Virus record (IMG/VR): IMGVR_UViG_3300021430_000595
Source: a virus
DNA length: 64,000 bases
Strand: one strand, 5' to 3'
Below the pieces are notes generated by a model. It did no database searches. It saw only the letters and a list, made by a program, of their open reading frames with translations, and had not been told where the DNA came from. Positions 1 through 64,000 of the stretch are shown in pieces (the stretch's first letter is position 1; each line of letters begins with the position of its first letter). The translations under genes and the position numbers were made by a program.

Positions 1-227
1 CCCCCCTCCCGTATCCCCCCTTATATATGGTATTTTGGGGGGTCTAAATAGGGGGGACAATACCTTAGCAGAAATTTTTCCGGAAAAAATCCGAAAAGTT
101 AGAAGTATACCCTATTTCTGAAAAAAAAATTTTCCAGAATTTTTCAGAAATATGGAACATCATCCGAATTTAATATATGATATTAAAATGACATTCTTAT
201 TAGGTAATCATACCTATTTATTGGTAT

Positions 228-683
228 ATGAAAGGGTTGTTTACTATATTATTTGTTCTTTTTTTTGTAAACCTACATGGTCAAGAAATATATGAAAATG
301 ATGGTATAGAAGAAATTGTACCCGGAATAACCGCCAACGCTAACGGAATGGCGTTAATTGCATATTACCAACGAACATTCAAAGAAGGTGACTTTATATT
401 TGGTCCAAGGGTTGGTTTTACATATCACCCAATAACCACGGAAAATTCATATTTCTTTTGGCAAAACATAGTAGAATATAAAGGATTTTTCTTTTCTCCT
501 TTTTGGTTAAGGAGATACGATAAATCAATTGGATATCAAATCCCAACAACTCTGGGTTATAAACAAAAAACCAATATTGCAGAAATAGAGATTTGGGGTA
601 ACTATGTTTATCATGCAAGGTCATTTGATTTACACATTGTCATATCACCGAAAAAAAGAATCATATTAAACCCTGATTATTAA
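228..683 (+). CDS. secreted/outer-membrane beta-rich hypothetical protein
   Basis: N-terminal signal peptide (MKGLFTILFVLFFVNLHG-Q); aromatic alternating beta strands; TATTTAT at 215-221. Confidence 0.55.
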   Translation: MKGLFTILFVLFFVNLHGQEIYENDGIEEIVPGITANANGMALIAYYQRTFKEGDFIFGPRVGFTYHPITTENSYFFWQNIVEYKGFFFSPFWLRRYDKSIGYQIPTTLGYKQKTNIAEIEIWGNYVYHARSFDLHIVISPKKRIILNPDY

Positions 684-915
684 TATAACTCTTTTATTAT
701 TTTACCCCCTATTTCCAAAATCGGGGTTATAGTGGAAAATATTTTACAGTAAAAACCTCTTAGTGGAAAATAATCTCCAAAACACGAAAAAAAAATTCCG
801 GGAAATTTTTCAAAAAATCGGGATTTCCGATTTTTCTTTATGACCCTATCCAATTATTGGTTTATTCCCTTTACATATTTTTTGATTTTTATTATCATTA
901 TCAAAAAAATATATT

Positions 916-1422
916 ATGAAAAAACTACTTTTAATTTTATTAATTGGAATCTCAACAAGTTCGGTATTTGGACAAGTGGATGCCTTAATCGGAGAAGTTA
1001 GAATGTTTGCAGGAAACTTTGCACCTAAAGGATGGATGTTCTGTGAAGGACAGTTGATGTCAATTTCTTCAAATCCAGCATTATTCTCGGTCTTAGGGAC
1101 ACAATATGGTGGAAATGGAGTACAAACCTTTGAACTACCTGACCTAAGAGGGAGAGTGCCTGTTGGAGTTGGACAACCAATAGGTCAAAACGTATCTATT
1201 AATCAGGGGGAATATTTAGGTACATCAACTGTAACGATTAACAATTCTAATTTACCTATTGGTGTTTCTAATGTACAAGTACCTAAACCATCTCAGGGAG
1301 AATCAACTATTAATGTATATGGTCCCGCCACACCAACAAATGTACCCATTCCGATTTATCCACCTTCAATGGGTATTCGATTTATAATTTGCGTTGAGGG
1401 TATTTATCCTTCCCGAAATTAA
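916..1422 (+). CDS. phage tail-collar domain protein with signal peptide
   Basis: IGEVRMFAGNFAPKGWMFCEGQ...LFSVLGTQYGGNG..F.LPDLRGR collar motif; C-terminal FIICVEGIYPSR. Confidence 0.85.
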   Translation: MKKLLLILLIGISTSSVFGQVDALIGEVRMFAGNFAPKGWMFCEGQLMSISSNPALFSVLGTQYGGNGVQTFELPDLRGRVPVGVGQPIGQNVSINQGEYLGTSTVTINNSNLPIGVSNVQVPKPSQGESTINVYGPATPTNVPIPIYPPSMGIRFIICVEGIYPSRN

Positions 1423-1438
1423 TATCATAAAATAATAT

Positions 1439-1468
1439 TAACCTCATCCCAAAAAGGTGAGGTTTTTT
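1439..1468 (+). terminator. intrinsic terminator
   Basis: AACCTCATC-CCAAAA-AGGTGAGGTT hairpin followed by T run. Confidence 0.75.
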
Positions 1469-1758
1469 ATTATTTATCAAATTCATTCTCCAATACGTTA
1501 TCGTTCTCCAAGAACAATACCTTTTTCCCTTTAAGGGTTTTCTCTACATTTTGTGCTGGTGTATTCATGATATTATTATATTAGTGAACAAATTTATCAC
1601 ATTTTTTTTATTTACCAAAAAAATAATTCATAATAAAAAGAAGGGTTTTATACCATTTTTAGACTTTCCTTCCCCTACCCTAAAAATGGAATGGAAAAAA
1701 AATTTTGTTTTTACAAAAAACTTTCCTTCCTTTGTACCGTAAAAAATAAATTATAGTC

Positions 1759-2709
1759 ATGAATGAATTATTAAGGGAGGTTTTAGAAAAATCCTCAAAA
1801 CAAAACAAAATGTCTGATGAGGACTTCAACACCCCGTTAGATGAATTTATTATGTTGGCATATCGTAATTGTTATCCAAACACGTATGGTATCTTATTTG
1901 CAAAGAAAATCATACAAATGTCTAATGGTGGGATGAAACAGATGAACCCAAAGTTAGATTGTGGTGATGCACAATATACAATGTTGGGTCAAAAGAAGTA
2001 TTGTGAGATTAAAATATCCTACCTCAATGATGGAGATAAATACAGAATCACAAACATCAGAACACACCAAAATTTTGATTATTTTATTCTATGTTTTGTG
2101 GATAGGGTTAAAAACTTCAAACCAAAATTTTATATTGTTCCTAAAGAGGCAATTACAGATAACCCAGCAATTCACTTAACACCAATGAATGGAACGTCGT
2201 GGGCGAACATGAATAATAAAATAGTTCCAATGTCCACCTCAATAAGTGCATTTGATTTAGATTGGTTATTAAAGAAACACAATATCCTAACCAATAACAC
2301 CACAAAAGGTTTAATGTCTTATTTGTCCACAATAGACAGACAAATTACAAGTATGTATCAAAGTTATCAAATACCCTTTGATTTTACACCACAAAAACAA
2401 ATCACAAGACCCCGAAACCCAAGCACTAGAATAAAATTCTTAGTCTATAATAAAGATGGGAAGTATTATGGGGAGTTATTTGAATCAAATAACCGTAAAA
2501 CATTAATAGAATTGGTTAAAATATTAAGACCAAAAACAATTGTACACGCATTTTGGCCGGCGTATTTGAGCACTTTAAAAAGTGAGACCCGAACAGTCGA
2601 TGTGGGTGATGGGTATTACCTAAATCCAATAATTTCTTTAAGAGACGTTAAAAAACTCATCAATAATATAAACAATCTTACAAAATTCAATATCAAAATT
2701 TCTTACTAA
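1759..2709 (+). CDS. PD-(D/E)xK restriction-endonuclease-like protein
   Basis: GD...EIK motif (DCGDAQY...YCEIKIS) followed by DYFILCFVD strand. Confidence 0.5.
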   Translation: MNELLREVLEKSSKQNKMSDEDFNTPLDEFIMLAYRNCYPNTYGILFAKKIIQMSNGGMKQMNPKLDCGDAQYTMLGQKKYCEIKISYLNDGDKYRITNIRTHQNFDYFILCFVDRVKNFKPKFYIVPKEAITDNPAIHLTPMNGTSWANMNNKIVPMSTSISAFDLDWLLKKHNILTNNTTKGLMSYLSTIDRQITSMYQSYQIPFDFTPQKQITRPRNPSTRIKFLVYNKDGKYYGELFESNNRKTLIELVKILRPKTIVHAFWPAYLSTLKSETRTVDVGDGYYLNPIISLRDVKKLINNINNLTKFNIKISY

Positions 2710-2728
2710 CTTTTAAAAATAAAAAAAA

Positions 2729-3730
2729 ATGAAAATCGTACAACAATTTCAAAACTCTGTGGATTTAAAAACATACACAAAATACAATCGCAGAAGAGAA
2801 GAATGGTCAGTTGACAAATTCTTAAACGTCCCACCTTATGAAATGAACAGAGAAGTGGAACATCGCGTGAAAAAAGTGTCAAAAAATCTCGCAAGTGGAT
2901 TCATACCGGGACATGTGGAAGTAAAAGTAGGTAGAGCAATGACATCTTTCGGTCGTTACAAAAAAGGTGACTTATTCCGATTGGATGGTAACACCAGAGC
3001 GGAAGTTTGGGTAAAATATCCAAATCTTATACCACCTGTAAATTTGGATGTGACAATTTATGATTTCTATACAAAAGAAGAGGCTGATAAAACATACTAC
3101 AGTATTGACAGTTATGAGTCGGTAGAAACATCATCTGATAAAATGACCGGATTACTTCGTGAGATGGATTATGTTGCAGTCACTGATATGATTAAAAAAG
3201 GTAAATTTAAATCAACATTGGCGCTGGCTTGTCGTTATGGTTATGACCACGATAATTTAGATAAAAATGGAAGACCTTTATATCTTCAAACAGCATCTGA
3301 AAAAGAACAATTGAGGTACTTTAAAAATGAGTTATTTGCTCTCGATGAAATGAACAATGCATTGGACAGTAAAAATAACCGTAAACTTAGTATGAATGTT
3401 ACCGCATCTTTCTTAATGGTGGCAAAGAGATATAATGTTAACAATCCTCGTTTCCGTGAATTGGTCAATAATTACATAAACGAGATTACCGAAACGAATG
3501 ATTCAACTGAAGTGGATGGTGTACATTATGTACTAAACACATTGTATCCAAAAAATAAAAATGTTTGGAAATACAACGGTTATAGTTCATACTCAAAAGG
3601 TGTGACTCCGGTTATTTGTGAAATCTTATTTGCGTTTGATTGTTTTATGAATCATCAAAACTTACCAAAAACCAAAAAACCACTTTCCGACAGTAAGTTG
3701 TATTCTTTTTGGCAAAACTATAACGGTTAA
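2729..3730 (+). CDS. ParB/Srx-like N-terminal domain protein
   Basis: NREVE...FRLDGNTR resembles the ParB-like DGxxR motif. Confidence 0.5.
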   Translation: MKIVQQFQNSVDLKTYTKYNRRREEWSVDKFLNVPPYEMNREVEHRVKKVSKNLASGFIPGHVEVKVGRAMTSFGRYKKGDLFRLDGNTRAEVWVKYPNLIPPVNLDVTIYDFYTKEEADKTYYSIDSYESVETSSDKMTGLLREMDYVAVTDMIKKGKFKSTLALACRYGYDHDNLDKNGRPLYLQTASEKEQLRYFKNELFALDEMNNALDSKNNRKLSMNVTASFLMVAKRYNVNNPRFRELVNNYINEITETNDSTEVDGVHYVLNTLYPKNKNVWKYNGYSSYSKGVTPVICEILFAFDCFMNHQNLPKTKKPLSDSKLYSFWQNYNG

Positions 3731-3750
3731 TTCTAAATGGTCGTTTTATA

Positions 3751-3778
3751 AACCCTCACCCCAAAGGTGGGGGTTTTT
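3751..3778 (+). terminator. intrinsic terminator
   Basis: AAACCCTCACC-CCAAA-GGTGGGGGTTT followed by Ts. Confidence 0.75.
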
Positions 3779-3806
3779 ATTTGCATCTGAGAATATTTAT
3801 AATAAC

Positions 3807-4907
3807 ATGAAAGTAGTAATCACCGAATCCCAATTAAAGGGTATTATAAAAGAGGTCAGAAACAAGGAAGAAGACCGTACCAAAATATATCAGGATGAAA
3901 ATCTTGTTGTGGTTGCACCGTTAACCCACAAGTCATCTTGTAAGTATGGTGCTCACACCAAATGGTGTACCGCAGTTCCGTCCACAGATGAACACTTCAA
4001 CTATTACATGCAGAATGGGGTGTTAATCTATTTCATTATACGTTCACCACATAAGAACACAACCAAGTCAGAATATAAATTTGCATACTATCATCCATTT
4101 ACACCCGATGCGGAGGAACTTAAAGGGTGGTATGATATGTCGGATAATCAACTTGATTTTACCGGTGAACAGAACAGCGTGGATATGAATCTAATTAAGT
4201 TCCTTATCCCTGATGAGGTATTTAATTTGGTTAAAGAATACATCAAGACACAGAAACCTATATGGTTGAAAAAACTAAAGGAGACAAGACAGGAAATTGC
4301 ACAATACTTTGTTAACGATATTCACAATACAATGAATACAATCGTTAATGATAATAATTGGTTCATTTCATATAGAACAACACCGTTTGATAATTACGAG
4401 TTCTATAAGAGTAAAAACTTTCCTTATGTATATTTCTCACCGAACAATTCACTTACCATATTCTACTTGAATAAAAAGACCAACGAGATATACACACAAA
4501 AACTTGAATTCTATCAGGATTTGAGAAACTATGAGTTTAAAGGTGCTAAGTTCTTATCGGCAATCGAAGACATATATAATGATAAACCGAGTGAGAAGAT
4601 GGTTGCGGTATTTGATAAGTATTATCCTCAGATATTGAAGACGTACTTTAAGGTTAGAAAAGAGAATTACCATCCAAACGAAAATTCCTATTTATATATG
4701 CCACCTCAATATGTTGAGAAAGGTGATTTTGTTGGGGGTATTCGTGGGGATAGTAAGATTCACGATATAACCACCGACCCGAGAAACGGTAGATTTGTTA
4801 TTAGTACAATCGACTCAAAAGGTAGTATCAGTAACAGTACATATTACAGTGACGATTATGGCATCGGAATGAAATACGATAAAGATAAACACAACCCAAT
4901 TAGTTAA
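3807..4907 (+). CDS. PcfJ-like/WCT-motif protein (paralogue 1)
   Basis: VAPLTHKSSCKYGAHTKWCTA motif shared with 11985 and 18652; N-terminal ITESQL leader. Confidence 0.55.
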   Translation: MKVVITESQLKGIIKEVRNKEEDRTKIYQDENLVVVAPLTHKSSCKYGAHTKWCTAVPSTDEHFNYYMQNGVLIYFIIRSPHKNTTKSEYKFAYYHPFTPDAEELKGWYDMSDNQLDFTGEQNSVDMNLIKFLIPDEVFNLVKEYIKTQKPIWLKKLKETRQEIAQYFVNDIHNTMNTIVNDNNWFISYRTTPFDNYEFYKSKNFPYVYFSPNNSLTIFYLNKKTNEIYTQKLEFYQDLRNYEFKGAKFLSAIEDIYNDKPSEKMVAVFDKYYPQILKTYFKVRKENYHPNENSYLYMPPQYVEKGDFVGGIRGDSKIHDITTDPRNGRFVISTIDSKGSISNSTYYSDDYGIGMKYDKDKHNPIS

Positions 4908-5089
4908 TGAGAGACTCAACAAAAATTGAAGAACTAAAATTCAGTTATGACGGTGTAAAAATGATACCGGTACAAACCTATGTAACTCCATTCGGAGAAA
5001 TCTATGTATCCTTTAAAAGAAGTGATAACTGTTTCATCAACATCCACAGTTCGGATGTGAAAAAATATGTCGTTAACGAAAGGGCATAA
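4907..5089 (+). CDS. hypothetical protein
   Basis: TAATG overlap with upstream gene; followed by a terminator hairpin. Confidence 0.6.
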   Translation: MRDSTKIEELKFSYDGVKMIPVQTYVTPFGEIYVSFKRSDNCFINIHSSDVKKYVVNERA

Positions 5090-5124
5090 AAAAAATCAGA
5101 ACAAGTCTGATTTAAATTAAAAAA

Positions 5125-5940
5125 CTCTGAGATTACAAGTTTTATTAGTTGTCTTTAGAAGGATTATTTGATTCCCTTCATATCCACTTCCTTTTGAGAA
5201 GTAACAACCAGTGACGGTCAATTAGATTAACCAATCCTTGAGTCATCGAATACTCTCTTACTAATCGTCACTCTTCGAGAATGCCTCCCCGATTAATCCT
5301 TGCGGGACTAGAGAACTTTCATAAAAATCGTATCGGGCTTGGGACCCTCTACGGCAATGAACATCTCATTACTATGTAGTCACCTGTTTCCGACGACTGA
5401 CGAGCACTTTTCCTTTGATTTGACTTTTGAAAATCAACAGTTTCAAAGTTGCGGTTTTGTGGATGATGAAGGTAGTGGCTCGCCGACCAGCCATGTCATC
5501 TTTTGAACGACACGATACTAAACTACCCTCTGAAATGTCCCCATTTCCATACTTTTGGTCTCCTTCATGGATAAACTCTTGGTAGAGTTTAAACAAGGAC
5601 GATAACAGCACCACCTGTACATCATCATACCTTTCGGTTTTAAGATTACCATTGTATTGAATCACGCGATAATATAGTCGGATAACTACATTTCTCACAA
5701 TAATCCTACGAGTTATTCTTATTGGAGTTCCCTCCTCAACGGAACGACCCACATCGCCCCGTCATTTCGTCATTTCCTCTACAGTGTTACCCTCGAATAC
5801 TCAGACCAAATGATATCTCGCTTGTCTACTCAAGTACCAAACAAGGTTACCCCTATTCGATACCGCAACCCACATTAACCAATGGTGAGTCACTTTATAC
5901 CACTTTCGTGGTTTATTTTATGGACTATAGACCGCCCAAT
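5125..5940 (-). ncRNA. large (~815 nt) structured ncRNA, GOLLD-like
   Basis: GC-elevated with no credible ORF; many hairpins with GNRA loops (CCAC-GAAA-GTGG, ACC-GAAA-GGT, TCCC-GCAA-GGA); upstream promoter (6003-6034) and boxA (5950-5958); 3' GTAATCTCAG hairpin then terminator; length matches GOLLD. Confidence 0.6.
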
Positions 5941-5997
5941 ATTTTTAATTCAAAGAACTATCTTTTTTAAGACCTTCGAGTCAGTGACTCTCAAATC

Positions 5998-6282
5998 TTT
6001 TACAAAGGTAAGAAGAATTTTTCAATTCTCCAAATCTTTTTTGATTTTTTTTCAAAAAAGATTGTAAGTCGTTATAACTGTTGCGGTAATATGTTTCACT
6101 TACACTTGAAATGCGAAGGAATCCCGTAGTCACTTTCCTCACATACAACAGTAGCCCTACGGACCTAGACTGTTTCTACAACTTACTATCTTCAAAGAAC
6201 TTTTCAGGATTTCTCCCGATTTGTTTTACAAAGGTAAGAAGAATTTTTCAATTCTCCAAATCTTTTTTGATTTTTTTTTTCA
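5998..6282 (-). promoter_or_regulatory. duplicated ~55-bp Bacteroidota sigmaA-type promoter (5998-6054 and 6224-6282)
   Basis: near-perfect direct repeat; minus strand reads TTTG-N20-TACCTTTG; each copy is followed by boxA-like GTTCTTTGA. Confidence 0.75.
6064..6186 (-). ncRNA. unassigned ~120-nt structured RNA
   Basis: own promoter and boxA; closed by GTAAGTTGT/ACGACTTAC stem; internal CCGTAG/CTACGG and CTGTTG/CAACAG pairings. Confidence 0.5.
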
Positions 6283-6421
6283 GAACCCTCAACCGTTTGG
6301 TTATAAAATGAAATACATCATTTTTACTTCAGGTAATTTTTACGATTGTTCTGAAATGTTTCACAAAAGTAAGGTGTGTTTTCGATATAAACAAGTATTT
6401 ATAGAAAAAAAGTTTTTTATT

Positions 6422-7072
6422 ATGCGTAAATTCACTGTAACTGAGGAAGAAAAAAAACAAATACTTGAAAGTCACATGTCCCATGGATATAAACAAGGTG
6501 TTCTATTTGAACAATCTGAAACCTATAAACTAAACATGGCGATTCAGTGTTTCTTAAATAAGAAAGGTATTAAGGATGACACAGGTCAACCGTTGAAGAT
6601 GGATGGTTCTATCGGAACTTACCCTAATTCGAAATCGGCACAAGCAATTGTAAAGTACCAAACCATGATTAAGGTTTATCCTACTGATGGTGTATGGGGT
6701 CCTGACACAATTGGGAAAATGCCAGAGTCTGACAAAAAAATGTACAGAGAGTGTGTTTCTGAACACGGAGACATCATCGATAAAGGTCTTCACTTATTTG
6801 GTCTTGATGAACAAGTAACTAAGTTAAGAACCGGTGAGTCGTTAAATGATAAAGACCTAAAAATTATGGCATGTAGAACGTGGAACAGATGGAAGGGTAT
6901 TTCTACTGAAGAAGACGTGATGAAGGCCAAGAATTGGACTAAAACTGTAATGAAAACAGAATATCCTTACGATATGGATGTAGTTTGTAAATCTACAGGT
7001 GACACCACGGGAATTAAGAGTGATGCGGATAGAATGGTTTTAAAAGGTGTGATAGAATTGGCTTGGATTTAA
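6422..7072 (+). CDS. peptidoglycan-binding domain protein (start reassigned to 6422)
   Basis: DGSIG..SAQAIVKYQ..DGVWGPDT PG_binding_1-like motif; TATTTAT upstream of MRKFTVTEEEK. Confidence 0.6.
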   Translation: MRKFTVTEEEKKQILESHMSHGYKQGVLFEQSETYKLNMAIQCFLNKKGIKDDTGQPLKMDGSIGTYPNSKSAQAIVKYQTMIKVYPTDGVWGPDTIGKMPESDKKMYRECVSEHGDIIDKGLHLFGLDEQVTKLRTGESLNDKDLKIMACRTWNRWKGISTEEDVMKAKNWTKTVMKTEYPYDMDVVCKSTGDTTGIKSDADRMVLKGVIELAWI

Positions 7073-7123
7073 AACAAACACGAATTAATTATAAAATAAT
7101 TAAACCTCTCTCGGGAGGTTTTT

Positions 7124-7363
7124 TTATGCTCTAACCTTTTTGATTCTATTTAATTCGTGGTCTTTAATAACGTAGGTCGTCTCCACACCACCGGTATCGT
7201 TGAGTAAGCTCACTACATGAAATCCGTGTTTGTAATCGTTTATTTCTATTAATGCACCCTCTATAAAACCCAGTTCCATTAACCTAAGTGTGAATCCCGG
7301 TATACATTCTTCACACGGTTCATCCTCGGAAATACCTATGACCTTATATAATATTGAACTCAT
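7124..7363 (-). CDS. FeoA-like SH3 protein
   Basis: RLMELGFIEGALIEI is the FeoA signature RLxxLGxxxG. Confidence 0.6.
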   Translation of the reverse strand: MSSILYKVIGISEDEPCEECIPGFTLRLMELGFIEGALIEINDYKHGFHVVSLLNDTGGVETTYVIKDHELNRIKKVRA

Positions 7364-7393
7364 ACTTAAATAATAAGAAAATTTTTCTATTTA

Positions 7394-7615
7394 TTGTATA
7401 TGGGATTTAATAAATGTTTGGTATCGTCTGAGGAACAAGTTCGTAAAATGATTCAGGAAAAAGGTTCTGAGTCTGTGGCTAAGAGTTTCTTGAGATGCGA
7501 TTGTTTTATTGGTAATCCCGAAGGTATTGGGTTAATTAATAATATAGTTGAGGAATACTTATTTAAAAACGAACCTCGGGCGCCGGAACCGGGACAAGAT
7601 ATTTATAAATTATGA
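7394..7615 (+). CDS. hypothetical protein
   Basis: 73-aa ORF with ATGA overlap to the next gene. Confidence 0.5.
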   Translation: MYMGFNKCLVSSEEQVRKMIQEKGSESVAKSFLRCDCFIGNPEGIGLINNIVEEYLFKNEPRAPEPGQDIYKL

Positions 7616-7950
7616 AAAGAGTCATTATATTAAACGAGTCACAATTAATTAAAATTGTTGAAAATGTTATTTCTGAGGAAACGAATAATAAAATGATATC
7701 ATCCGCGATATTGGGTTATTTGGATAAACATTGGGACAGTATTGTGAACGACATATATCCCGATAAAATGAAAGGATTAATTGCTAAGAAAGAGGTAATG
7801 ATTCATTGTGAGAACATTCGTGACGGAAAACCGGTTAGACCGTTAACCAAAAATGCTCAAGTATTATATAACACTGTGAAGAAGATGGTCGAAACATCCC
7901 CTAATATGTCAGAATATACTAATATAGGTAGAAACATTAAGCACAGTTAA
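7612..7950 (+). CDS. hypothetical protein with LNESQL leader
   Basis: MKRVIILNESQLIKIV; TATTTAT upstream. Confidence 0.65.
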   Translation: MKRVIILNESQLIKIVENVISEETNNKMISSAILGYLDKHWDSIVNDIYPDKMKGLIAKKEVMIHCENIRDGKPVRPLTKNAQVLYNTVKKMVETSPNMSEYTNIGRNIKHS

Positions 7951-7953
7951 AGT

Positions 7954-9228
7954 ATGAAGAAAATAATTAAATTAAACGAGAATGATTTACTTAAAATCGT
8001 TAAGAATATCCTTAACGAACAAACCGTTTCATTTTCAGAAATAAAAGGGACGACATCGAAAGAACCAATTAGTAGTCCATCTGTATTAATAAATGCCGGT
8101 TTAAATGCGAATCAATCTAACTTTACCGGTAGATGGGTTTTATCGGGAGATAAGATTGGTAAAACATTTAGACAAGTTAGAAACCTAAGTCTATTTGAAA
8201 TGTTAACCGAAAAGTCACCAAAAGGTGGTGAGGATTTTATTGAAATTACAATTAATAGATTCACAAAAACAGAATTTAACCCAAACAAAACTGTTAAAAC
8301 CCCATCTAAATTAGATACCGCAACACCACCAAAAGTTGAATCACTAAGTGGTTCGGGTTCGAAAGTATTTGAAACAAACTATGGAGATGAGACCGACCCT
8401 AAATACGTTTGGAAAATGACCAAAATTGTTGCGTCAGGTAACGGATTACTCGCACTTTCAAGAGCACTGGTTGAAAGTAAAACGAGTTACCCAAACAGAA
8501 TCACAATAGGTTTTTCTGAAGAGGTTAGAAGAAGTTCGTCGTATCAATTTAATGCATCGATTATTGGTAATATGACACCATACTTGAATGGCTTCAATTT
8601 AATGATTACCGCTTATATCTTAAAAATTAATAACGTTTTACCTAAATACGCCCAAGGTGATAGTTATGTCTATAAAATGTTAAACAAGTTCTCGGGAATG
8701 TCCGAAGAGGAGATTGCGACGTATTTAACACAGACGTTATATAGTTTAGATTCATATTTCATTCCCTCAAATGAAATTGCTGAGTTTAGGGTAAAAAAAG
8801 ATACCAATGGTCAACCAATACTTAAAAACTACAATTCAACATCAATATCAAATCTTTTAAAAACAATACCTAAAAATCCAACATTAGTAAGAGGTATATA
8901 CGCTAAAAACTATAATGCTGTTAAAAACGCTTCAACAGAATATAATAATTTCACCAATATATTCATTGAGGAGATTACCAAACAATATAAAGAAAGAGTT
9001 TACTCATTTTTTAATGCAGCATATGGTCCCGAACAGGCCAAAAAATTAGTTAATTCAACTAATTTTAAAAATAATGTAAGTAGTGATTTATCTAAAAACA
9101 TTATTGATGTAACATTCGGTGTTATTAGAAGTGGTTCCGTTCAACCTCAAAAATCAGATTCCACCCAACGTGCAGCCAATAATACCTACGATTTAGGTAG
9201 TCCAATACCGAACCAAGAACGAGGTTAA
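7954..9228 (+). CDS. hypothetical (putative virion) protein
   Basis: MKKIIKLNENDLLKIVKNILNEQ leader; 424-aa ORF. Confidence 0.7.
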   Translation: MKKIIKLNENDLLKIVKNILNEQTVSFSEIKGTTSKEPISSPSVLINAGLNANQSNFTGRWVLSGDKIGKTFRQVRNLSLFEMLTEKSPKGGEDFIEITINRFTKTEFNPNKTVKTPSKLDTATPPKVESLSGSGSKVFETNYGDETDPKYVWKMTKIVASGNGLLALSRALVESKTSYPNRITIGFSEEVRRSSSYQFNASIIGNMTPYLNGFNLMITAYILKINNVLPKYAQGDSYVYKMLNKFSGMSEEEIATYLTQTLYSLDSYFIPSNEIAEFRVKKDTNGQPILKNYNSTSISNLLKTIPKNPTLVRGIYAKNYNAVKNASTEYNNFTNIFIEEITKQYKERVYSFFNAAYGPEQAKKLVNSTNFKNNVSSDLSKNIIDVTFGVIRSGSVQPQKSDSTQRAANNTYDLGSPIPNQERG

Positions 9229-9674
9229 TTCTTAACTTTTGATTCCCAACTAATAATAAATTCTTTATTAGGGATGATTACATTGATTATTTCATCACTA
9301 GTTGATGTGGTGAATGAACCGGTGTAATATGTGCCGTCAGATTCTAAGTATGATTGGAATAGATATGTAACAGTTCCCGATAGATTATCAAAAATAACTT
9401 CACCTATTGTTGGGTATTTCACATATCCTGTATCGGTTAAAAAGAAAATTGAATCGGGTTTAGTGTTCATGTAGTTGGAATAGTACAAACTAATTGAACT
9501 TACATGATAGTATGGTAATATTTCTTCAATCGACTCATTTTCAATAAAACAAGTTCTCATCGCCATGATTGTTTCGGTTTTCACGTTGTAAACCATAATG
9601 TCTGAGGAGTCAACACTTTGTGCGGATAAGTTTGTAACCAAAAATGTCAAAAGGATAAAAATTACTTGTTTCAT
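9225..9674 (-). CDS. secreted hypothetical protein
   Basis: signal peptide MKQVIFILLTFLVTNLSA-Q. Confidence 0.6.
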   Translation of the reverse strand: MKQVIFILLTFLVTNLSAQSVDSSDIMVYNVKTETIMAMRTCFIENESIEEILPYYHVSSISLYYSNYMNTKPDSIFFLTDTGYVKYPTIGEVIFDNLSGTVTYLFQSYLESDGTYYTGSFTTSTSDEIINVIIPNKEFIISWESKVKN

Positions 9675-9759
9675 GTCTTTGTTGTTTTTTACATTAACGT
9701 TGCTAAGTTACGTTATATTTTATATATTCCAAAATTTTTTAGGATATTTATTATACGTA

Positions 9760-10338
9760 ATGAAAATAAAATCAGATTTAATACCACACAATCAGTTCCA
9801 CAAAGGGTTATGGTTACAAACGGAAAAGAGTCCGTGGTATTTTTTTTATGAAACCCCGAGAGAATATCATTTACCCAAAAGTAATTCATTTTACAAGACT
9901 GTGGACGAAAGTCTATTAGATTTGGTTAAACTTTTTCATTCAAAATCTATCCCAACAACACCATCTTGTTCAGGACACATTCAACCGCTAATGCATTATG
10001 CAAAATTGTTTAATACAATAAAGTCAGCACAGAATGATATAAGAAACAATGGGGTTGAGTTGATGAATCCTGAAACAAATAGAAAATTCTTTTATAAAAA
10101 CCCAAATTATAGTTTACCGTGGAATAAAGAAGAATTTCTATTAAATATGGAAAACTATCAAAAAAAAGGTGTTCTTGGTTTTATAGACAAAGACGATTTA
10201 CATGAAAAACTAAATAACTTAACGCCGGTAGAACACGATAATGGTGTTACGTTGATTCTTACGAATTCAAATGATGAAGAATCTATATCGAAAAATTGGG
10301 ATGAAATTTACAAAATGGTAAAGAGTAATCTAAAATAA
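9760..10338 (+). CDS. Tyw3/Taw3-like (TxxSCxGH) protein (start reassigned to 9760)
   Basis: VDESLLDLV...IPTTPSCSGH motif; TATTTAT upstream. Confidence 0.4.
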   Translation: MKIKSDLIPHNQFHKGLWLQTEKSPWYFFYETPREYHLPKSNSFYKTVDESLLDLVKLFHSKSIPTTPSCSGHIQPLMHYAKLFNTIKSAQNDIRNNGVELMNPETNRKFFYKNPNYSLPWNKEEFLLNMENYQKKGVLGFIDKDDLHEKLNNLTPVEHDNGVTLILTNSNDEESISKNWDEIYKMVKSNLK

Positions 10339-10607
10339 AAGATACACAAATTTCGATTTTTTTGTTAAATTTTCACAACACACATAATAAAGTGTGCAAT
10401 ATATGTCAGAATTAAGAACTATTAAATTTTTCAGTAAAAAAATTATCATGAGGCCACAAAATAAAGGTGTTGGTGTTACAGAAGTGTGGACACCAAATCT
10501 TAACACCGTTACGGTCTTTCCTATTCAGTTTATTATTCATCACGGAGTGAGATATTTTTTACAGTACACCACTGAAAAAACCGAGGATTAATGTATTTAT
10601 TCATATA

Positions 10608-10865
10608 ATGAATATCGAATTTAAAAAGTCTGAATTAGAATCCTTAATAATGGAGTACTACGATAGAGATAAACTTTATCATAGAGAATCCATTGTGAAA
10701 AGATTACTTATGAAAGACAAAAAGGGATATTATATCGCACCCAAATCAATAAGAGATTACGTGGAAACGTTACCTTACATTGAGTGTTATGACTCAACCG
10801 GAAATAAACAAACTTGCACAAAAGTACCTGAAGTTGTGTATGTTTATTTACAAGGTAGGTATTAA
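10608..10865 (+). CDS. hypothetical protein
   Basis: TATTTAT upstream; 85 aa. Confidence 0.6.
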   Translation: MNIEFKKSELESLIMEYYDRDKLYHRESIVKRLLMKDKKGYYIAPKSIRDYVETLPYIECYDSTGNKQTCTKVPEVVYVYLQGRY

Positions 10866-10906
10866 TTGAAATAACGTGATATTTATAAACAAACATATTA
10901 AATAAA

Positions 10907-11224
10907 ATGGCGAAGAAAATTATAGTTACTGAATCACAATTGAAGAAATTGATTCAACACCAAGCAATGAAAAAATTAAACGAAGGTGTAACTTTCAACG
11001 ATGAAGAATCGATGGGTGATGAACTTAATGTCGATACTGAAGACGGTAAATTCGTTGATGGTGAAGAAATGACAACTGATGAAATGAATACTGAAATGGG
11101 AATGGAAGATGAAATGGGTGATATCAGTCTAAATGAGGGTAAACTTAAATTAAAGGATACCTTTAACAAATTCACAAAGAACCCTATTATCAATAGTTTA
11201 AGTTCTCAAGTTTTGAAAAAATAA
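10907..11224 (+). CDS. acidic protein with VTESQL leader
   Basis: MAKKIIVTESQLKKLI; E/D/M-rich middle. Confidence 0.65.
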   Translation: MAKKIIVTESQLKKLIQHQAMKKLNEGVTFNDEESMGDELNVDTEDGKFVDGEEMTTDEMNTEMGMEDEMGDISLNEGKLKLKDTFNKFTKNPIINSLSSQVLKK

Positions 11225-11307
11225 TAAATTAATTAACCATATTAAAAACTCTCGTACTGAGAGTTTTTTTTTATGCAGTAACCGGTAAATCGAAGTATTT
11301 ATATTAT

Positions 11308-11493
11308 ATGAAAAAGTACATATTCACTGAATCTCAGTTAAAAAAAATTATAGATAAGGAACTTGATGAAAGGTCTCGTTCTTTAGCGAATACTCGTAAA
11401 AAGAGACTATTCCCAAAAAGTGCAATGATGTCAAATCCTGACAGATTTAAAGAGTACGATAAAGAAGTAAAAGGAATTAAAGACGAAGAATAA
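11308..11493 (+). CDS. small protein with FTESQL leader
   Basis: MKKYIFTESQLKKII; TATTTAT upstream. Confidence 0.6.
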   Translation: MKKYIFTESQLKKIIDKELDERSRSLANTRKKRLFPKSAMMSNPDRFKEYDKEVKGIKDEE

Positions 11494-11846
11494 TGAAAGT
11501 AATTTTGAGTGAATCACAATTAAAGAGAATTATCGAATCCGAAACAAAGGAATTTGAAAAGTTTGCGGATACAAGAATGGGTGGTGCTAAAAAAATTAGT
11601 GACACCGCAAAAGAAAAAGGTGGTTTATCATTATTGACGTATCATCACTTCAAAGTAAAACTACCTTATTACAAGAAAGCGTCTGAAGGTAAAATGAACA
11701 TGGAAGATGCTAAAAAAGAATACAAAAAACTTTTAGATAAACTTTACGAATCAACAAAAGACGATATGGAGATTGGACAAATACCATTCCAAGAATTGGT
11801 AGGTAAGATTGAAGTATTAGGTGAATTATTGATTAAAGAAAAATAA
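11493..11846 (+). CDS. protein with LSESQL leader
   Basis: MKVILSESQLKRII. Confidence 0.65.
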   Translation: MKVILSESQLKRIIESETKEFEKFADTRMGGAKKISDTAKEKGGLSLLTYHHFKVKLPYYKKASEGKMNMEDAKKEYKKLLDKLYESTKDDMEIGQIPFQELVGKIEVLGELLIKEK

Positions 11847-11984
11847 CTGGGTTTATACCCACATTAGGACCGGGACTAGTTCACGGAGTTGGGGGAAGGT
11901 TCGCTACTCTTCCCCCTTTTTTTATTTGTTCTAAACGGTGAGGTAAACATCGATAATACGGATATTTATTGTTATACTTTTTAA

Positions 11985-13802
11985 ATGAAAATAATTAACT
12001 TAATAGAATCAATGTTGCTTGAGGCCACACCTCAAGAGATATATAATTCGTATTATAAAGACATACCGTATGATGTCTTTAGTCAGATTGTATTTAGTGA
12101 CCCAAATACTTCGAGGTCGGGAGAGGAAATAAAGAAAATTGGTAAGTACAGTAAGTTACTCTTAACAATGTATAAGAGAGGTAATTTGAAGATTGAGGAT
12201 TTACCAAAAGCAACAGAATATTTGACGTATGTCTATAAACACCAACTTAGTTTGGATGTTAACAAAATAAAAACCCTATCCGACCTGTACGATGTTGTTA
12301 AATCATATTACACCAAGGACGCAAAAGACCTATCAACCGTTTTAAAGGCGTTATCACCTGAAGACTATAAAATGGTTCACCAAGACGATAAATGGACAAT
12401 TTTTGTACCATTAACTGAGAAAGGGGCGTGTTATTTGGGTATCAATACCGAATGGTGTACCGCATGGGGACCTAAGTCATTGAACCCTAATTATCGAGAC
12501 AGGGAAAGTCGTTTTTCTTACCACAACCAAAAGGGTTATTTATATATCATTATTAATAATTCCGATTTTAACCAAAAGTATCAATTCCATTTTGAAACCA
12601 ACCAATACATGGATATTAATGATAAAAGAATCGATACCGGTAAATTCTTAGATGAAAACATCTCAATTCGTGATTATTTCTTCCCATCATTTACTAAACC
12701 TAATTTGAGTGAAAGTGAGATAAAGGAACAAATTGGTAAAATGCAGGTATTGTCTTCGGATAGTGTGACTGACTTAATGGATATTATACTTAAAAAAGTG
12801 GCTGAAACTAACCCACTAATTAAGTCAATATCAGATTTAGATGAGGAAAGAATTAACGAGTTAATTGTTGATGATAATTTAGTAGAACCAACTGATATTT
12901 ACAAAAACAAAATCAATTTTACATTTGATAAATTATCGAGTTATTTAGAATCGACTGAAAATACATTATCATATTATGAATCGGATAAATATTATTCTGG
13001 TGATAGAATATATGATGATGCAAGTAATTGGGATGATGATTATAAAAGAGAAAGACTTGAGGTGTTCTTCAAAGAATATTACGAAGAAAACAAACAAACA
13101 TTAGATAGCAATTATGGTATTCGTGATTACGAACAATTTAAATCTGAGTTTTTCGAAGGATTTTACGAGGATAGTAAAATAGTAGATGAATATTACGACC
13201 AATATATCAGATTAAACGTCGGAGCTTATGAAGATGCTCTACAAACCGCAATAGATGATATTGAAAAGTACATTAGTTTTTCTAAAAGTGGTTATAGGGG
13301 TTTACAAGTTGTTGAGGTAAATGTTGGATACTTCATGTTATTCTTGGCAAACAAAAATATAACATCGATAAATGGAAATCTTGAGGATGTTTTGGATGAT
13401 TATATTTTAGCCAACGATGTTCAACAAGAATACGAAGGAATTTATGACTACAACTACACTGAAGTAAAATACGAGAATTTAAAAGATACTATTGAAACAT
13501 ATTTTGAAAACCAATTTGATGATTACGAAGGTGTTCAAGAATGCACTAAATTAAGAATACAATTATCCGAAATTATTAAAAAATTATTCGGTGGCAAATT
13601 GCGTTTTGAGAATGAACATGTAATAGTTCAAATTGATAATAACGGTAAGGTTGATTGTGAGGATGGTACTGTAGACATAATATATGTTAATAAGGACACC
13701 AATAAACAATTCCAAGGTGCGGTTAAGGTTGAGAATCTACCATCGTATGTGACTAACTATTCACTTTTTGAAAGTGTATTTAACTTTAAAAGATTTATAT
13801 GA
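11985..13802 (+). CDS. PcfJ-like/WCT-motif protein (paralogue 2)
   Basis: VPLTEKGACYLGINTEWCTA; KYQFHFETNQYMD. Confidence 0.55.
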   Translation: MKIINLIESMLLEATPQEIYNSYYKDIPYDVFSQIVFSDPNTSRSGEEIKKIGKYSKLLLTMYKRGNLKIEDLPKATEYLTYVYKHQLSLDVNKIKTLSDLYDVVKSYYTKDAKDLSTVLKALSPEDYKMVHQDDKWTIFVPLTEKGACYLGINTEWCTAWGPKSLNPNYRDRESRFSYHNQKGYLYIIINNSDFNQKYQFHFETNQYMDINDKRIDTGKFLDENISIRDYFFPSFTKPNLSESEIKEQIGKMQVLSSDSVTDLMDIILKKVAETNPLIKSISDLDEERINELIVDDNLVEPTDIYKNKINFTFDKLSSYLESTENTLSYYESDKYYSGDRIYDDASNWDDDYKRERLEVFFKEYYEENKQTLDSNYGIRDYEQFKSEFFEGFYEDSKIVDEYYDQYIRLNVGAYEDALQTAIDDIEKYISFSKSGYRGLQVVEVNVGYFMLFLANKNITSINGNLEDVLDDYILANDVQQEYEGIYDYNYTEVKYENLKDTIETYFENQFDDYEGVQECTKLRIQLSEIIKKLFGGKLRFENEHVIVQIDNNGKVDCEDGTVDIIYVNKDTNKQFQGAVKVENLPSYVTNYSLFESVFNFKRFI

Positions 13803-15403
13803 AAACATTATCATTAGTTGAAGAATTGATAATTGAGGCAAGTAAAAAAGATATCCTAATTAATAAATTAGGTTTCAGTCAAGATAATGCAGAAACACTA
13901 TCAGAACTTGCTGGTGGTTTATCTGTTTGGTTGGGTAATAAGTTGATTGATTATTTTGGTCAACAACAAATAGAAAGAATGTCGGCAACATTACCACAAG
14001 AAGAAGAGCAAAGAATTAGAGACCTATTTAAAAAAGACCCTAATTACAGAAAAGAAGTGGGTGTGAAGGCATTAAACACCAGTGGTGGTGTTAGAGCCGT
14101 TTATAGTAACATAGTGTCTATAATGGATTGGATTAGAATCGGATTCAACGGTAATCTCCCTGAACAGTATAAGAATTACAGATTCGAAGAATTATACGGT
14201 GATTCAAGAAAATGGCACGATGAATTAAAGACAGGTGAAGGTGACATTAACTATGTTGAGAAAAATGAAGTGATAAGGGATTATCGCGATAAAAACGGTA
14301 TCGGTTTTTATTGGGTGGATTTACAAACAAACAACTCCCCTGAAGAATGTAATCGAATGGGTCACTGTGGAAGAACTAGTTCTTCAAATACAATATATTC
14401 ATTAAGAGAAACTAGAAAAGTAAAAGATAATTACACATTCAATAGAAGTCATTTAACCGCAGCTGTTGGTGATAGTGATGGTTTTATTTATCAATTAAAA
14501 GGACCTAAGAATAGTAAACCTGATGAAAGGTATTTCCCACAAATCGTCGATTTGATTATGAATACTGATATAAAAGGATTCGGTTCAGAATATGATAGTG
14601 CAAACGACTTCAGTATAGTTGATTTACCGGAAGATGATATCAGAAAAATCTACCAATCAAAACCTGAAATATTTAATACCCGTAGATTGAAAAGACAATT
14701 ACAAAAGATGGGTATAATAGATGATTTTGAAGAACCTGATATGGTATTTGATTGGGAGGTTGAAGCAAGTTATATTCCATATTATGTTGATGGTGATTGG
14801 ACGGTTAGACAATATAAAGACCAAAGAGGAAACACTAAAAAAATAACGTTCATTGAAACTTTGTTATCCGGTGATATTTGGGAATTAACTGATGATTATT
14901 ATGGTGAGTGGGAATCTGCAATTGAATATAACACAGATAGTGAAAATATTGAGACCATCAGAGAACTATTAAAAGATAAGGCGGGTGACGATTATGACCC
15001 CGATATGTCTTTAAAAGATTTAATTGAGGAATATGATGATGACCATGAAATAAGAAACGCTATTGGTACTGCATATAATGATACTGCGTCGCAAGAATAT
15101 TACGACTACGCTATGAAACAACTAAAAGACGCGTTAAGTGAATATGGTGATGTACTTAAATTAAATGATGAGGGTGCAACTATTAGAGTTAATTTAGGGG
15201 ATATCATTAACAACATGGGTTACGATGAAGAACAAATCGACCAATTCTTTGAGACTTGTGGTGATGAACCATCATGTGTGTTTCAAGAAATGTTAGGTGA
15301 CTACTATGAAAAACCAAGATTTTATCTTGATGATAGATGGAATCCTGATATTGATGAAGGTGATTATAATGCGTATTTAGTAGATAGATTAAGTGAATTA
15401 TAA
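13799..15403 (+). CDS. PcfJ-like domain protein (paralogue 3)
   Basis: EECNRMGHCG...IYSLR...QLKGPKN matches the PcfJ-like ExxxMxHC/YSLR/QxxGxxN pattern. Confidence 0.55.
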   Translation: MKTLSLVEELIIEASKKDILINKLGFSQDNAETLSELAGGLSVWLGNKLIDYFGQQQIERMSATLPQEEEQRIRDLFKKDPNYRKEVGVKALNTSGGVRAVYSNIVSIMDWIRIGFNGNLPEQYKNYRFEELYGDSRKWHDELKTGEGDINYVEKNEVIRDYRDKNGIGFYWVDLQTNNSPEECNRMGHCGRTSSSNTIYSLRETRKVKDNYTFNRSHLTAAVGDSDGFIYQLKGPKNSKPDERYFPQIVDLIMNTDIKGFGSEYDSANDFSIVDLPEDDIRKIYQSKPEIFNTRRLKRQLQKMGIIDDFEEPDMVFDWEVEASYIPYYVDGDWTVRQYKDQRGNTKKITFIETLLSGDIWELTDDYYGEWESAIEYNTDSENIETIRELLKDKAGDDYDPDMSLKDLIEEYDDDHEIRNAIGTAYNDTASQEYYDYAMKQLKDALSEYGDVLKLNDEGATIRVNLGDIINNMGYDEEQIDQFFETCGDEPSCVFQEMLGDYYEKPRFYLDDRWNPDIDEGDYNAYLVDRLSEL

Positions 15404-15432
15404 AAAGAAAAGGGGGTTTTAAACCCCCTTAC

Positions 15433-16251
15433 TTATTTTATCCATTCTTGATTTCTTACTTCCTCATTGGCCTTATCAATCATTGATTGTACGTCAGCAC
15501 CTTCAATTTCAAAATACCTTAAACCTAATTTCCATAATGGGTGTTCTCTACATGATTCGAAATTAACTACGGCTTCATCATAATAATTTCCACCGGTTAC
15601 TTCGGCATCTTCGTGGTCGTAGTTATATACTTCATTATCGGGAGTTCCTTTTTTATTATTCATACTTCTCTCTTGTTGTAAAGAAATACCTGCTTTCATA
15701 ATTTCAGCCTCAGTTGGTGTCATTGGTCTATTAAATTTACCACCTTGTCCCATTGTATAAAATGGTTTTTTAAAGATTGTACTATCAACTTCAACCCCTT
15801 CTTCACCCCATGGAGTTGATATTGTTACGGTCTTGTTTGGTGTACCTTTGTCTTTATAGTATGTTGTTGTTTTAGCTGCAAAATTATAACCAAAACCCGT
15901 TGTGTCTTTTTTACATGAAACCGCACCTGTGGCCAAAATCGTACACGCAACTAACACTTTTAAATTGTCTTTCAAATCTTCAGACATTTCAACAGGACTA
16001 TCTGAAACATTTGTGGTTACAAGATTACCGTCATTATCATATTTCATTACAACGGTTTTCTTATCCTCACCTTCATTTCTTTTATCAATCAAATCAATTA
16101 CGATTTCTTTACCTTCAGTACCTTTAATACCTAATATTTCTTTTTTCAAAGATTTCATGATGTCATCATCAGATTCAACAGAATCTTCTTTGATGATACC
16201 CATTACTTGCTTAATTCGGAATAACTCCTCCTCTAATAATACTTTCTTCAT
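15433..16251 (-). CDS. hypothetical protein with internal lipoprotein-like signal
   Basis: acidic N-terminal ~90 aa, then KVLVACTILATGAVS-CKKD. Confidence 0.6.
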   Translation of the reverse strand: MKKVLLEEELFRIKQVMGIIKEDSVESDDDIMKSLKKEILGIKGTEGKEIVIDLIDKRNEGEDKKTVVMKYDNDGNLVTTNVSDSPVEMSEDLKDNLKVLVACTILATGAVSCKKDTTGFGYNFAAKTTTYYKDKGTPNKTVTISTPWGEEGVEVDSTIFKKPFYTMGQGGKFNRPMTPTEAEIMKAGISLQQERSMNNKKGTPDNEVYNYDHEDAEVTGGNYYDEAVVNFESCREHPLWKLGLRYFEIEGADVQSMIDKANEEVRNQEWIK

Positions 16252-16327
16252 GTTTTATAAATACCTCTAAAAATAAAAAAGGAGAGTTTAAACTCCCCCT
16301 TTTCTGACCTTGTGATTATGTTTATTA

Positions 16328-17119
16328 TTAGTATTTTGTTCCGCAGTGTGGGCAGAATTTATGGTTATCTTTTTTTCTCTTAGAACCACACTCAGTACAG
16401 TAAACAACCAAATCCTCTTTAACCAATGGTTTGGTTGACTGTGGTTTTATTTTCCACCAATTAGTCCAAGATGGATATGATTTGAATTTGGTGTTGTCAT
16501 ATGAAAAACTCTGATTCGAATCTGAACCTTTTTCAACTCTACCAGTCTCAACTTGTCTAAGTACTGATTTCAACGTTTTATTTCCATCATCAGATAATGT
16601 TGCTGACGATGTTATTGTTGAGTTGGAGTTATCTAAGTACGTAATTGATGATGAATAATAATAGTTATCACCAATTGTTGTTGTTGGGTGAACATAACCG
16701 CCCGAAGTTGTTCCAAAATTACTATTTCCCAACCATGGGTTTATTGAGAACGGACTCATAGTACTTTCATCATAAAATTTAACGGTAACATCACCATTGT
16801 TTTGAATGGCATTTAGAACCTCTTGATTTTTCCCATTTACCACATAAGTTTCAAAAAGGAATTTTTTTGCTTCATCAAGATATCTTTCTAAGAATACCCT
16901 TTCTCCTGGTCTTAACACAATACCATTACCAATGGATTTACCATTTAATTCGATTTTTGCTAATACTTTATTTTGGGTGGGATTAAAAAGTTCGACTTCG
17001 AACTCATCACCGTTGTTTAGATAAACGGTATCTACGTGTTGTTTTAATCTTTGTTTACCTCTGGTAATAAAAGATTGTGGTACAGCACGACCACTGTTAA
17101 TTGAAATTCTTCTATTCAT
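16328..17119 (-). CDS. conserved phage protein with C-terminal zinc ribbon
   Basis: YCTECG...KFCPHCG. Confidence 0.7.
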   Translation of the reverse strand: MNRRISINSGRAVPQSFITRGKQRLKQHVDTVYLNNGDEFEVELFNPTQNKVLAKIELNGKSIGNGIVLRPGERVFLERYLDEAKKFLFETYVVNGKNQEVLNAIQNNGDVTVKFYDESTMSPFSINPWLGNSNFGTTSGGYVHPTTTIGDNYYYSSSITYLDNSNSTITSSATLSDDGNKTLKSVLRQVETGRVEKGSDSNQSFSYDNTKFKSYPSWTNWWKIKPQSTKPLVKEDLVVYCTECGSKRKKDNHKFCPHCGTKY

Positions 17120-17241
17120 TTTACCTTATATTTTTTTGTATTTGAACCCGAATTCGTTGGTATCAATTCCAACTCAAATGTCACAGGGACACTTCCGATT
17201 CAACCACAAGGTCATTAATAAGTATAAAGAAAAAAAAATAA

Positions 17242-17709
17242 TTATAAAGTATAAATTTCCAATTCCATTTCGGTAATAATAATATTACCATTTTCATCGT
17301 TCCTTAAAGTTATTTCTAACTCATCACCAATAGTTACAATTCCCTCACCGGCATTACTTTTTGTTTTTAACATTTCCCAATTTATTGGTAATGTTACAAC
17401 TTCGCTGTTTGTGTTATCTTCATCAACCCAAAAATCCACCTCCACTTCTATCTCACTTGGACCATCAATTCCATACAATGAGATATCTTTAATTCCCCAT
17501 TCTCTTGCATCAATATCAATACTGTAAGACATGTTTATGGTGGGTCTTGATATATTATCTATTTGTTTCCCTTTATATGTTACACCACTATCATAGAAAT
17601 ATGTTTTTATTTCTTTACTGTAACTGTCAGACACACCTTCATTTAATTGGGTTTTAGATATCCCTTTAACTAATTTTTTAACTTGTGATTCACTTAATAT
17701 TATTTTCAT
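17242..17709 (-). CDS. protein with LSESQV leader (start reassigned to 17709)
   Basis: MKIILSESQVKKLV; TATTTAT upstream. Confidence 0.65.
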   Translation of the reverse strand: MKIILSESQVKKLVKGISKTQLNEGVSDSYSKEIKTYFYDSGVTYKGKQIDNISRPTINMSYSIDIDAREWGIKDISLYGIDGPSEIEVEVDFWVDEDNTNSEVVTLPINWEMLKTKSNAGEGIVTIGDELEITLRNDENGNIIITEMELEIYTL

Positions 17710-17812
17710 GAGAAATTCTTTTACATATAAATACTTTCTAATTGGGGATAATGAACCGGTAATATTTTTCAAAATATTTATAGTTAAATAAACAAATAAA
17801 CACAAATTAACT

Positions 17813-18640
17813 ATGTTATTAAAAGTTGGTTCTAAAGGAGAAGAAGTTAAACAACTTCAAAGAAAATTGGGTGTTACCGATACCGGTAACTTTGGACCCC
17901 TAACCGAAGCTGCAGTAAAAAAGTGGCAAAAAGAAAATGGATTACTTGATGATGGTATTGTGGGTGAGTCGACATGGGGTAAAATGTTTGGTGGTACACA
18001 AACTGTAATTACCGAACCCGCACCAGTATCAAATGTTGGTGGTTTGAAACTTGAAAGATTAAAAGGTCACATTCCTGATTCAGTTATTTCACAAATACCT
18101 GACACTGCACAAAAATTCCAAATTAACACACCACTTAGATTAGCACATTTCTTAGCACAATGTGGTCACGAATCAGGTGGATTTAAAGCAACGCAAGAAA
18201 ATCTTAATTATTCTGCAGATGGTTTAAAAAGAATTTTTCCTAAATATTTTCCGGGTAACTTAGCCGAATCATATGCTAGACAACCACAAAAAATTGCAGC
18301 AAGAGTGTACGGTGGTCGTATGGGTAATGGTGTTGAGTCTACAGGTGAAGGTTTTAAATTCCGTGGAAGAGGGTATATCCAATTAACCGGTAAAGATAAC
18401 TACACTGCATTTGGTAAAGCAATAAATGAAGACGTATTATCAAATCCCGATTTGGTATCTACAAAATATGCGTTATTATCTGCAGCGTGGTTCTTCAGTA
18501 GAAATGGTTTACACAAAATGGCCGATGAAGGTTCAACCGATGCCGTTGTAACTAAAATCACTAGAAGAGTGAACGGTGGTACAATTGGTTTAGCGGATAG
18601 GATTAAACACTTTAAAGAATACTACGAATTATTGAAATAA
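17813..18640 (+). CDS. modular endolysin: PG-binding plus GH19 lysozyme/chitinase
   Basis: GNFGPLTEAAVKKWQ..DGIVG; AHFLAQCGHESGG; FRGRGYIQLTGKDNY; RRVNGG. Confidence 0.92.
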   Translation: MLLKVGSKGEEVKQLQRKLGVTDTGNFGPLTEAAVKKWQKENGLLDDGIVGESTWGKMFGGTQTVITEPAPVSNVGGLKLERLKGHIPDSVISQIPDTAQKFQINTPLRLAHFLAQCGHESGGFKATQENLNYSADGLKRIFPKYFPGNLAESYARQPQKIAARVYGGRMGNGVESTGEGFKFRGRGYIQLTGKDNYTAFGKAINEDVLSNPDLVSTKYALLSAAWFFSRNGLHKMADEGSTDAVVTKITRRVNGGTIGLADRIKHFKEYYELLK

Positions 18641-18651
18641 AAAAAAGGGGT

Positions 18652-20217
18652 TTAATAACCCCTTTTTTCTTTTATGTCTGTATAATCTTTTGGTTGGTCA
18701 CTTGATGGTTCAGCACCATCTTCGGGTGTTAATTCTTTAAGAAGTTCTTTCCATTTTTTACTTGATAAGAAATGTGAATCGAACTCGGGATTTGAATCAC
18801 CAAAAAGGTATAGTGAATAGAATGAATCGTCAGTTGGTGTGTTTGTTTTACTATAAATTTCAACAATATATGTTTCACCTTCAGAGTCATTATACATATC
18901 AGTGTCGATATGCATGTATAGTGGTTCATATCTCACACCATCAAACTCAACCCAATCATTTTTACCCACATTGTAAAGACCACTTTTTCCATTAACTCTA
19001 CTTTCGTAAATTCTGATGTTTTTATTATCCGCACTTACCCTAGCAACTTTAAATTCAGAACTCATTAAATAATCAAAAATGTATGCAACACCTTCTTTTA
19101 TTCCTTTTTGTTTTAATGTATTATCAAGTAATCTAAACTCATTACCAACTTTTCTAATCTCATTAACAAATGCGAAATTGTTGTATCTTTCTTTAACACT
19201 ATTTCTGTCCAAATGTGGATATAATATGTACTTGTTTCTAAGTTCAGTATCCATCGATTTCCAAGATTCAGGTTTTTGAAGTGCACCCCCATTTTCAATA
19301 AATGACATTTTAAACTCCCTTTCCATTCTTTTGAACTCATATCTATTACCCGGAGTTTCATTTATTCTTCCTGAAACATCTTTCAACGAAAGTTCTTCAG
19401 GTGTAAATGGTTTTACTTTGAATAAATCCTTTTCACCATTTAACTGTGGATATATTTGAACAATCTCTTCCCATGTTTTTACGTTATCACCATTATTAAG
19501 CATTGATGTTATCCTAAAACCTGATGCCACACTAGTGTCTCTTTGTATTGTTGAAATATGATATTGGTCTGTTGATGGTTTATTATCATCAATCAAAAAA
19601 TAGAAACTTCTGTTATTTCTGTAGGTGCCCCACATGTTAGATTTATTCATGTCAGGTCTCCAAGTCACACACCACGGTTGAATATCCTTATCACTTTTAT
19701 TAGGTTCACCGATTGCAATCTTATATAATTTATGATAATAATAACCGAATCTAATAGACGTTTGTTGGTCAAGAATATTATAAACTCTAAGACCATCCTT
19801 ATCTAAGATTAATTCATCAGTTCCGTACCATAATTTTCTTGAAGCCTCAATTTTCTCAGGTGTAGGTGCGGTGTTACTACCGGAAAAAATATCTTCAGTA
19901 TTTCTTCTCTCAGTATTGTATTGGTCTAATAAAAATTTTATTTGTGAATATGTGTATTTGGTGATGTCTTTAATAAGGTTAGGGTCAAATCTTTGATATC
20001 CATGTTCACCATCATATCTACTTAGAAAAGTATACACTTGTGGTAGGTCTTCTCTTAGATTACCTTGTATCTTGGCAAAATTATTAAAAAGCTCCTCACC
20101 TTCCTCTTCGGTAATATCAGGTTTTTCTTCACGCCATTTATTCATTAAAGTAGTGAAGAGCTTTTTATTTTTAACCTCCTCCGTAAGTGTTTCAAATAGA
20201 AGTTCTGTAAATTTCAT
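18652..20217 (-). CDS. PcfJ-like/WCT-motif protein (paralogue 4)
   Basis: SIRFG...QPWCVTW...SFYFLID. Confidence 0.5.
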   Translation of the reverse strand: MKFTELLFETLTEEVKNKKLFTTLMNKWREEKPDITEEEGEELFNNFAKIQGNLREDLPQVYTFLSRYDGEHGYQRFDPNLIKDITKYTYSQIKFLLDQYNTERRNTEDIFSGSNTAPTPEKIEASRKLWYGTDELILDKDGLRVYNILDQQTSIRFGYYYHKLYKIAIGEPNKSDKDIQPWCVTWRPDMNKSNMWGTYRNNRSFYFLIDDNKPSTDQYHISTIQRDTSVASGFRITSMLNNGDNVKTWEEIVQIYPQLNGEKDLFKVKPFTPEELSLKDVSGRINETPGNRYEFKRMEREFKMSFIENGGALQKPESWKSMDTELRNKYILYPHLDRNSVKERYNNFAFVNEIRKVGNEFRLLDNTLKQKGIKEGVAYIFDYLMSSEFKVARVSADNKNIRIYESRVNGKSGLYNVGKNDWVEFDGVRYEPLYMHIDTDMYNDSEGETYIVEIYSKTNTPTDDSFYSLYLFGDSNPEFDSHFLSSKKWKELLKELTPEDGAEPSSDQPKDYTDIKEKRGY

Positions 20218-20272
20218 CGTCTAAAAATAATTATATACATATAAATACCCACAAATGTGGGTTTGTATATAA

Positions 20273-20617
20273 TTATCCTAAAACTTCGGAATCTACTTTT
20301 ATTACTCCTCTCTTTAAGGTCTCAACCTCATCTAATATTGATTTGCATAACTTTTCAATCATCAATATTTTCATAAGATTTTCTGCCTGTTGTGGATGTG
20401 TTTCTTGTGTGTGGGTGTTCAGAAGTACTGTTTTCATAAGATTCTCATTTTCAATCTTAACAATACGTTCCTTTTTTCTTTGGAAGTACTTTTTTGAATT
20501 CAATTTGGTACACTCAATGCAGTAATTACTGTGACCATCATGAATTAGTTTGTTTTTGTAAAAATCCGACATCGGTTTATCGTTTTTACAGCCCGTACAT
20601 TTCTTATTTATTTCCAT
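20273..20617 (-). CDS. Zn-finger protein (HNH-associated type)
   Basis: KKCTGC...DFYKNK..DGHSNYCIEC. Confidence 0.6.
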   Translation of the reverse strand: MEINKKCTGCKNDKPMSDFYKNKLIHDGHSNYCIECTKLNSKKYFQRKKERIVKIENENLMKTVLLNTHTQETHPQQAENLMKILMIEKLCKSILDEVETLKRGVIKVDSEVLG

Positions 20618-20715
20618 TCATCATAATTTTACTACAAATATAAAAACATTAATGATATAATTACAAATATTCTGTAAAATTTTTAAAACGGTATATATAA
20701 GTATTATACTATTAT

Positions 20716-21282
20716 ATGGATAAATTAATATTAAAGGTTGGATTCTACTCCATTTATGAGAAGGTGACTCACAAGTCAAAGAAGTATGTTGTGGATAGTG
20801 GTAAGTTAGTATATTCTAAGAGATTTAAGAAGTATTTCCCAAACCCAAACAGAGATGTTAAGGAATTCAACACGATTGAGGATGCAAAACAATATGCAAC
20901 CAAGAAACTATCCAAGTACACAAAAGAGAAAAAGAAAAAAATCGACTCTTTACCAAAATCTCTTTATCTTATCGTCATGAAGGAAGAGTCAAGTGGTAAA
21001 GATTTTGTTAAGGTTGGGATAACATCGAAGAGATTTATTTTAAGAAGATTTAGTAAAGACTATGGATATGAGGGTTATCAATTACAAACCATTCTTCGTC
21101 GAATCGACACTAAGGATGCTGAAAAGTTGGAAGAACAAATAAAAGATAAACTAAATAAAAAAAGGGGTGTAAAAAAATTTAAACCCCTTCTTGAAAGTTT
21201 TTCCGGTTATTCGGAATGTTTCACGTATGATTCGTTAAACGACATCTTAATGATATTCGATTCGTTAACTAAAAACTATTAA
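20716..21282 (+). CDS. GIY-YIG superfamily (T5orf172/MUG113-like) protein
   Basis: LYLI...FVKVGITS...RRF...E...YSECF. Confidence 0.55.
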   Translation: MDKLILKVGFYSIYEKVTHKSKKYVVDSGKLVYSKRFKKYFPNPNRDVKEFNTIEDAKQYATKKLSKYTKEKKKKIDSLPKSLYLIVMKEESSGKDFVKVGITSKRFILRRFSKDYGYEGYQLQTILRRIDTKDAEKLEEQIKDKLNKKRGVKKFKPLLESFSGYSECFTYDSLNDILMIFDSLTKNY

Positions 21283-21638
21283 TTCGAACTTCTTTTTCTA
21301 CCTCTTGTTGAGGTGGTAGGTGTTGTTTTTGTTTTTGTAGTGGATGTGGCTTTCTTCTGTAATTCTTTGTTTTTATCCTCCAAGAACTCAACCTTAATTC
21401 TAAGTTCAGCAACCTCTCGGGTTAAGTCTAAGACTTTGTTTCTTAGGTCATCTTTCTCCGTAGATGATTTCTCTAAGAGAACTTCTAATTTTGCTATTCT
21501 TTCACGACATTCGTCTTTCATGTAGTCTTCAGATTTTTCTTTTCTCATGGCTCTTTTTTCATAGTACCTCCAAGCACTTGCAGAACCTAAAACTGTTATT
21601 GCGGTTATCAAAACCGTATAAAAAGAGTTTACATCCAT
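21279..21638 (-). CDS. membrane-anchored coiled-coil protein (holin/spanin-like candidate)
   Basis: N-terminal TM helix, coiled coil, basic tail. Confidence 0.5.
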   Translation of the reverse strand: MDVNSFYTVLITAITVLGSASAWRYYEKRAMRKEKSEDYMKDECRERIAKLEVLLEKSSTEKDDLRNKVLDLTREVAELRIKVEFLEDKNKELQKKATSTTKTKTTPTTSTRGRKRSSN

Positions 21639-21709
21639 ACGTTGTTTTATACAATAAATATATCAACATACCCCTTTTTATTGTGACATATTTTTTTTAT
21701 ATTTCTTGA

Positions 21710-22264
21710 ATGAGTGTTATTATTAATTTTTTTGGTGGACCCGGTATTGGTAAATCAACTCAAAGTTCCGAATTGTTTACATTGATGAAAAAAAACCACA
21801 TGGATGTGGAGTTAACTTTTGAATACCCAAAGATTGTCGCATGGGAGGAAAACTACTCAACAATAAAAGACCAATTCTTTGTTACCGCAAATCAACACAG
21901 AAACATTAGTAGGTTATATGGGAAAGTAAAATATATCATTGTTGATTCCCCAATCATTTTGGGAACTGTGTATAAAGACCTTTATAACGAATCACCCGAA
22001 TACCCAGCAACTTTCTATGATGAATCATTTGATTTGTTTATATTTAATCTTTTTAAGAAATATAACAACTTTAACATATTACTCACCCGAGACGATTCAA
22101 CTTACAATGAAAATGGTAGATTTCAAAATCTCCAAGAATCCAAAGAAATTGATGTCGTAATAAAAAACAGACTTGACGAAAATAATATTAAATATGTTGA
22201 TTTTCCTGTGTGCCAAAATACTGCCGAGCAGATATTTAGGTATATACAAGAAAACCAAATATGA
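21710..22264 (+). CDS. P-loop nucleotide kinase (AAA_28/NadR-like)
   Basis: INFFGGPGIGKST; IIVDSP; GRFQ. Confidence 0.75.
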   Translation: MSVIINFFGGPGIGKSTQSSELFTLMKKNHMDVELTFEYPKIVAWEENYSTIKDQFFVTANQHRNISRLYGKVKYIIVDSPIILGTVYKDLYNESPEYPATFYDESFDLFIFNLFKKYNNFNILLTRDDSTYNENGRFQNLQESKEIDVVIKNRLDENNIKYVDFPVCQNTAEQIFRYIQENQI

Positions 22265-22866
22265 AAAAACTATTAGCCACAACAATTTTATTATCTATGG
22301 TTCTGATGGTGACCATGGCGTTCCAACCATCAAAAGACACAGTACGTGTTAAAAATAACGTTTTTGAGGTTGAATACTCACAAAAATTAGAAGAACCATT
22401 ATGGTTGATATATTATTCAACAAATAGACCAACAAACGTCAATAGGGGTTCAATGGATTTTTATACAGAAAAAAATATTCACACCTCAGATAATTTAGAT
22501 TATAGAAATAATTTATTTGATAAAGGTCACTTAGCACCTGCTGCGACTTTTTCAGATAATATGGAAAATTTAAAACAAACCTTTTCTTATTTAAACTGTG
22601 CATTACAACACCAAGATTTAAATAGGGGGGAATGGAGATTATTAGAAGAACAAGAAAGAAAATGGGATGATGATGAAAATCTAATGGTAAAAATTGACTT
22701 GATTTTTGACGAAAATTCATATAAATTACCTACAGGTGCAACAGTACCATCCTACTTTGTAAAACACATCCACTTTGAAACTACCGATGTTTGGAAATGT
22801 TATAAATTTCCGAATAATAAACCAACAAGAAGGTGGGTGTTATATGAGATAAAATGTACACACTAA
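22261..22866 (+). CDS. secreted DNA/RNA non-specific endonuclease
   Basis: signal peptide; DKGHLAPA; LNRGEWRLLE. Confidence 0.9.
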   Translation: MKKLLATTILLSMVLMVTMAFQPSKDTVRVKNNVFEVEYSQKLEEPLWLIYYSTNRPTNVNRGSMDFYTEKNIHTSDNLDYRNNLFDKGHLAPAATFSDNMENLKQTFSYLNCALQHQDLNRGEWRLLEEQERKWDDDENLMVKIDLIFDENSYKLPTGATVPSYFVKHIHFETTDVWKCYKFPNNKPTRRWVLYEIKCTH

Positions 22867-22869
22867 GAT

Positions 22870-23079
22870 ATGTTTAATAAAGAATTACTTAACTTCCAAG
22901 ACAAACTCTACTACATTCAGAGAAAAATAAAAGAAAGTCAGATTAAACCTGAATTTGTAAATGATTTAAAGGAATATTGGAAGTGTGATAATGTAATTAA
23001 ACAAACATTTAGACAAACTAACGAAGTTTATTACCTATTTTTGGTTGAAATTCCCGAAGCGATAATTGTTACTGATTAA
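22870..23079 (+). CDS. hypothetical protein
   Basis: operonic 69-aa ORF. Confidence 0.55.
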   Translation: MFNKELLNFQDKLYYIQRKIKESQIKPEFVNDLKEYWKCDNVIKQTFRQTNEVYYLFLVEIPEAIIVTD

Positions 23080-23473
23080 TTAGTTTCCTTATATCCTTGA
23101 AACAGGGTTGAGTGTATTTTGTTTCGTTTCTTTTTGCTTGTCTTTCGTATGGATTTTGTGAATAATAGTACATTTTTGCGTAGTAGCGATACAGTGAGCT
23201 TGATTGTAAATAATGGGTATATTCGTGTATTATTGTTGAAATAATATCATAAAGGTTTTCACAATTATTCACGTAAATCACTATTTTATTTTTATTGAAA
23301 CAATAGTTACCGTAATAAATGTCTTTCCCTTTTTTTCTTTTCTTTTCACTTATCTCCAATAATAATTTTTTTCTTTTTCTTGTGTTTGCACCAAGATTTG
23401 TTTGACACCATTTTAATGCTAATTTGGTGAAAGATACCTTTAATTCATAATCGATATCTCTTTTTTTAATCAT
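23069..23473 (-). CDS. zincin metallopeptidase-like protein
   Basis: TIIHEYTHYLQ...PYERQA. Confidence 0.7.
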   Translation of the reverse strand: MIKKRDIDYELKVSFTKLALKWCQTNLGANTRKRKKLLLEISEKKRKKGKDIYYGNYCFNKNKIVIYVNNCENLYDIISTIIHEYTHYLQSSSLYRYYAKMYYYSQNPYERQAKRNETKYTQPCFKDIRKLINQ

Positions 23474-23816
23474 TTGGTTTGTTCGTCTTGATTGTTCTTT
23501 TAGTTTTTAATCCCGTGGTAATCATTTCAAAAAGAGAATCATAGTTGTTTCTAATATCTTTACATACTTCAGCCAACTCATAGTTTTCAGTGTCTTCACA
23601 CCTATTCATTATATTACCAATTAATGATTTAAACGTATCTTGTTGATTTTTTGAGATTGAAACCGATTTCCCAATTAATTTAAGGATTAGATATTGTGAA
23701 GTCACCTTTTTTTCTGAATTGAATGAAAAGTAATCCTCAACAGAAATGTTCGATGATATGGTTTTAATCACATTATCGATAGTTTTGATGTAGACACTAT
23801 TTGTTTCTTTTTTCAT
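23466..23816 (-). CDS. hypothetical protein with UVR-like motif
   Basis: EDTENYELAEVCKD. Confidence 0.5.
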   Translation of the reverse strand: MKKETNSVYIKTIDNVIKTISSNISVEDYFSFNSEKKVTSQYLILKLIGKSVSISKNQQDTFKSLIGNIMNRCEDTENYELAEVCKDIRNNYDSLFEMITTGLKTKRTIKTNKPND

Positions 23817-23917
23817 ATTTCCTCCCGTTTTTATATAAATATCAAATTATCGTTATTATAGAAAACAAAAAAGGGGGTTACCCCCCTTATATTTTTTATT
23901 TTTGTGTTAATTTTTTT

Positions 23918-24277
23918 TTACTTGCCCCATTTCCCTCTTACAACAATTTGACAAATAATACCATACACAGATAGGTCAGAATATGTGTCTTGAACACTTT
24001 CACCAACAGTATCTTCTTTCCCCAATAGTACTAATTGTTTTAATCTTTGTATTTTATCGTTCATTCTGAACCAAAGACCCGTTTGTGATAGTTTAACTTC
24101 TTCGGGGGTTTCTAATCTGGTACCCACAGAAATATTATCGGGACCATAATTCATTTGTTTTTTACAGAACAACTCATATTGTTCTCTTAGGATTTTTTTG
24201 AACTCTGCAGTTGTTTCAGGATACTTTTCCTCACACATCTTAACCGCAGGAATTGGTTGATTTTTTTCAGATGACAT
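23918..24277 (-). CDS. DUF1599 / nucleotide-modification-associated domain protein
   Basis: KKQMNYG...RMNDKIQRL...ESVQDTYSDLSVY. Confidence 0.75.
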   Translation of the reverse strand: MSSEKNQPIPAVKMCEEKYPETTAEFKKILREQYELFCKKQMNYGPDNISVGTRLETPEEVKLSQTGLWFRMNDKIQRLKQLVLLGKEDTVGESVQDTYSDLSVYGIICQIVVRGKWGK

Positions 24278-24353
24278 AATGTTTGATTTTATTATTTATA
24301 ATTTACGTAAAAAAATCGATATTTCCAAATATTTATAGTAAAAACTAAAGTCC

Positions 24354-24587
24354 ATGATAAATAACGATTTTAAAGAAGAAGAAAACAAACCGGAAACCCC
24401 GAAATCCAAACAATTGGTACAAATGTTATCATTCAGAGTAGTTCCGGCGTATTTTCGAGAAATTGAAAAGGTTGCAAATAAGAAAAAAATGAGTGTTTCA
24501 AAGTTGATTCGTACATACATTAAAGAAGGTATGAAACGAGACAATGAAATTACCGGTAGTGAAGATAAGGAATTCAGAGTTGAGTAA
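24354..24587 (+). CDS. ribbon-helix-helix DNA-binding protein
   Basis: MLSFRV...IEKVA...MSVSKLIR. Confidence 0.65.
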   Translation: MINNDFKEEENKPETPKSKQLVQMLSFRVVPAYFREIEKVANKKKMSVSKLIRTYIKEGMKRDNEITGSEDKEFRVE

Positions 24588-24589
24588 TC

Positions 24590-25636
24590 TTATTTGTCAA
24601 AACGTCTAAATGCATTCATCGTAATATGATTATACGTAACTCCACCAATAAAATGGTGGAGTTCTTTTTTATTGGTATAACTCATTGCTGACTTTAAATA
24701 AGACTCAAAGTTATTAACCCAACCTTCAATAGTATATTCGACCATTTGTGTTTTAACAATACCTTCAGAAGTTGTTAGATTTTCTTTTCCCCAAGATTTT
24801 TGAACTTCTTTAGTACTCATACCTCTAAAAACTTTGAATAGCGGTGTGTCAACATTGAATAAATCTTTTGCATGTTGACTAAATTGGTCGATTTTTTCAT
24901 ATTCATTGTTAATATCCAACTTACTAGTTTCACCAGCACTCTCCAAACATTTATTTAGGATTGAACCTAACATCACGTAATCGGCACCAATTGCAAATGC
25001 TTTGATTACGTCCGAATATTTTTTAAATCCACCATCGGCAACAATACTTGTGTTAGATGAGAAAGGTTTCATATTTTTAATCCTACGACACTCTTCAATT
25101 AATGATGCCATTGGGTATCCAACACCTGTCTGTACTGTTGTTAAACACCCGTTACCATTACCAATACCGATTCTAACATAATCGACACCCACTTTAATAT
25201 ATTCATAAAACGTATCAGGATTAGCAACATTACCAATCATCAAATTTAATTTATCACCATATTTTTCCTTTGATTGTTTGGTCAGGTTAACCAAATCAGT
25301 CATGTGACCGTTTGCAACATCAATCAAAACCATAATTGGTTTTGACGTTTCAACAGTTGATGTTAAAAACAATCTTTCAAAATCAACCATACTATATGAT
25401 GTGAACACACCATCTTCGAAATTTCCAATTTCGGGGTCTTTTACTCTAGGTAAAACCGGAATAATACCGTTATTTCTGAATAAATCGTAATTTTTATCAC
25501 TAATTACGGTATCCATTGGTGCGGTCATTAGTGGTAACGTACCATTTTTCAATCTTACATTTATTTCGCTTCTTGAACGAATTGTAGATAAGAGATTTGG
25601 TTCAATAAGGATATCATCAAAATCAAATAATTGCAT
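24590..25636 (-). CDS. guaC: GMP reductase / IMPDH family
   Basis: FDDILI; APMDTV; IDVANGH; GIGNGNGCLT; VADGG; RGMS; no CBS insert. Confidence 0.8.
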   Translation of the reverse strand: MQLFDFDDILIEPNLLSTIRSRSEINVRLKNGTLPLMTAPMDTVISDKNYDLFRNNGIIPVLPRVKDPEIGNFEDGVFTSYSMVDFERLFLTSTVETSKPIMVLIDVANGHMTDLVNLTKQSKEKYGDKLNLMIGNVANPDTFYEYIKVGVDYVRIGIGNGNGCLTTVQTGVGYPMASLIEECRRIKNMKPFSSNTSIVADGGFKKYSDVIKAFAIGADYVMLGSILNKCLESAGETSKLDINNEYEKIDQFSQHAKDLFNVDTPLFKVFRGMSTKEVQKSWGKENLTTSEGIVKTQMVEYTIEGWVNNFESYLKSAMSYTNKKELHHFIGGVTYNHITMNAFRRFDK

Positions 25637-25720
25637 TTTTTTTGTTTTTTTTCGGTTTATTTATTTAAAAGATACACAATAAATACTGAATTACCAAATG
25701 GATAAATCCTAATATTTATA

Positions 25721-26053
25721 ATGAAAGCGTCAATTATGATTAATGAAGAGAAAGTATTAAAGATTGTAAATTCAATATTATCTGAAGAGGTTTCAAAGGT
25801 AAATAGAAACGATTATAACCGTGTACAATTTAAAATGGACGAATTGGAATCTCAATTATCGGAAACTTTGAAGGAATTGAGAAAATTACAGGATTCAATA
25901 CCTGATGGATTAAAGACGTTAACAAATAGTAGGGTAAAAAACATCTCTGAAAACCTTACTAATGCACATAACACCTTAAAAGTGTTGAAAAGTAAGGTTA
26001 GAGAGCATAGAAAGTCATTAAATCAGGTAAACATCGAAGAAAAGAAGAAATAA
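25721..26053 (+). CDS. coiled-coil protein with INEE leader
   Basis: TATTTATA immediately upstream. Confidence 0.6.
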   Translation: MKASIMINEEKVLKIVNSILSEEVSKVNRNDYNRVQFKMDELESQLSETLKELRKLQDSIPDGLKTLTNSRVKNISENLTNAHNTLKVLKSKVREHRKSLNQVNIEEKKK

Positions 26054-26054
26054 T

Positions 26055-26423
26055 TTAGAGTTTATCCCCATCTTTTAACTTCTCCGCCATTTTTTTACCT
26101 TTTTCGGTCAAGAAAAATCTCTCTTCATTGTTTTCGTCCTCAATTGAGTCAACTATACCTTTTTCTTGTAAATTACTCAATAAACTTCCAACAATAATTT
26201 GTTTTAGGATGGAATCCATCTCATCTTCTGTGAAGATTGGTTCTTCTTCATCTGCAACACTAAATTCACCGTTGATAAACTTCTCAGTTAGTTTTTCACA
26301 GAGTAAGTTGAATGCAAATTCTTCATTTTCAATTTCGTAGTCCTCGAAAAAGTTAGTTTCATTAAGTAATTCAATAATCTCTTTTGATTTTTCAATCACT
26401 ATGGGTTGATAGTTTATATGCAT
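26055..26423 (-). CDS. hypothetical protein, winged-helix-like C-terminus
   Basis: LSNLQEKGIV...FFLTEKG; likely start MHINY. Confidence 0.55.
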   Translation of the reverse strand: MHINYQPIVIEKSKEIIELLNETNFFEDYEIENEEFAFNLLCEKLTEKFINGEFSVADEEEPIFTEDEMDSILKQIIVGSLLSNLQEKGIVDSIEDENNEERFFLTEKGKKMAEKLKDGDKL

Positions 26424-26522
26424 CAATTTTTCTTTTTCAAAAGATACGAAAAAAAAGGATAAAAACAAAACATTCCTTGACAATTACATAACAAGTTGGT
26501 ATTTTTTAAAAAAGTTTAATGT

Positions 26523-27788
26523 ATGGTGGATAATGAAAAAATTTTTATTCAAATCGCGGCTTATAGAGACCGAGAATTAAAAACAACACTTAAAGATTGT
26601 TTAGAAAAGGCGAAGTATCCTGAAAATTTAGTTTTTTCAATTGCTTGGCAACATTCAAATGATGATGAGTGGGATAACTTAGATGAATATAGAGGTGACT
26701 CAAGATTTAAAATTATTGACATCAACTATAAGAAAGCAAAAGGACCATGTTGGGCTAGATATCTTCTACAACAACAATATAATGGTGAAAAGTACACATT
26801 ACAATTAGATTCACACCACAGATTTGTTAAAGATTGGGATGAACAATTAATTAATGAATTAAAAAAACTACAAGAAAAGGGTTTTAAGAAACCAATGTTA
26901 ACCGGTTACATCCCTTCATATGAACCTTCCACAGACCCCAAAGGACGTACACATGTACCATGGAAAATGAACTTTGATAGATTCAGTCCTGATGGTAATG
27001 TGCACTTCTTACCCTCTTCAATTGATAATTTCAAAGAATTGGACTCACCTGTTAGAGCTAGGTTCTATTCTGCACATTTTTGTTTCACACTTGGTAGTTT
27101 CGCATTAGAGGTGCAACATGACCCCGATTATTATTTCCATGGTGAAGAAATTTCAATTTCTGTTAGAGCTTACACATGGGGTTATGATTTATTTCACTTA
27201 CATAAAGTATTGATTTGGCACTATTACACAAGAAGGGATTCTGTTAAACAATGGGATGATGACCCAATATGGCATAAGAAGAACGAATACAGTCATTACA
27301 AGAATAGAAAACTTTTCGGTATGGAGAATGACAACAAAGATTTAGATTTTGGTGAGTATGGTTTTGGTCCCAACAGAACTTTAGAACAATATGAAAGATA
27401 TTCAGGTATTTCCTTTAAGAAAAGAGGAGTGCAGCAATACACATTAGAATTTCAAGAACCACCTAATCCATATATTGAAGACCAAATCGAATATGATAAC
27501 TCATTCTCATTAAGATTTAAACATTGTATTGACATTGGTTTCCACGATGTACCTCACGATGATTATACATTTTGGGCAGTATCGTTTGTTGATGAAAACG
27601 ACAACGAAATATATAGAGAGGACGCTGACCCTAATGAAATTCGTATGATGAAAAATGATAAAGATGGTTACTGTAAACTTTGGAGAAGTTTTGAAACAAC
27701 TAAGATGCCGGTTAAATGGTATGTTTGGCCACATTCAGAAAAACATGGTTGGGGTAATCGATTAGAAGGAACATTAAACACAAAATAA
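26523..27788 (+). CDS. GT60-like (Skp1 hydroxyproline GlcNAc-transferase family) glycosyltransferase
   Basis: IFIQIAAYRD; AKGPCWAR; LQLDSHHRF; FHGEE; YTWGYD. Confidence 0.8.
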   Translation: MVDNEKIFIQIAAYRDRELKTTLKDCLEKAKYPENLVFSIAWQHSNDDEWDNLDEYRGDSRFKIIDINYKKAKGPCWARYLLQQQYNGEKYTLQLDSHHRFVKDWDEQLINELKKLQEKGFKKPMLTGYIPSYEPSTDPKGRTHVPWKMNFDRFSPDGNVHFLPSSIDNFKELDSPVRARFYSAHFCFTLGSFALEVQHDPDYYFHGEEISISVRAYTWGYDLFHLHKVLIWHYYTRRDSVKQWDDDPIWHKKNEYSHYKNRKLFGMENDNKDLDFGEYGFGPNRTLEQYERYSGISFKKRGVQQYTLEFQEPPNPYIEDQIEYDNSFSLRFKHCIDIGFHDVPHDDYTFWAVSFVDENDNEIYREDADPNEIRMMKNDKDGYCKLWRSFETTKMPVKWYVWPHSEKHGWGNRLEGTLNTK

Positions 27789-27792
27789 AATT

Positions 27793-29058
27793 ATGGAGAG
27801 AATATTAGTACACCTACCGGCTTACAGAGAACCTGAGTTAATACCAACAATTAAAAGTGCTTTAGAAAACGCTGAATTCCCTGAAAGAATCCATTTTGGT
27901 ATTTGTAGACAATTTAACCCCGAAGACGGATTTGATAATCTTGATGAATATAGAAACGACCCTCGATTCAAAATAAAAGATATTCATTATACTGAAGCAA
28001 AAGGTTTAGCTTATGCAAGAGCAGTCATAAATGAAGAATTACTAACAGATGAAGAATTTGTTTGTCAATTGGACTCACACCATAGATTTGAGAAGAATTG
28101 GGACTCAACACTTATTGGTTGGTATAACGAATTAAAAGAAGATGGTCACAACCCGTTGATTTGTGGTTATCTACCATATTACGACCCATTTAACGACCCA
28201 GAGAAAAGAGTTAGAGAACCATGGTTCTCAAGAGCAGAATGTTTCTACCCACATGGTACTATTTTTATTAGACCATCAGGTGTTCGTGATGGGTGGCAAC
28301 ATTTAACTAAACCATATCCCGCAAGGTTTTTAAGTGGTCACTTCTGTTTTGGTCCTAACAAATGGGCGAAAGAAGTTAGACACGACCCTAATATCTTTTT
28401 TGCGGGTGAAGAACTTAACTTATCGGTTAGAAGTTTCACATATGGGTATGACTTATTCCATCCACATAGAGTTGTCATATGGCACGCAACAATGAGAGAA
28501 GAGAGAGCCGGTAAATTAGTGTGGGATGACCAACACAAACGAGGTGACAGTACGTGGTGGAAAGGAAATGATATTGCACGTTCAAGAATAAGACAATTAT
28601 TAGGAACTGAAGATAACGGTCATGATTTGGGTCCTTATGGTTTAGGTACGGTTAGAACTGTTCGTGATTATGAAAAATACGCTGGTATTCACTTCAAGAA
28701 AAGAGCGTTTCAAAAATGGACAATAGATGACAAATTCCCACCAAATCCACAATTTGATACAGAAGAAGAGTGGGAAAATTCATTTACACGTTCTTACTAC
28801 TATTTAGTAAATATTAATAGAGAAGACTTACCCGAAAACGATTACGACTTTATATTGGTTGCATATGACGATGAAAATGGTATTTCAATGTACAACAAAT
28901 ATATTGATGGTCATGATTTAAAAAGATTTTTAAGAGGGGATGGACCAATTCACTACGAAGAAATGTTTCATATCGAAAATGAACCAAATAGAGTAGTATT
29001 TTGGGCTCATTCACCAGAAAGAGGTTGGGTGGAAAGGAAAGAAATAAATTTAAAATAA
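27793..29058 (+). CDS. GT60-like glycosyltransferase (tandem paralogue)
   Basis: PAYREPEL; AKGLAYAR; QLDSHHRF; FAGEE. Confidence 0.8.
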   Translation: MERILVHLPAYREPELIPTIKSALENAEFPERIHFGICRQFNPEDGFDNLDEYRNDPRFKIKDIHYTEAKGLAYARAVINEELLTDEEFVCQLDSHHRFEKNWDSTLIGWYNELKEDGHNPLICGYLPYYDPFNDPEKRVREPWFSRAECFYPHGTIFIRPSGVRDGWQHLTKPYPARFLSGHFCFGPNKWAKEVRHDPNIFFAGEELNLSVRSFTYGYDLFHPHRVVIWHATMREERAGKLVWDDQHKRGDSTWWKGNDIARSRIRQLLGTEDNGHDLGPYGLGTVRTVRDYEKYAGIHFKKRAFQKWTIDDKFPPNPQFDTEEEWENSFTRSYYYLVNINREDLPENDYDFILVAYDDENGISMYNKYIDGHDLKRFLRGDGPIHYEEMFHIENEPNRVVFWAHSPERGWVERKEINLK

Positions 29059-29091
29059 ATATAGTTATATATATAGACTATAAAATACACA

Positions 29092-30369
29092 ATGGCACAA
29101 TCAATTAATTTAGAAAATTTAAACATACCTTTCGTCTACAATAAACAGGACGAGTTTGTCCCCGGTAAAACCCCAATTTATTATTCAGGACCATATTGGG
29201 ATGATAAAGAAATGTCATCAGCAATTACAACATTATTAAATGGTAAATGGATTACCGCGGGTGAAAAAACATACAAATTTGAAAGACTATTTTCTAAGAA
29301 GTTCAATGTTAAAAATTCGTTAATGGTTAATTCAGGTTCGTCAGCGAATTTGGTTTTAATAAATGCATTGAAATTAAGATATGGATGGGAGGATGATGAT
29401 GAAATAATTGTGTCACCTGTTGGTTTCGCAACAACTATTTCAGTTATATATCAGAATAGGTTAAAACCCATTTTCGTTGATATTGAATGGGGTACTTTGA
29501 ATTTCGATTTGAATCAAATTGAAAGTAAAATTACTAATAAAACAAAGGGGATATTCGTTTCACCGGTTTTAGGTAACCCACCTGATTTCGATAGGTTATT
29601 AGAAATTGCAGAAAAACACAATTTAAAACTTATTGGTGACAATTGTGATAGTTTAGGTTCTAAGTGGGACGGTAAGTATTTAAACGAATATTACGTTGCT
29701 TTCTCAAACTCTTTTTATCCTGCCCACCACATATCAACAGGTGAAGGTGGAATGGTGTGTACCAATGATGATGAACTTTCAAAAATAATGAGAAGTTTAT
29801 CTTGGTGGGGTAGGGACTGTTATTGTGTCGGCTCGGCAAATTTACTTAGTTGTGGTACATGTGGAAAAAGATTTGATAAGTGGTTAGATTCATATCATGG
29901 TGATATCGACCACAAATATGTTTTTACAAACATGGGTTACAATTTAAAACCTTTAGATTTACAAGGTGCAATTGGTATTGAACAATTGAATAAATTTGAG
30001 GAGATTGAGCAAAATAGAAAAATATCAAAATCATCTATTGAAAAAATATTTGTTGAAAACATTAAAGGTGTTACTGCTGTAAAGACATTAGATAAATCAG
30101 ATGTTTCATGGTTCGGTACACCATTTATTTGTGAGAATTATGAATTAAAAACAAAATTAGTTGAATATTTAGAAGAGAATAAAATTCAAACAAGAAACTA
30201 TTTTGCTGGTAATATACTTTTACATCCGGGATTCCAATTCTTGGATGATTTTTCAAAATACCCTGAAGCCAATAAAGTTTTAGATAAAGTATTTTTTGTT
30301 GGTGCAGCACCTCATTACAATCAACAAATTTTTGATTATATAGAGAGTGTGGTTAAGAAATTTAATTAA
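29092..30369 (+). CDS. rfbH: CDP-4-keto-6-deoxyglucose 3-dehydratase (DegT/DnrJ family)
   Basis: VNSGSSANL; SFYPAHHISTGEGG (His replaces the PLP Lys); WGRDCYC...CG Fe-S motif; DHKY. Confidence 0.85.
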   Translation: MAQSINLENLNIPFVYNKQDEFVPGKTPIYYSGPYWDDKEMSSAITTLLNGKWITAGEKTYKFERLFSKKFNVKNSLMVNSGSSANLVLINALKLRYGWEDDDEIIVSPVGFATTISVIYQNRLKPIFVDIEWGTLNFDLNQIESKITNKTKGIFVSPVLGNPPDFDRLLEIAEKHNLKLIGDNCDSLGSKWDGKYLNEYYVAFSNSFYPAHHISTGEGGMVCTNDDELSKIMRSLSWWGRDCYCVGSANLLSCGTCGKRFDKWLDSYHGDIDHKYVFTNMGYNLKPLDLQGAIGIEQLNKFEEIEQNRKISKSSIEKIFVENIKGVTAVKTLDKSDVSWFGTPFICENYELKTKLVEYLEENKIQTRNYFAGNILLHPGFQFLDDFSKYPEANKVLDKVFFVGAAPHYNQQIFDYIESVVKKFN

Positions 30370-30374
30370 AACAT

Positions 30375-31001
30375 ATGAAATACGTAAATTACAACACAGA
30401 AAAATTTCCATTTAGAAAAATTGTGCAGGAAATTTTAAAACAAGAAAATTTAGAAAAAATCCACGAAGTTCAAAATTATGAATTATTTGTGAGAGGTACT
30501 GACCAATCAACTGAATGGCATAAACTTTATTATTCTGAATTAGATAAATTCTTACCAACATACGTGGAGTTTATTCACGAAGTTATTAAACCTATTTTTG
30601 GTGAGGATATTGTTTATCAAAAAATACCAACATTCAGAACACAATTGGTAAATAATTTAGGTGTATTTGAATTCCATAAAGATAAAACCTACAAACATAA
30701 TACCGAAGAAATAAACTTCTTTTTACCATTTACCGATGCTTACATGTCTAACACAATTTGGGTTGAGTCTGAAGAAGATAAAGGTGACTATTCACCAATG
30801 AACGCTTTGTATGGTCAAGTGGTAATGTGGGATGGTTGTAATTTAAGACACGGTAATAAACAAAACAATACATTAAACACCAGAGTGAGTTGTGATTTCC
30901 GTGTAATTCCTTTGTCAAAATATACAGAAGAAGAGAACGAAGGTACTATATACACTAAAATGAAATTTATTATTGGGGACTACTACGAAGTTACAAAATG
31001 A
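30375..31001 (+). CDS. 2OG-Fe(II) oxygenase (StrG-like)
   Basis: FHKD; INFFLPFT; HGNKQNNT..TRVSCDFR. Confidence 0.7.
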   Translation: MKYVNYNTEKFPFRKIVQEILKQENLEKIHEVQNYELFVRGTDQSTEWHKLYYSELDKFLPTYVEFIHEVIKPIFGEDIVYQKIPTFRTQLVNNLGVFEFHKDKTYKHNTEEINFFLPFTDAYMSNTIWVESEEDKGDYSPMNALYGQVVMWDGCNLRHGNKQNNTLNTRVSCDFRVIPLSKYTEEENEGTIYTKMKFIIGDYYEVTK

Positions 31002-31696
31002 AAATTTTAGTTATTGGTGATGGTCTTCTGGGTTCAGAAATTGTGAACCAAACAGGTTGGGATTATATCTCAAGAAAAAAGAATGGTATTGATTTTACCA
31101 ATATAGACTCATATCAACATATTCTGTACAATTACGACACCATTTTAAATTGTGTTGCATTTACGGAAACGTACAGTGAAGATAGGGATAGTAATCGTGA
31201 AATTAATTACGTTGCTGTTACTAAATTAAGTGATTTTTGTGTAAGTCAAAATAAGAAGTTAATTCACATCTCAACAGATTATGTTTACACAAATTCAATT
31301 AATAACACATCTGAAGATGACATACCTTTAATTTCACAAAATTGGTACACATATTATAAACTCATGGCGGATGAATACATTCAATTAAAGAATGATAATT
31401 TTTTAATATGTAGATGTTCATTCAAACCAAACCCGTTTCCTTATGAAAAAGCGTGGATTAATCACGTCGGTAACTTTGACTATGTAAACAAAATTGCTTA
31501 TATTATCATTAAATTAATCACAAACAATGCAGATGGTTTATATAATGTTGGTACAGAATTGAAGAGTATTTTTGAGTTAGCTAAGTTAACAAATGAAAAT
31601 GTGAAACCAATGTTGAGACCCTCAATTGCACCATCAAACGTGAGTATGAATTTAAATAAACTAAATAACTTTTTAAAAACAATTAATGCAAACTAA
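30998..31696 (+). CDS. RmlD-like NDP-4-keto sugar reductase
   Basis: GDGLLG; HISTDYVY; YTYYK. Confidence 0.8.
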   Translation: MKILVIGDGLLGSEIVNQTGWDYISRKKNGIDFTNIDSYQHILYNYDTILNCVAFTETYSEDRDSNREINYVAVTKLSDFCVSQNKKLIHISTDYVYTNSINNTSEDDIPLISQNWYTYYKLMADEYIQLKNDNFLICRCSFKPNPFPYEKAWINHVGNFDYVNKIAYIIIKLITNNADGLYNVGTELKSIFELAKLTNENVKPMLRPSIAPSNVSMNLNKLNNFLKTINAN

Positions 31697-32696
31697 CGGT
31701 AAATATATTATTCAAGCAACAGGACCTTTATTAACTTATCGTCTTGAATTATTAAGGGAAGCATGTCCTGTTGCGAAAGATTTTTTATTGGTTTTAACCA
31801 ATCAATTTTCATATGATAATTTCTTTAAAGATTTTCATGATTCATTTACATTTGTGATTATGGATGATTACAGAAAAAATCATCCAATAAGTTTAGAATA
31901 TGAGGTGTTTCCTGAATTTATGGATGAAGAAGAGTTCTTGAAGAATATTCACACTTTTTATGGTAACTCAACAGATAGATTTTATCCTTATGACATCCAT
32001 AGATTTATTTTCCCATATTTGATTGAAAATAAGATATTAAACTTTGCATTAGTTGATACCGACTTCATAATGGTTAATGACTTTGATGTGTTAAATGATT
32101 TCTTTACACACATACCACCCGGAACGGTTTATGGTCCTTGGCACGGTGAAGACATTAGTCAAAAACCATTAAAGGATATATTTTGGAAAGAATTACAACC
32201 CAATTTCCCTCAGATTAAATTAGAATCACCATTTTTAAGAACAATTGATGGTTGGATGAGAGCGTTTCATTTCAGAAACCTTGAGGAAATGGAATTACTT
32301 TTTAATATTTGGAACTCAGCTTTAGATAAAGTTTACACAATGGAAACGGAAAAATTACAAGGACAGAATACTGTAATTATTTCATCAACCGAATGGGTTA
32401 TTTCACATATAATGCAGTTTTTTGAACACAACTACGGTTATGGTTTTTATGATTGTTATGAATTTATGAGAGTAAAAAATCATAATATTGAAATTGGTAG
32501 ACATTATACAAGGGTGGAGGATACAATATATGCTGGACCGAGAGAGTGTTGGAAACATTTTAATTTTGATTACTCAGATACAACAACAATCTCTGCGTTT
32601 ATAAAAAATAACAAAGAACCGTTAAGATTATACTATGATGGTCCTTTTAAAAACGTAAATGTAACCGACAAATACGTTTACACAAACTTCAAATAA
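31686..32696 (+). CDS. putative GT-A glycosyltransferase
   Basis: DIHRFIFP...VDTD (DxD); paralogue of 33521. Confidence 0.5.
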   Translation: MQTNGKYIIQATGPLLTYRLELLREACPVAKDFLLVLTNQFSYDNFFKDFHDSFTFVIMDDYRKNHPISLEYEVFPEFMDEEEFLKNIHTFYGNSTDRFYPYDIHRFIFPYLIENKILNFALVDTDFIMVNDFDVLNDFFTHIPPGTVYGPWHGEDISQKPLKDIFWKELQPNFPQIKLESPFLRTIDGWMRAFHFRNLEEMELLFNIWNSALDKVYTMETEKLQGQNTVIISSTEWVISHIMQFFEHNYGYGFYDCYEFMRVKNHNIEIGRHYTRVEDTIYAGPRECWKHFNFDYSDTTTISAFIKNNKEPLRLYYDGPFKNVNVTDKYVYTNFK

Positions 32697-32719
32697 TAAT
32701 AAAACTAAATAAAAACAAA

Positions 32720-33520
32720 ATGGCAAGCAATTTTTTTACAAAATTAGTGAACTTGGTTTCACCCTCTTCAACATCATCAACTGAAGAACCAATTACTTAC
32801 AATTACACGGAAGAAGATTTCATAAAAGTTTTAAAACCATACAATATTTTTCAAAAGAAAAAAAGAATTGGTCCAAATGAGGATGGTGGTTATGTTTGTT
32901 CAGAATTCGTTTTAGAAAACTGTTCGGCATTAATGACATATGGTGTTGGTCACGACATTAGATACGAAGAAGAATTCGTGAGATTATACAACAAACCGGC
33001 ATATCTTTTTGACCACACTTTAGGTTGGAAAGAAGAATTTGAAAGAAACGGTTTAAAATTCATACCGGAAGGTTTGGGAAGTGCGGAAAATTGTAAAGAT
33101 TTTTATGAACACTACCAAAAATACGGTCTAACTGAAAACATCCTACTTAAAATTGATGTTGAAGGTGCTGAATGGGAATTCTTCAAGACCGTAAATGTTG
33201 AGAATCTCAAGAACACCGTAATGGGTATTGTTTTAGAAATCCATTGGATTGATAGTCTTGAAAATAAAAAGAGTTTGGCGGAAATGTTTAATCGTATTTC
33301 ACCATATTTCGTTTTGGAACATACACACGCAAACTCATGGGGATATAATTTTGAACATAATGGAATGACAATCCCTTCAGTTCTTGAACTTTCATTTGTC
33401 AATAAAAAATTCGTACAAAAAATGGAAATTGATACTGCGGATTATCCAATTGAAGGTTTAGATTATTCAAATAACCCAAACATTGAGGATGTTAAATTAG
33501 ATTTCTTAAAAAGTGTATAA
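32720..33520 (+). CDS. FkbM/Methyltransf_22-like SAM methyltransferase
   Basis: RIGPNEDGGY; YGVG; LKIDVEGAEW; HTHAN. Confidence 0.8.
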   Translation: MASNFFTKLVNLVSPSSTSSTEEPITYNYTEEDFIKVLKPYNIFQKKKRIGPNEDGGYVCSEFVLENCSALMTYGVGHDIRYEEEFVRLYNKPAYLFDHTLGWKEEFERNGLKFIPEGLGSAENCKDFYEHYQKYGLTENILLKIDVEGAEWEFFKTVNVENLKNTVMGIVLEIHWIDSLENKKSLAEMFNRISPYFVLEHTHANSWGYNFEHNGMTIPSVLELSFVNKKFVQKMEIDTADYPIEGLDYSNNPNIEDVKLDFLKSV

Positions 33521-34585
33521 ATGATAGCATTAAACGTTTTTGGACCCGCATTAAAATACAGATTGGATTTGTTAAAACAATCTTCGTATGATGTGAGAGA
33601 TAAAATTCACATATTAACTGATAAAGTGTCATATGAAAAGTTTTACACCGAATTCCACAATGACTATGTTTTTTTCTTTGTTGAGGATTACATGTCGGAA
33701 TATGAGTTAAGTGTAAAACATGAAGTAATACCAAATATTTTTGAAAACGAAAAAGACCATTTTGAAAACTCGAATTCGTTTTATAAGAAGACCGATAATT
33801 TCTTTTCATTTGATATCCACAGATTTGTTTTTCCATATTTTATTTCAAAAGGAATTAAGAATTTTGTAATCATTGATAGTGATTTGATATTATCCAACGA
33901 CGAAAATGTTATTGTTGAATTCTTTAACACAATACCGGAAAAAACTTTTTACGCACCAAGTCTTGGTCAAGATTTTAATTTAAATGTGAAACAGAAATTT
34001 TGGGATAATTTAAATAACAATATTATCCCAAAAGATTTCACACTACCAAATGAACTTACATTATTTGATGGGTGGTTAAGAGGTTTTAATTTTGAAACGA
34101 TTGAGGATACTCAGAAATTTTTCGATTTATGGAATGATTCATACTTGGAACTATTGGAACAGAGAAAAAATCCAATTGTGCAAATAACTAAAAATGGAGA
34201 AGGACCATTGATTTGGTCTAATGAATGGATATTTTCACATTGCGTTAAAATATTTGAACAGTGTTACGGATATAATATTGATTACACCATATCTTTTAAT
34301 CCGGGTAATGTTTGTTTACCAAATAAACCAAATATATTATTCGGTAAACATTGTCCAAGACCTGAAGATAATTTGTTTTATGTGGTACAGAAATACGTAG
34401 ACGATAAAGGTGAATATAGATACCCAAGTAGAGGTGCTTGGCATGATTTCAGATTTGATTATGATTGTGAAAGAACAACATCATCTTTTATTCAAAAAAA
34501 TAAACAAGAACTGATTAGATATTACGAAAGTAATGGATTTAAAGTAATAGCAACAAATACCCATATTTATACCGAAATAAAATAA
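33521..34585 (+). CDS. putative GT-A glycosyltransferase (paralogue of 31686)
   Basis: GPALKYRL; DIHRFVFP...IDSD; DGWLRGF. Confidence 0.5.
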   Translation: MIALNVFGPALKYRLDLLKQSSYDVRDKIHILTDKVSYEKFYTEFHNDYVFFFVEDYMSEYELSVKHEVIPNIFENEKDHFENSNSFYKKTDNFFSFDIHRFVFPYFISKGIKNFVIIDSDLILSNDENVIVEFFNTIPEKTFYAPSLGQDFNLNVKQKFWDNLNNNIIPKDFTLPNELTLFDGWLRGFNFETIEDTQKFFDLWNDSYLELLEQRKNPIVQITKNGEGPLIWSNEWIFSHCVKIFEQCYGYNIDYTISFNPGNVCLPNKPNILFGKHCPRPEDNLFYVVQKYVDDKGEYRYPSRGAWHDFRFDYDCERTTSSFIQKNKQELIRYYESNGFKVIATNTHIYTEIK

Positions 34586-35586
34586 TGAAAGTAAATTTAT
34601 ATTACGAATTCCCAAATTCAAGTGCATTAACTAATGGTAGTATATATGTTTCTTGGCCGGTTTTGTTTTCTAAAATCGCAGACATGTTAGTTGAAAAATA
34701 TCCAACTATTGAATTTGAGAAAATACATAGATGGTCAGGTAATATGTCATCAAAAAATCCATGGTCAACCGAATTGGGTGTTCCATTTGATAAAAACACA
34801 CACTCAAGTATTAGTGACACCATATTCATCATCGAAAACGAAGAGAACAAAAAATATTTTGTAATAAGTCTATGGGATAAAGGTTACTATGAATTAAGTG
34901 CATGGTCGGACTTAGAGGAAAAATGTGTTGAGATATTTTCACATGCGGGAATGCATGTTAGTGATTACAGTTATGAATTATCACCGTTAAAATATACCCC
35001 ATTAAACATGCCGGTAATATTAAATGGTGAAGAAGATATTATTAATGAACTGTATTATCAAAATTTAAAAAATGACACAAGAATAATCCCTGATAAATTA
35101 TTCTTTCAATCATCAAGACCATATTTGTTTAGAGAGTATATTCACTACAATGACAATAGGTTTAATAGTGTTATTGGTTATGATAGAAACATGAGAGATT
35201 GGTTAATAAAATTATCCCAATACAAAATAAATATGGATATCAATTGTGTTGCTGAACCTTCAGGTAGAATAAGTCAAATTTTGGGTTTAGGAACTGCATT
35301 AGTGAGACCTAACACGAGACACCAGTTTCAAAATCCTTTAATACCTGATTATCATTACGTTGAGGTTAAACATGACTTTTATGACCCAACAAAATACGAA
35401 ACGATAAACTCATTTTATAAATCACTATCAGATGCGTATATTGATGCATTTGAAAGAGTTAAAAATGATGAAGAGTTTTTAAGATATGTTTCAAAAAATG
35501 GGAGGGAGTATTGGGAAAATTACTGTGTTGGTTCAAATTGGTTAAAAACCACGGTTGGTCTGATTAATTTGGATAAATTGATGTAG
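34585..35586 (+). CDS. putative GT-B glycosyltransferase (GT90/Glyco_trans_1_2-like)
   Basis: KINMDI...R..QILGLG...LIPDYHYV...VSKNGREYW; ends TAG TAA. Confidence 0.55.
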   Translation: MKVNLYYEFPNSSALTNGSIYVSWPVLFSKIADMLVEKYPTIEFEKIHRWSGNMSSKNPWSTELGVPFDKNTHSSISDTIFIIENEENKKYFVISLWDKGYYELSAWSDLEEKCVEIFSHAGMHVSDYSYELSPLKYTPLNMPVILNGEEDIINELYYQNLKNDTRIIPDKLFFQSSRPYLFREYIHYNDNRFNSVIGYDRNMRDWLIKLSQYKINMDINCVAEPSGRISQILGLGTALVRPNTRHQFQNPLIPDYHYVEVKHDFYDPTKYETINSFYKSLSDAYIDAFERVKNDEEFLRYVSKNGREYWENYCVGSNWLKTTVGLINLDKLM

Positions 35587-35646
35587 TAATGCTTTACAAA
35601 TATCATAAAACAATGTAAATTTCCATACATAAAGTACGTCTGATGT

Positions 35647-36546
35647 ATGGATTCCACAATAGAAGAAAAATTTAATTCAATACCCAAAGATTTTTTTAAT
35701 CTTAAAATTGTTCATCACGGTGCTGTGGTGAACACAATCTTTGCTGCTGGTTATTTTAACGATAGAGTTATTAAACTCAGTAAAGATATGATTTCGTTAC
35801 AGGTTAATGATGCGTATGGTGACGGTATTAGTAAAATCAACAAAATAAACTTTGAGAATCCTAACCAAGTTGTCAGTATAAGAGTACCTGTGTATGAAAA
35901 ATGGTTATCAAAACCAAGAGAGTTATTGAAGTACATCAAAGAAAATTATAAAACTTTACCCGAATATATTCTTTACACAGATGGTAGTGATGTTGCAATT
36001 CTAAATAATATTGACAACCCAAAAGAAATTTTAGATTACTACCAATGTGATGTTTTGTTTAATTGTGAACCAAATTACATGCACACCGGATTTGGTTTAC
36101 CTTCACACGGATATTATAACCCTCTTTATGAAAAAGAGATTTACGTTTACGAAAATTTAAATGTAGAGAAATATGGAATTGTACATAAAAGGTCAATAAA
36201 TGCGGGTGTGTTTTTAGGTAAGAAAGATTATGTAATCACCATGTTAGAAGAGGCAATGAAATACATGGAAGATGACCATAATAAAGGTTTTCCGTATGGT
36301 TGTTTAGATGACCAATGTATGTTTAGATGGTTACAGAACCAACATTTTGATAAAATTTCGGTGGATGTTTATAATAATTATTTTTTGTTTGGGTATCCAA
36401 AATCAATTGAGGCCGATGAGAGTGATTGGGAACATTTTCAATTTTTCAAAAAGAATTATGAACATATATATCTATCAAAGTACCCACAATTACTTAATAA
36501 AGAAATAAACTTTTTTGATAAAATAAAAAACATCTTCAAATCATAA
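35647..36546 (+). CDS. PLOD/LH3-type glycosyltransferase domain protein
   Basis: ILYTDGSDV; VLFNCE; INAGVFLG; DDQ. Confidence 0.65.
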   Translation: MDSTIEEKFNSIPKDFFNLKIVHHGAVVNTIFAAGYFNDRVIKLSKDMISLQVNDAYGDGISKINKINFENPNQVVSIRVPVYEKWLSKPRELLKYIKENYKTLPEYILYTDGSDVAILNNIDNPKEILDYYQCDVLFNCEPNYMHTGFGLPSHGYYNPLYEKEIYVYENLNVEKYGIVHKRSINAGVFLGKKDYVITMLEEAMKYMEDDHNKGFPYGCLDDQCMFRWLQNQHFDKISVDVYNNYFLFGYPKSIEADESDWEHFQFFKKNYEHIYLSKYPQLLNKEINFFDKIKNIFKS

Positions 36547-36553
36547 ACCACAA

Positions 36554-37417
36554 ATGAAAGTAAATAATATTTTCAAAAAAATTTTCGGTTCATCATCCAA
36601 ACCAATTATAAGTTTAACTACAATACCAACAAGATTGGTTAGTGAATACAGTTATGACATAAAATACTGTTTAGAATCTCTATTAAATCAAACTTATGAT
36701 GATTATGAGGTTCATTTTAATATTCCACACATTTATAAAAAAACAAATGAGGAATATATTATTCCTGAATGGTTAGTAAAATTAGAACAAGAAAATAAAA
36801 AACTAAAGATTTTCAGAACCGAAGATTATGGTACGGTGACTAAGTCATTGCCAACCATTTTAAGAGTAACAAATCCGGAAACAATTATAATTGTTGTTGA
36901 CGATGATTTAGTTTATAATTCAGAATTAGTTTCAGAACATGTAAAAAATCAATCAAAATGGGTGGATAATCCTGTCGGTTATGATGGTATGAGGTCAAGA
37001 AATGAAGATGGTACATTCGCATCACATTTTAGAGATAGTAGAGATTACTATTTTTCCGCAACTCATAGGGACTCAAGAGTCGATATTTTACAACACTATA
37101 AAAGTATATCATACAAAAGACGATACTTTGAAAATGATTTTGAAAATTACATTTTAGAAAACAACCATTGGAATGATGACCTATTAATGTCCGCATATTT
37201 TGCAGGTAAAAAAGTAGATAGAATTGTTACATTCTATGAAAAAGATAAGGTTTGTGAAACATACGAAGAATGGCAGAACCACGTCGGAATATCTTTCCCA
37301 ATAATCAGACATACACAACATAGAAGTGATGAGGGGTGTAATGTTGAGAGAGCAAAAAATGGTGGTGTTGGTGAGGATAAATTTTATAAACTTATTGATA
37401 ATTGTTATAGAAAATAA
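36554..37417 (+). CDS. GT2-like glycosyltransferase
   Basis: ISLTTIPTRL; DYGTVTK; IVVDDD; NDD. Confidence 0.7.
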   Translation: MKVNNIFKKIFGSSSKPIISLTTIPTRLVSEYSYDIKYCLESLLNQTYDDYEVHFNIPHIYKKTNEEYIIPEWLVKLEQENKKLKIFRTEDYGTVTKSLPTILRVTNPETIIIVVDDDLVYNSELVSEHVKNQSKWVDNPVGYDGMRSRNEDGTFASHFRDSRDYYFSATHRDSRVDILQHYKSISYKRRYFENDFENYILENNHWNDDLLMSAYFAGKKVDRIVTFYEKDKVCETYEEWQNHVGISFPIIRHTQHRSDEGCNVERAKNGGVGEDKFYKLIDNCYRK

Positions 37418-37419
37418 AA

Positions 37420-40400
37420 ATGATGGAAAATAATATAGATTATTCAGGGAACAAACAAGTTTTTACTAGCTTGTACGAACATTTTGGTTTCGGTAGTGAG
37501 GAAAGTAGGTCAGGTCCTGGTTCTACTTTGGAAGAAACTAAAGATTTAAGAAATAAACTTGTTGATTTAATCAAAGAAAAAAACATTAAATCAATTGTAG
37601 ACATACCTTGCGGTGATTGGAATTGGATGAAAGAAATTTCAGATAACTTCGAAAGTTACACCGGTGGTGATATTGTTGATGAGTGTGTTAGAGTCAACAA
37701 TGAAAAATACGGAAACGATAAAATTAGATTCGTCAATTTTGATTTATTAAGAGATGAAATTCCTGAAGCGGATTTATTGATTGTTAGGGATGTTATTGGT
37801 CATTACCCATTATTAGAAGGAAATACTATCCTTAATAATATTTTGAAATCAAATTGTAAGTACCTTCTAACAACCACAACGTACAATATTTCAAACGGTA
37901 CAGGTTTATCGGACTACAAAAACAACGATATTGATGTGGGTAGACACTACATGGTAAATCTAATGGATTATCCTTTTAGTTTACCAAGACCTATTGATTA
38001 TATTGAAGAACCACCAAGAATTGACAAATACGAAACAGGTGAAAGAAAAGTAATGGCATTATGGGATTTAACTGCATTAAAACCATTATACCAAATGAAA
38101 CTGAACACTGAGGTGTTAGAAGAAATTGTTATTAGAAACAACACGGATAAGAAAAGTTCATTTTATACTGAAATATATGGTGCGTTGTTTAATGAGTTTA
38201 GAGAGAAAAATTTTAATTTACTAGAAATCGGTTTAGGTACTGCAATACCTGATGTCCCATCAACATTTATTGGTTGGGCATCACAGTATGAGGATTTTAA
38301 ACCATCATCTTGTTTACGTGTTTGGAAAGAGTATTTTCCAAATGCAAATATTCACGGCATCGATATTCAAGAGGATTGTATCATATCTGAAGACAGAATT
38401 AATACATACCTTTTAGATTCAACCAATAAGGAAAAGTGTGATGAACTAATGACGGATTTGAGATTCGATATCATTATTGATGACGGTTTACACACTGCGG
38501 AAGGTCAATATAAAACATTCCTAAACTTTTTCCATAGACTAAATGACAATGGTTTATACATCATTGAAGATATTGGTGGTGGGGGTGATGGGTTAAATGT
38601 CTTTTTAGATTTCCACAACGAGCTTAAAGACATATTAAATCAACATGAATATTTTTGGGATTATGATATCTTAGTTATAAAGAAGAATAACTCTAATAAT
38701 GGTTGTCACATGGGTGAATTTTCACACATGAAAAGATTTAATGATGGATTTTTATCTTTCATTAATTCACAAAAAAATGCATGTCCTTGTGATAGTAAGA
38801 TTGAAGAATTTTTTATTCAAGAAGAAAAAAGAAAAAATGGGGTAGTGGAGACTAAACCCGAAATAAAAACAGGATTTGAAGTAAATAAAAATCTAACAAT
38901 TGTAACGGGGTTATGGAATATCGGTAGACCCGGTAGAGATTTTTCACACTACATTGAACATTTCAAAATGTTCTTGGACATCCCCCAGAATTTATTTATT
39001 TATATTCCAAAAGAATATGAGTATTTGGTTTGGGAAAAAAGAAGTAAGGAAAATACATTCGTTAAAATCTATGAATTAGATGATGTAAAAAATTTATACC
39101 AACCTTTTTGGAACAAAACACAAGAAATTAGAACTAACCCAAATTGGTTTAATCAAGCGGGATGGTTACCTGGTTCACCACAAGCACATTTAGAGTGGTA
39201 CAATCCAATTGTTCAATCAAAAATGTTCATGTTAAACGATGCAACAATATGGAATCCATTTAATACCGAATACTTTTTTTGGTTGGATGCCGGTATAACA
39301 AACACAGTACCTCATAGTCATTTAACTGAAAATAACATATTGGATAAATTACCAAATTACGGTAACCCATTTTTATTTTTAAGTTACCCATATCAAGCGG
39401 AGACTGAAATCCATGGATTCACATTCTCGGATATGAACAGAATTGCTCGTACTGAAGTAAAATATGTTTGTAGAGGTGGTTTATTTGGTGGTCACAAACA
39501 TCAAATTAACGAAGCTAACGCAACATACTATTCAATGTTAACAAACACGTTAAATTCGGGTTTAATGGGAACAGAAGAAAGTGTCTTCACCTTGATGTCA
39601 TATAATGAACCTCATTTATATAGAAGATTCGAATTAGATGGTAACGGTTTAATTGTTAAATTCACCCAAGCAGTTGTTGATAATAATGTAACTATAGTTG
39701 AACCAACCAAAACCGAAGCAAAGAAGTTTATAAAATACACTGACAGAGATGTTGCGAGATTTAAAACAAATCTTTATGTCTTGACATTCAATTTCCCTGA
39801 ACAATTGTTACATACGATTAATTCAATGAAAAAAACCCCTGAATGGCTAACTAAACCTAAACTTTTTCTTTTGGATAATTCAACAATTGGGGAGTCTAAA
39901 GAATTAAATAAACAAATTGCAAAAGAACATAATTTTGAATACATTGATTTGGGTCGTAACACCGGTATTTGTGGTGGAAGACAAGCCGCTGCTGAACATT
40001 TTCATGAATCCGATGCTGACTTCATGTTCTTCTTTGAAGATGATATGACATCAAATCCACCCGAATTTGAGGGACAGTTCTGTAGAAATGGTTTTAGAAA
40101 ATACATACCAAATCTATACAACTTGGTTCACAGAATAATGTTAAAAGAAGATTTCGATTTTCTAAAACTTTCATTCACTGAGGTTTATTTTGATAACGAC
40201 AAACAATGTTCTTGGTATAATGTACCACAACACATTAGAACAAGAGATTGGCCAAATTACGATAAATTACCTGTTTCGGGACTTGACCCTAACGTACCAT
40301 TAACTAATTTCAAAAATATTAGAAATATGGATGGGTTATCATATATTGACGGTGATGTTTATTATGCAAACTGGCCAATGATTGTGAGTAAACAGGGTAA

Positions 40401-40572
40401 TTATAAGATGTTTATTGAAACAAAATGGGCTAACCCATTTGAACAAACATGGATGTCACACATTTATCAACAAACTAAAGAAGGTAAAATAAAACCGGCA
40501 TTATTATTGGCTTCACCTATTTGGCACGATAGAATAAAACACTATCAACCAAATGAAAGAAGAGAAAACTAA
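37420..40572 (+). CDS. four-domain fusion: methyltransferase, methyltransferase, HtrL/YibB-like, GT-A
   Basis: SGPGS..DIPCGD; LLEIG..DIIIDDGLH; LTIVTGLWNIGR..FWLDAG..GTEE; LLDNS..FFEDD. Confidence 0.75.
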   Translation: MMENNIDYSGNKQVFTSLYEHFGFGSEESRSGPGSTLEETKDLRNKLVDLIKEKNIKSIVDIPCGDWNWMKEISDNFESYTGGDIVDECVRVNNEKYGNDKIRFVNFDLLRDEIPEADLLIVRDVIGHYPLLEGNTILNNILKSNCKYLLTTTTYNISNGTGLSDYKNNDIDVGRHYMVNLMDYPFSLPRPIDYIEEPPRIDKYETGERKVMALWDLTALKPLYQMKLNTEVLEEIVIRNNTDKKSSFYTEIYGALFNEFREKNFNLLEIGLGTAIPDVPSTFIGWASQYEDFKPSSCLRVWKEYFPNANIHGIDIQEDCIISEDRINTYLLDSTNKEKCDELMTDLRFDIIIDDGLHTAEGQYKTFLNFFHRLNDNGLYIIEDIGGGGDGLNVFLDFHNELKDILNQHEYFWDYDILVIKKNNSNNGCHMGEFSHMKRFNDGFLSFINSQKNACPCDSKIEEFFIQEEKRKNGVVETKPEIKTGFEVNKNLTIVTGLWNIGRPGRDFSHYIEHFKMFLDIPQNLFIYIPKEYEYLVWEKRSKENTFVKIYELDDVKNLYQPFWNKTQEIRTNPNWFNQAGWLPGSPQAHLEWYNPIVQSKMFMLNDATIWNPFNTEYFFWLDAGITNTVPHSHLTENNILDKLPNYGNPFLFLSYPYQAETEIHGFTFSDMNRIARTEVKYVCRGGLFGGHKHQINEANATYYSMLTNTLNSGLMGTEESVFTLMSYNEPHLYRRFELDGNGLIVKFTQAVVDNNVTIVEPTKTEAKKFIKYTDRDVARFKTNLYVLTFNFPEQLLHTINSMKKTPEWLTKPKLFLLDNSTIGESKELNKQIAKEHNFEYIDLGRNTGICGGRQAAAEHFHESDADFMFFFEDDMTSNPPEFEGQFCRNGFRKYIPNLYNLVHRIMLKEDFDFLKLSFTEVYFDNDKQCSWYNVPQHIRTRDWPNYDKLPVSGLDPNVPLTNFKNIRNMDGLSYIDGDVYYANWPMIVSKQGNYKMFIETKWANPFEQTWMSHIYQQTKEGKIKPALLLASPIWHDRIKHYQPNERREN

Positions 40573-40573
40573 T

Positions 40574-41173
40574 ATGATAAAAAAAGGAATTATTGGTTAT
40601 GGGGGATTTGGTAGAGAAGTCTTCCATAGCCTAACTAAAAAAGAACAAGAAGATATCATTTTTTTTGTACACGATGAATGGTGGAAACCCGGTAATGATA
40701 AGGTTATACCATTGTCAAAATTTAATCCTAATGAATATGAAGTTGTTGTTGCTATTGGTGACCCATCCGACAAAAAGAAAGTTGTTGAATCTCTTCCAAA
40801 AGAAACAAGATTTTTTACTCACATACACAATAGTGCAACTATTTTAGATGATTCAATTGAAATAGGTGAGGGTACAATAATTTGTGCAGGTGTAATATTA
40901 ACAACAAACATAAAGGTTGGGAAACATGTCCATTTAAACCTTTTAACTACGATTGGTCACGACACAGTTATTGGTGATTTCACAACAACCGCACCAGGTT
41001 CAAAAATATCAGGTAATTGTAATATTGGTGAGTGTGTTTATCTTGGTACTAATTCCTCGGTTAAACAAAAAATAAACATTTGTGATAACACAATAGTTGG
41101 ATTAAATGCGGGTATTGTAAGAAATATAGACGAACCCGGTGTATATGTTGGTGTTCCAGCTAAGAAAAAATAA
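40574..41173 (+). CDS. NeuD/PglD-family sugar acetyltransferase
   Basis: GYGGFGREV; VAIGDP; hexapeptide repeats; GVPAK. Confidence 0.88.
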   Translation: MIKKGIIGYGGFGREVFHSLTKKEQEDIIFFVHDEWWKPGNDKVIPLSKFNPNEYEVVVAIGDPSDKKKVVESLPKETRFFTHIHNSATILDDSIEIGEGTIICAGVILTTNIKVGKHVHLNLLTTIGHDTVIGDFTTTAPGSKISGNCNIGECVYLGTNSSVKQKINICDNTIVGLNAGIVRNIDEPGVYVGVPAKKK

Positions 41174-41267
41174 AAAGTCTTGGATTTAAATAGAAAAAGT
41201 TATATATTTACATTATAAAAGGTCATAAGACCATAAACATTGTAATACCCATTTATGGATTCCGAAG

Positions 41268-41510
41268 GTGATAGTAAAACTAAAAGACAAAGAAAAAAGA
41301 TTAATCTTATTCAGAGATACCTCGCTAATGTTAGCGATGTTCTTTCTCCCCTTTGGGTACGACGCCCTATTCAAGTTATTGATGAAAGTCACTGGCTCAT
41401 ATTGGGCTGCAGATATAATTTTCTATTTTATTTCAGGTTGTTTTTGGTTGTGTTATATTGTGCTTTCACGAATGTTATCTAAGAAAGAGAAAACTCAATT
41501 AGATGACTGA
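41268..41510 (+). CDS. small two-TM membrane protein
   Basis: two hydrophobic helices flanking PFGYD. Confidence 0.55.
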   Translation: MIVKLKDKEKRLILFRDTSLMLAMFFLPFGYDALFKLLMKVTGSYWAADIIFYFISGCFWLCYIVLSRMLSKKEKTQLDD

Positions 41511-41800
41511 GAAACCATTTCAATCAACTTTTCTGAATTAACCAACTTATCTTTAATCAAGATACATTTTTCGTATTGTTCATTTTCCTCGTAATGTTTA
41601 AGTAGGTATCTACATAATTTTACGAAAAGATTATAATCTAAACCTATTTTGGGTATGGTCACTGTTGAATAATATTTTAAAATTAATTCATCTTCGACCG
41701 ATAACATCAGTTCGGTAATAAACTCATAATCTTCTTCTGTTGCTTTGTTACCACTAATTAACCTTGCGGATTGTAGTAAATATGAAAACGTCTCATCCAT
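41495..41800 (-). CDS. hypothetical protein with UVR-like motif
   Basis: YEENEQYEKCILIKD. Confidence 0.55.
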   Translation of the reverse strand: MDETFSYLLQSARLISGNKATEEDYEFITELMLSVEDELILKYYSTVTIPKIGLDYNLFVKLCRYLLKHYEENEQYEKCILIKDKLVNSEKLIEMVSQSSN

Positions 41801-41803
41801 AGT

Positions 41804-42127
41804 TTATTCATTTCTTAATTTAGTTTCTAATAATCTAAAACATTCATAAAACCCCTCAACCTCAATCAATTCTCTGTTAGATTTTGATTCTTGACAGGGG
41901 AAGAATATTTTATCTTCATTTAATGAAATACTGTACACCCAATTGTTTTTAGTCATCATTTCAACTGTTAAGTATATTCCGTTCTTATCAAAGAATCTAT
42001 ATAACTTTTTGACATCATAATAACATAAAATAGACAAACAAGGTAGTCCAACGTTTGGAAACATCATTTTTGAAAACGTTTCTAACGCTTTGGGATAAAG
42101 ATATTCAATTTCATACCAATCTATCAT
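41804..42127 (-). CDS. hypothetical protein
   Basis: 107-aa ORF. Confidence 0.6.
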   Translation of the reverse strand: MIDWYEIEYLYPKALETFSKMMFPNVGLPCLSILCYYDVKKLYRFFDKNGIYLTVEMMTKNNWVYSISLNEDKIFFPCQESKSNRELIEVEGFYECFRLLETKLRNE

Positions 42128-42207
42128 ACTAGTAATTATAACGAAACTGATGATATTTGTATATATGAAAGTACTTATAAAATGAAAACTATTAGATATT
42201 TATTGAT

Positions 42208-42576
42208 ATGGATTTTCTAACTGAAGATAAAAAAAATAAAGTAACTGAATTTGTCAAGTTCGTAAAAGATGAACTTGGGTTAAAGAAATGTCCTGTGGTT
42301 ATTTTACAAAATGGTAGGGGTGAACTTAAAACCACCGCAAACTACAACTATTCAGATGAAAAGAAAGTTATTCGAGTAAACTCAAAGAATAGAGCATTGG
42401 TTGATGTGTTAAGAAGTATTGCACATGAAATGGTTCATCACAAACAATTTGAAGATGGGAGATTAAAAGTGAAACCGGCAGATATTGGTGGTGACATCGA
42501 AGATGAAGCTAACGCTATGGCTGGACAATACATAAAAATATTTGCACAGAAAGACAATAGCATTTACGATGAGTAA
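42208..42576 (+). CDS. zincin metallopeptidase-like protein
   Basis: RSIAHEMVHHKQ...IEDEANA. Confidence 0.7.
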   Translation: MDFLTEDKKNKVTEFVKFVKDELGLKKCPVVILQNGRGELKTTANYNYSDEKKVIRVNSKNRALVDVLRSIAHEMVHHKQFEDGRLKVKPADIGGDIEDEANAMAGQYIKIFAQKDNSIYDE

Positions 42577-51998: not shown

Positions 51999-52003
51999 GA
52001 GTA

Positions 52004-52598
52004 TACCGGAAAATGAGCGAGTGAGTTTTCATTTTTGGATTGAATTTTAGAAGTAACTCAACTCGTAGCCGGTAAAAGATTTTAAGATGGTAATTATTTG
52101 TCTAAAATAAAATCCCTTTTGAGGATTCTATAGGATTCGAACCTATTATAACCATAGAAGTAAGACAAAATGTAGCCATCAAATATTTTAATATTCAAAG
52201 AACTAAAGTAAATGGAAATCGTGTCAGTGATGTTTCAGTAAAAGTGAAGTTTAGAAGTAACTGAACACATAGCCATTAAGTTTTTTAAAGTGGAAAGTCC
52301 ATAACTAATTGATGTTTTCGGAATCATAGAAGTAAGTTACATGGATAGCCACCCAATAAGGTGGACGGAAAGAGTATGAGTAATAAACATCCAATTGTTG
52401 ATAGAAGTAACTACATACATAGCCGTCAAATGAGTTTATGTGGAGATTGTGTGTCTAACGTTGTATCTGATAGTTGTATGTTAGAAGTAAGACCCTTGCA
52501 CCGATACTTTTGTCAATTCTAAGACCCAAAACAGAACCACTCCGTGGTTTAGTGTGATGGGTGGTAGACTATCCTCTCGGTGACTCACATAGCCACAT
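52004..52598 (-). ncRNA. array of six further Y-RNA-like hairpin RNAs (52004-52074, 52086-52180, 52211-52277, 52290-52352, 52364-52427, 52437-52598)
   Basis: each unit: terminal stem ending GG, CTA, bulged stem, TTACTTCTA, variable loop, complementary strand, pyrimidine run, CC; stems co-vary. Confidence 0.75.
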
Positions 52599-52629
52599 AT
52601 AATATTTTCAAAGAACTTAATGGGTGATG

Positions 52630-54702
52630 TTACACACCCATTAATTTTCCTGTTTCTTCATAAGAGTAACAGAAGTCCTCGTACTTGAAGAATGTGTCAA
52701 CATTCTCGTCAAGAGTAACTTGTTTACCACGACCTTCTACGTGTAGAAGAACAAGGTCATACACACTTACTTTCGGTAACTCAGCGTATTGTTGAATTGC
52801 TTTAAGAGTGTTTTTAAAGTCACTTCTTGCGGTTACGAAACCATCAGAATCAATATCCAACATGATGTACTCCTTAGTCACCAAATCAATAATCGCGATT
52901 AACGTATTAGTTGATTTAGATTCCAATGATTGACAATTTGAAATTGTCTCAGGTAACCATGTTTTGTTTGACTCAGGATGTTCTCTCTCCATGATACCGA
53001 AAGATGTTTCAAGTGTATCCAAACCACGACCATTGAAGTTTCTCACGTCAATAACTGCATATTTGTAACCATTCTTCAACGCATCTTGGATATCGATGTC
53101 GATATACTCAGCACAAGGTCCTTTTCTGTGTCTCACATCACCTGAGTGAACCGATTTACCAACTCTCAAGTTACTGAAAGAAAGTACATCACTTCTTTTC
53201 TCACCAACAAAGGTAACACTCAAATCTAAGTCTTCAGAACCTCTTTCGTCCATCCAATGAACAAACGGTCTGATTACTTTTGCATCAGGGTTGTCAAGTG
53301 GAACTCTTTGACCTCTGATTGTAGGTTTAGTCGAGAAGTTCATACTTCTCATGTTGGTTGGTAGAGGTATTTTTTTCAATTCCTCATCAATCCAACAGTT
53401 ACCCAATGATTCCAATACTGAAAACTTTTCTCTAAGAGTTTCAAACAACTTAGAGTGGATAGTTTCAACAATTTGTTTTGGAATTGCTGGTAGGTTAGGT
53501 AACTCGGTACGTTTTCTCGCCCCTTTAATCATAATTGACCTATTTGTTTTAGGTTCAGTACGACCTTCAAAGTGTGAGTAAACTTCAAACAATACTTTGT
53601 TTGATGTACCTTTTACCGCCTCACCGAAGTACTTCATGATAAGTTCAATATCTTTTGGATATGTACGAACCAACCAATCAATTCTACGTGAGAATTCACC
53701 CGGTTTTTGAGATAAAACTCTCAAACCATTCTCCAAACCTTTTTTGAATGATTCATTAAGTAAACCATACCAAGAAGTAACCTTCTCGTTACGAATCTTA
53801 TTGAACGCCACATAAGATTTAGGGAATTGATTTTTATATTCACCCGGGTGTAAAATTTCACCCAAACGAACCCATCTTTGGTCTCTTAAAACCATTTCAC
53901 GAGCATCACAGTTGGTTTGTTCAAGTAAACCTAAAATGTATTTTCTTTCTTTACGAGAGAATTTTTTGAATTTGAATTTCTCTCTTTCAGGATTCGTACT
54001 TGTACGAGATGACCATCTGTTCATCCTAACTTCTTTTTGAGGGACTTTAGGTAAAGAGATATCACCACCTGAAAGGTGAACTGCAATTCTCAACACATCG
54101 GTTGTGGTTTTAACAGGTAATCCTTCGATACCCATTGCAGCCAATGTACACAAGTTTTCTTTGAATGGAATTGATTCCGGGAAAACAAGTTTATCACCAC
54201 TGTTCACAAACCATTTAACAATCTCAAGGTCTTGAGGTGTTAATGATGTGTTGATTGACACCAAATCAGTGAAGATTTTTGAGAATCTTTCTGATGTACC
54301 ATACTTAATCAAATTGTATTTGATTTTCTCGAACTTAATGTCCTTTTCGTATGTGTGGGTTGATGGTTCCCATTGACCGTTACTCCAATAGTGCATGATT
54401 GCGTTCATGTACAACTCAAAGTCCGACATCACCATAACTTCTTGTGGGAAGTTTTTATATAATGGTTGGTAATTGCGTTTTCCACCCATTACATTTTTCA
54501 AATGATTCAGAACTTCGTCATTGAAGTTTTGGATAAACGATAAATCTGATTTGGATAATTCGAAGAAGGCATCTTCGTCTAACATGTATCCCCATTGCAT
54601 TAAGTGGGATTGTACTGTTGCTACCGCGATTCTATTGTCCATACCATCGTTTGGAGGACAAACTAAACCTTTTTGGAAGGCTACCAAGTTTCTTGTTGTC
54701 AT
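52630..54702 (-). CDS. Ro/TROVE-like helical protein with C-terminal TerD-like domain
   Basis: IPFKENL, KTTTDVLR, LHPGE, KPGEFSRRIDWLVR in the helical region; TerD-type DLDLS, HSGD, AEYIDID. Confidence 0.65.
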   Translation of the reverse strand: MTTRNLVAFQKGLVCPPNDGMDNRIAVATVQSHLMQWGYMLDEDAFFELSKSDLSFIQNFNDEVLNHLKNVMGGKRNYQPLYKNFPQEVMVMSDFELYMNAIMHYWSNGQWEPSTHTYEKDIKFEKIKYNLIKYGTSERFSKIFTDLVSINTSLTPQDLEIVKWFVNSGDKLVFPESIPFKENLCTLAAMGIEGLPVKTTTDVLRIAVHLSGGDISLPKVPQKEVRMNRWSSRTSTNPEREKFKFKKFSRKERKYILGLLEQTNCDAREMVLRDQRWVRLGEILHPGEYKNQFPKSYVAFNKIRNEKVTSWYGLLNESFKKGLENGLRVLSQKPGEFSRRIDWLVRTYPKDIELIMKYFGEAVKGTSNKVLFEVYSHFEGRTEPKTNRSIMIKGARKRTELPNLPAIPKQIVETIHSKLFETLREKFSVLESLGNCWIDEELKKIPLPTNMRSMNFSTKPTIRGQRVPLDNPDAKVIRPFVHWMDERGSEDLDLSVTFVGEKRSDVLSFSNLRVGKSVHSGDVRHRKGPCAEYIDIDIQDALKNGYKYAVIDVRNFNGRGLDTLETSFGIMEREHPESNKTWLPETISNCQSLESKSTNTLIAIIDLVTKEYIMLDIDSDGFVTARSDFKNTLKAIQQYAELPKVSVYDLVLLHVEGRGKQVTLDENVDTFFKYEDFCYSYEETGKLMGV

Positions 54703-54739
54703 ATCTGTCGTATTAAATTGTTTTATTAATGTAGTTGTA

Positions 54740-54770
54740 CAAAGGTACGAAACATTTTTAAATTGTCAAG
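54740..54770 (-). promoter_or_regulatory. Bacteroidota sigmaA-type promoter for the Ro-like gene
   Basis: CTTG-N19-TACCTTTG. Confidence 0.7.
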
Positions 54771-54794
54771 TTTTTTTTAAACTTTTTTTTTTCT

Positions 54795-54869
54795 TGGTGG
54801 CTCCGGTGGGGTTCGAACCCACGACTATCGGTTTTAGAGACCGTAATGTTACCACTACACTACGGAGCC
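54795..54869 (-). tRNA. amber suppressor tRNA (CUA)
   Basis: GGCTCCG/CGGAGCC-A-CCA; anticodon arm ACGGT-CTCTAAA-ACCGA; normal D and T arms. Confidence 0.88.
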
Positions 54870-54871
54870 AT

Positions 54872-54945
54872 TGGAGGTCGGGGATGGATTTAAACCACCG
54901 TAAAAAAGCTTGCGGCTTTTCACCTAATCGCTCGGTCACCCGACC
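54872..54945 (-). tRNA. atypical tRNA-Cys(GCA)
   Basis: U73-CCA; loop CCGCAAG (C33); T-loop TTTAAAT. Confidence 0.65.
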
Positions 54946-55015
54946 ATTTGTGATTGACAATATCTCTACCATCAATCACAGTACAATATTAGAGATTAGT
55001 TATGATATCTCCAAA

Positions 55016-55354
55016 TTATTTTTCAAGATTTTTTTCAAAATCTTCTTTTTTAGTTTTCTTCTTGGGTACATAACCTCTCTTAACTCGTTCTTTCTGAATT
55101 CTTTTCTTAAAACTTCTGTCCTGAAAATAATTTCGCAATTCTCTTGATGTTTCTTCGTAGGTTTTTTTAATCTCATCGAAAAGTTTCACTTTTTCTTCAT
55201 CAGTCATTTTATTTGTTCTTTTTTCTCTCATACATTCCCACCATTCATTTGAATATCGTTTGTGTTCGGTGCATTCACCTAATAACTTATGAATCTTGTT
55301 CGAGAAAGATGATTTAATCATCATTGTTGGGTTGTGTTGTGTTGTCTTTTTCAT
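55016..55354 (-). CDS. basic hypothetical protein
   Basis: 112-aa ORF immediately downstream of the amber-containing gene. Confidence 0.6.
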   Translation of the reverse strand: MKKTTQHNPTMMIKSSFSNKIHKLLGECTEHKRYSNEWWECMREKRTNKMTDEEKVKLFDEIKKTYEETSRELRNYFQDRSFKKRIQKERVKRGYVPKKKTKKEDFEKNLEK

Positions 55355-55356
55355 TT

Positions 55357-55611
55357 TTAAAAAATTTTAGCTGTTATTATGTTATTATTTTCCTCAATCT
55401 CCAAATTCGCTTTGAATTTTATACTCCCCTTGGTATGAGGGTTATCGGGAGTTTCTTTTGTTGAGAATCCCACACCCGGTGAGACATCAACGTGATGAAC
55501 ATAATAAGTGTCGCCACGACATTTCACAACCCACATTGGGATTGTTGGGTCTTCTAAATGTTTCTTGTTGAAGTGAAAAATAATTTCACATTTTTTGTTA
55601 ATCTACTTCAT
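55357..55611 (-). CDS. 84-aa protein with in-frame UAG at codon 3 (missed by ORF track)
   Basis: ATG AAG TAG ATT AAC...; MK*INKKCEIIFHFNKKHLEDPTIPMWVVK...HTKGSIKF...KIF; fills the operon gap exactly. Confidence 0.7.
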
Positions 55612-55615
55612 GATT

Positions 55616-55975
55616 TTAAAGATTAAATTGTTTATTGTTATTATATTCCTTTAAGGATAAAGGCAATGAGGATGTGTATCTTCTCGTACTTTCAGTTTCG
55701 AGAAAACAAATTGATGTTAGTTGATTCCCGATATCGGGTTCAATAAAGTGAGACACAGGGATACCTGAATCTTCTAACTTAAAAAGTAATTCTTGTAATT
55801 TTTTTTCTGAATCGATGGATAATGAGATGAGAAAACTGTTGTTCCATCGTTTCGACAATTCGGGGTGTTCTAAAATGAACTGAGAGATTGCATGTCCCGA
55901 TTGTGCAATTTGATACCCGGGTTTTAAGTCATTGCGGGTTACGACTACGAGTCTGTTAATCTAATGTCTTTTCAT
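55616..55975 (-). CDS. PTH2-like peptidyl-tRNA hydrolase with in-frame UAG at codon 5
   Basis: MKRH*INRLVVVTRNDLKPGYQIAQSGHA...EPDIGNQLTSI...LPL; the N-terminal PTH2 motif lies upstream of the ORF-track start. Confidence 0.75.
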
Positions 55976-56029
55976 GATGTTATAAATATTACGGTACAAA
56001 GATAAAGAAAGTTTTTTAAAAAACAAGCT

Positions 56030-56470
56030 TTATACAAAATTTTTTATTTCTCTTTCAGAATCCCTCTTTTTAATTGTTTCTCTTTTATCATAGAGTTTCT
56101 TACCTCTAGCTAATGCAATTTCAACCTTAACCATACCATTATCACTAAAAAACAAACGATATGGTATGATTGTGATATTATCGGTCAACTCATCTTTTAA
56201 CTTAGTTAATTCTTTTTTAGTTAAAAGAAGTTTTCTATCTCTTGTTGGAGAATGAGAGTAATGCGAACCATCACTTTGTATATTCATGTTCTTAATGAAT
56301 AATTCATGTCCATTGAAAACACAAAACGAATCCGTTAACGATGCTTTACCGGAACGAATAGATTTAACCTCACTACCGGTTAATTGAATACCAGAAATTT
56401 CGGTTCGAATAAATGAATACTCGAACCTTGATTTCCTATTTGTAATTGTTATGTTGGTTTTTAGTTTCAT
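56030..56470 (-). CDS. smpB: SsrA-binding protein
   Basis: NRKSRFEY; GIQLTGSEVKSIR; RDRKLLL; RGKKLYDKRETIK. Confidence 0.95.
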   Translation of the reverse strand: MKLKTNITITNRKSRFEYSFIRTEISGIQLTGSEVKSIRSGKASLTDSFCVFNGHELFIKNMNIQSDGSHYSHSPTRDRKLLLTKKELTKLKDELTDNITIIPYRLFFSDNGMVKVEIALARGKKLYDKRETIKKRDSEREIKNFV

Positions 56471-56931
56471 TAGATTCTAACTAAGTGGTTTGCACTATAT
56501 GTTACCATTGCACCTTCGTGTTTGTATCTTACCTTGTAACCCATACCTTCAACCAAACCAACCGCTTGTCTTAAAACTTTGTTTGATTTGTATCTTGGGT
56601 CAGGGTTCAAATCGATATCAATCCAAGTTGCTTTTGGTAAATCGTTGTTTCTTAAAAGTTCTGCAACTTCAACCGCTTTCCAAACCTCACTCATAAGTCT
56701 ATATGATGTGTCCCTCTCAAATGGGGTCGTTTCTTTTGTACAAAGTACGTGTGCGCCTTTACCTTTAGTGTACAGAGCAATAACCACCCCATAAACAGTT
56801 TTTGAATTACTGAATGATTGTGAATCTGAACCAATCAGAATCTCAACATCGGATTTATCCGCTAGGTAGTCTTTGATGTAGGTGATAACATCTGTTATCG
56901 GTTTTCCGTACAATGTTTTAAACGTTTTCAT
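56470..56931 (-). CDS. RNase H-like YkuK/DUF458 protein
   Basis: LIGSDSQ; GKGA; RLMSEV; IDIDLN; YKSN. Confidence 0.8.
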   Translation of the reverse strand: MKTFKTLYGKPITDVITYIKDYLADKSDVEILIGSDSQSFSNSKTVYGVVIALYTKGKGAHVLCTKETTPFERDTSYRLMSEVWKAVEVAELLRNNDLPKATWIDIDLNPDPRYKSNKVLRQAVGLVEGMGYKVRYKHEGAMVTYSANHLVRI

Positions 56932-56962
56932 GTCATATTCTTTACAATTAATAAATACTTAT

Positions 56963-57051
56963 TGGCGGAGAGAGAGGGGCTCGAACCCTCGCGGCTGTGA
57001 CACCCTATCAGTTTAGCAAACTGACCCCTTCACCAACTTGGGTATCTCTCC
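56963..57051 (-). tRNA. tRNA-Ser(GCU)
   Basis: cloverleaf, long variable arm, CCA. Confidence 0.9.
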
Positions 57052-57226
57052 ATTGAGTTTTTCTGTACTCTTTCCAATTTCTAATTCCTCGATGCTTCTT
57101 CCAAAAGTTACATCCACTATGAGGTCCACAAATTGGACAAAGTCCCTCATAACTGTCTAACATTTGTCTCTTGAGTATTTTATACACTCTTGAGTTTGTT
57201 GTTGATTCTAGTTTTTCTTTTTTCAT
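57008..57226 (-). CDS. small Cys-containing basic protein (3' end overlaps tRNA-Ser)
   Basis: CPICGPHSGC; RNWKEYRKTQW. Confidence 0.55.
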   Translation of the reverse strand: MKKEKLESTTNSRVYKILKRQMLDSYEGLCPICGPHSGCNFWKKHRGIRNWKEYRKTQWRDTQVGEGVSLLN

Positions 57227-57270
57227 TTTTCCTGTAGATTAATCTACAAGAAGTCGTATGTTTTTTTCAT
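57223..57270 (-). promoter_or_regulatory. amber-containing leader ORF MKKTYDFL*INLQEK* coupled (ATGA) to the 57226 gene
   Basis: TAG ATT AAT inside hairpin TTCTTGTAGA-TTAA-TCTACAGGAA. Confidence 0.55.
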
Positions 57271-57287
57271 AATAATAATTTTTGTTG

Positions 57288-57360
57288 TTGTCCCGCTAGG
57301 GCTCGAACCTAGACTCTTCTGAACCAAAATCAGACGTGTTGCCAGTTACACCACAGGACA
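57288..57360 (-). tRNA. tRNA-Gln(UUG)
   Basis: cloverleaf; loop TTTTGGT. Confidence 0.9.
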
Positions 57361-57370
57361 ATATTATTTG

Positions 57371-57444
57371 AGCGAGTAGTCGGTCTCGAACCGACCCTAT
57401 TCCACATTGGAAGTGTGGTGCCATACCTACTAGGCGATACTCGC
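57371..57444 (-). tRNA. tRNA-Gly(UCC)
   Basis: cloverleaf; loop CTTCCAA. Confidence 0.88.
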
Positions 57445-57454
57445 TTATCTCTTT

Positions 57455-57856
57455 TTATTTCTTATATCTTTCTTTCCTACCTTTACCTCTTCGACCAAAA
57501 AATTCAGTTAAAGAATGACAGTTAGGACAAAGTAATTCAACGTTTGATAAATCATGATTATGTGGATTTCCATCTATATGATTAATTTGGATTGGGACAA
57601 TTCCGGTGTATTCATTTACTTTATCCCATTCACATAACATACATTTCTCACCAAATTTTTCTATCAAATATTTTTTTGTTATTTCGTGGATGGTGTCACA
57701 CCTTGTATACCTTTCAAAATTATTTTCCTCTAAAGATTTGAAAATATTTTTTCTCTGATAATCAAACTGACATTTATTGTTACAATAAACATTTCTGTTA
57801 GGTATTTCACAACCACAATTCAAACATTGTTTTTCTTTTTTTTCTCTATTTCTCAT
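57455..57856 (-). CDS. HNH homing endonuclease
   Basis: CMLCEW; INHIDGNPHNHDLSNVELLCPNCHS. Confidence 0.88.
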   Translation of the reverse strand: MRNREKKEKQCLNCGCEIPNRNVYCNNKCQFDYQRKNIFKSLEENNFERYTRCDTIHEITKKYLIEKFGEKCMLCEWDKVNEYTGIVPIQINHIDGNPHNHDLSNVELLCPNCHSLTEFFGRRGKGRKERYKK

Positions 57857-57903
57857 TGGACGACCATTATTTAATAATAAATATTGGTTGTCCGTGAAAA
57901 GTG

Positions 57904-57975
57904 AGCGGGTAATCAGAATCGAACTGACATCCTCGGCTTGGCAAGCCGATGCACTAACCGTTGTGCTATACCCGC
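57904..57975 (-). tRNA. tRNA-Gly(GCC)
   Basis: cloverleaf; loop TTGCCAA. Confidence 0.9.
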
Positions 57976-58045
57976 TTGGAGTGGTCTTCCCATAACAATT
58001 TCCCTATTGGGTTTGGAGTTAAGGGTACGACCACATGTTTGGTGG

Positions 58046-58498
58046 TTATTGTTGATTTTTCTCTTGCCACTCATACGATACCGAATCTTCAATAATCGGT
58101 CCACCTTTAGCCCATGTTTTACATGTTCTAGCTGAGTGACATTTGAAATGATGCATCCAACAGTAACCCAATCTACCACTATCATCAGAAACAGGACCTG
58201 GCATACATTCGTCCATTCTAGGTGAAATATCAAATGCAACGCAGTTACCACATAGTGATTTCTTTACCGCTTCAACTGTGGTATCCCACTCATTTGCTAG
58301 ACTTTCCCAATAATCACCGGGTTCATCAATATTAAGTGGACCATATTTTATATAATCTGCTTTTATTGCTTTGTCCCTGTTATTAGTGTTCAACTCTAAG
58401 TCTTGAGTTGGTTTTGGACACTCCATTTCTTTTTCTGATAACAACCTTTTGTTTAATCTTTCAATAAGTTGTTTTTTCTTTTTAAGTTCAATTCCCAT
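58046..58498 (-). CDS. Cys-rich metal-binding phage protein
   Basis: CGNCVAF...GYCWMHHFKCHSARTCKTW; TATTTAT upstream. Confidence 0.7.
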   Translation of the reverse strand: MGIELKKKKQLIERLNKRLLSEKEMECPKPTQDLELNTNNRDKAIKADYIKYGPLNIDEPGDYWESLANEWDTTVEAVKKSLCGNCVAFDISPRMDECMPGPVSDDSGRLGYCWMHHFKCHSARTCKTWAKGGPIIEDSVSYEWQEKNQQ

Positions 58499-58545
58499 AA
58501 TACTTTTATTATATAAATATTATTCGTGAATTTAAATCCTTTTTG

Positions 58546-58619
58546 TGGGCCCTCACGGGTTCGAACCGTGGACCTAATGATTATGAGTCATTTGCTCTAA
58601 CCTACTGAGCTAAGGGCCC
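58546..58619 (-). tRNA. tRNA-Ile2(CAU)
   Basis: GGGCCCTTAGCTCAG start; loop CTCATAA. Confidence 0.8.
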
Positions 58620-58621
58620 GA

Positions 58622-58698
58622 TGGTAGTGGTGACGGGATTTGAACCCATAACCTTGACTGTATAAGAGTCCTGCTCTCACCAATTGAGCTACACCACC
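58622..58698 (-). tRNA. tRNA-Ile(UAU)
   Basis: loop CTTATAC; A73-CCA. Confidence 0.8.
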
Positions 58699-59240
58699 GA
58701 ATCTAAAACAAATTCTATTATCGTAAAATCCATATCTTCATCATCATAGATTTTTATGTTTTCAGGTTCGATGTTGTATGAACACATATCACAATCCCAC
58801 AATGCAAATCTTAGACCTTTCTTGAATTCGTCCATGTTTTTAATATTCAACAATCCCATGTGACATTTTAATGGGTTTGGTAAATATTTTCTATCTAACA
58901 TCTTGTTATGTTGAAGATACAACTCCCATTTTTCTTTGTCACCATTTTCATCAACACCATTCCATTCTCCACCGTGTCTTGTTGTTACATACCATTCGGT
59001 ATTCAATCTTTCATTCTCCAATGCATCTTCTTCAGATACTTCAATCACACGTCTTGATTGTAACATATCTGTCGATAGGGTTGGTAAAAAATGATTAACA
59101 ATTTCCAAACCAACGTAGTATCCAAGTTGAAATCCTGTACTTATATTTTTCTTTCGTTCAATTTTTTCTTGTTTCCTTTTCTCCCTCATTTCGGGTGTTA
59201 TAGAATCAAGTAAGTCTTGAATTTTTTTATTTCTTGTCAT
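58689..59240 (-). CDS. hypothetical protein
   Basis: 183 aa; its TAG stop lies within the 5' end of tRNA-Ile(UAU). Confidence 0.65.
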   Translation of the reverse strand: MTRNKKIQDLLDSITPEMREKRKQEKIERKKNISTGFQLGYYVGLEIVNHFLPTLSTDMLQSRRVIEVSEEDALENERLNTEWYVTTRHGGEWNGVDENGDKEKWELYLQHNKMLDRKYLPNPLKCHMGLLNIKNMDEFKKGLRFALWDCDMCSYNIEPENIKIYDDEDMDFTIIEFVLDSVV

Positions 59241-59255
59241 TGTGTCTTTTTTTTG

Positions 59256-59338
59256 TGGTGCCGGTAGGACTCGAACCTACAAGCCAATAAAGGACCTGAT
59301 TTACAGTCAGGCGAGCCAACCAATTGCTCAACGACACC
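59256..59338 (-). tRNA. tRNA-Tyr(GUA)
   Basis: cloverleaf, long variable arm. Confidence 0.9.
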
Positions 59339-59347
59339 ATTTTTTTG

Positions 59348-59427
59348 TACCTCGGGTCGGACTCGAACCGACACGTCTCTCGACACGGTTTCTAAGACCG
59401 CTGTGTATACCATTCCACCACCAAGGC
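59348..59427 (-). tRNA. tRNA-Leu(UAG)
   Basis: cloverleaf; loop CTTAGAA. Confidence 0.9.
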
Positions 59428-59435
59428 ATTTTTTG

Positions 59436-59519
59436 CTGACACGGTAGGATTCGAACCTACGATGTGGTTACCCAGTCAGGTTAACAGCCTGATGCTCTCG
59501 GCCTCTAAGCGACGTGTCA
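59436..59519 (-). tRNA. tRNA-Asn(GUU) with long variable arm
   Basis: loop CTGTTAA; G73; variable region CTGGGTAACCACATC. Confidence 0.8.
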
Positions 59520-59569
59520 AGTTTGTGTGTCTTCCCACACCTCCAGATTGTTCCCCTCACCACTCTAAT

Positions 59570-59895
59570 TTCTTAGTGTAGGAATCGAACCTACATGGGC
59601 GACTTACCATAACCTCAATCAACGAGTGGACTCGAACCACATTCGTAGTTGGGAGAGGATTCGAACCTCTTCAGGGAGCTACCCGTCATCCATGACCTTC
59701 CATCGGACTCGAACCGACCTTCTACCATAGCCCAACTATGTACAGGACTCTCCCTGTTTGTCACCCTCCACTGTTTCGTGCACATTTCGGTCGCAGACAG
59801 GTCACCACCGTATCGTAGTCAGAACAGGAATTGAACCTTAATCTCCCTCCCCTGTCGACCCATCGACCCACGGACTCGAACCGTGTTAACGACTT
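59570..59895 (-). ncRNA. three tandem double-T-arm tRNA-like elements
   Basis: six T-arm hairpins (GGTTCRA) in three pairs; no D or anticodon arms. Confidence 0.55.
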
Positions 59896-59897
59896 AG

Positions 59898-59970
59898 TAG
59901 AGTAGACAGGACTCGAACCTGCACGCACTTGCTCCCAAAGCAAGGGACCTACCAATTGGTCAACTACTCT
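59898..59970 (-). tRNA. tRNA-Pro(UGG)
   Basis: loop TTTGGGA. Confidence 0.85.
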
Positions 59971-59975
59971 ATAAA

Positions 59976-60113
59976 AAGATAATGTTGGAATACCCGTCTC
60001 GTTCCAATCTTAACTGCTTACCTGAGTTTTAATGATGCATCGGCAGAGGGTGATAACACTTTTGACCTCACAACTACTTCGTCGACTTTCATTGTGAGAG
60101 TGTTCATTATCTT
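59976..60113 (-). ncRNA. unassigned ~138-nt structured RNA
   Basis: AAGATAATG/CATTATCTT closing stem; CTCACAA/TTGTGAG, CTGC/GCAG and TTGGAA/TTCCAA arms. Confidence 0.5.
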
Positions 60114-60115
60114 AG

Positions 60116-60189
60116 TATCCCCGATTGGATTCGAACCAATGACCTACTGCTTAGAAGGCAGTCGCTCTATCCAACTGAGCTACGGAGAC
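60116..60189 (-). tRNA. tRNA-Arg(UCU)
   Basis: loop CTTCTAA; A20. Confidence 0.92.
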
Positions 60190-60194
60190 AAATA

Positions 60195-60331
60195 AAATTT
60201 ACAATGGGTAACCCTCAAATCTGCTTACTCTTGGAATTACGTTACACCTGATATTGAAATCTAAGTCGGATTGTCGCAAGATTATCCACATCCAACTAAT
60301 GCTCCGTCGCTAAACGCATCATTGTAAATTT
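60195..60331 (-). ncRNA. unassigned ~137-nt structured RNA
   Basis: perfect 12-bp closing stem AAATTTACAATG/CATTGTAAATTT. Confidence 0.45.
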
Positions 60332-60384
60332 TGTACCCGAGGCCGGAATCGAACCGGCACGAACTTTACAGTCCACAAGATTTT

Positions 60385-61079
60385 CTTACCACTATAGTTT
60401 TCACTACCATCTCTGTTTGTGGTCTGGACTTTCTCTTAACCCTCATCTTAAAATGTTAGGGCTCTTCCCGTTAAGTCTCTACACGTTTCTTAAATGTTTT
60501 TCCCTCTATACGTATCTGTTTGTGAATGACAATTAGGACAAACTATTCGTAGATTTTCCAATCTATGATTTGTTCTATCACCATCGATATGGTCAAGTTC
60601 GAAACTTAATTTTTTACCATTCCAATCTTTAATTCCACAAACCTCACATTCCTCATTTTTTATTCCTTCACTAATCAACCTCAGTCTAAGTTTGTTAGTT
60701 TGATAATGTGGATGCGACCCCATCAAAATTTCTTTAGTTGGGATTTTACTTAGAGGAGAAGGTTTTGACGAACCTTTAGCGCCTTGATTTGGTTTATACA
60801 CACCAAGTTTTTTCGCTTTACGAATAAACGTGTTGTAATGTAATCCAAGTCTTATTGCCGCCTTAGCCATCGTTAACTCTTCTCTACATGCTTTGATAAT
60901 TTCACCATCTTCTATTTTTTTCATGAAACATTTGTTTCACTATAAATATATACACAATGGAAAAAGTATCTAACATGTCTACACATTTAAGACTTCGCTC
61001 GGGATTACCATTTTAAAGGTTTCCCCGAATTTGAGAAGTTCTACATTAAGTGTTTCCACCTACGCACTCAAATTTGTTT
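60385..61079 (-). mobile_element. 695-nt group I intron with HNH ORF
   Basis: guide TTTGAGT; AAATTCGGGGAA/CCCGAGCGAAG; GTAGAGACTT/AAAGTCC; terminal G. Confidence 0.9.
60490..60924 (-). CDS. intron-encoded HNH homing endonuclease
   Basis: CEVCG; ELDHIDGDRTNHRLENLRIVCPNCHSQT. Confidence 0.9.
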   Translation of the reverse strand: MKKIEDGEIIKACREELTMAKAAIRLGLHYNTFIRKAKKLGVYKPNQGAKGSSKPSPLSKIPTKEILMGSHPHYQTNKLRLRLISEGIKNEECEVCGIKDWNGKKLSFELDHIDGDRTNHRLENLRIVCPNCHSQTDTYRGKNI

Positions 61080-61174
61080 AAGTCTTGCGTGTCTACCTGT
61101 TTCACCACTCGGGCATTTACTAAACCAACATGTCAAAGAACCACAGTACAAAGATAAGGAAGAAATCTTTAAAA

Positions 61175-61341
61175 ACAAAAAACCCGAAAATCTTTTTTAA
61201 GAAGTTCGGGTTTTTCTATTAGTAGATTATTAATCCTTACAATTTGACTAACTCCGAACTCGGGAAACATAAATATATACCTCTCCCATTACCACTTAGT
61301 GGGTTGTTTGACGGTTGTAATATGTATACCAAGTTCATCAT
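61175..61341 (-). promoter_or_regulatory. putative leader-peptide attenuator (34-aa ORF 61341-61237, terminator 61175-61215)
   Basis: promoter at 61359-61389; GAGTTCGG in the ORF can pair with the terminator 5' arm CCGAACTT. Confidence 0.4.
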
Positions 61342-61407
61342 TTTTTTAATAACTATCACAAAGATAAGAAAAGTTTTCAAAAAATCAAATATTTTTAGAA
61401 ATTTTTT

Positions 61408-61650
61408 TTAAAATAAGTCATCACACCATATTGGTGTCTTCTCACCAACATACGCACCTGAAATATTAAAATCAAAGTATTCAACCGCTTCGGTCATACT
61501 CATTCCTTGTTCCATTAGGATATTGATACACTTCTCAACTGAATAAATTAATCTTGTTGATTTACTATCAATACCAATAACAGCATCATCAAATCCGTCT
61601 GCCTTTAAGATTTCTTCATCTTGATACTGTTCTAAAATTTGTTCTAACAT
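61408..61650 (-). CDS. conserved phage hypothetical protein
   Basis: ADGFDDAVIG...EAVEYFDFNISGAYVGEKTP. Confidence 0.75.
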   Translation of the reverse strand: MLEQILEQYQDEEILKADGFDDAVIGIDSKSTRLIYSVEKCINILMEQGMSMTEAVEYFDFNISGAYVGEKTPIWCDDLF

Positions 61651-61665
61651 ATTGGTTTTTTTATT

Positions 61666-61740
61666 TGGTAGCCCCGACGAGAATCGAACTCGCGTTTTTA
61701 GGTTGAAAACCTAACGTCCTAACCGTTAGACGACGGGGCC
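61666..61740 (-). tRNA. tRNA-Glu(UUC)
   Basis: loop TTTTCAA; CCA. Confidence 0.9.
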
Positions 61741-61745
61741 AAGTG

Positions 61746-61831
61746 CGGAGAGTGAGGGATTCGAACCCCCGTTACCTTTCGATAAAACGGTTTTCAAGAC
61801 CGCCGCGTTCAACCAGCTCTGCCAACTCTCC
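61746..61831 (-). tRNA. tRNA-Ser(UGA)
   Basis: loop CTTGAAA; long variable arm. Confidence 0.9.
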
Positions 61832-61837
61832 AATATT

Positions 61838-62115
61838 CCCTACCTGAGATTACGATAAGTAGATTTTAACGGGTTTCTCTCACTGTTTCGAGAACCATAT
61901 CCCTCCCACTTGTTTGATACTCCATATGAGTACCTCATAGAGCGAGTCTTTTTCATTAGTGTCTTACCACATAAAAACCTGTCAACCCAATACGTCGGCG
62001 GTGCTGGATATTGCGACCGTTTACCCGAATCGATACCTCATTAAGGTCGAGGATTTTTTTACCACCATCACTTTTTTAAAGAATGTGACCAATCTTCCTG
62101 AGTATCTCTTCCTCA
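61838..62115 (-). ncRNA. ~280-nt structured RNA resembling the 3' domain of the 5125-5940 RNA
   Basis: shared ACTCA..GATTGGT, GGATATG and terminal GTAATCTCAG hairpin. Confidence 0.5.
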
Positions 62116-62118
62116 TTG

Positions 62119-62192
62119 CGGGATATACGGGATTCGAACCCGTGACCTCCACCGTGACAGGGTGGCATTGTGACCAACTCTACTAACATCCC
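62119..62192 (-). tRNA. tRNA-Asp(GUC)
   Basis: loop CTGTCAC; G73. Confidence 0.88.
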
Positions 62193-62200
62193 AAAGTTTG

Positions 62201-62274
62201 AGCCTCCTGTCGGATTCGAACCAACGACCTACGCATTACAAGTGCGTCGCTCTAACCAGCTGAGCTAAGGAGGC
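62201..62274 (-). tRNA. tRNA-Thr(UGU)
   Basis: loop CTTGTAA. Confidence 0.92.
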
Positions 62275-62371
62275 TTCTATTCGAGTTAGAGTAGTCACGG
62301 CCACCTCTAATCCTTCTAACTCTTGACATAATCTCGGCACAACGTGGCTCGACCCTGATTATATCCATTTG

Positions 62372-62444
<73 letters not shown>

Positions 62445-62516
62445 ATATCAATATTCCAAAGAACAATCAAAATATAAGAAAGAAATCTCACTTTTCAAAA
62501 TGTTTTTTTATAAATG

Positions 62517-62591
62517 TTGCGGGACCGGGACTCGAACCCGGAACTTCAGCTTATGAGACTGACGAGATAACCATTTTCTACACATCCCGCA
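62517..62591 (-). tRNA. tRNA-Met(CAU)
   Basis: loop CTCATAA. Confidence 0.8.
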
Positions 62592-62595
62592 ATGT

Positions 62596-62672
62596 TGGTT
62601 GGAATAATAGGACTCGAACCTATAACCTTTCGCGTATCAGACGAATGCTCTAACCAATTGAGCTATATTCCA
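62596..62672 (-). tRNA. tRNA-Ile(GAU)
   Basis: loop CTGATAC; CCA. Confidence 0.9.
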
Positions 62673-62675
62673 ATA

Positions 62676-62751
62676 TGGGGTGATTAACCAGAATCGAACT
62701 GGTATCAATAGAACCACAATCTATTGTGTTAGCCGTTACACCATAACCACC
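62676..62751 (-). tRNA. tRNA-His(GUG)
   Basis: G-1:C73; loop TTGTGGT; CCA. Confidence 0.9.
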
Positions 62752-62757
62752 ATATTG

Positions 62758-62827
62758 AGGTCAATGTCGGAATCGAACCAACTCCGTTAGTTTTGCAGAC
62801 TAACCGGCCTCCATGACCAAACTGACC
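62758..62827 (-). tRNA. tRNA-Cys(GCA)
   Basis: loop CTGCAAA; U73; short D-loop. Confidence 0.8.
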
Positions 62828-62833
62828 ATTTTG

Positions 62834-62907
62834 TACTCTCGGAGAGATTCGAACTCCCAACCCTTTCATCCGTAGTGAAATGTTCTAATCCGTTGAACTA
62901 CGAGAGC
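62834..62907 (-). tRNA. tRNA-Arg(ACG)
   Basis: loop CTACGGA; A20. Confidence 0.9.
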
Positions 62908-62914
62908 ATTGTTT

Positions 62915-63346
62915 TTATTTCAACCTTTCATCCCATTCTTCTTGAGTTCCCAATCTAATTGGTACAAACAATGCGAATCCATCGTCATCTTCAAAATGGT
63001 TACACTCATCTTTTCTCCAACCAAATTTATATCTCATATGGTCAAACTTATTAGTTTCCGCATTCCATCTCGCAATTGTAGTATTCCTGTGGTCACCAAT
63101 ATAAATTTGACCATGTATCAAATCTTTTTTTGGTATTGCACCGGCTTTAATTAGTTTTGGGACATAGAATTCTTTCCACTCCTTTTCATTTACTTTTGGT
63201 AATTGAGGAACGTCATGTGGTTCATTAAATTTGGGTAAATCATTTTCCCAATATTCTTTAATTCTTTTTTCCCTCTCTTCCCTAAGTCTAATTTTGTCAG
63301 CTTCAAATTTCATTTTTGCCGCCTCAAATGTTTCTTGGTTATTCAT
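62915..63346 (-). CDS. hypothetical protein
   Basis: 143-aa ORF inside the tRNA array. Confidence 0.7.
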   Translation of the reverse strand: MNNQETFEAAKMKFEADKIRLREEREKRIKEYWENDLPKFNEPHDVPQLPKVNEKEWKEFYVPKLIKAGAIPKKDLIHGQIYIGDHRNTTIARWNAETNKFDHMRYKFGWRKDECNHFEDDDGFALFVPIRLGTQEEWDERLK

Positions 63347-63367
63347 GGTTATAAAATTTTAAGTTAG

Positions 63368-63438
63368 CACGAGTGGAGAGATTCGAACTCCCATCAAAGG
63401 TTTTGGAGACCCGTATGCTACCATTGCACCACACTCGT
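63368..63438 (-). tRNA. tRNA-Trp(CCA)
   Basis: loop CTCCAAA; G73. Confidence 0.85.
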
Positions 63439-63506
63439 GTATTTTGATGGTTTTATCATTCATTAAAGGTAAAAATACTAATTAATGAATGATTTACACA
63501 TCATTG

Positions 63507-63578
63507 TAGTTCCTGTCGGATTCGAACCAACGACCCTCTGCATGTAAGGCAGATGCTCTCCCACTGAGCTAAGGAACT
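63507..63578 (-). tRNA. tRNA-Val(UAC)
   Basis: loop CTTACAT. Confidence 0.9.
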
Positions 63579-63583
63579 ATGTG

Positions 63584-63657
63584 CACCGAATGGGGGATTC
63601 GAACCCCGACCCTCTGCGTGACAGGCAGATATACTCAACCATTATACGACATCCGGT
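63584..63657 (-). tRNA. atypical tRNA-Asp(GUC)
   Basis: loop CTGTCAC; folds best with an 8-bp acceptor and 4-bp T-stem. Confidence 0.7.
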
Positions 63658-63667
63658 GTGTTTGTTG

Positions 63668-63741
63668 TGACCCCGCCGAGACTCGAACTCGGGACTCCCT
63701 CATTAAAAGTGAGGTGCTCTAGCCAACTGAGCTACGAGGTC
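63668..63741 (-). tRNA. tRNA-Lys(UUU)
   Basis: loop CTTTTAA. Confidence 0.92.
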
Positions 63742-63747
63742 AATTTT

Positions 63748-63823
63748 TGGTGGTGAGGGAGGGATTCGAACCCCCGACGCTCGGCTCTTCAGGCCGACGC
63801 TCTACCATCTGAGCTACCTCACC
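63748..63823 (-). tRNA. tRNA-Phe(GAA)
   Basis: loop CTGAAGA; CCA. Confidence 0.92.
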
Positions 63824-63855
63824 AAGTAAAACCAATATGTCAAAGAACATCTTTG

Positions 63856-63926
63856 TGGAATATTTGGGATTCGAACCCATACCTCCCACCGTCTAGCGGT
63901 TGCACATCCTTATGTGCTTTTATCCC
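63856..63926 (-). pseudogene. tRNA-like element with shrunken anticodon arm
   Basis: normal D and T arms, but ACCG-CTAGA-CGGT has a 5-nt loop. Confidence 0.55.
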
Positions 63927-63929
63927 TTG

Positions 63930-63999
63930 TGGACCACGTGGGAATCGAACCCAAACATTCTCTTTGCAAAAGAGACGACCTGCCTTCGGTATCGCGCCC
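63930..63999 (-). tRNA. tRNA-Ala(UGC), irregular acceptor
   Basis: loop TTTGCAA; G3:U70. Confidence 0.7.
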
Positions 64000-64000
64000 A

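What the first reader, a model, noticed from the sequence alone, without database searches (positions are those of the whole stretch)
54795..57270. Amber-gated gene cluster: suppressor tRNA(CUA) plus three frames with early UAG-AUU-AAY
Seen: a well-formed tRNA(CUA) lies within 2.5 kb of three reading frames with an in-frame UAG near the start, all in the same context: ATG AAG TAG ATT AAC (55611, 84-aa gene), ATG AAA AGA CAT TAG ATT AAC (55975, PTH2-like, whose RxDL..G..AQ..HA motif is reached from this ATG only by read-through) and ...TTG TAG ATT AAT (57270 leader). Long ORFs elsewhere are intact in code 11 and almost all stop with TAA or TGA; the TAG stops I found are 35586 (backed by TAA) and 58689. 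Established: some Bacteroidota phages recode UAG broadly using suppressor tRNAs. Inference: here UAG acts as a local switch, tying a peptidyl-tRNA hydrolase and neighbours to suppressor availability or low RF1 activity. Alternative: stop followed by re-initiation at AUU.
Basis: partly seen in the sequence, partly recalled or inferred. Interest (0 to 1): 0.88.

Follow-up and report, generated by a model that had tools for sequence, protein, structure and literature searches.

The report
Phage genes gated by amber-suppressor tRNA
A large phage that otherwise uses the normal genetic code puts a UAG stop codon a few codons into two neighbouring small genes and carries its own UAG-reading tRNA about 0.5-0.75 kb downstream; dozens of distantly related phages keep the same arrangement, so these proteins are probably made mainly when that tRNA overrides the stop.

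Summary

**Confirmed.** The PTH2-like gene (55975-55616, -) and an 84-codon gene of unknown fold, "gene A" (55611-55357, -), both start ATG, then 1-3 sense codons, then TAG-ATT-AAC. A tRNA(CUA) lies at 54869-54795 (-).

**Conserved in other phages.**
- 72 of 80 viral loci with a gene A relative have TAG just before the conserved region, and 63 have an in-frame ATG shortly upstream.
- 61 of the 80 carry a same-strand tRNA(CUA) within 3 kb.
- All 25 distinct PTH2-like gene starts show the same gate.
- The gating stop is never TAA or TGA.
- In hosts that use Shine-Dalgarno sites, the site sits 6-8 nt before the leader ATG.
- 13 of 74 gated starts have a codon after TAG that cannot initiate translation.

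**Not general recoding.** The genome uses the standard code: 11 long ORFs end in TAG, including the family-B DNA polymerase.

**Rejected.** The third frame (57270) is an 8-codon ORF whose stop is TGA in the nearest relative.

**Best reading.** Suppressor-dependent translation of two specific genes, with possible weak re-initiation at AUU as a leak. What gene A does is unknown, and no paper describing this module was found.

This scan had already noted the same module on other genomes. I reached it independently here.

The parts
54795..54869 (-). Elongator-type tRNA with anticodon CUA (amber suppressor), CCA encoded
   Evidence: ARAGORN gives anticodon cta. Rfam tRNA 66.9 bits. Cloverleaf minimum-free-energy fold. 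G1-C72 is paired and the anticodon stem lacks three G:C pairs, so it is not initiator-like (sequence). 52 distinct tRNA(CUA) sequences lie beside gene A or PTH2-like relatives.
55357..55611 (-). Gene A: ATG-AAG leader, in-frame TAG (55605-55603), ATT (55602-55600), then an 81-residue conserved protein of unknown function; stop TAA at 55359-55357
   Evidence: Translation. 107 related viral stretches found, 80 loci kept. 72 of 80 have TAG upstream, 63 of 80 have the ATG leader, and 61 of 80 have a tRNA(CUA) within 3 kb. AlphaFold2 model with pLDDT 91 and no solved-fold match. No Pfam or PHROG family.
55616..55975 (-). PTH2-like gene: ATG-AAA-AGA-CAT leader, in-frame TAG (55963-55961), ATT (55960-55958), then a 114-residue Pth2-fold protein; stop TAA at 55618-55616
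   Evidence: Pfam PF01981, 25.7 bits against a cut-off of 23. A family profile matches solved Pth2 2zv3 over its full length, E = 2.3e-8. The amber gate is present in 25 of 25 distinct starts among relatives and in cultured Tenacibaculum phage pT24.
55016..55354 (-). Conserved 112-aa Lys-rich ORF with an ordinary ATG start, between gene A and the tRNAs; same operon order in the relatives that have it
   Evidence: tblastn finds it directly after gene A in L004-L021, L025 and L090, at 38-85% identity. No Pfam or PHROG family.
54872..54945 (-). tRNA-Cys(GCA)-derived tRNA-like RNA, 2 nt upstream of the suppressor: U73 discriminator, C33, and a 32:38 Watson-Crick pair that leaves an invariant CGCAA pentaloop
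   Evidence: Rfam tRNA 44 bits; ARAGORN misses it. 98% of cells paired and 12 of 21 pairs with compensatory changes, including all 6 pairs of the anticodon arm. About 15 loci carry it, in most cases directly beside the tRNA(CUA).
57244..57270 (-). Third 'frame' of the finding: an 8-codon ORF ending in TAG inside the palindrome TAGATTAATCTA. Not part of the amber-gated set.
   Evidence: After the TAG the frame stops after 6 codons. Relative L004 has TGA at this place. The downstream 72-aa ORF is not conserved.

Best explanation
The unit is a suppressor-dependent translation gate.

How it works: ribosomes start at the leader AUG of the PTH2-like gene and of gene A. In phages of Shine-Dalgarno-using hosts this AUG has a correctly spaced Shine-Dalgarno site; this phage has an A-rich leader and no such site. 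After 1-3 sense codons the ribosome meets UAG. If RF1 wins, only a di- to tetrapeptide is released. If the phage's own tRNA(CUA), encoded downstream on the same strand, wins, some amino acid is inserted into the unstructured N-terminal tail and the full protein is made. Output of both proteins therefore follows the amount of processed, charged suppressor relative to RF1.

The A (usually AUU) after UAG is the 3' context that favours amber suppressors over RF1. It may also allow a weak suppressor-independent leak by re-initiation.

Shown: the anatomy, its conservation, the exclusive use of TAG as the gating stop, the linkage to the tRNA, and the standard code elsewhere in the genome.

Inferred: that the tRNA is charged and decodes these UAGs.

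Inferred at about 0.35: the purpose. Both proteins would act on the suppressor's own business, namely ester-linked peptidyl- or aminoacyl-tRNA and the consequences of read-through. The gate would then match their dose to suppressor activity, or feed back on it, as the in-frame UGA of prfB does for RF2. Supporting context is the phage's SmpB gene and a tmRNA-like gene nearby.
For: 1. Gene A family. 72 of 80 viral loci have TAG as the in-frame stop directly before the conserved region. 63 of 80 have ATG 1-6 codons upstream. 61 of 80 have a same-strand tRNA(CUA) within 3 kb, and in many loci it is the only tRNA there.

2. PTH2-like family. 25 of 25 distinct starts have ATG, 1-3 sense codons, then TAG, down to 22-40% protein identity.

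3. No gated start uses TAA or TGA. All 8 loci with TAA or TGA upstream have an ordinary ATG start. Yet TAG ends only 11 of 152 long ORFs in this genome.

4. Across all loci only these two families recur as ATG-(5 codons or fewer)-TAG-ORF, with 49 and 26 distinct members. Every other candidate is a singleton. In this genome only these two genes qualify.

5. A Shine-Dalgarno-like core lies 6-8 nt before the leader ATG in 29 of 49 gene A starts (32 of 49 within 6-13 nt).

6. The codon after TAG cannot initiate in 13 of 74 starts. The base after TAG is A in 69 of 74. A at +4 is the published preference for amber suppression (PMC6266110).

7. The codon before TAG is not conserved. The amber lies outside the folded core: the first strand of the model begins at residue 5.

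8. Cultured phages show it too. Rhizobium phage RHph_I1_18 has ATG..ATG TAG AAC, then gene A, then a tRNA(cta) 12 nt further on. Tenacibaculum phage pT24 has ATG AAA TAG ATA, then a PTH2-like domain, with a tRNA(CUA) 2.5 kb upstream.

9. Gene A keeps a tRNA(CUA) neighbour in 11 of the 17 loci where gene A itself has no detected gate. That argues for a functional link and not only a regulatory one.
Against: - There are no expression, aminoacylation or protein data. Read-through is inferred from comparative anatomy only.
- ATT, ATA or ATC follows TAG in 61 of 74 starts, in two unrelated protein families. Several ungated homologues start with Met at or next to that position. A role for AUU as a weak start codon is therefore not excluded.
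- The phage's family-B DNA polymerase ends TAG ATT ACG, followed by 57 codons of junk-like sequence before the next TAA or TGA. Efficient suppression in that same context would damage an essential enzyme. Either suppression is weak, or it is timed, or it is favoured specifically at very early codons.
- The PTH2-like family lacks the aligned GKGK lysine loop and has a shortened DAGxTQ loop compared with solved Pth2, so its activity is uncertain.
- Gene A has no recognisable fold or family, so the proposed purpose rests on context alone.
Confidence: 0.72

Rival explanations
1. Start-stop uORF with re-initiation. AUG-X-UAG is a minimal upstream ORF. After termination the ribosome restarts on the adjacent near-cognate AUU, AUA or AUC, giving low, possibly IF3-sensitive expression. 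The tRNA(CUA) would be irrelevant or only modulatory.
For: - ATT, ATA or ATC follows TAG in 61 of 74 distinct starts, in two unrelated families.
- Ungated homologues begin with Met at or next to that position, for example L043, L079 and P0005-P0006.
- The Shine-Dalgarno site serves the leader ATG, which this model also needs.
Against: - 13 of 74 starts have AAC, AAT, CAA, CAC, AGA, GTA or GTT after TAG.
- The stop is always TAG although TAA is by far the commonest stop.
- 61 of 80 loci carry a same-strand tRNA(CUA) within 3 kb. This model does not predict that.
- ATG, GTG or TTG is never found directly after the TAG, although re-initiation would favour them.
Confidence: 0.15
2. Genome-wide TAG reassignment ('code 15', TAG read as Gln), as in crAss-like and Lak phages. 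The two early TAGs would be just two of many sense TAGs.
For: - A phage tRNA(CUA) is present.
- TAG is the rarest stop.
- PTH2-like relatives occur in TAG-recoded Lak phages.
Against: - Coding density is 0.87 under code 11, 0.89 with TAG read as sense, and 0.89 in the control with TGA read as sense.
- 11 long ORFs end in TAG, including PolB with a junk-like extension behind it.
- Long ORFs throughout the window (the sugar-modification cluster and other unassigned genes) are intact under code 11.
- Only two genes in the genome carry an early in-frame TAG.
Confidence: 0.03
3. Artefact or decay: sequencing errors or nonsense mutations in dying genes, or TAGATTAAY as a DNA-level site such as a promoter or operator that merely overlaps gene starts.
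For: - The three sites share 9 nt, and one of them is a perfect palindrome.
- Public gene calls truncate these genes at an internal Met.
Against: - The same TAG is present in independent assemblies from dozens of metagenomes and in two cultured phage genomes, while the proteins stay conserved.
- The flanks of the TAG vary except for the A or ATT that follows it.
- The 9-mer is not clearly enriched.
- The palindromic copy is not conserved.
Confidence: 0.02

Closest known systems
Stop-codon-recoded phages with phage suppressor tRNAs (TAG read as Gln, 'code 15'; crAss-like, Lak and others; Borges et al. preprint 10.1101/2021.08.26.457843; PMC9523058)
   Same: A phage-encoded tRNA(CUA) in a standard-code host makes expression of some phage genes depend on suppression. 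That work proposes the same regulatory logic of expression timed by suppressor availability.
   Different: In those phages tens of genes, mainly structural and lysis genes, carry many internal TAGs, and TAG is no longer a stop. Here exactly two small non-structural genes carry one TAG each, at codon 3-5, and TAG remains a terminator elsewhere.
'Orphan' suppressor tRNAs of standard-code jumbo phages, e.g. Xanthomonas phage XacN1 (PMC5852040)
   Same: A standard-code phage with a large tRNA set that includes tRNA(CUA).
   Different: The XacN1 authors read through the 18 terminal amber stops and found no target. Here the targets are early in-frame ambers that gene callers miss. Gene A was not detected in XacN1 by tblastn.
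prfB (RF2) autoregulation through an early in-frame UGA (PMC12421855 appeared in search but was not read; the mechanism is from my own knowledge)
   Same: A stop codon placed early in an ORF acts as a sensor of decoding capacity and sets the output of a translation factor.
   Different: prfB escapes by +1 frameshifting and senses its own product. Here the escape is in-frame suppression by a dedicated tRNA, and feedback by the products is only a hypothesis.
Synthetic amber-suppressor gates, e.g. the feed-forward 'leak dampener' (PMC7969014)
   Same: An early UAG plus a co-expressed suppressor tRNA makes expression conditional.
   Different: That is an engineered circuit in E. coli. This is a natural module conserved in many phage lineages, and its two cargo proteins are themselves linked to translation or to the suppressor tRNA.
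Archaeal/eukaryotic-type peptidyl-tRNA hydrolase Pth2 (PF01981; solved 2zv3, 1q7s)
   Same: A full-length profile match. The RxDL, Q..HA and acidic-loop positions line up.
   Different: The GKGK lysine loop is absent, and the DAGxTQ loop is replaced by a shorter invariant EPD...T. Activity and substrate are unknown. The gene is amber-gated.

Membership tests
Code-15 (TAG-recoded) phage | Many genes, especially late ones, carry internal in-frame TAGs | tested here: not met
   Only two genes in the 142 kb have an early in-frame TAG before a conserved ORF. Long ORFs across the window are intact under code 11.
Code-15 (TAG-recoded) phage | Coding density rises specifically when TAG is read as sense | tested here: not met
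   0.87 under code 11, 0.89 with TAG as sense, 0.89 in the TGA-as-sense control.
Code-15 (TAG-recoded) phage | TAG is no longer used as a terminator | tested here: not met
   11 of 152 ORFs of 100 aa or more end in TAG, including the family-B DNA polymerase.
Code-15 (TAG-recoded) phage | Phage-encoded tRNA(CUA) | tested here: met
   54795-54869 (-).
Pth2 peptidyl-tRNA hydrolase (PF01981) | Sequence or profile match above the family threshold over the whole domain | tested here: met
   25.7 bits against a cut-off of 23. Profile A3 against 2zv3: E = 2.3e-8, positions 4-102 aligned to residues 2-114.
Pth2 peptidyl-tRNA hydrolase (PF01981) | Conserved active-site loops: the Lys of the GK(G)K loop and the Asp of the DAGxTQ loop | tested here: inconclusive
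   The Lys loop falls in a 2-residue gap. The Asp aligns with the invariant E74 of EPD, and the TQ loop is shortened by 4 residues.
Pth2 peptidyl-tRNA hydrolase (PF01981) | Hydrolysis of peptidyl-tRNA | not testable with these tools
   Needs an enzyme assay.
Elongator nonsense-suppressor tRNA | Canonical cloverleaf with a 7-nt anticodon loop, U33 and anticodon CUA | tested here: met
   Loop CUCUAAA. Rfam 66.9 bits.
Elongator nonsense-suppressor tRNA | Charged by an aminoacyl-tRNA synthetase and able to compete with RF1 at UAG | not testable with these tools
   The nearest phage tRNAs are only 64-68% identical, so no identity can be assigned.
Initiator tRNA reading UAG as a start codon | 1:72 mismatch and three G:C pairs in the anticodon stem | tested here: not met
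   G1-C72 is paired; the anticodon stem is ACGGU/ACCGA.
Start-stop uORF with re-initiation | A usable (near-)cognate start codon directly after the stop | tested here: inconclusive
   AUU, AUA or AUC in 61 of 74 starts; a non-initiator codon in 13 of 74; never AUG, GUG or UUG.
Start-stop uORF with re-initiation | The identity of the stop codon does not matter | tested here: not met
   Always TAG, never TAA or TGA.
Autoregulatory early stop codon (prfB type) | In-frame stop within the first codons of a translation-related gene | tested here: met
   Codon 5 of the PTH2-like gene and codon 3 of gene A.
Autoregulatory early stop codon (prfB type) | The gene product changes how its own stop codon is decoded | not testable with these tools
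   No functional data.

The most novel reading that the evidence does not exclude
The tRNA(CUA) plus gene A cassette, joined in one clade by the PTH2-like enzyme, ORF112 and a tRNA-Cys-derived RNA that cannot decode normally, could be a portable, self-sensing translational circuit. Its proteins would act directly on the competition between suppressor and RF1. They might hydrolyse or protect the suppressor's ester bond, or bind RF1, the ribosome or the tRNA. UAG reading in the infected cell would then be held at a set point, high at early 'privileged' ambers and low at gene ends. That would be a natural counterpart of prfB autoregulation built around a dedicated tRNA.
Probability: 0.2. Interest if true: 0.9.

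Novelty: new variant of a known kind. Interest (0 to 1): 0.8.

Why it matters
Suppressor tRNAs in phages that use the standard code have been a puzzle. The XacN1 authors looked for targets and found none (PMC5852040).

This module supplies natural targets: two conserved gene families with a UAG at codon 2-6.

It also explains why they were missed. Gene callers start these genes at an internal Met or skip them:
- The gene A homologue in RHph_I1_18 is unannotated.
- The PTH2-like gene of pT24 is annotated from an internal ATG.
- Many database entries for gene A begin at family-profile position 24 (residue 23 of the window's protein, the Met of the conserved PMW), i.e. at that internal Met.

The module shows a third state between 'standard code' and 'recoded genome': gene-specific, tRNA-gated expression. 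It may be the seed from which full TAG recoding evolves.

It gives a compact natural part (leader, UAG-A context and tRNA) for conditional expression.

It points to an unknown, highly conserved protein that is probably tied to tRNA or termination biology. Two cultured phage-host pairs make it testable.

Tried and rejected
- **Global motif.** TAGATTAAY and its 1-mismatch variants are not clearly enriched.
- **Third frame at 57270.** Rejected.
- **DNA similarity of the region to GenBank phages.** Only tRNA hits.
- **Fold of gene A.** Foldseek against PDB gave no match at E of 0.001 or better; the best was 0.42. VIA wide search gave a best Z of 3.7 (3qwn, 56 residues, rmsd 4.5), with scattered ADP-ribosyltransferase and OB-like rows at Z 2-3. 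None is significant.
- **C-terminal domain of the long form.** Only generic ferredoxin-like, ACT or RRM rows at Z 5-6.4. BFVD returned only an uncharacterised relative.
- **Family libraries.** Pfam and PHROGs give nothing for gene A. The ESM Atlas gave no usable hit.
- **Complex prediction, PTH2-like with gene A.** No verdict. This is not evidence either way.
- **Neighbour-gene tally around long-form loci.** No constant partner other than the tRNA(CUA). T4-type Gp23 capsid genes lie nearby in 6 cases.
- **Release-factor domain in the genome.** None found, but the record is only about 45% complete.
- **PTH2-like gene in RHph_I1_18.** None found.
- **tRNA identity by similarity to the phage's other tRNAs.** No close parent; 68% or less.
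- **Two short-pattern searches on pT24.** Uninformative.
- **RNA model R1.** Built with the anticodon helix one column out of register, so it was discarded and replaced by R2.
- **Promoter and terminator scan.** At background level.
Full report
**What is there.**
All genes in 52.6-64 kb lie on the - strand. This stretch includes 27 tRNA genes found by ARAGORN and one more found only by Rfam. Read 5' to 3' on the - strand, the region runs:
- an RNaseH-like gene (56931-56470);
- SmpB (56470-56030; Pfam E = 1.4e-47);
- a PTH2-like gene (55975-55616);
- an 84-codon gene I call gene A (55611-55357);
- a 112-aa ORF (55354-55016);
- a tRNA-like RNA (54945-54872);
- tRNA(CUA) (54869-54795).

The PTH2-like gene reads ATG AAA AGA CAT TAG ATT AAC. 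Gene A reads ATG AAG TAG ATT AAC. In both, the conserved protein starts right after the TAG, and no ATG, GTG or TTG lies between the TAG and the conserved core. The Pfam PTH2 match begins at residue 4 counted from the ATT.

**The genome uses the standard code.**
- The record is a 142,412-bp IMG/VR contig with 32.5% GC. CheckV rates it about 45% complete.
- ORFs of 100 aa or more end in TAA 118 times, TGA 23 times and TAG 11 times.
- Greedy coding density is 0.87 under code 11. It is 0.89 with TAG read as sense, and also 0.89 in the control with TGA read as sense.
- TAG ends the family-B DNA polymerase (genome 115251-118148). Behind that TAG lie 57 codons of junk-like sequence.
- A genome-wide scan for ATG, 0-5 sense codons, TAG, then an ORF of 50 codons or more returns only the PTH2-like gene and gene A as plausible proteins without an early canonical start.

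**Conservation of the gate in gene A.**
A scan of IMG/VR with gene A found 107 related stretches, of which 80 loci were kept.
- In 72 of the 80 the in-frame stop directly before the conserved region is TAG.
- In 63 an in-frame ATG lies 1-6 codons upstream.
- 61 loci carry a tRNA(CUA) on the same strand within 3 kb. In many it is the only tRNA in the 6-kb locus, and in some it is as close as about 30 nt.
- The 8 loci with TAA or TGA upstream all have an ordinary ATG start.

Collapsed to distinct sequence contexts, 49 of 58 have the ATG leader:
- 36 of the 49 are exactly ATG-NNN-TAG.
- The codon after TAG is ATT in 34 of 49, and its first base is A in 45 of 49.
- The codon before TAG is not conserved.
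- 29 of the 49 have a Shine-Dalgarno-like core 6-8 nt before the leader ATG (32 within 6-13 nt).

Cultured Rhizobium phage RHph_I1_18 carries an unannotated copy at 70% identity. It is preceded by ATG AGT GAG TTC ATG TAG AAC and followed 12 nt later by an annotated tRNA-Pyl(cta).

**Conservation of the gate in the PTH2-like gene.**
- Every relative found next to gene A has ATG, 1-3 sense codons, then TAG. That is 25 of 25 distinct contexts, with ATT following in 19 and A following in 24. Protein identity falls as low as 22-40%.
- The gate persists in loci where gene A itself has a normal start: L022-L025, L027, L029-L032 and L043.
- Cultured Tenacibaculum phage pT24 has ATG AAA TAG ATA followed by a PTH2-like domain. 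GenBank annotates that gene from an internal ATG. A tRNA(CUA), labelled tRNA-Sup in the record, lies 2.5 kb upstream on the same strand.

**Specificity.**
Across all fetched loci, candidates of the form ATG-(5 codons or fewer)-TAG-ORF cluster into exactly two families: gene A with 49 distinct members and PTH2-like with 26. Everything else is a singleton, mostly with an early canonical start.

**Mechanism.**
The observations that decide it are these:
- The gating stop is always the codon read by the co-encoded tRNA, although TAA dominates as a terminator.
- The Shine-Dalgarno site serves the leader ATG.
- 13 of 74 distinct gated starts have a codon after TAG that cannot initiate (AAC, AAT, CAA, CAC, AGA, GTA or GTT).
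- ATG, GTG and TTG never follow the TAG.

Because the leader is in frame, any decoding of UAG by the tRNA necessarily yields the full protein. The tRNA is an elongator type: G1-C72 is paired and the anticodon stem has no run of three G:C pairs. It therefore does not start translation at UAG.

The A after UAG matches the published preference of amber suppressors for A at +4 (PMC6266110).

That ATT in particular is kept in two unrelated proteins remains unexplained. It may be a stronger context signal. It may be a back-up near-cognate start giving a leak. Several ungated homologues begin with Met at or next to that position, which fits either reading.

The early position has three consequences, which I infer:
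- The aborted product is only a di- to tetrapeptide.
- The inserted residue sits in an unstructured tail, since the first strand begins at residue 5 of the AlphaFold2 model (pLDDT 91). Any amino acid would therefore do, and the cassette can work in different hosts.
- Early ambers may be read through more easily than gene-terminal ones. That would reconcile the gate with TAG-ended essential genes such as PolB.

**What the proteins are.**
PTH2-like:
- A profile of 24 relatives matches solved Pth2 (2zv3) over its full length, E = 2.3e-8.
- The family lacks the GKGK lysine loop and has a shortened acidic loop (invariant E74-P75-D76...T82). It is a Pth2-fold protein of uncertain activity.

Gene A:
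- Strongly conserved. F9, N12, K13, P22, W24, G30, Y34, T48, K49, T51, T57 and K58 are invariant.
- It has no Pfam or PHROG family and no solved-fold match.
- A profile search of 1.84 billion representative proteins found 180 clusters. Many start at profile position 24, the internal Met (residue 23 of the window's protein). Some begin M-x-Q-I, as if called under code 15.
- It comes in three architectures: about 80 aa alone; about 185 aa with a ferredoxin-like C-terminal domain and an acidic tail; and about 175 aa with an N-terminal helical extension and no amber, as in Atu_ph07 and Phosso.
- Gene A keeps a tRNA(CUA) neighbour in 11 of the 17 loci without a detected gate on gene A. The link therefore looks functional, not only regulatory.

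**Purpose (hypothesis, about 0.35).**
The gate makes the dose of two tRNA- or termination-related proteins follow suppressor activity. They might clean up after read-through. The phage also encodes SmpB and a tmRNA-like gene. Or they might feed back on the suppressor, as prfB does for RF2.

**The third frame.**
ATG plus 7 sense codons then TAG at 57270-57244 is followed by only 6 more codons before a TGA. Its motif is the palindrome TAGATTAATCTA. The nearest relative has TGA at that place, and the ORF behind it is not conserved. It does not belong to the set.

**Novelty.**
Full-text searches found TAG-recoded phages, synthetic suppressor gates, and the explicit statement that XacN1's CUA suppressors have no known target. 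They found no description of this module.

Earlier notes of this scan on other genomes reach the same reading. I derived it independently before consulting them. Here I add:
- the two cultured examples;
- the Shine-Dalgarno spacing and the count of non-initiator codons;
- the rejection of the third site;
- the PolB counter-example;
- the variant Pth2 active site;
- the tRNA-Cys-derived companion RNA.

Noticed in passing
window 54872-54945 (-): A tRNA-like RNA sits 2 nt upstream of the suppressor. It derives from tRNA-Cys(GCA): it has the U73 discriminator and GCA in the loop. But it has C33, and a covarying 32:38 pair that leaves an invariant CGCAA pentaloop on a 6-bp stem, so it cannot present a normal anticodon loop. 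About 15 related loci carry it, in most cases directly beside the tRNA(CUA). Ordinary tRNA-Cys genes in other loci score lower with the same model. Its function is unknown.
   Followed up: partly
window 49401-49823 (-) and 49218-49432 (-): A tmRNA-like gene scores 33.5 bits, below Rfam's gathering score of 47. It has a typical GGGGGUGA 5' end and a tag frame ending ...KVAA then a stop. Its 3' part abuts or overlaps a group I intron (68.7 bits, above threshold). Together with SmpB at 56030-56470 this suggests a phage-encoded trans-translation system whose tmRNA gene is interrupted by an intron.
   Followed up: partly
genome 115251-118148 (outside the window; locus L101 452-3349): The family-B DNA polymerase ends TAG ATT ACG, the same 3' context as the gated genes. 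57 junk-like codons follow before the next TAA or TGA. Efficient suppression would extend this essential enzyme.
   Followed up: partly
window 55016-55354 (-): A Lys-rich 112-aa ORF with an ordinary ATG start is conserved directly after gene A in the AT-rich clade (38-85% identity). It belongs to no known family and is probably part of the same operon.
   Followed up: partly
GenBank LC168164.1 (pT24) 194083-195036; MN988519.1 (RHph_I1_18), about 10999-11247 (reverse strand): Public annotations miss the gated starts. BPT24_235 of pT24 is annotated from an internal ATG, which cuts off the PTH2-like domain's N-terminus. The gene A homologue of RHph_I1_18 is not annotated at all.
   Followed up: yes
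window 60905-61089 (-): A second, weak group I intron match (29.2 bits, below the gathering score of 50) lies inside the tRNA array.
   Followed up: no
window 63856-63926 (-) and 63930-64000 (-): Two further weak tRNA-model matches (24.6 and 22.6 bits, below threshold) at the window edge. The second is cut by the window end.
   Followed up: no
window 26523-40572 (+): A large sugar-modification cluster: two GlcNAc-type glycosyltransferases, a DegT-type aminotransferase, and a 1050-aa protein combining HtrL/YibB, glycosyltransferase family 2 and weak methyltransferase matches.
   Followed up: no
whole genome, gene starts: Only 2 of 99 long ORFs have a Shine-Dalgarno-like core upstream, against a background of 6%, and the leaders are A-rich. 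This fits a Bacteroidota-type host, and a related gate occurs in a Tenacibaculum phage.
   Followed up: partly
window 923, 2571, 11478, 56393: The window differs from the genome copy laid in the Python box at four single bases (A/G, C/T, T/C, A/G). None touches the TAGs, the leaders or the tRNAs.
   Followed up: yes
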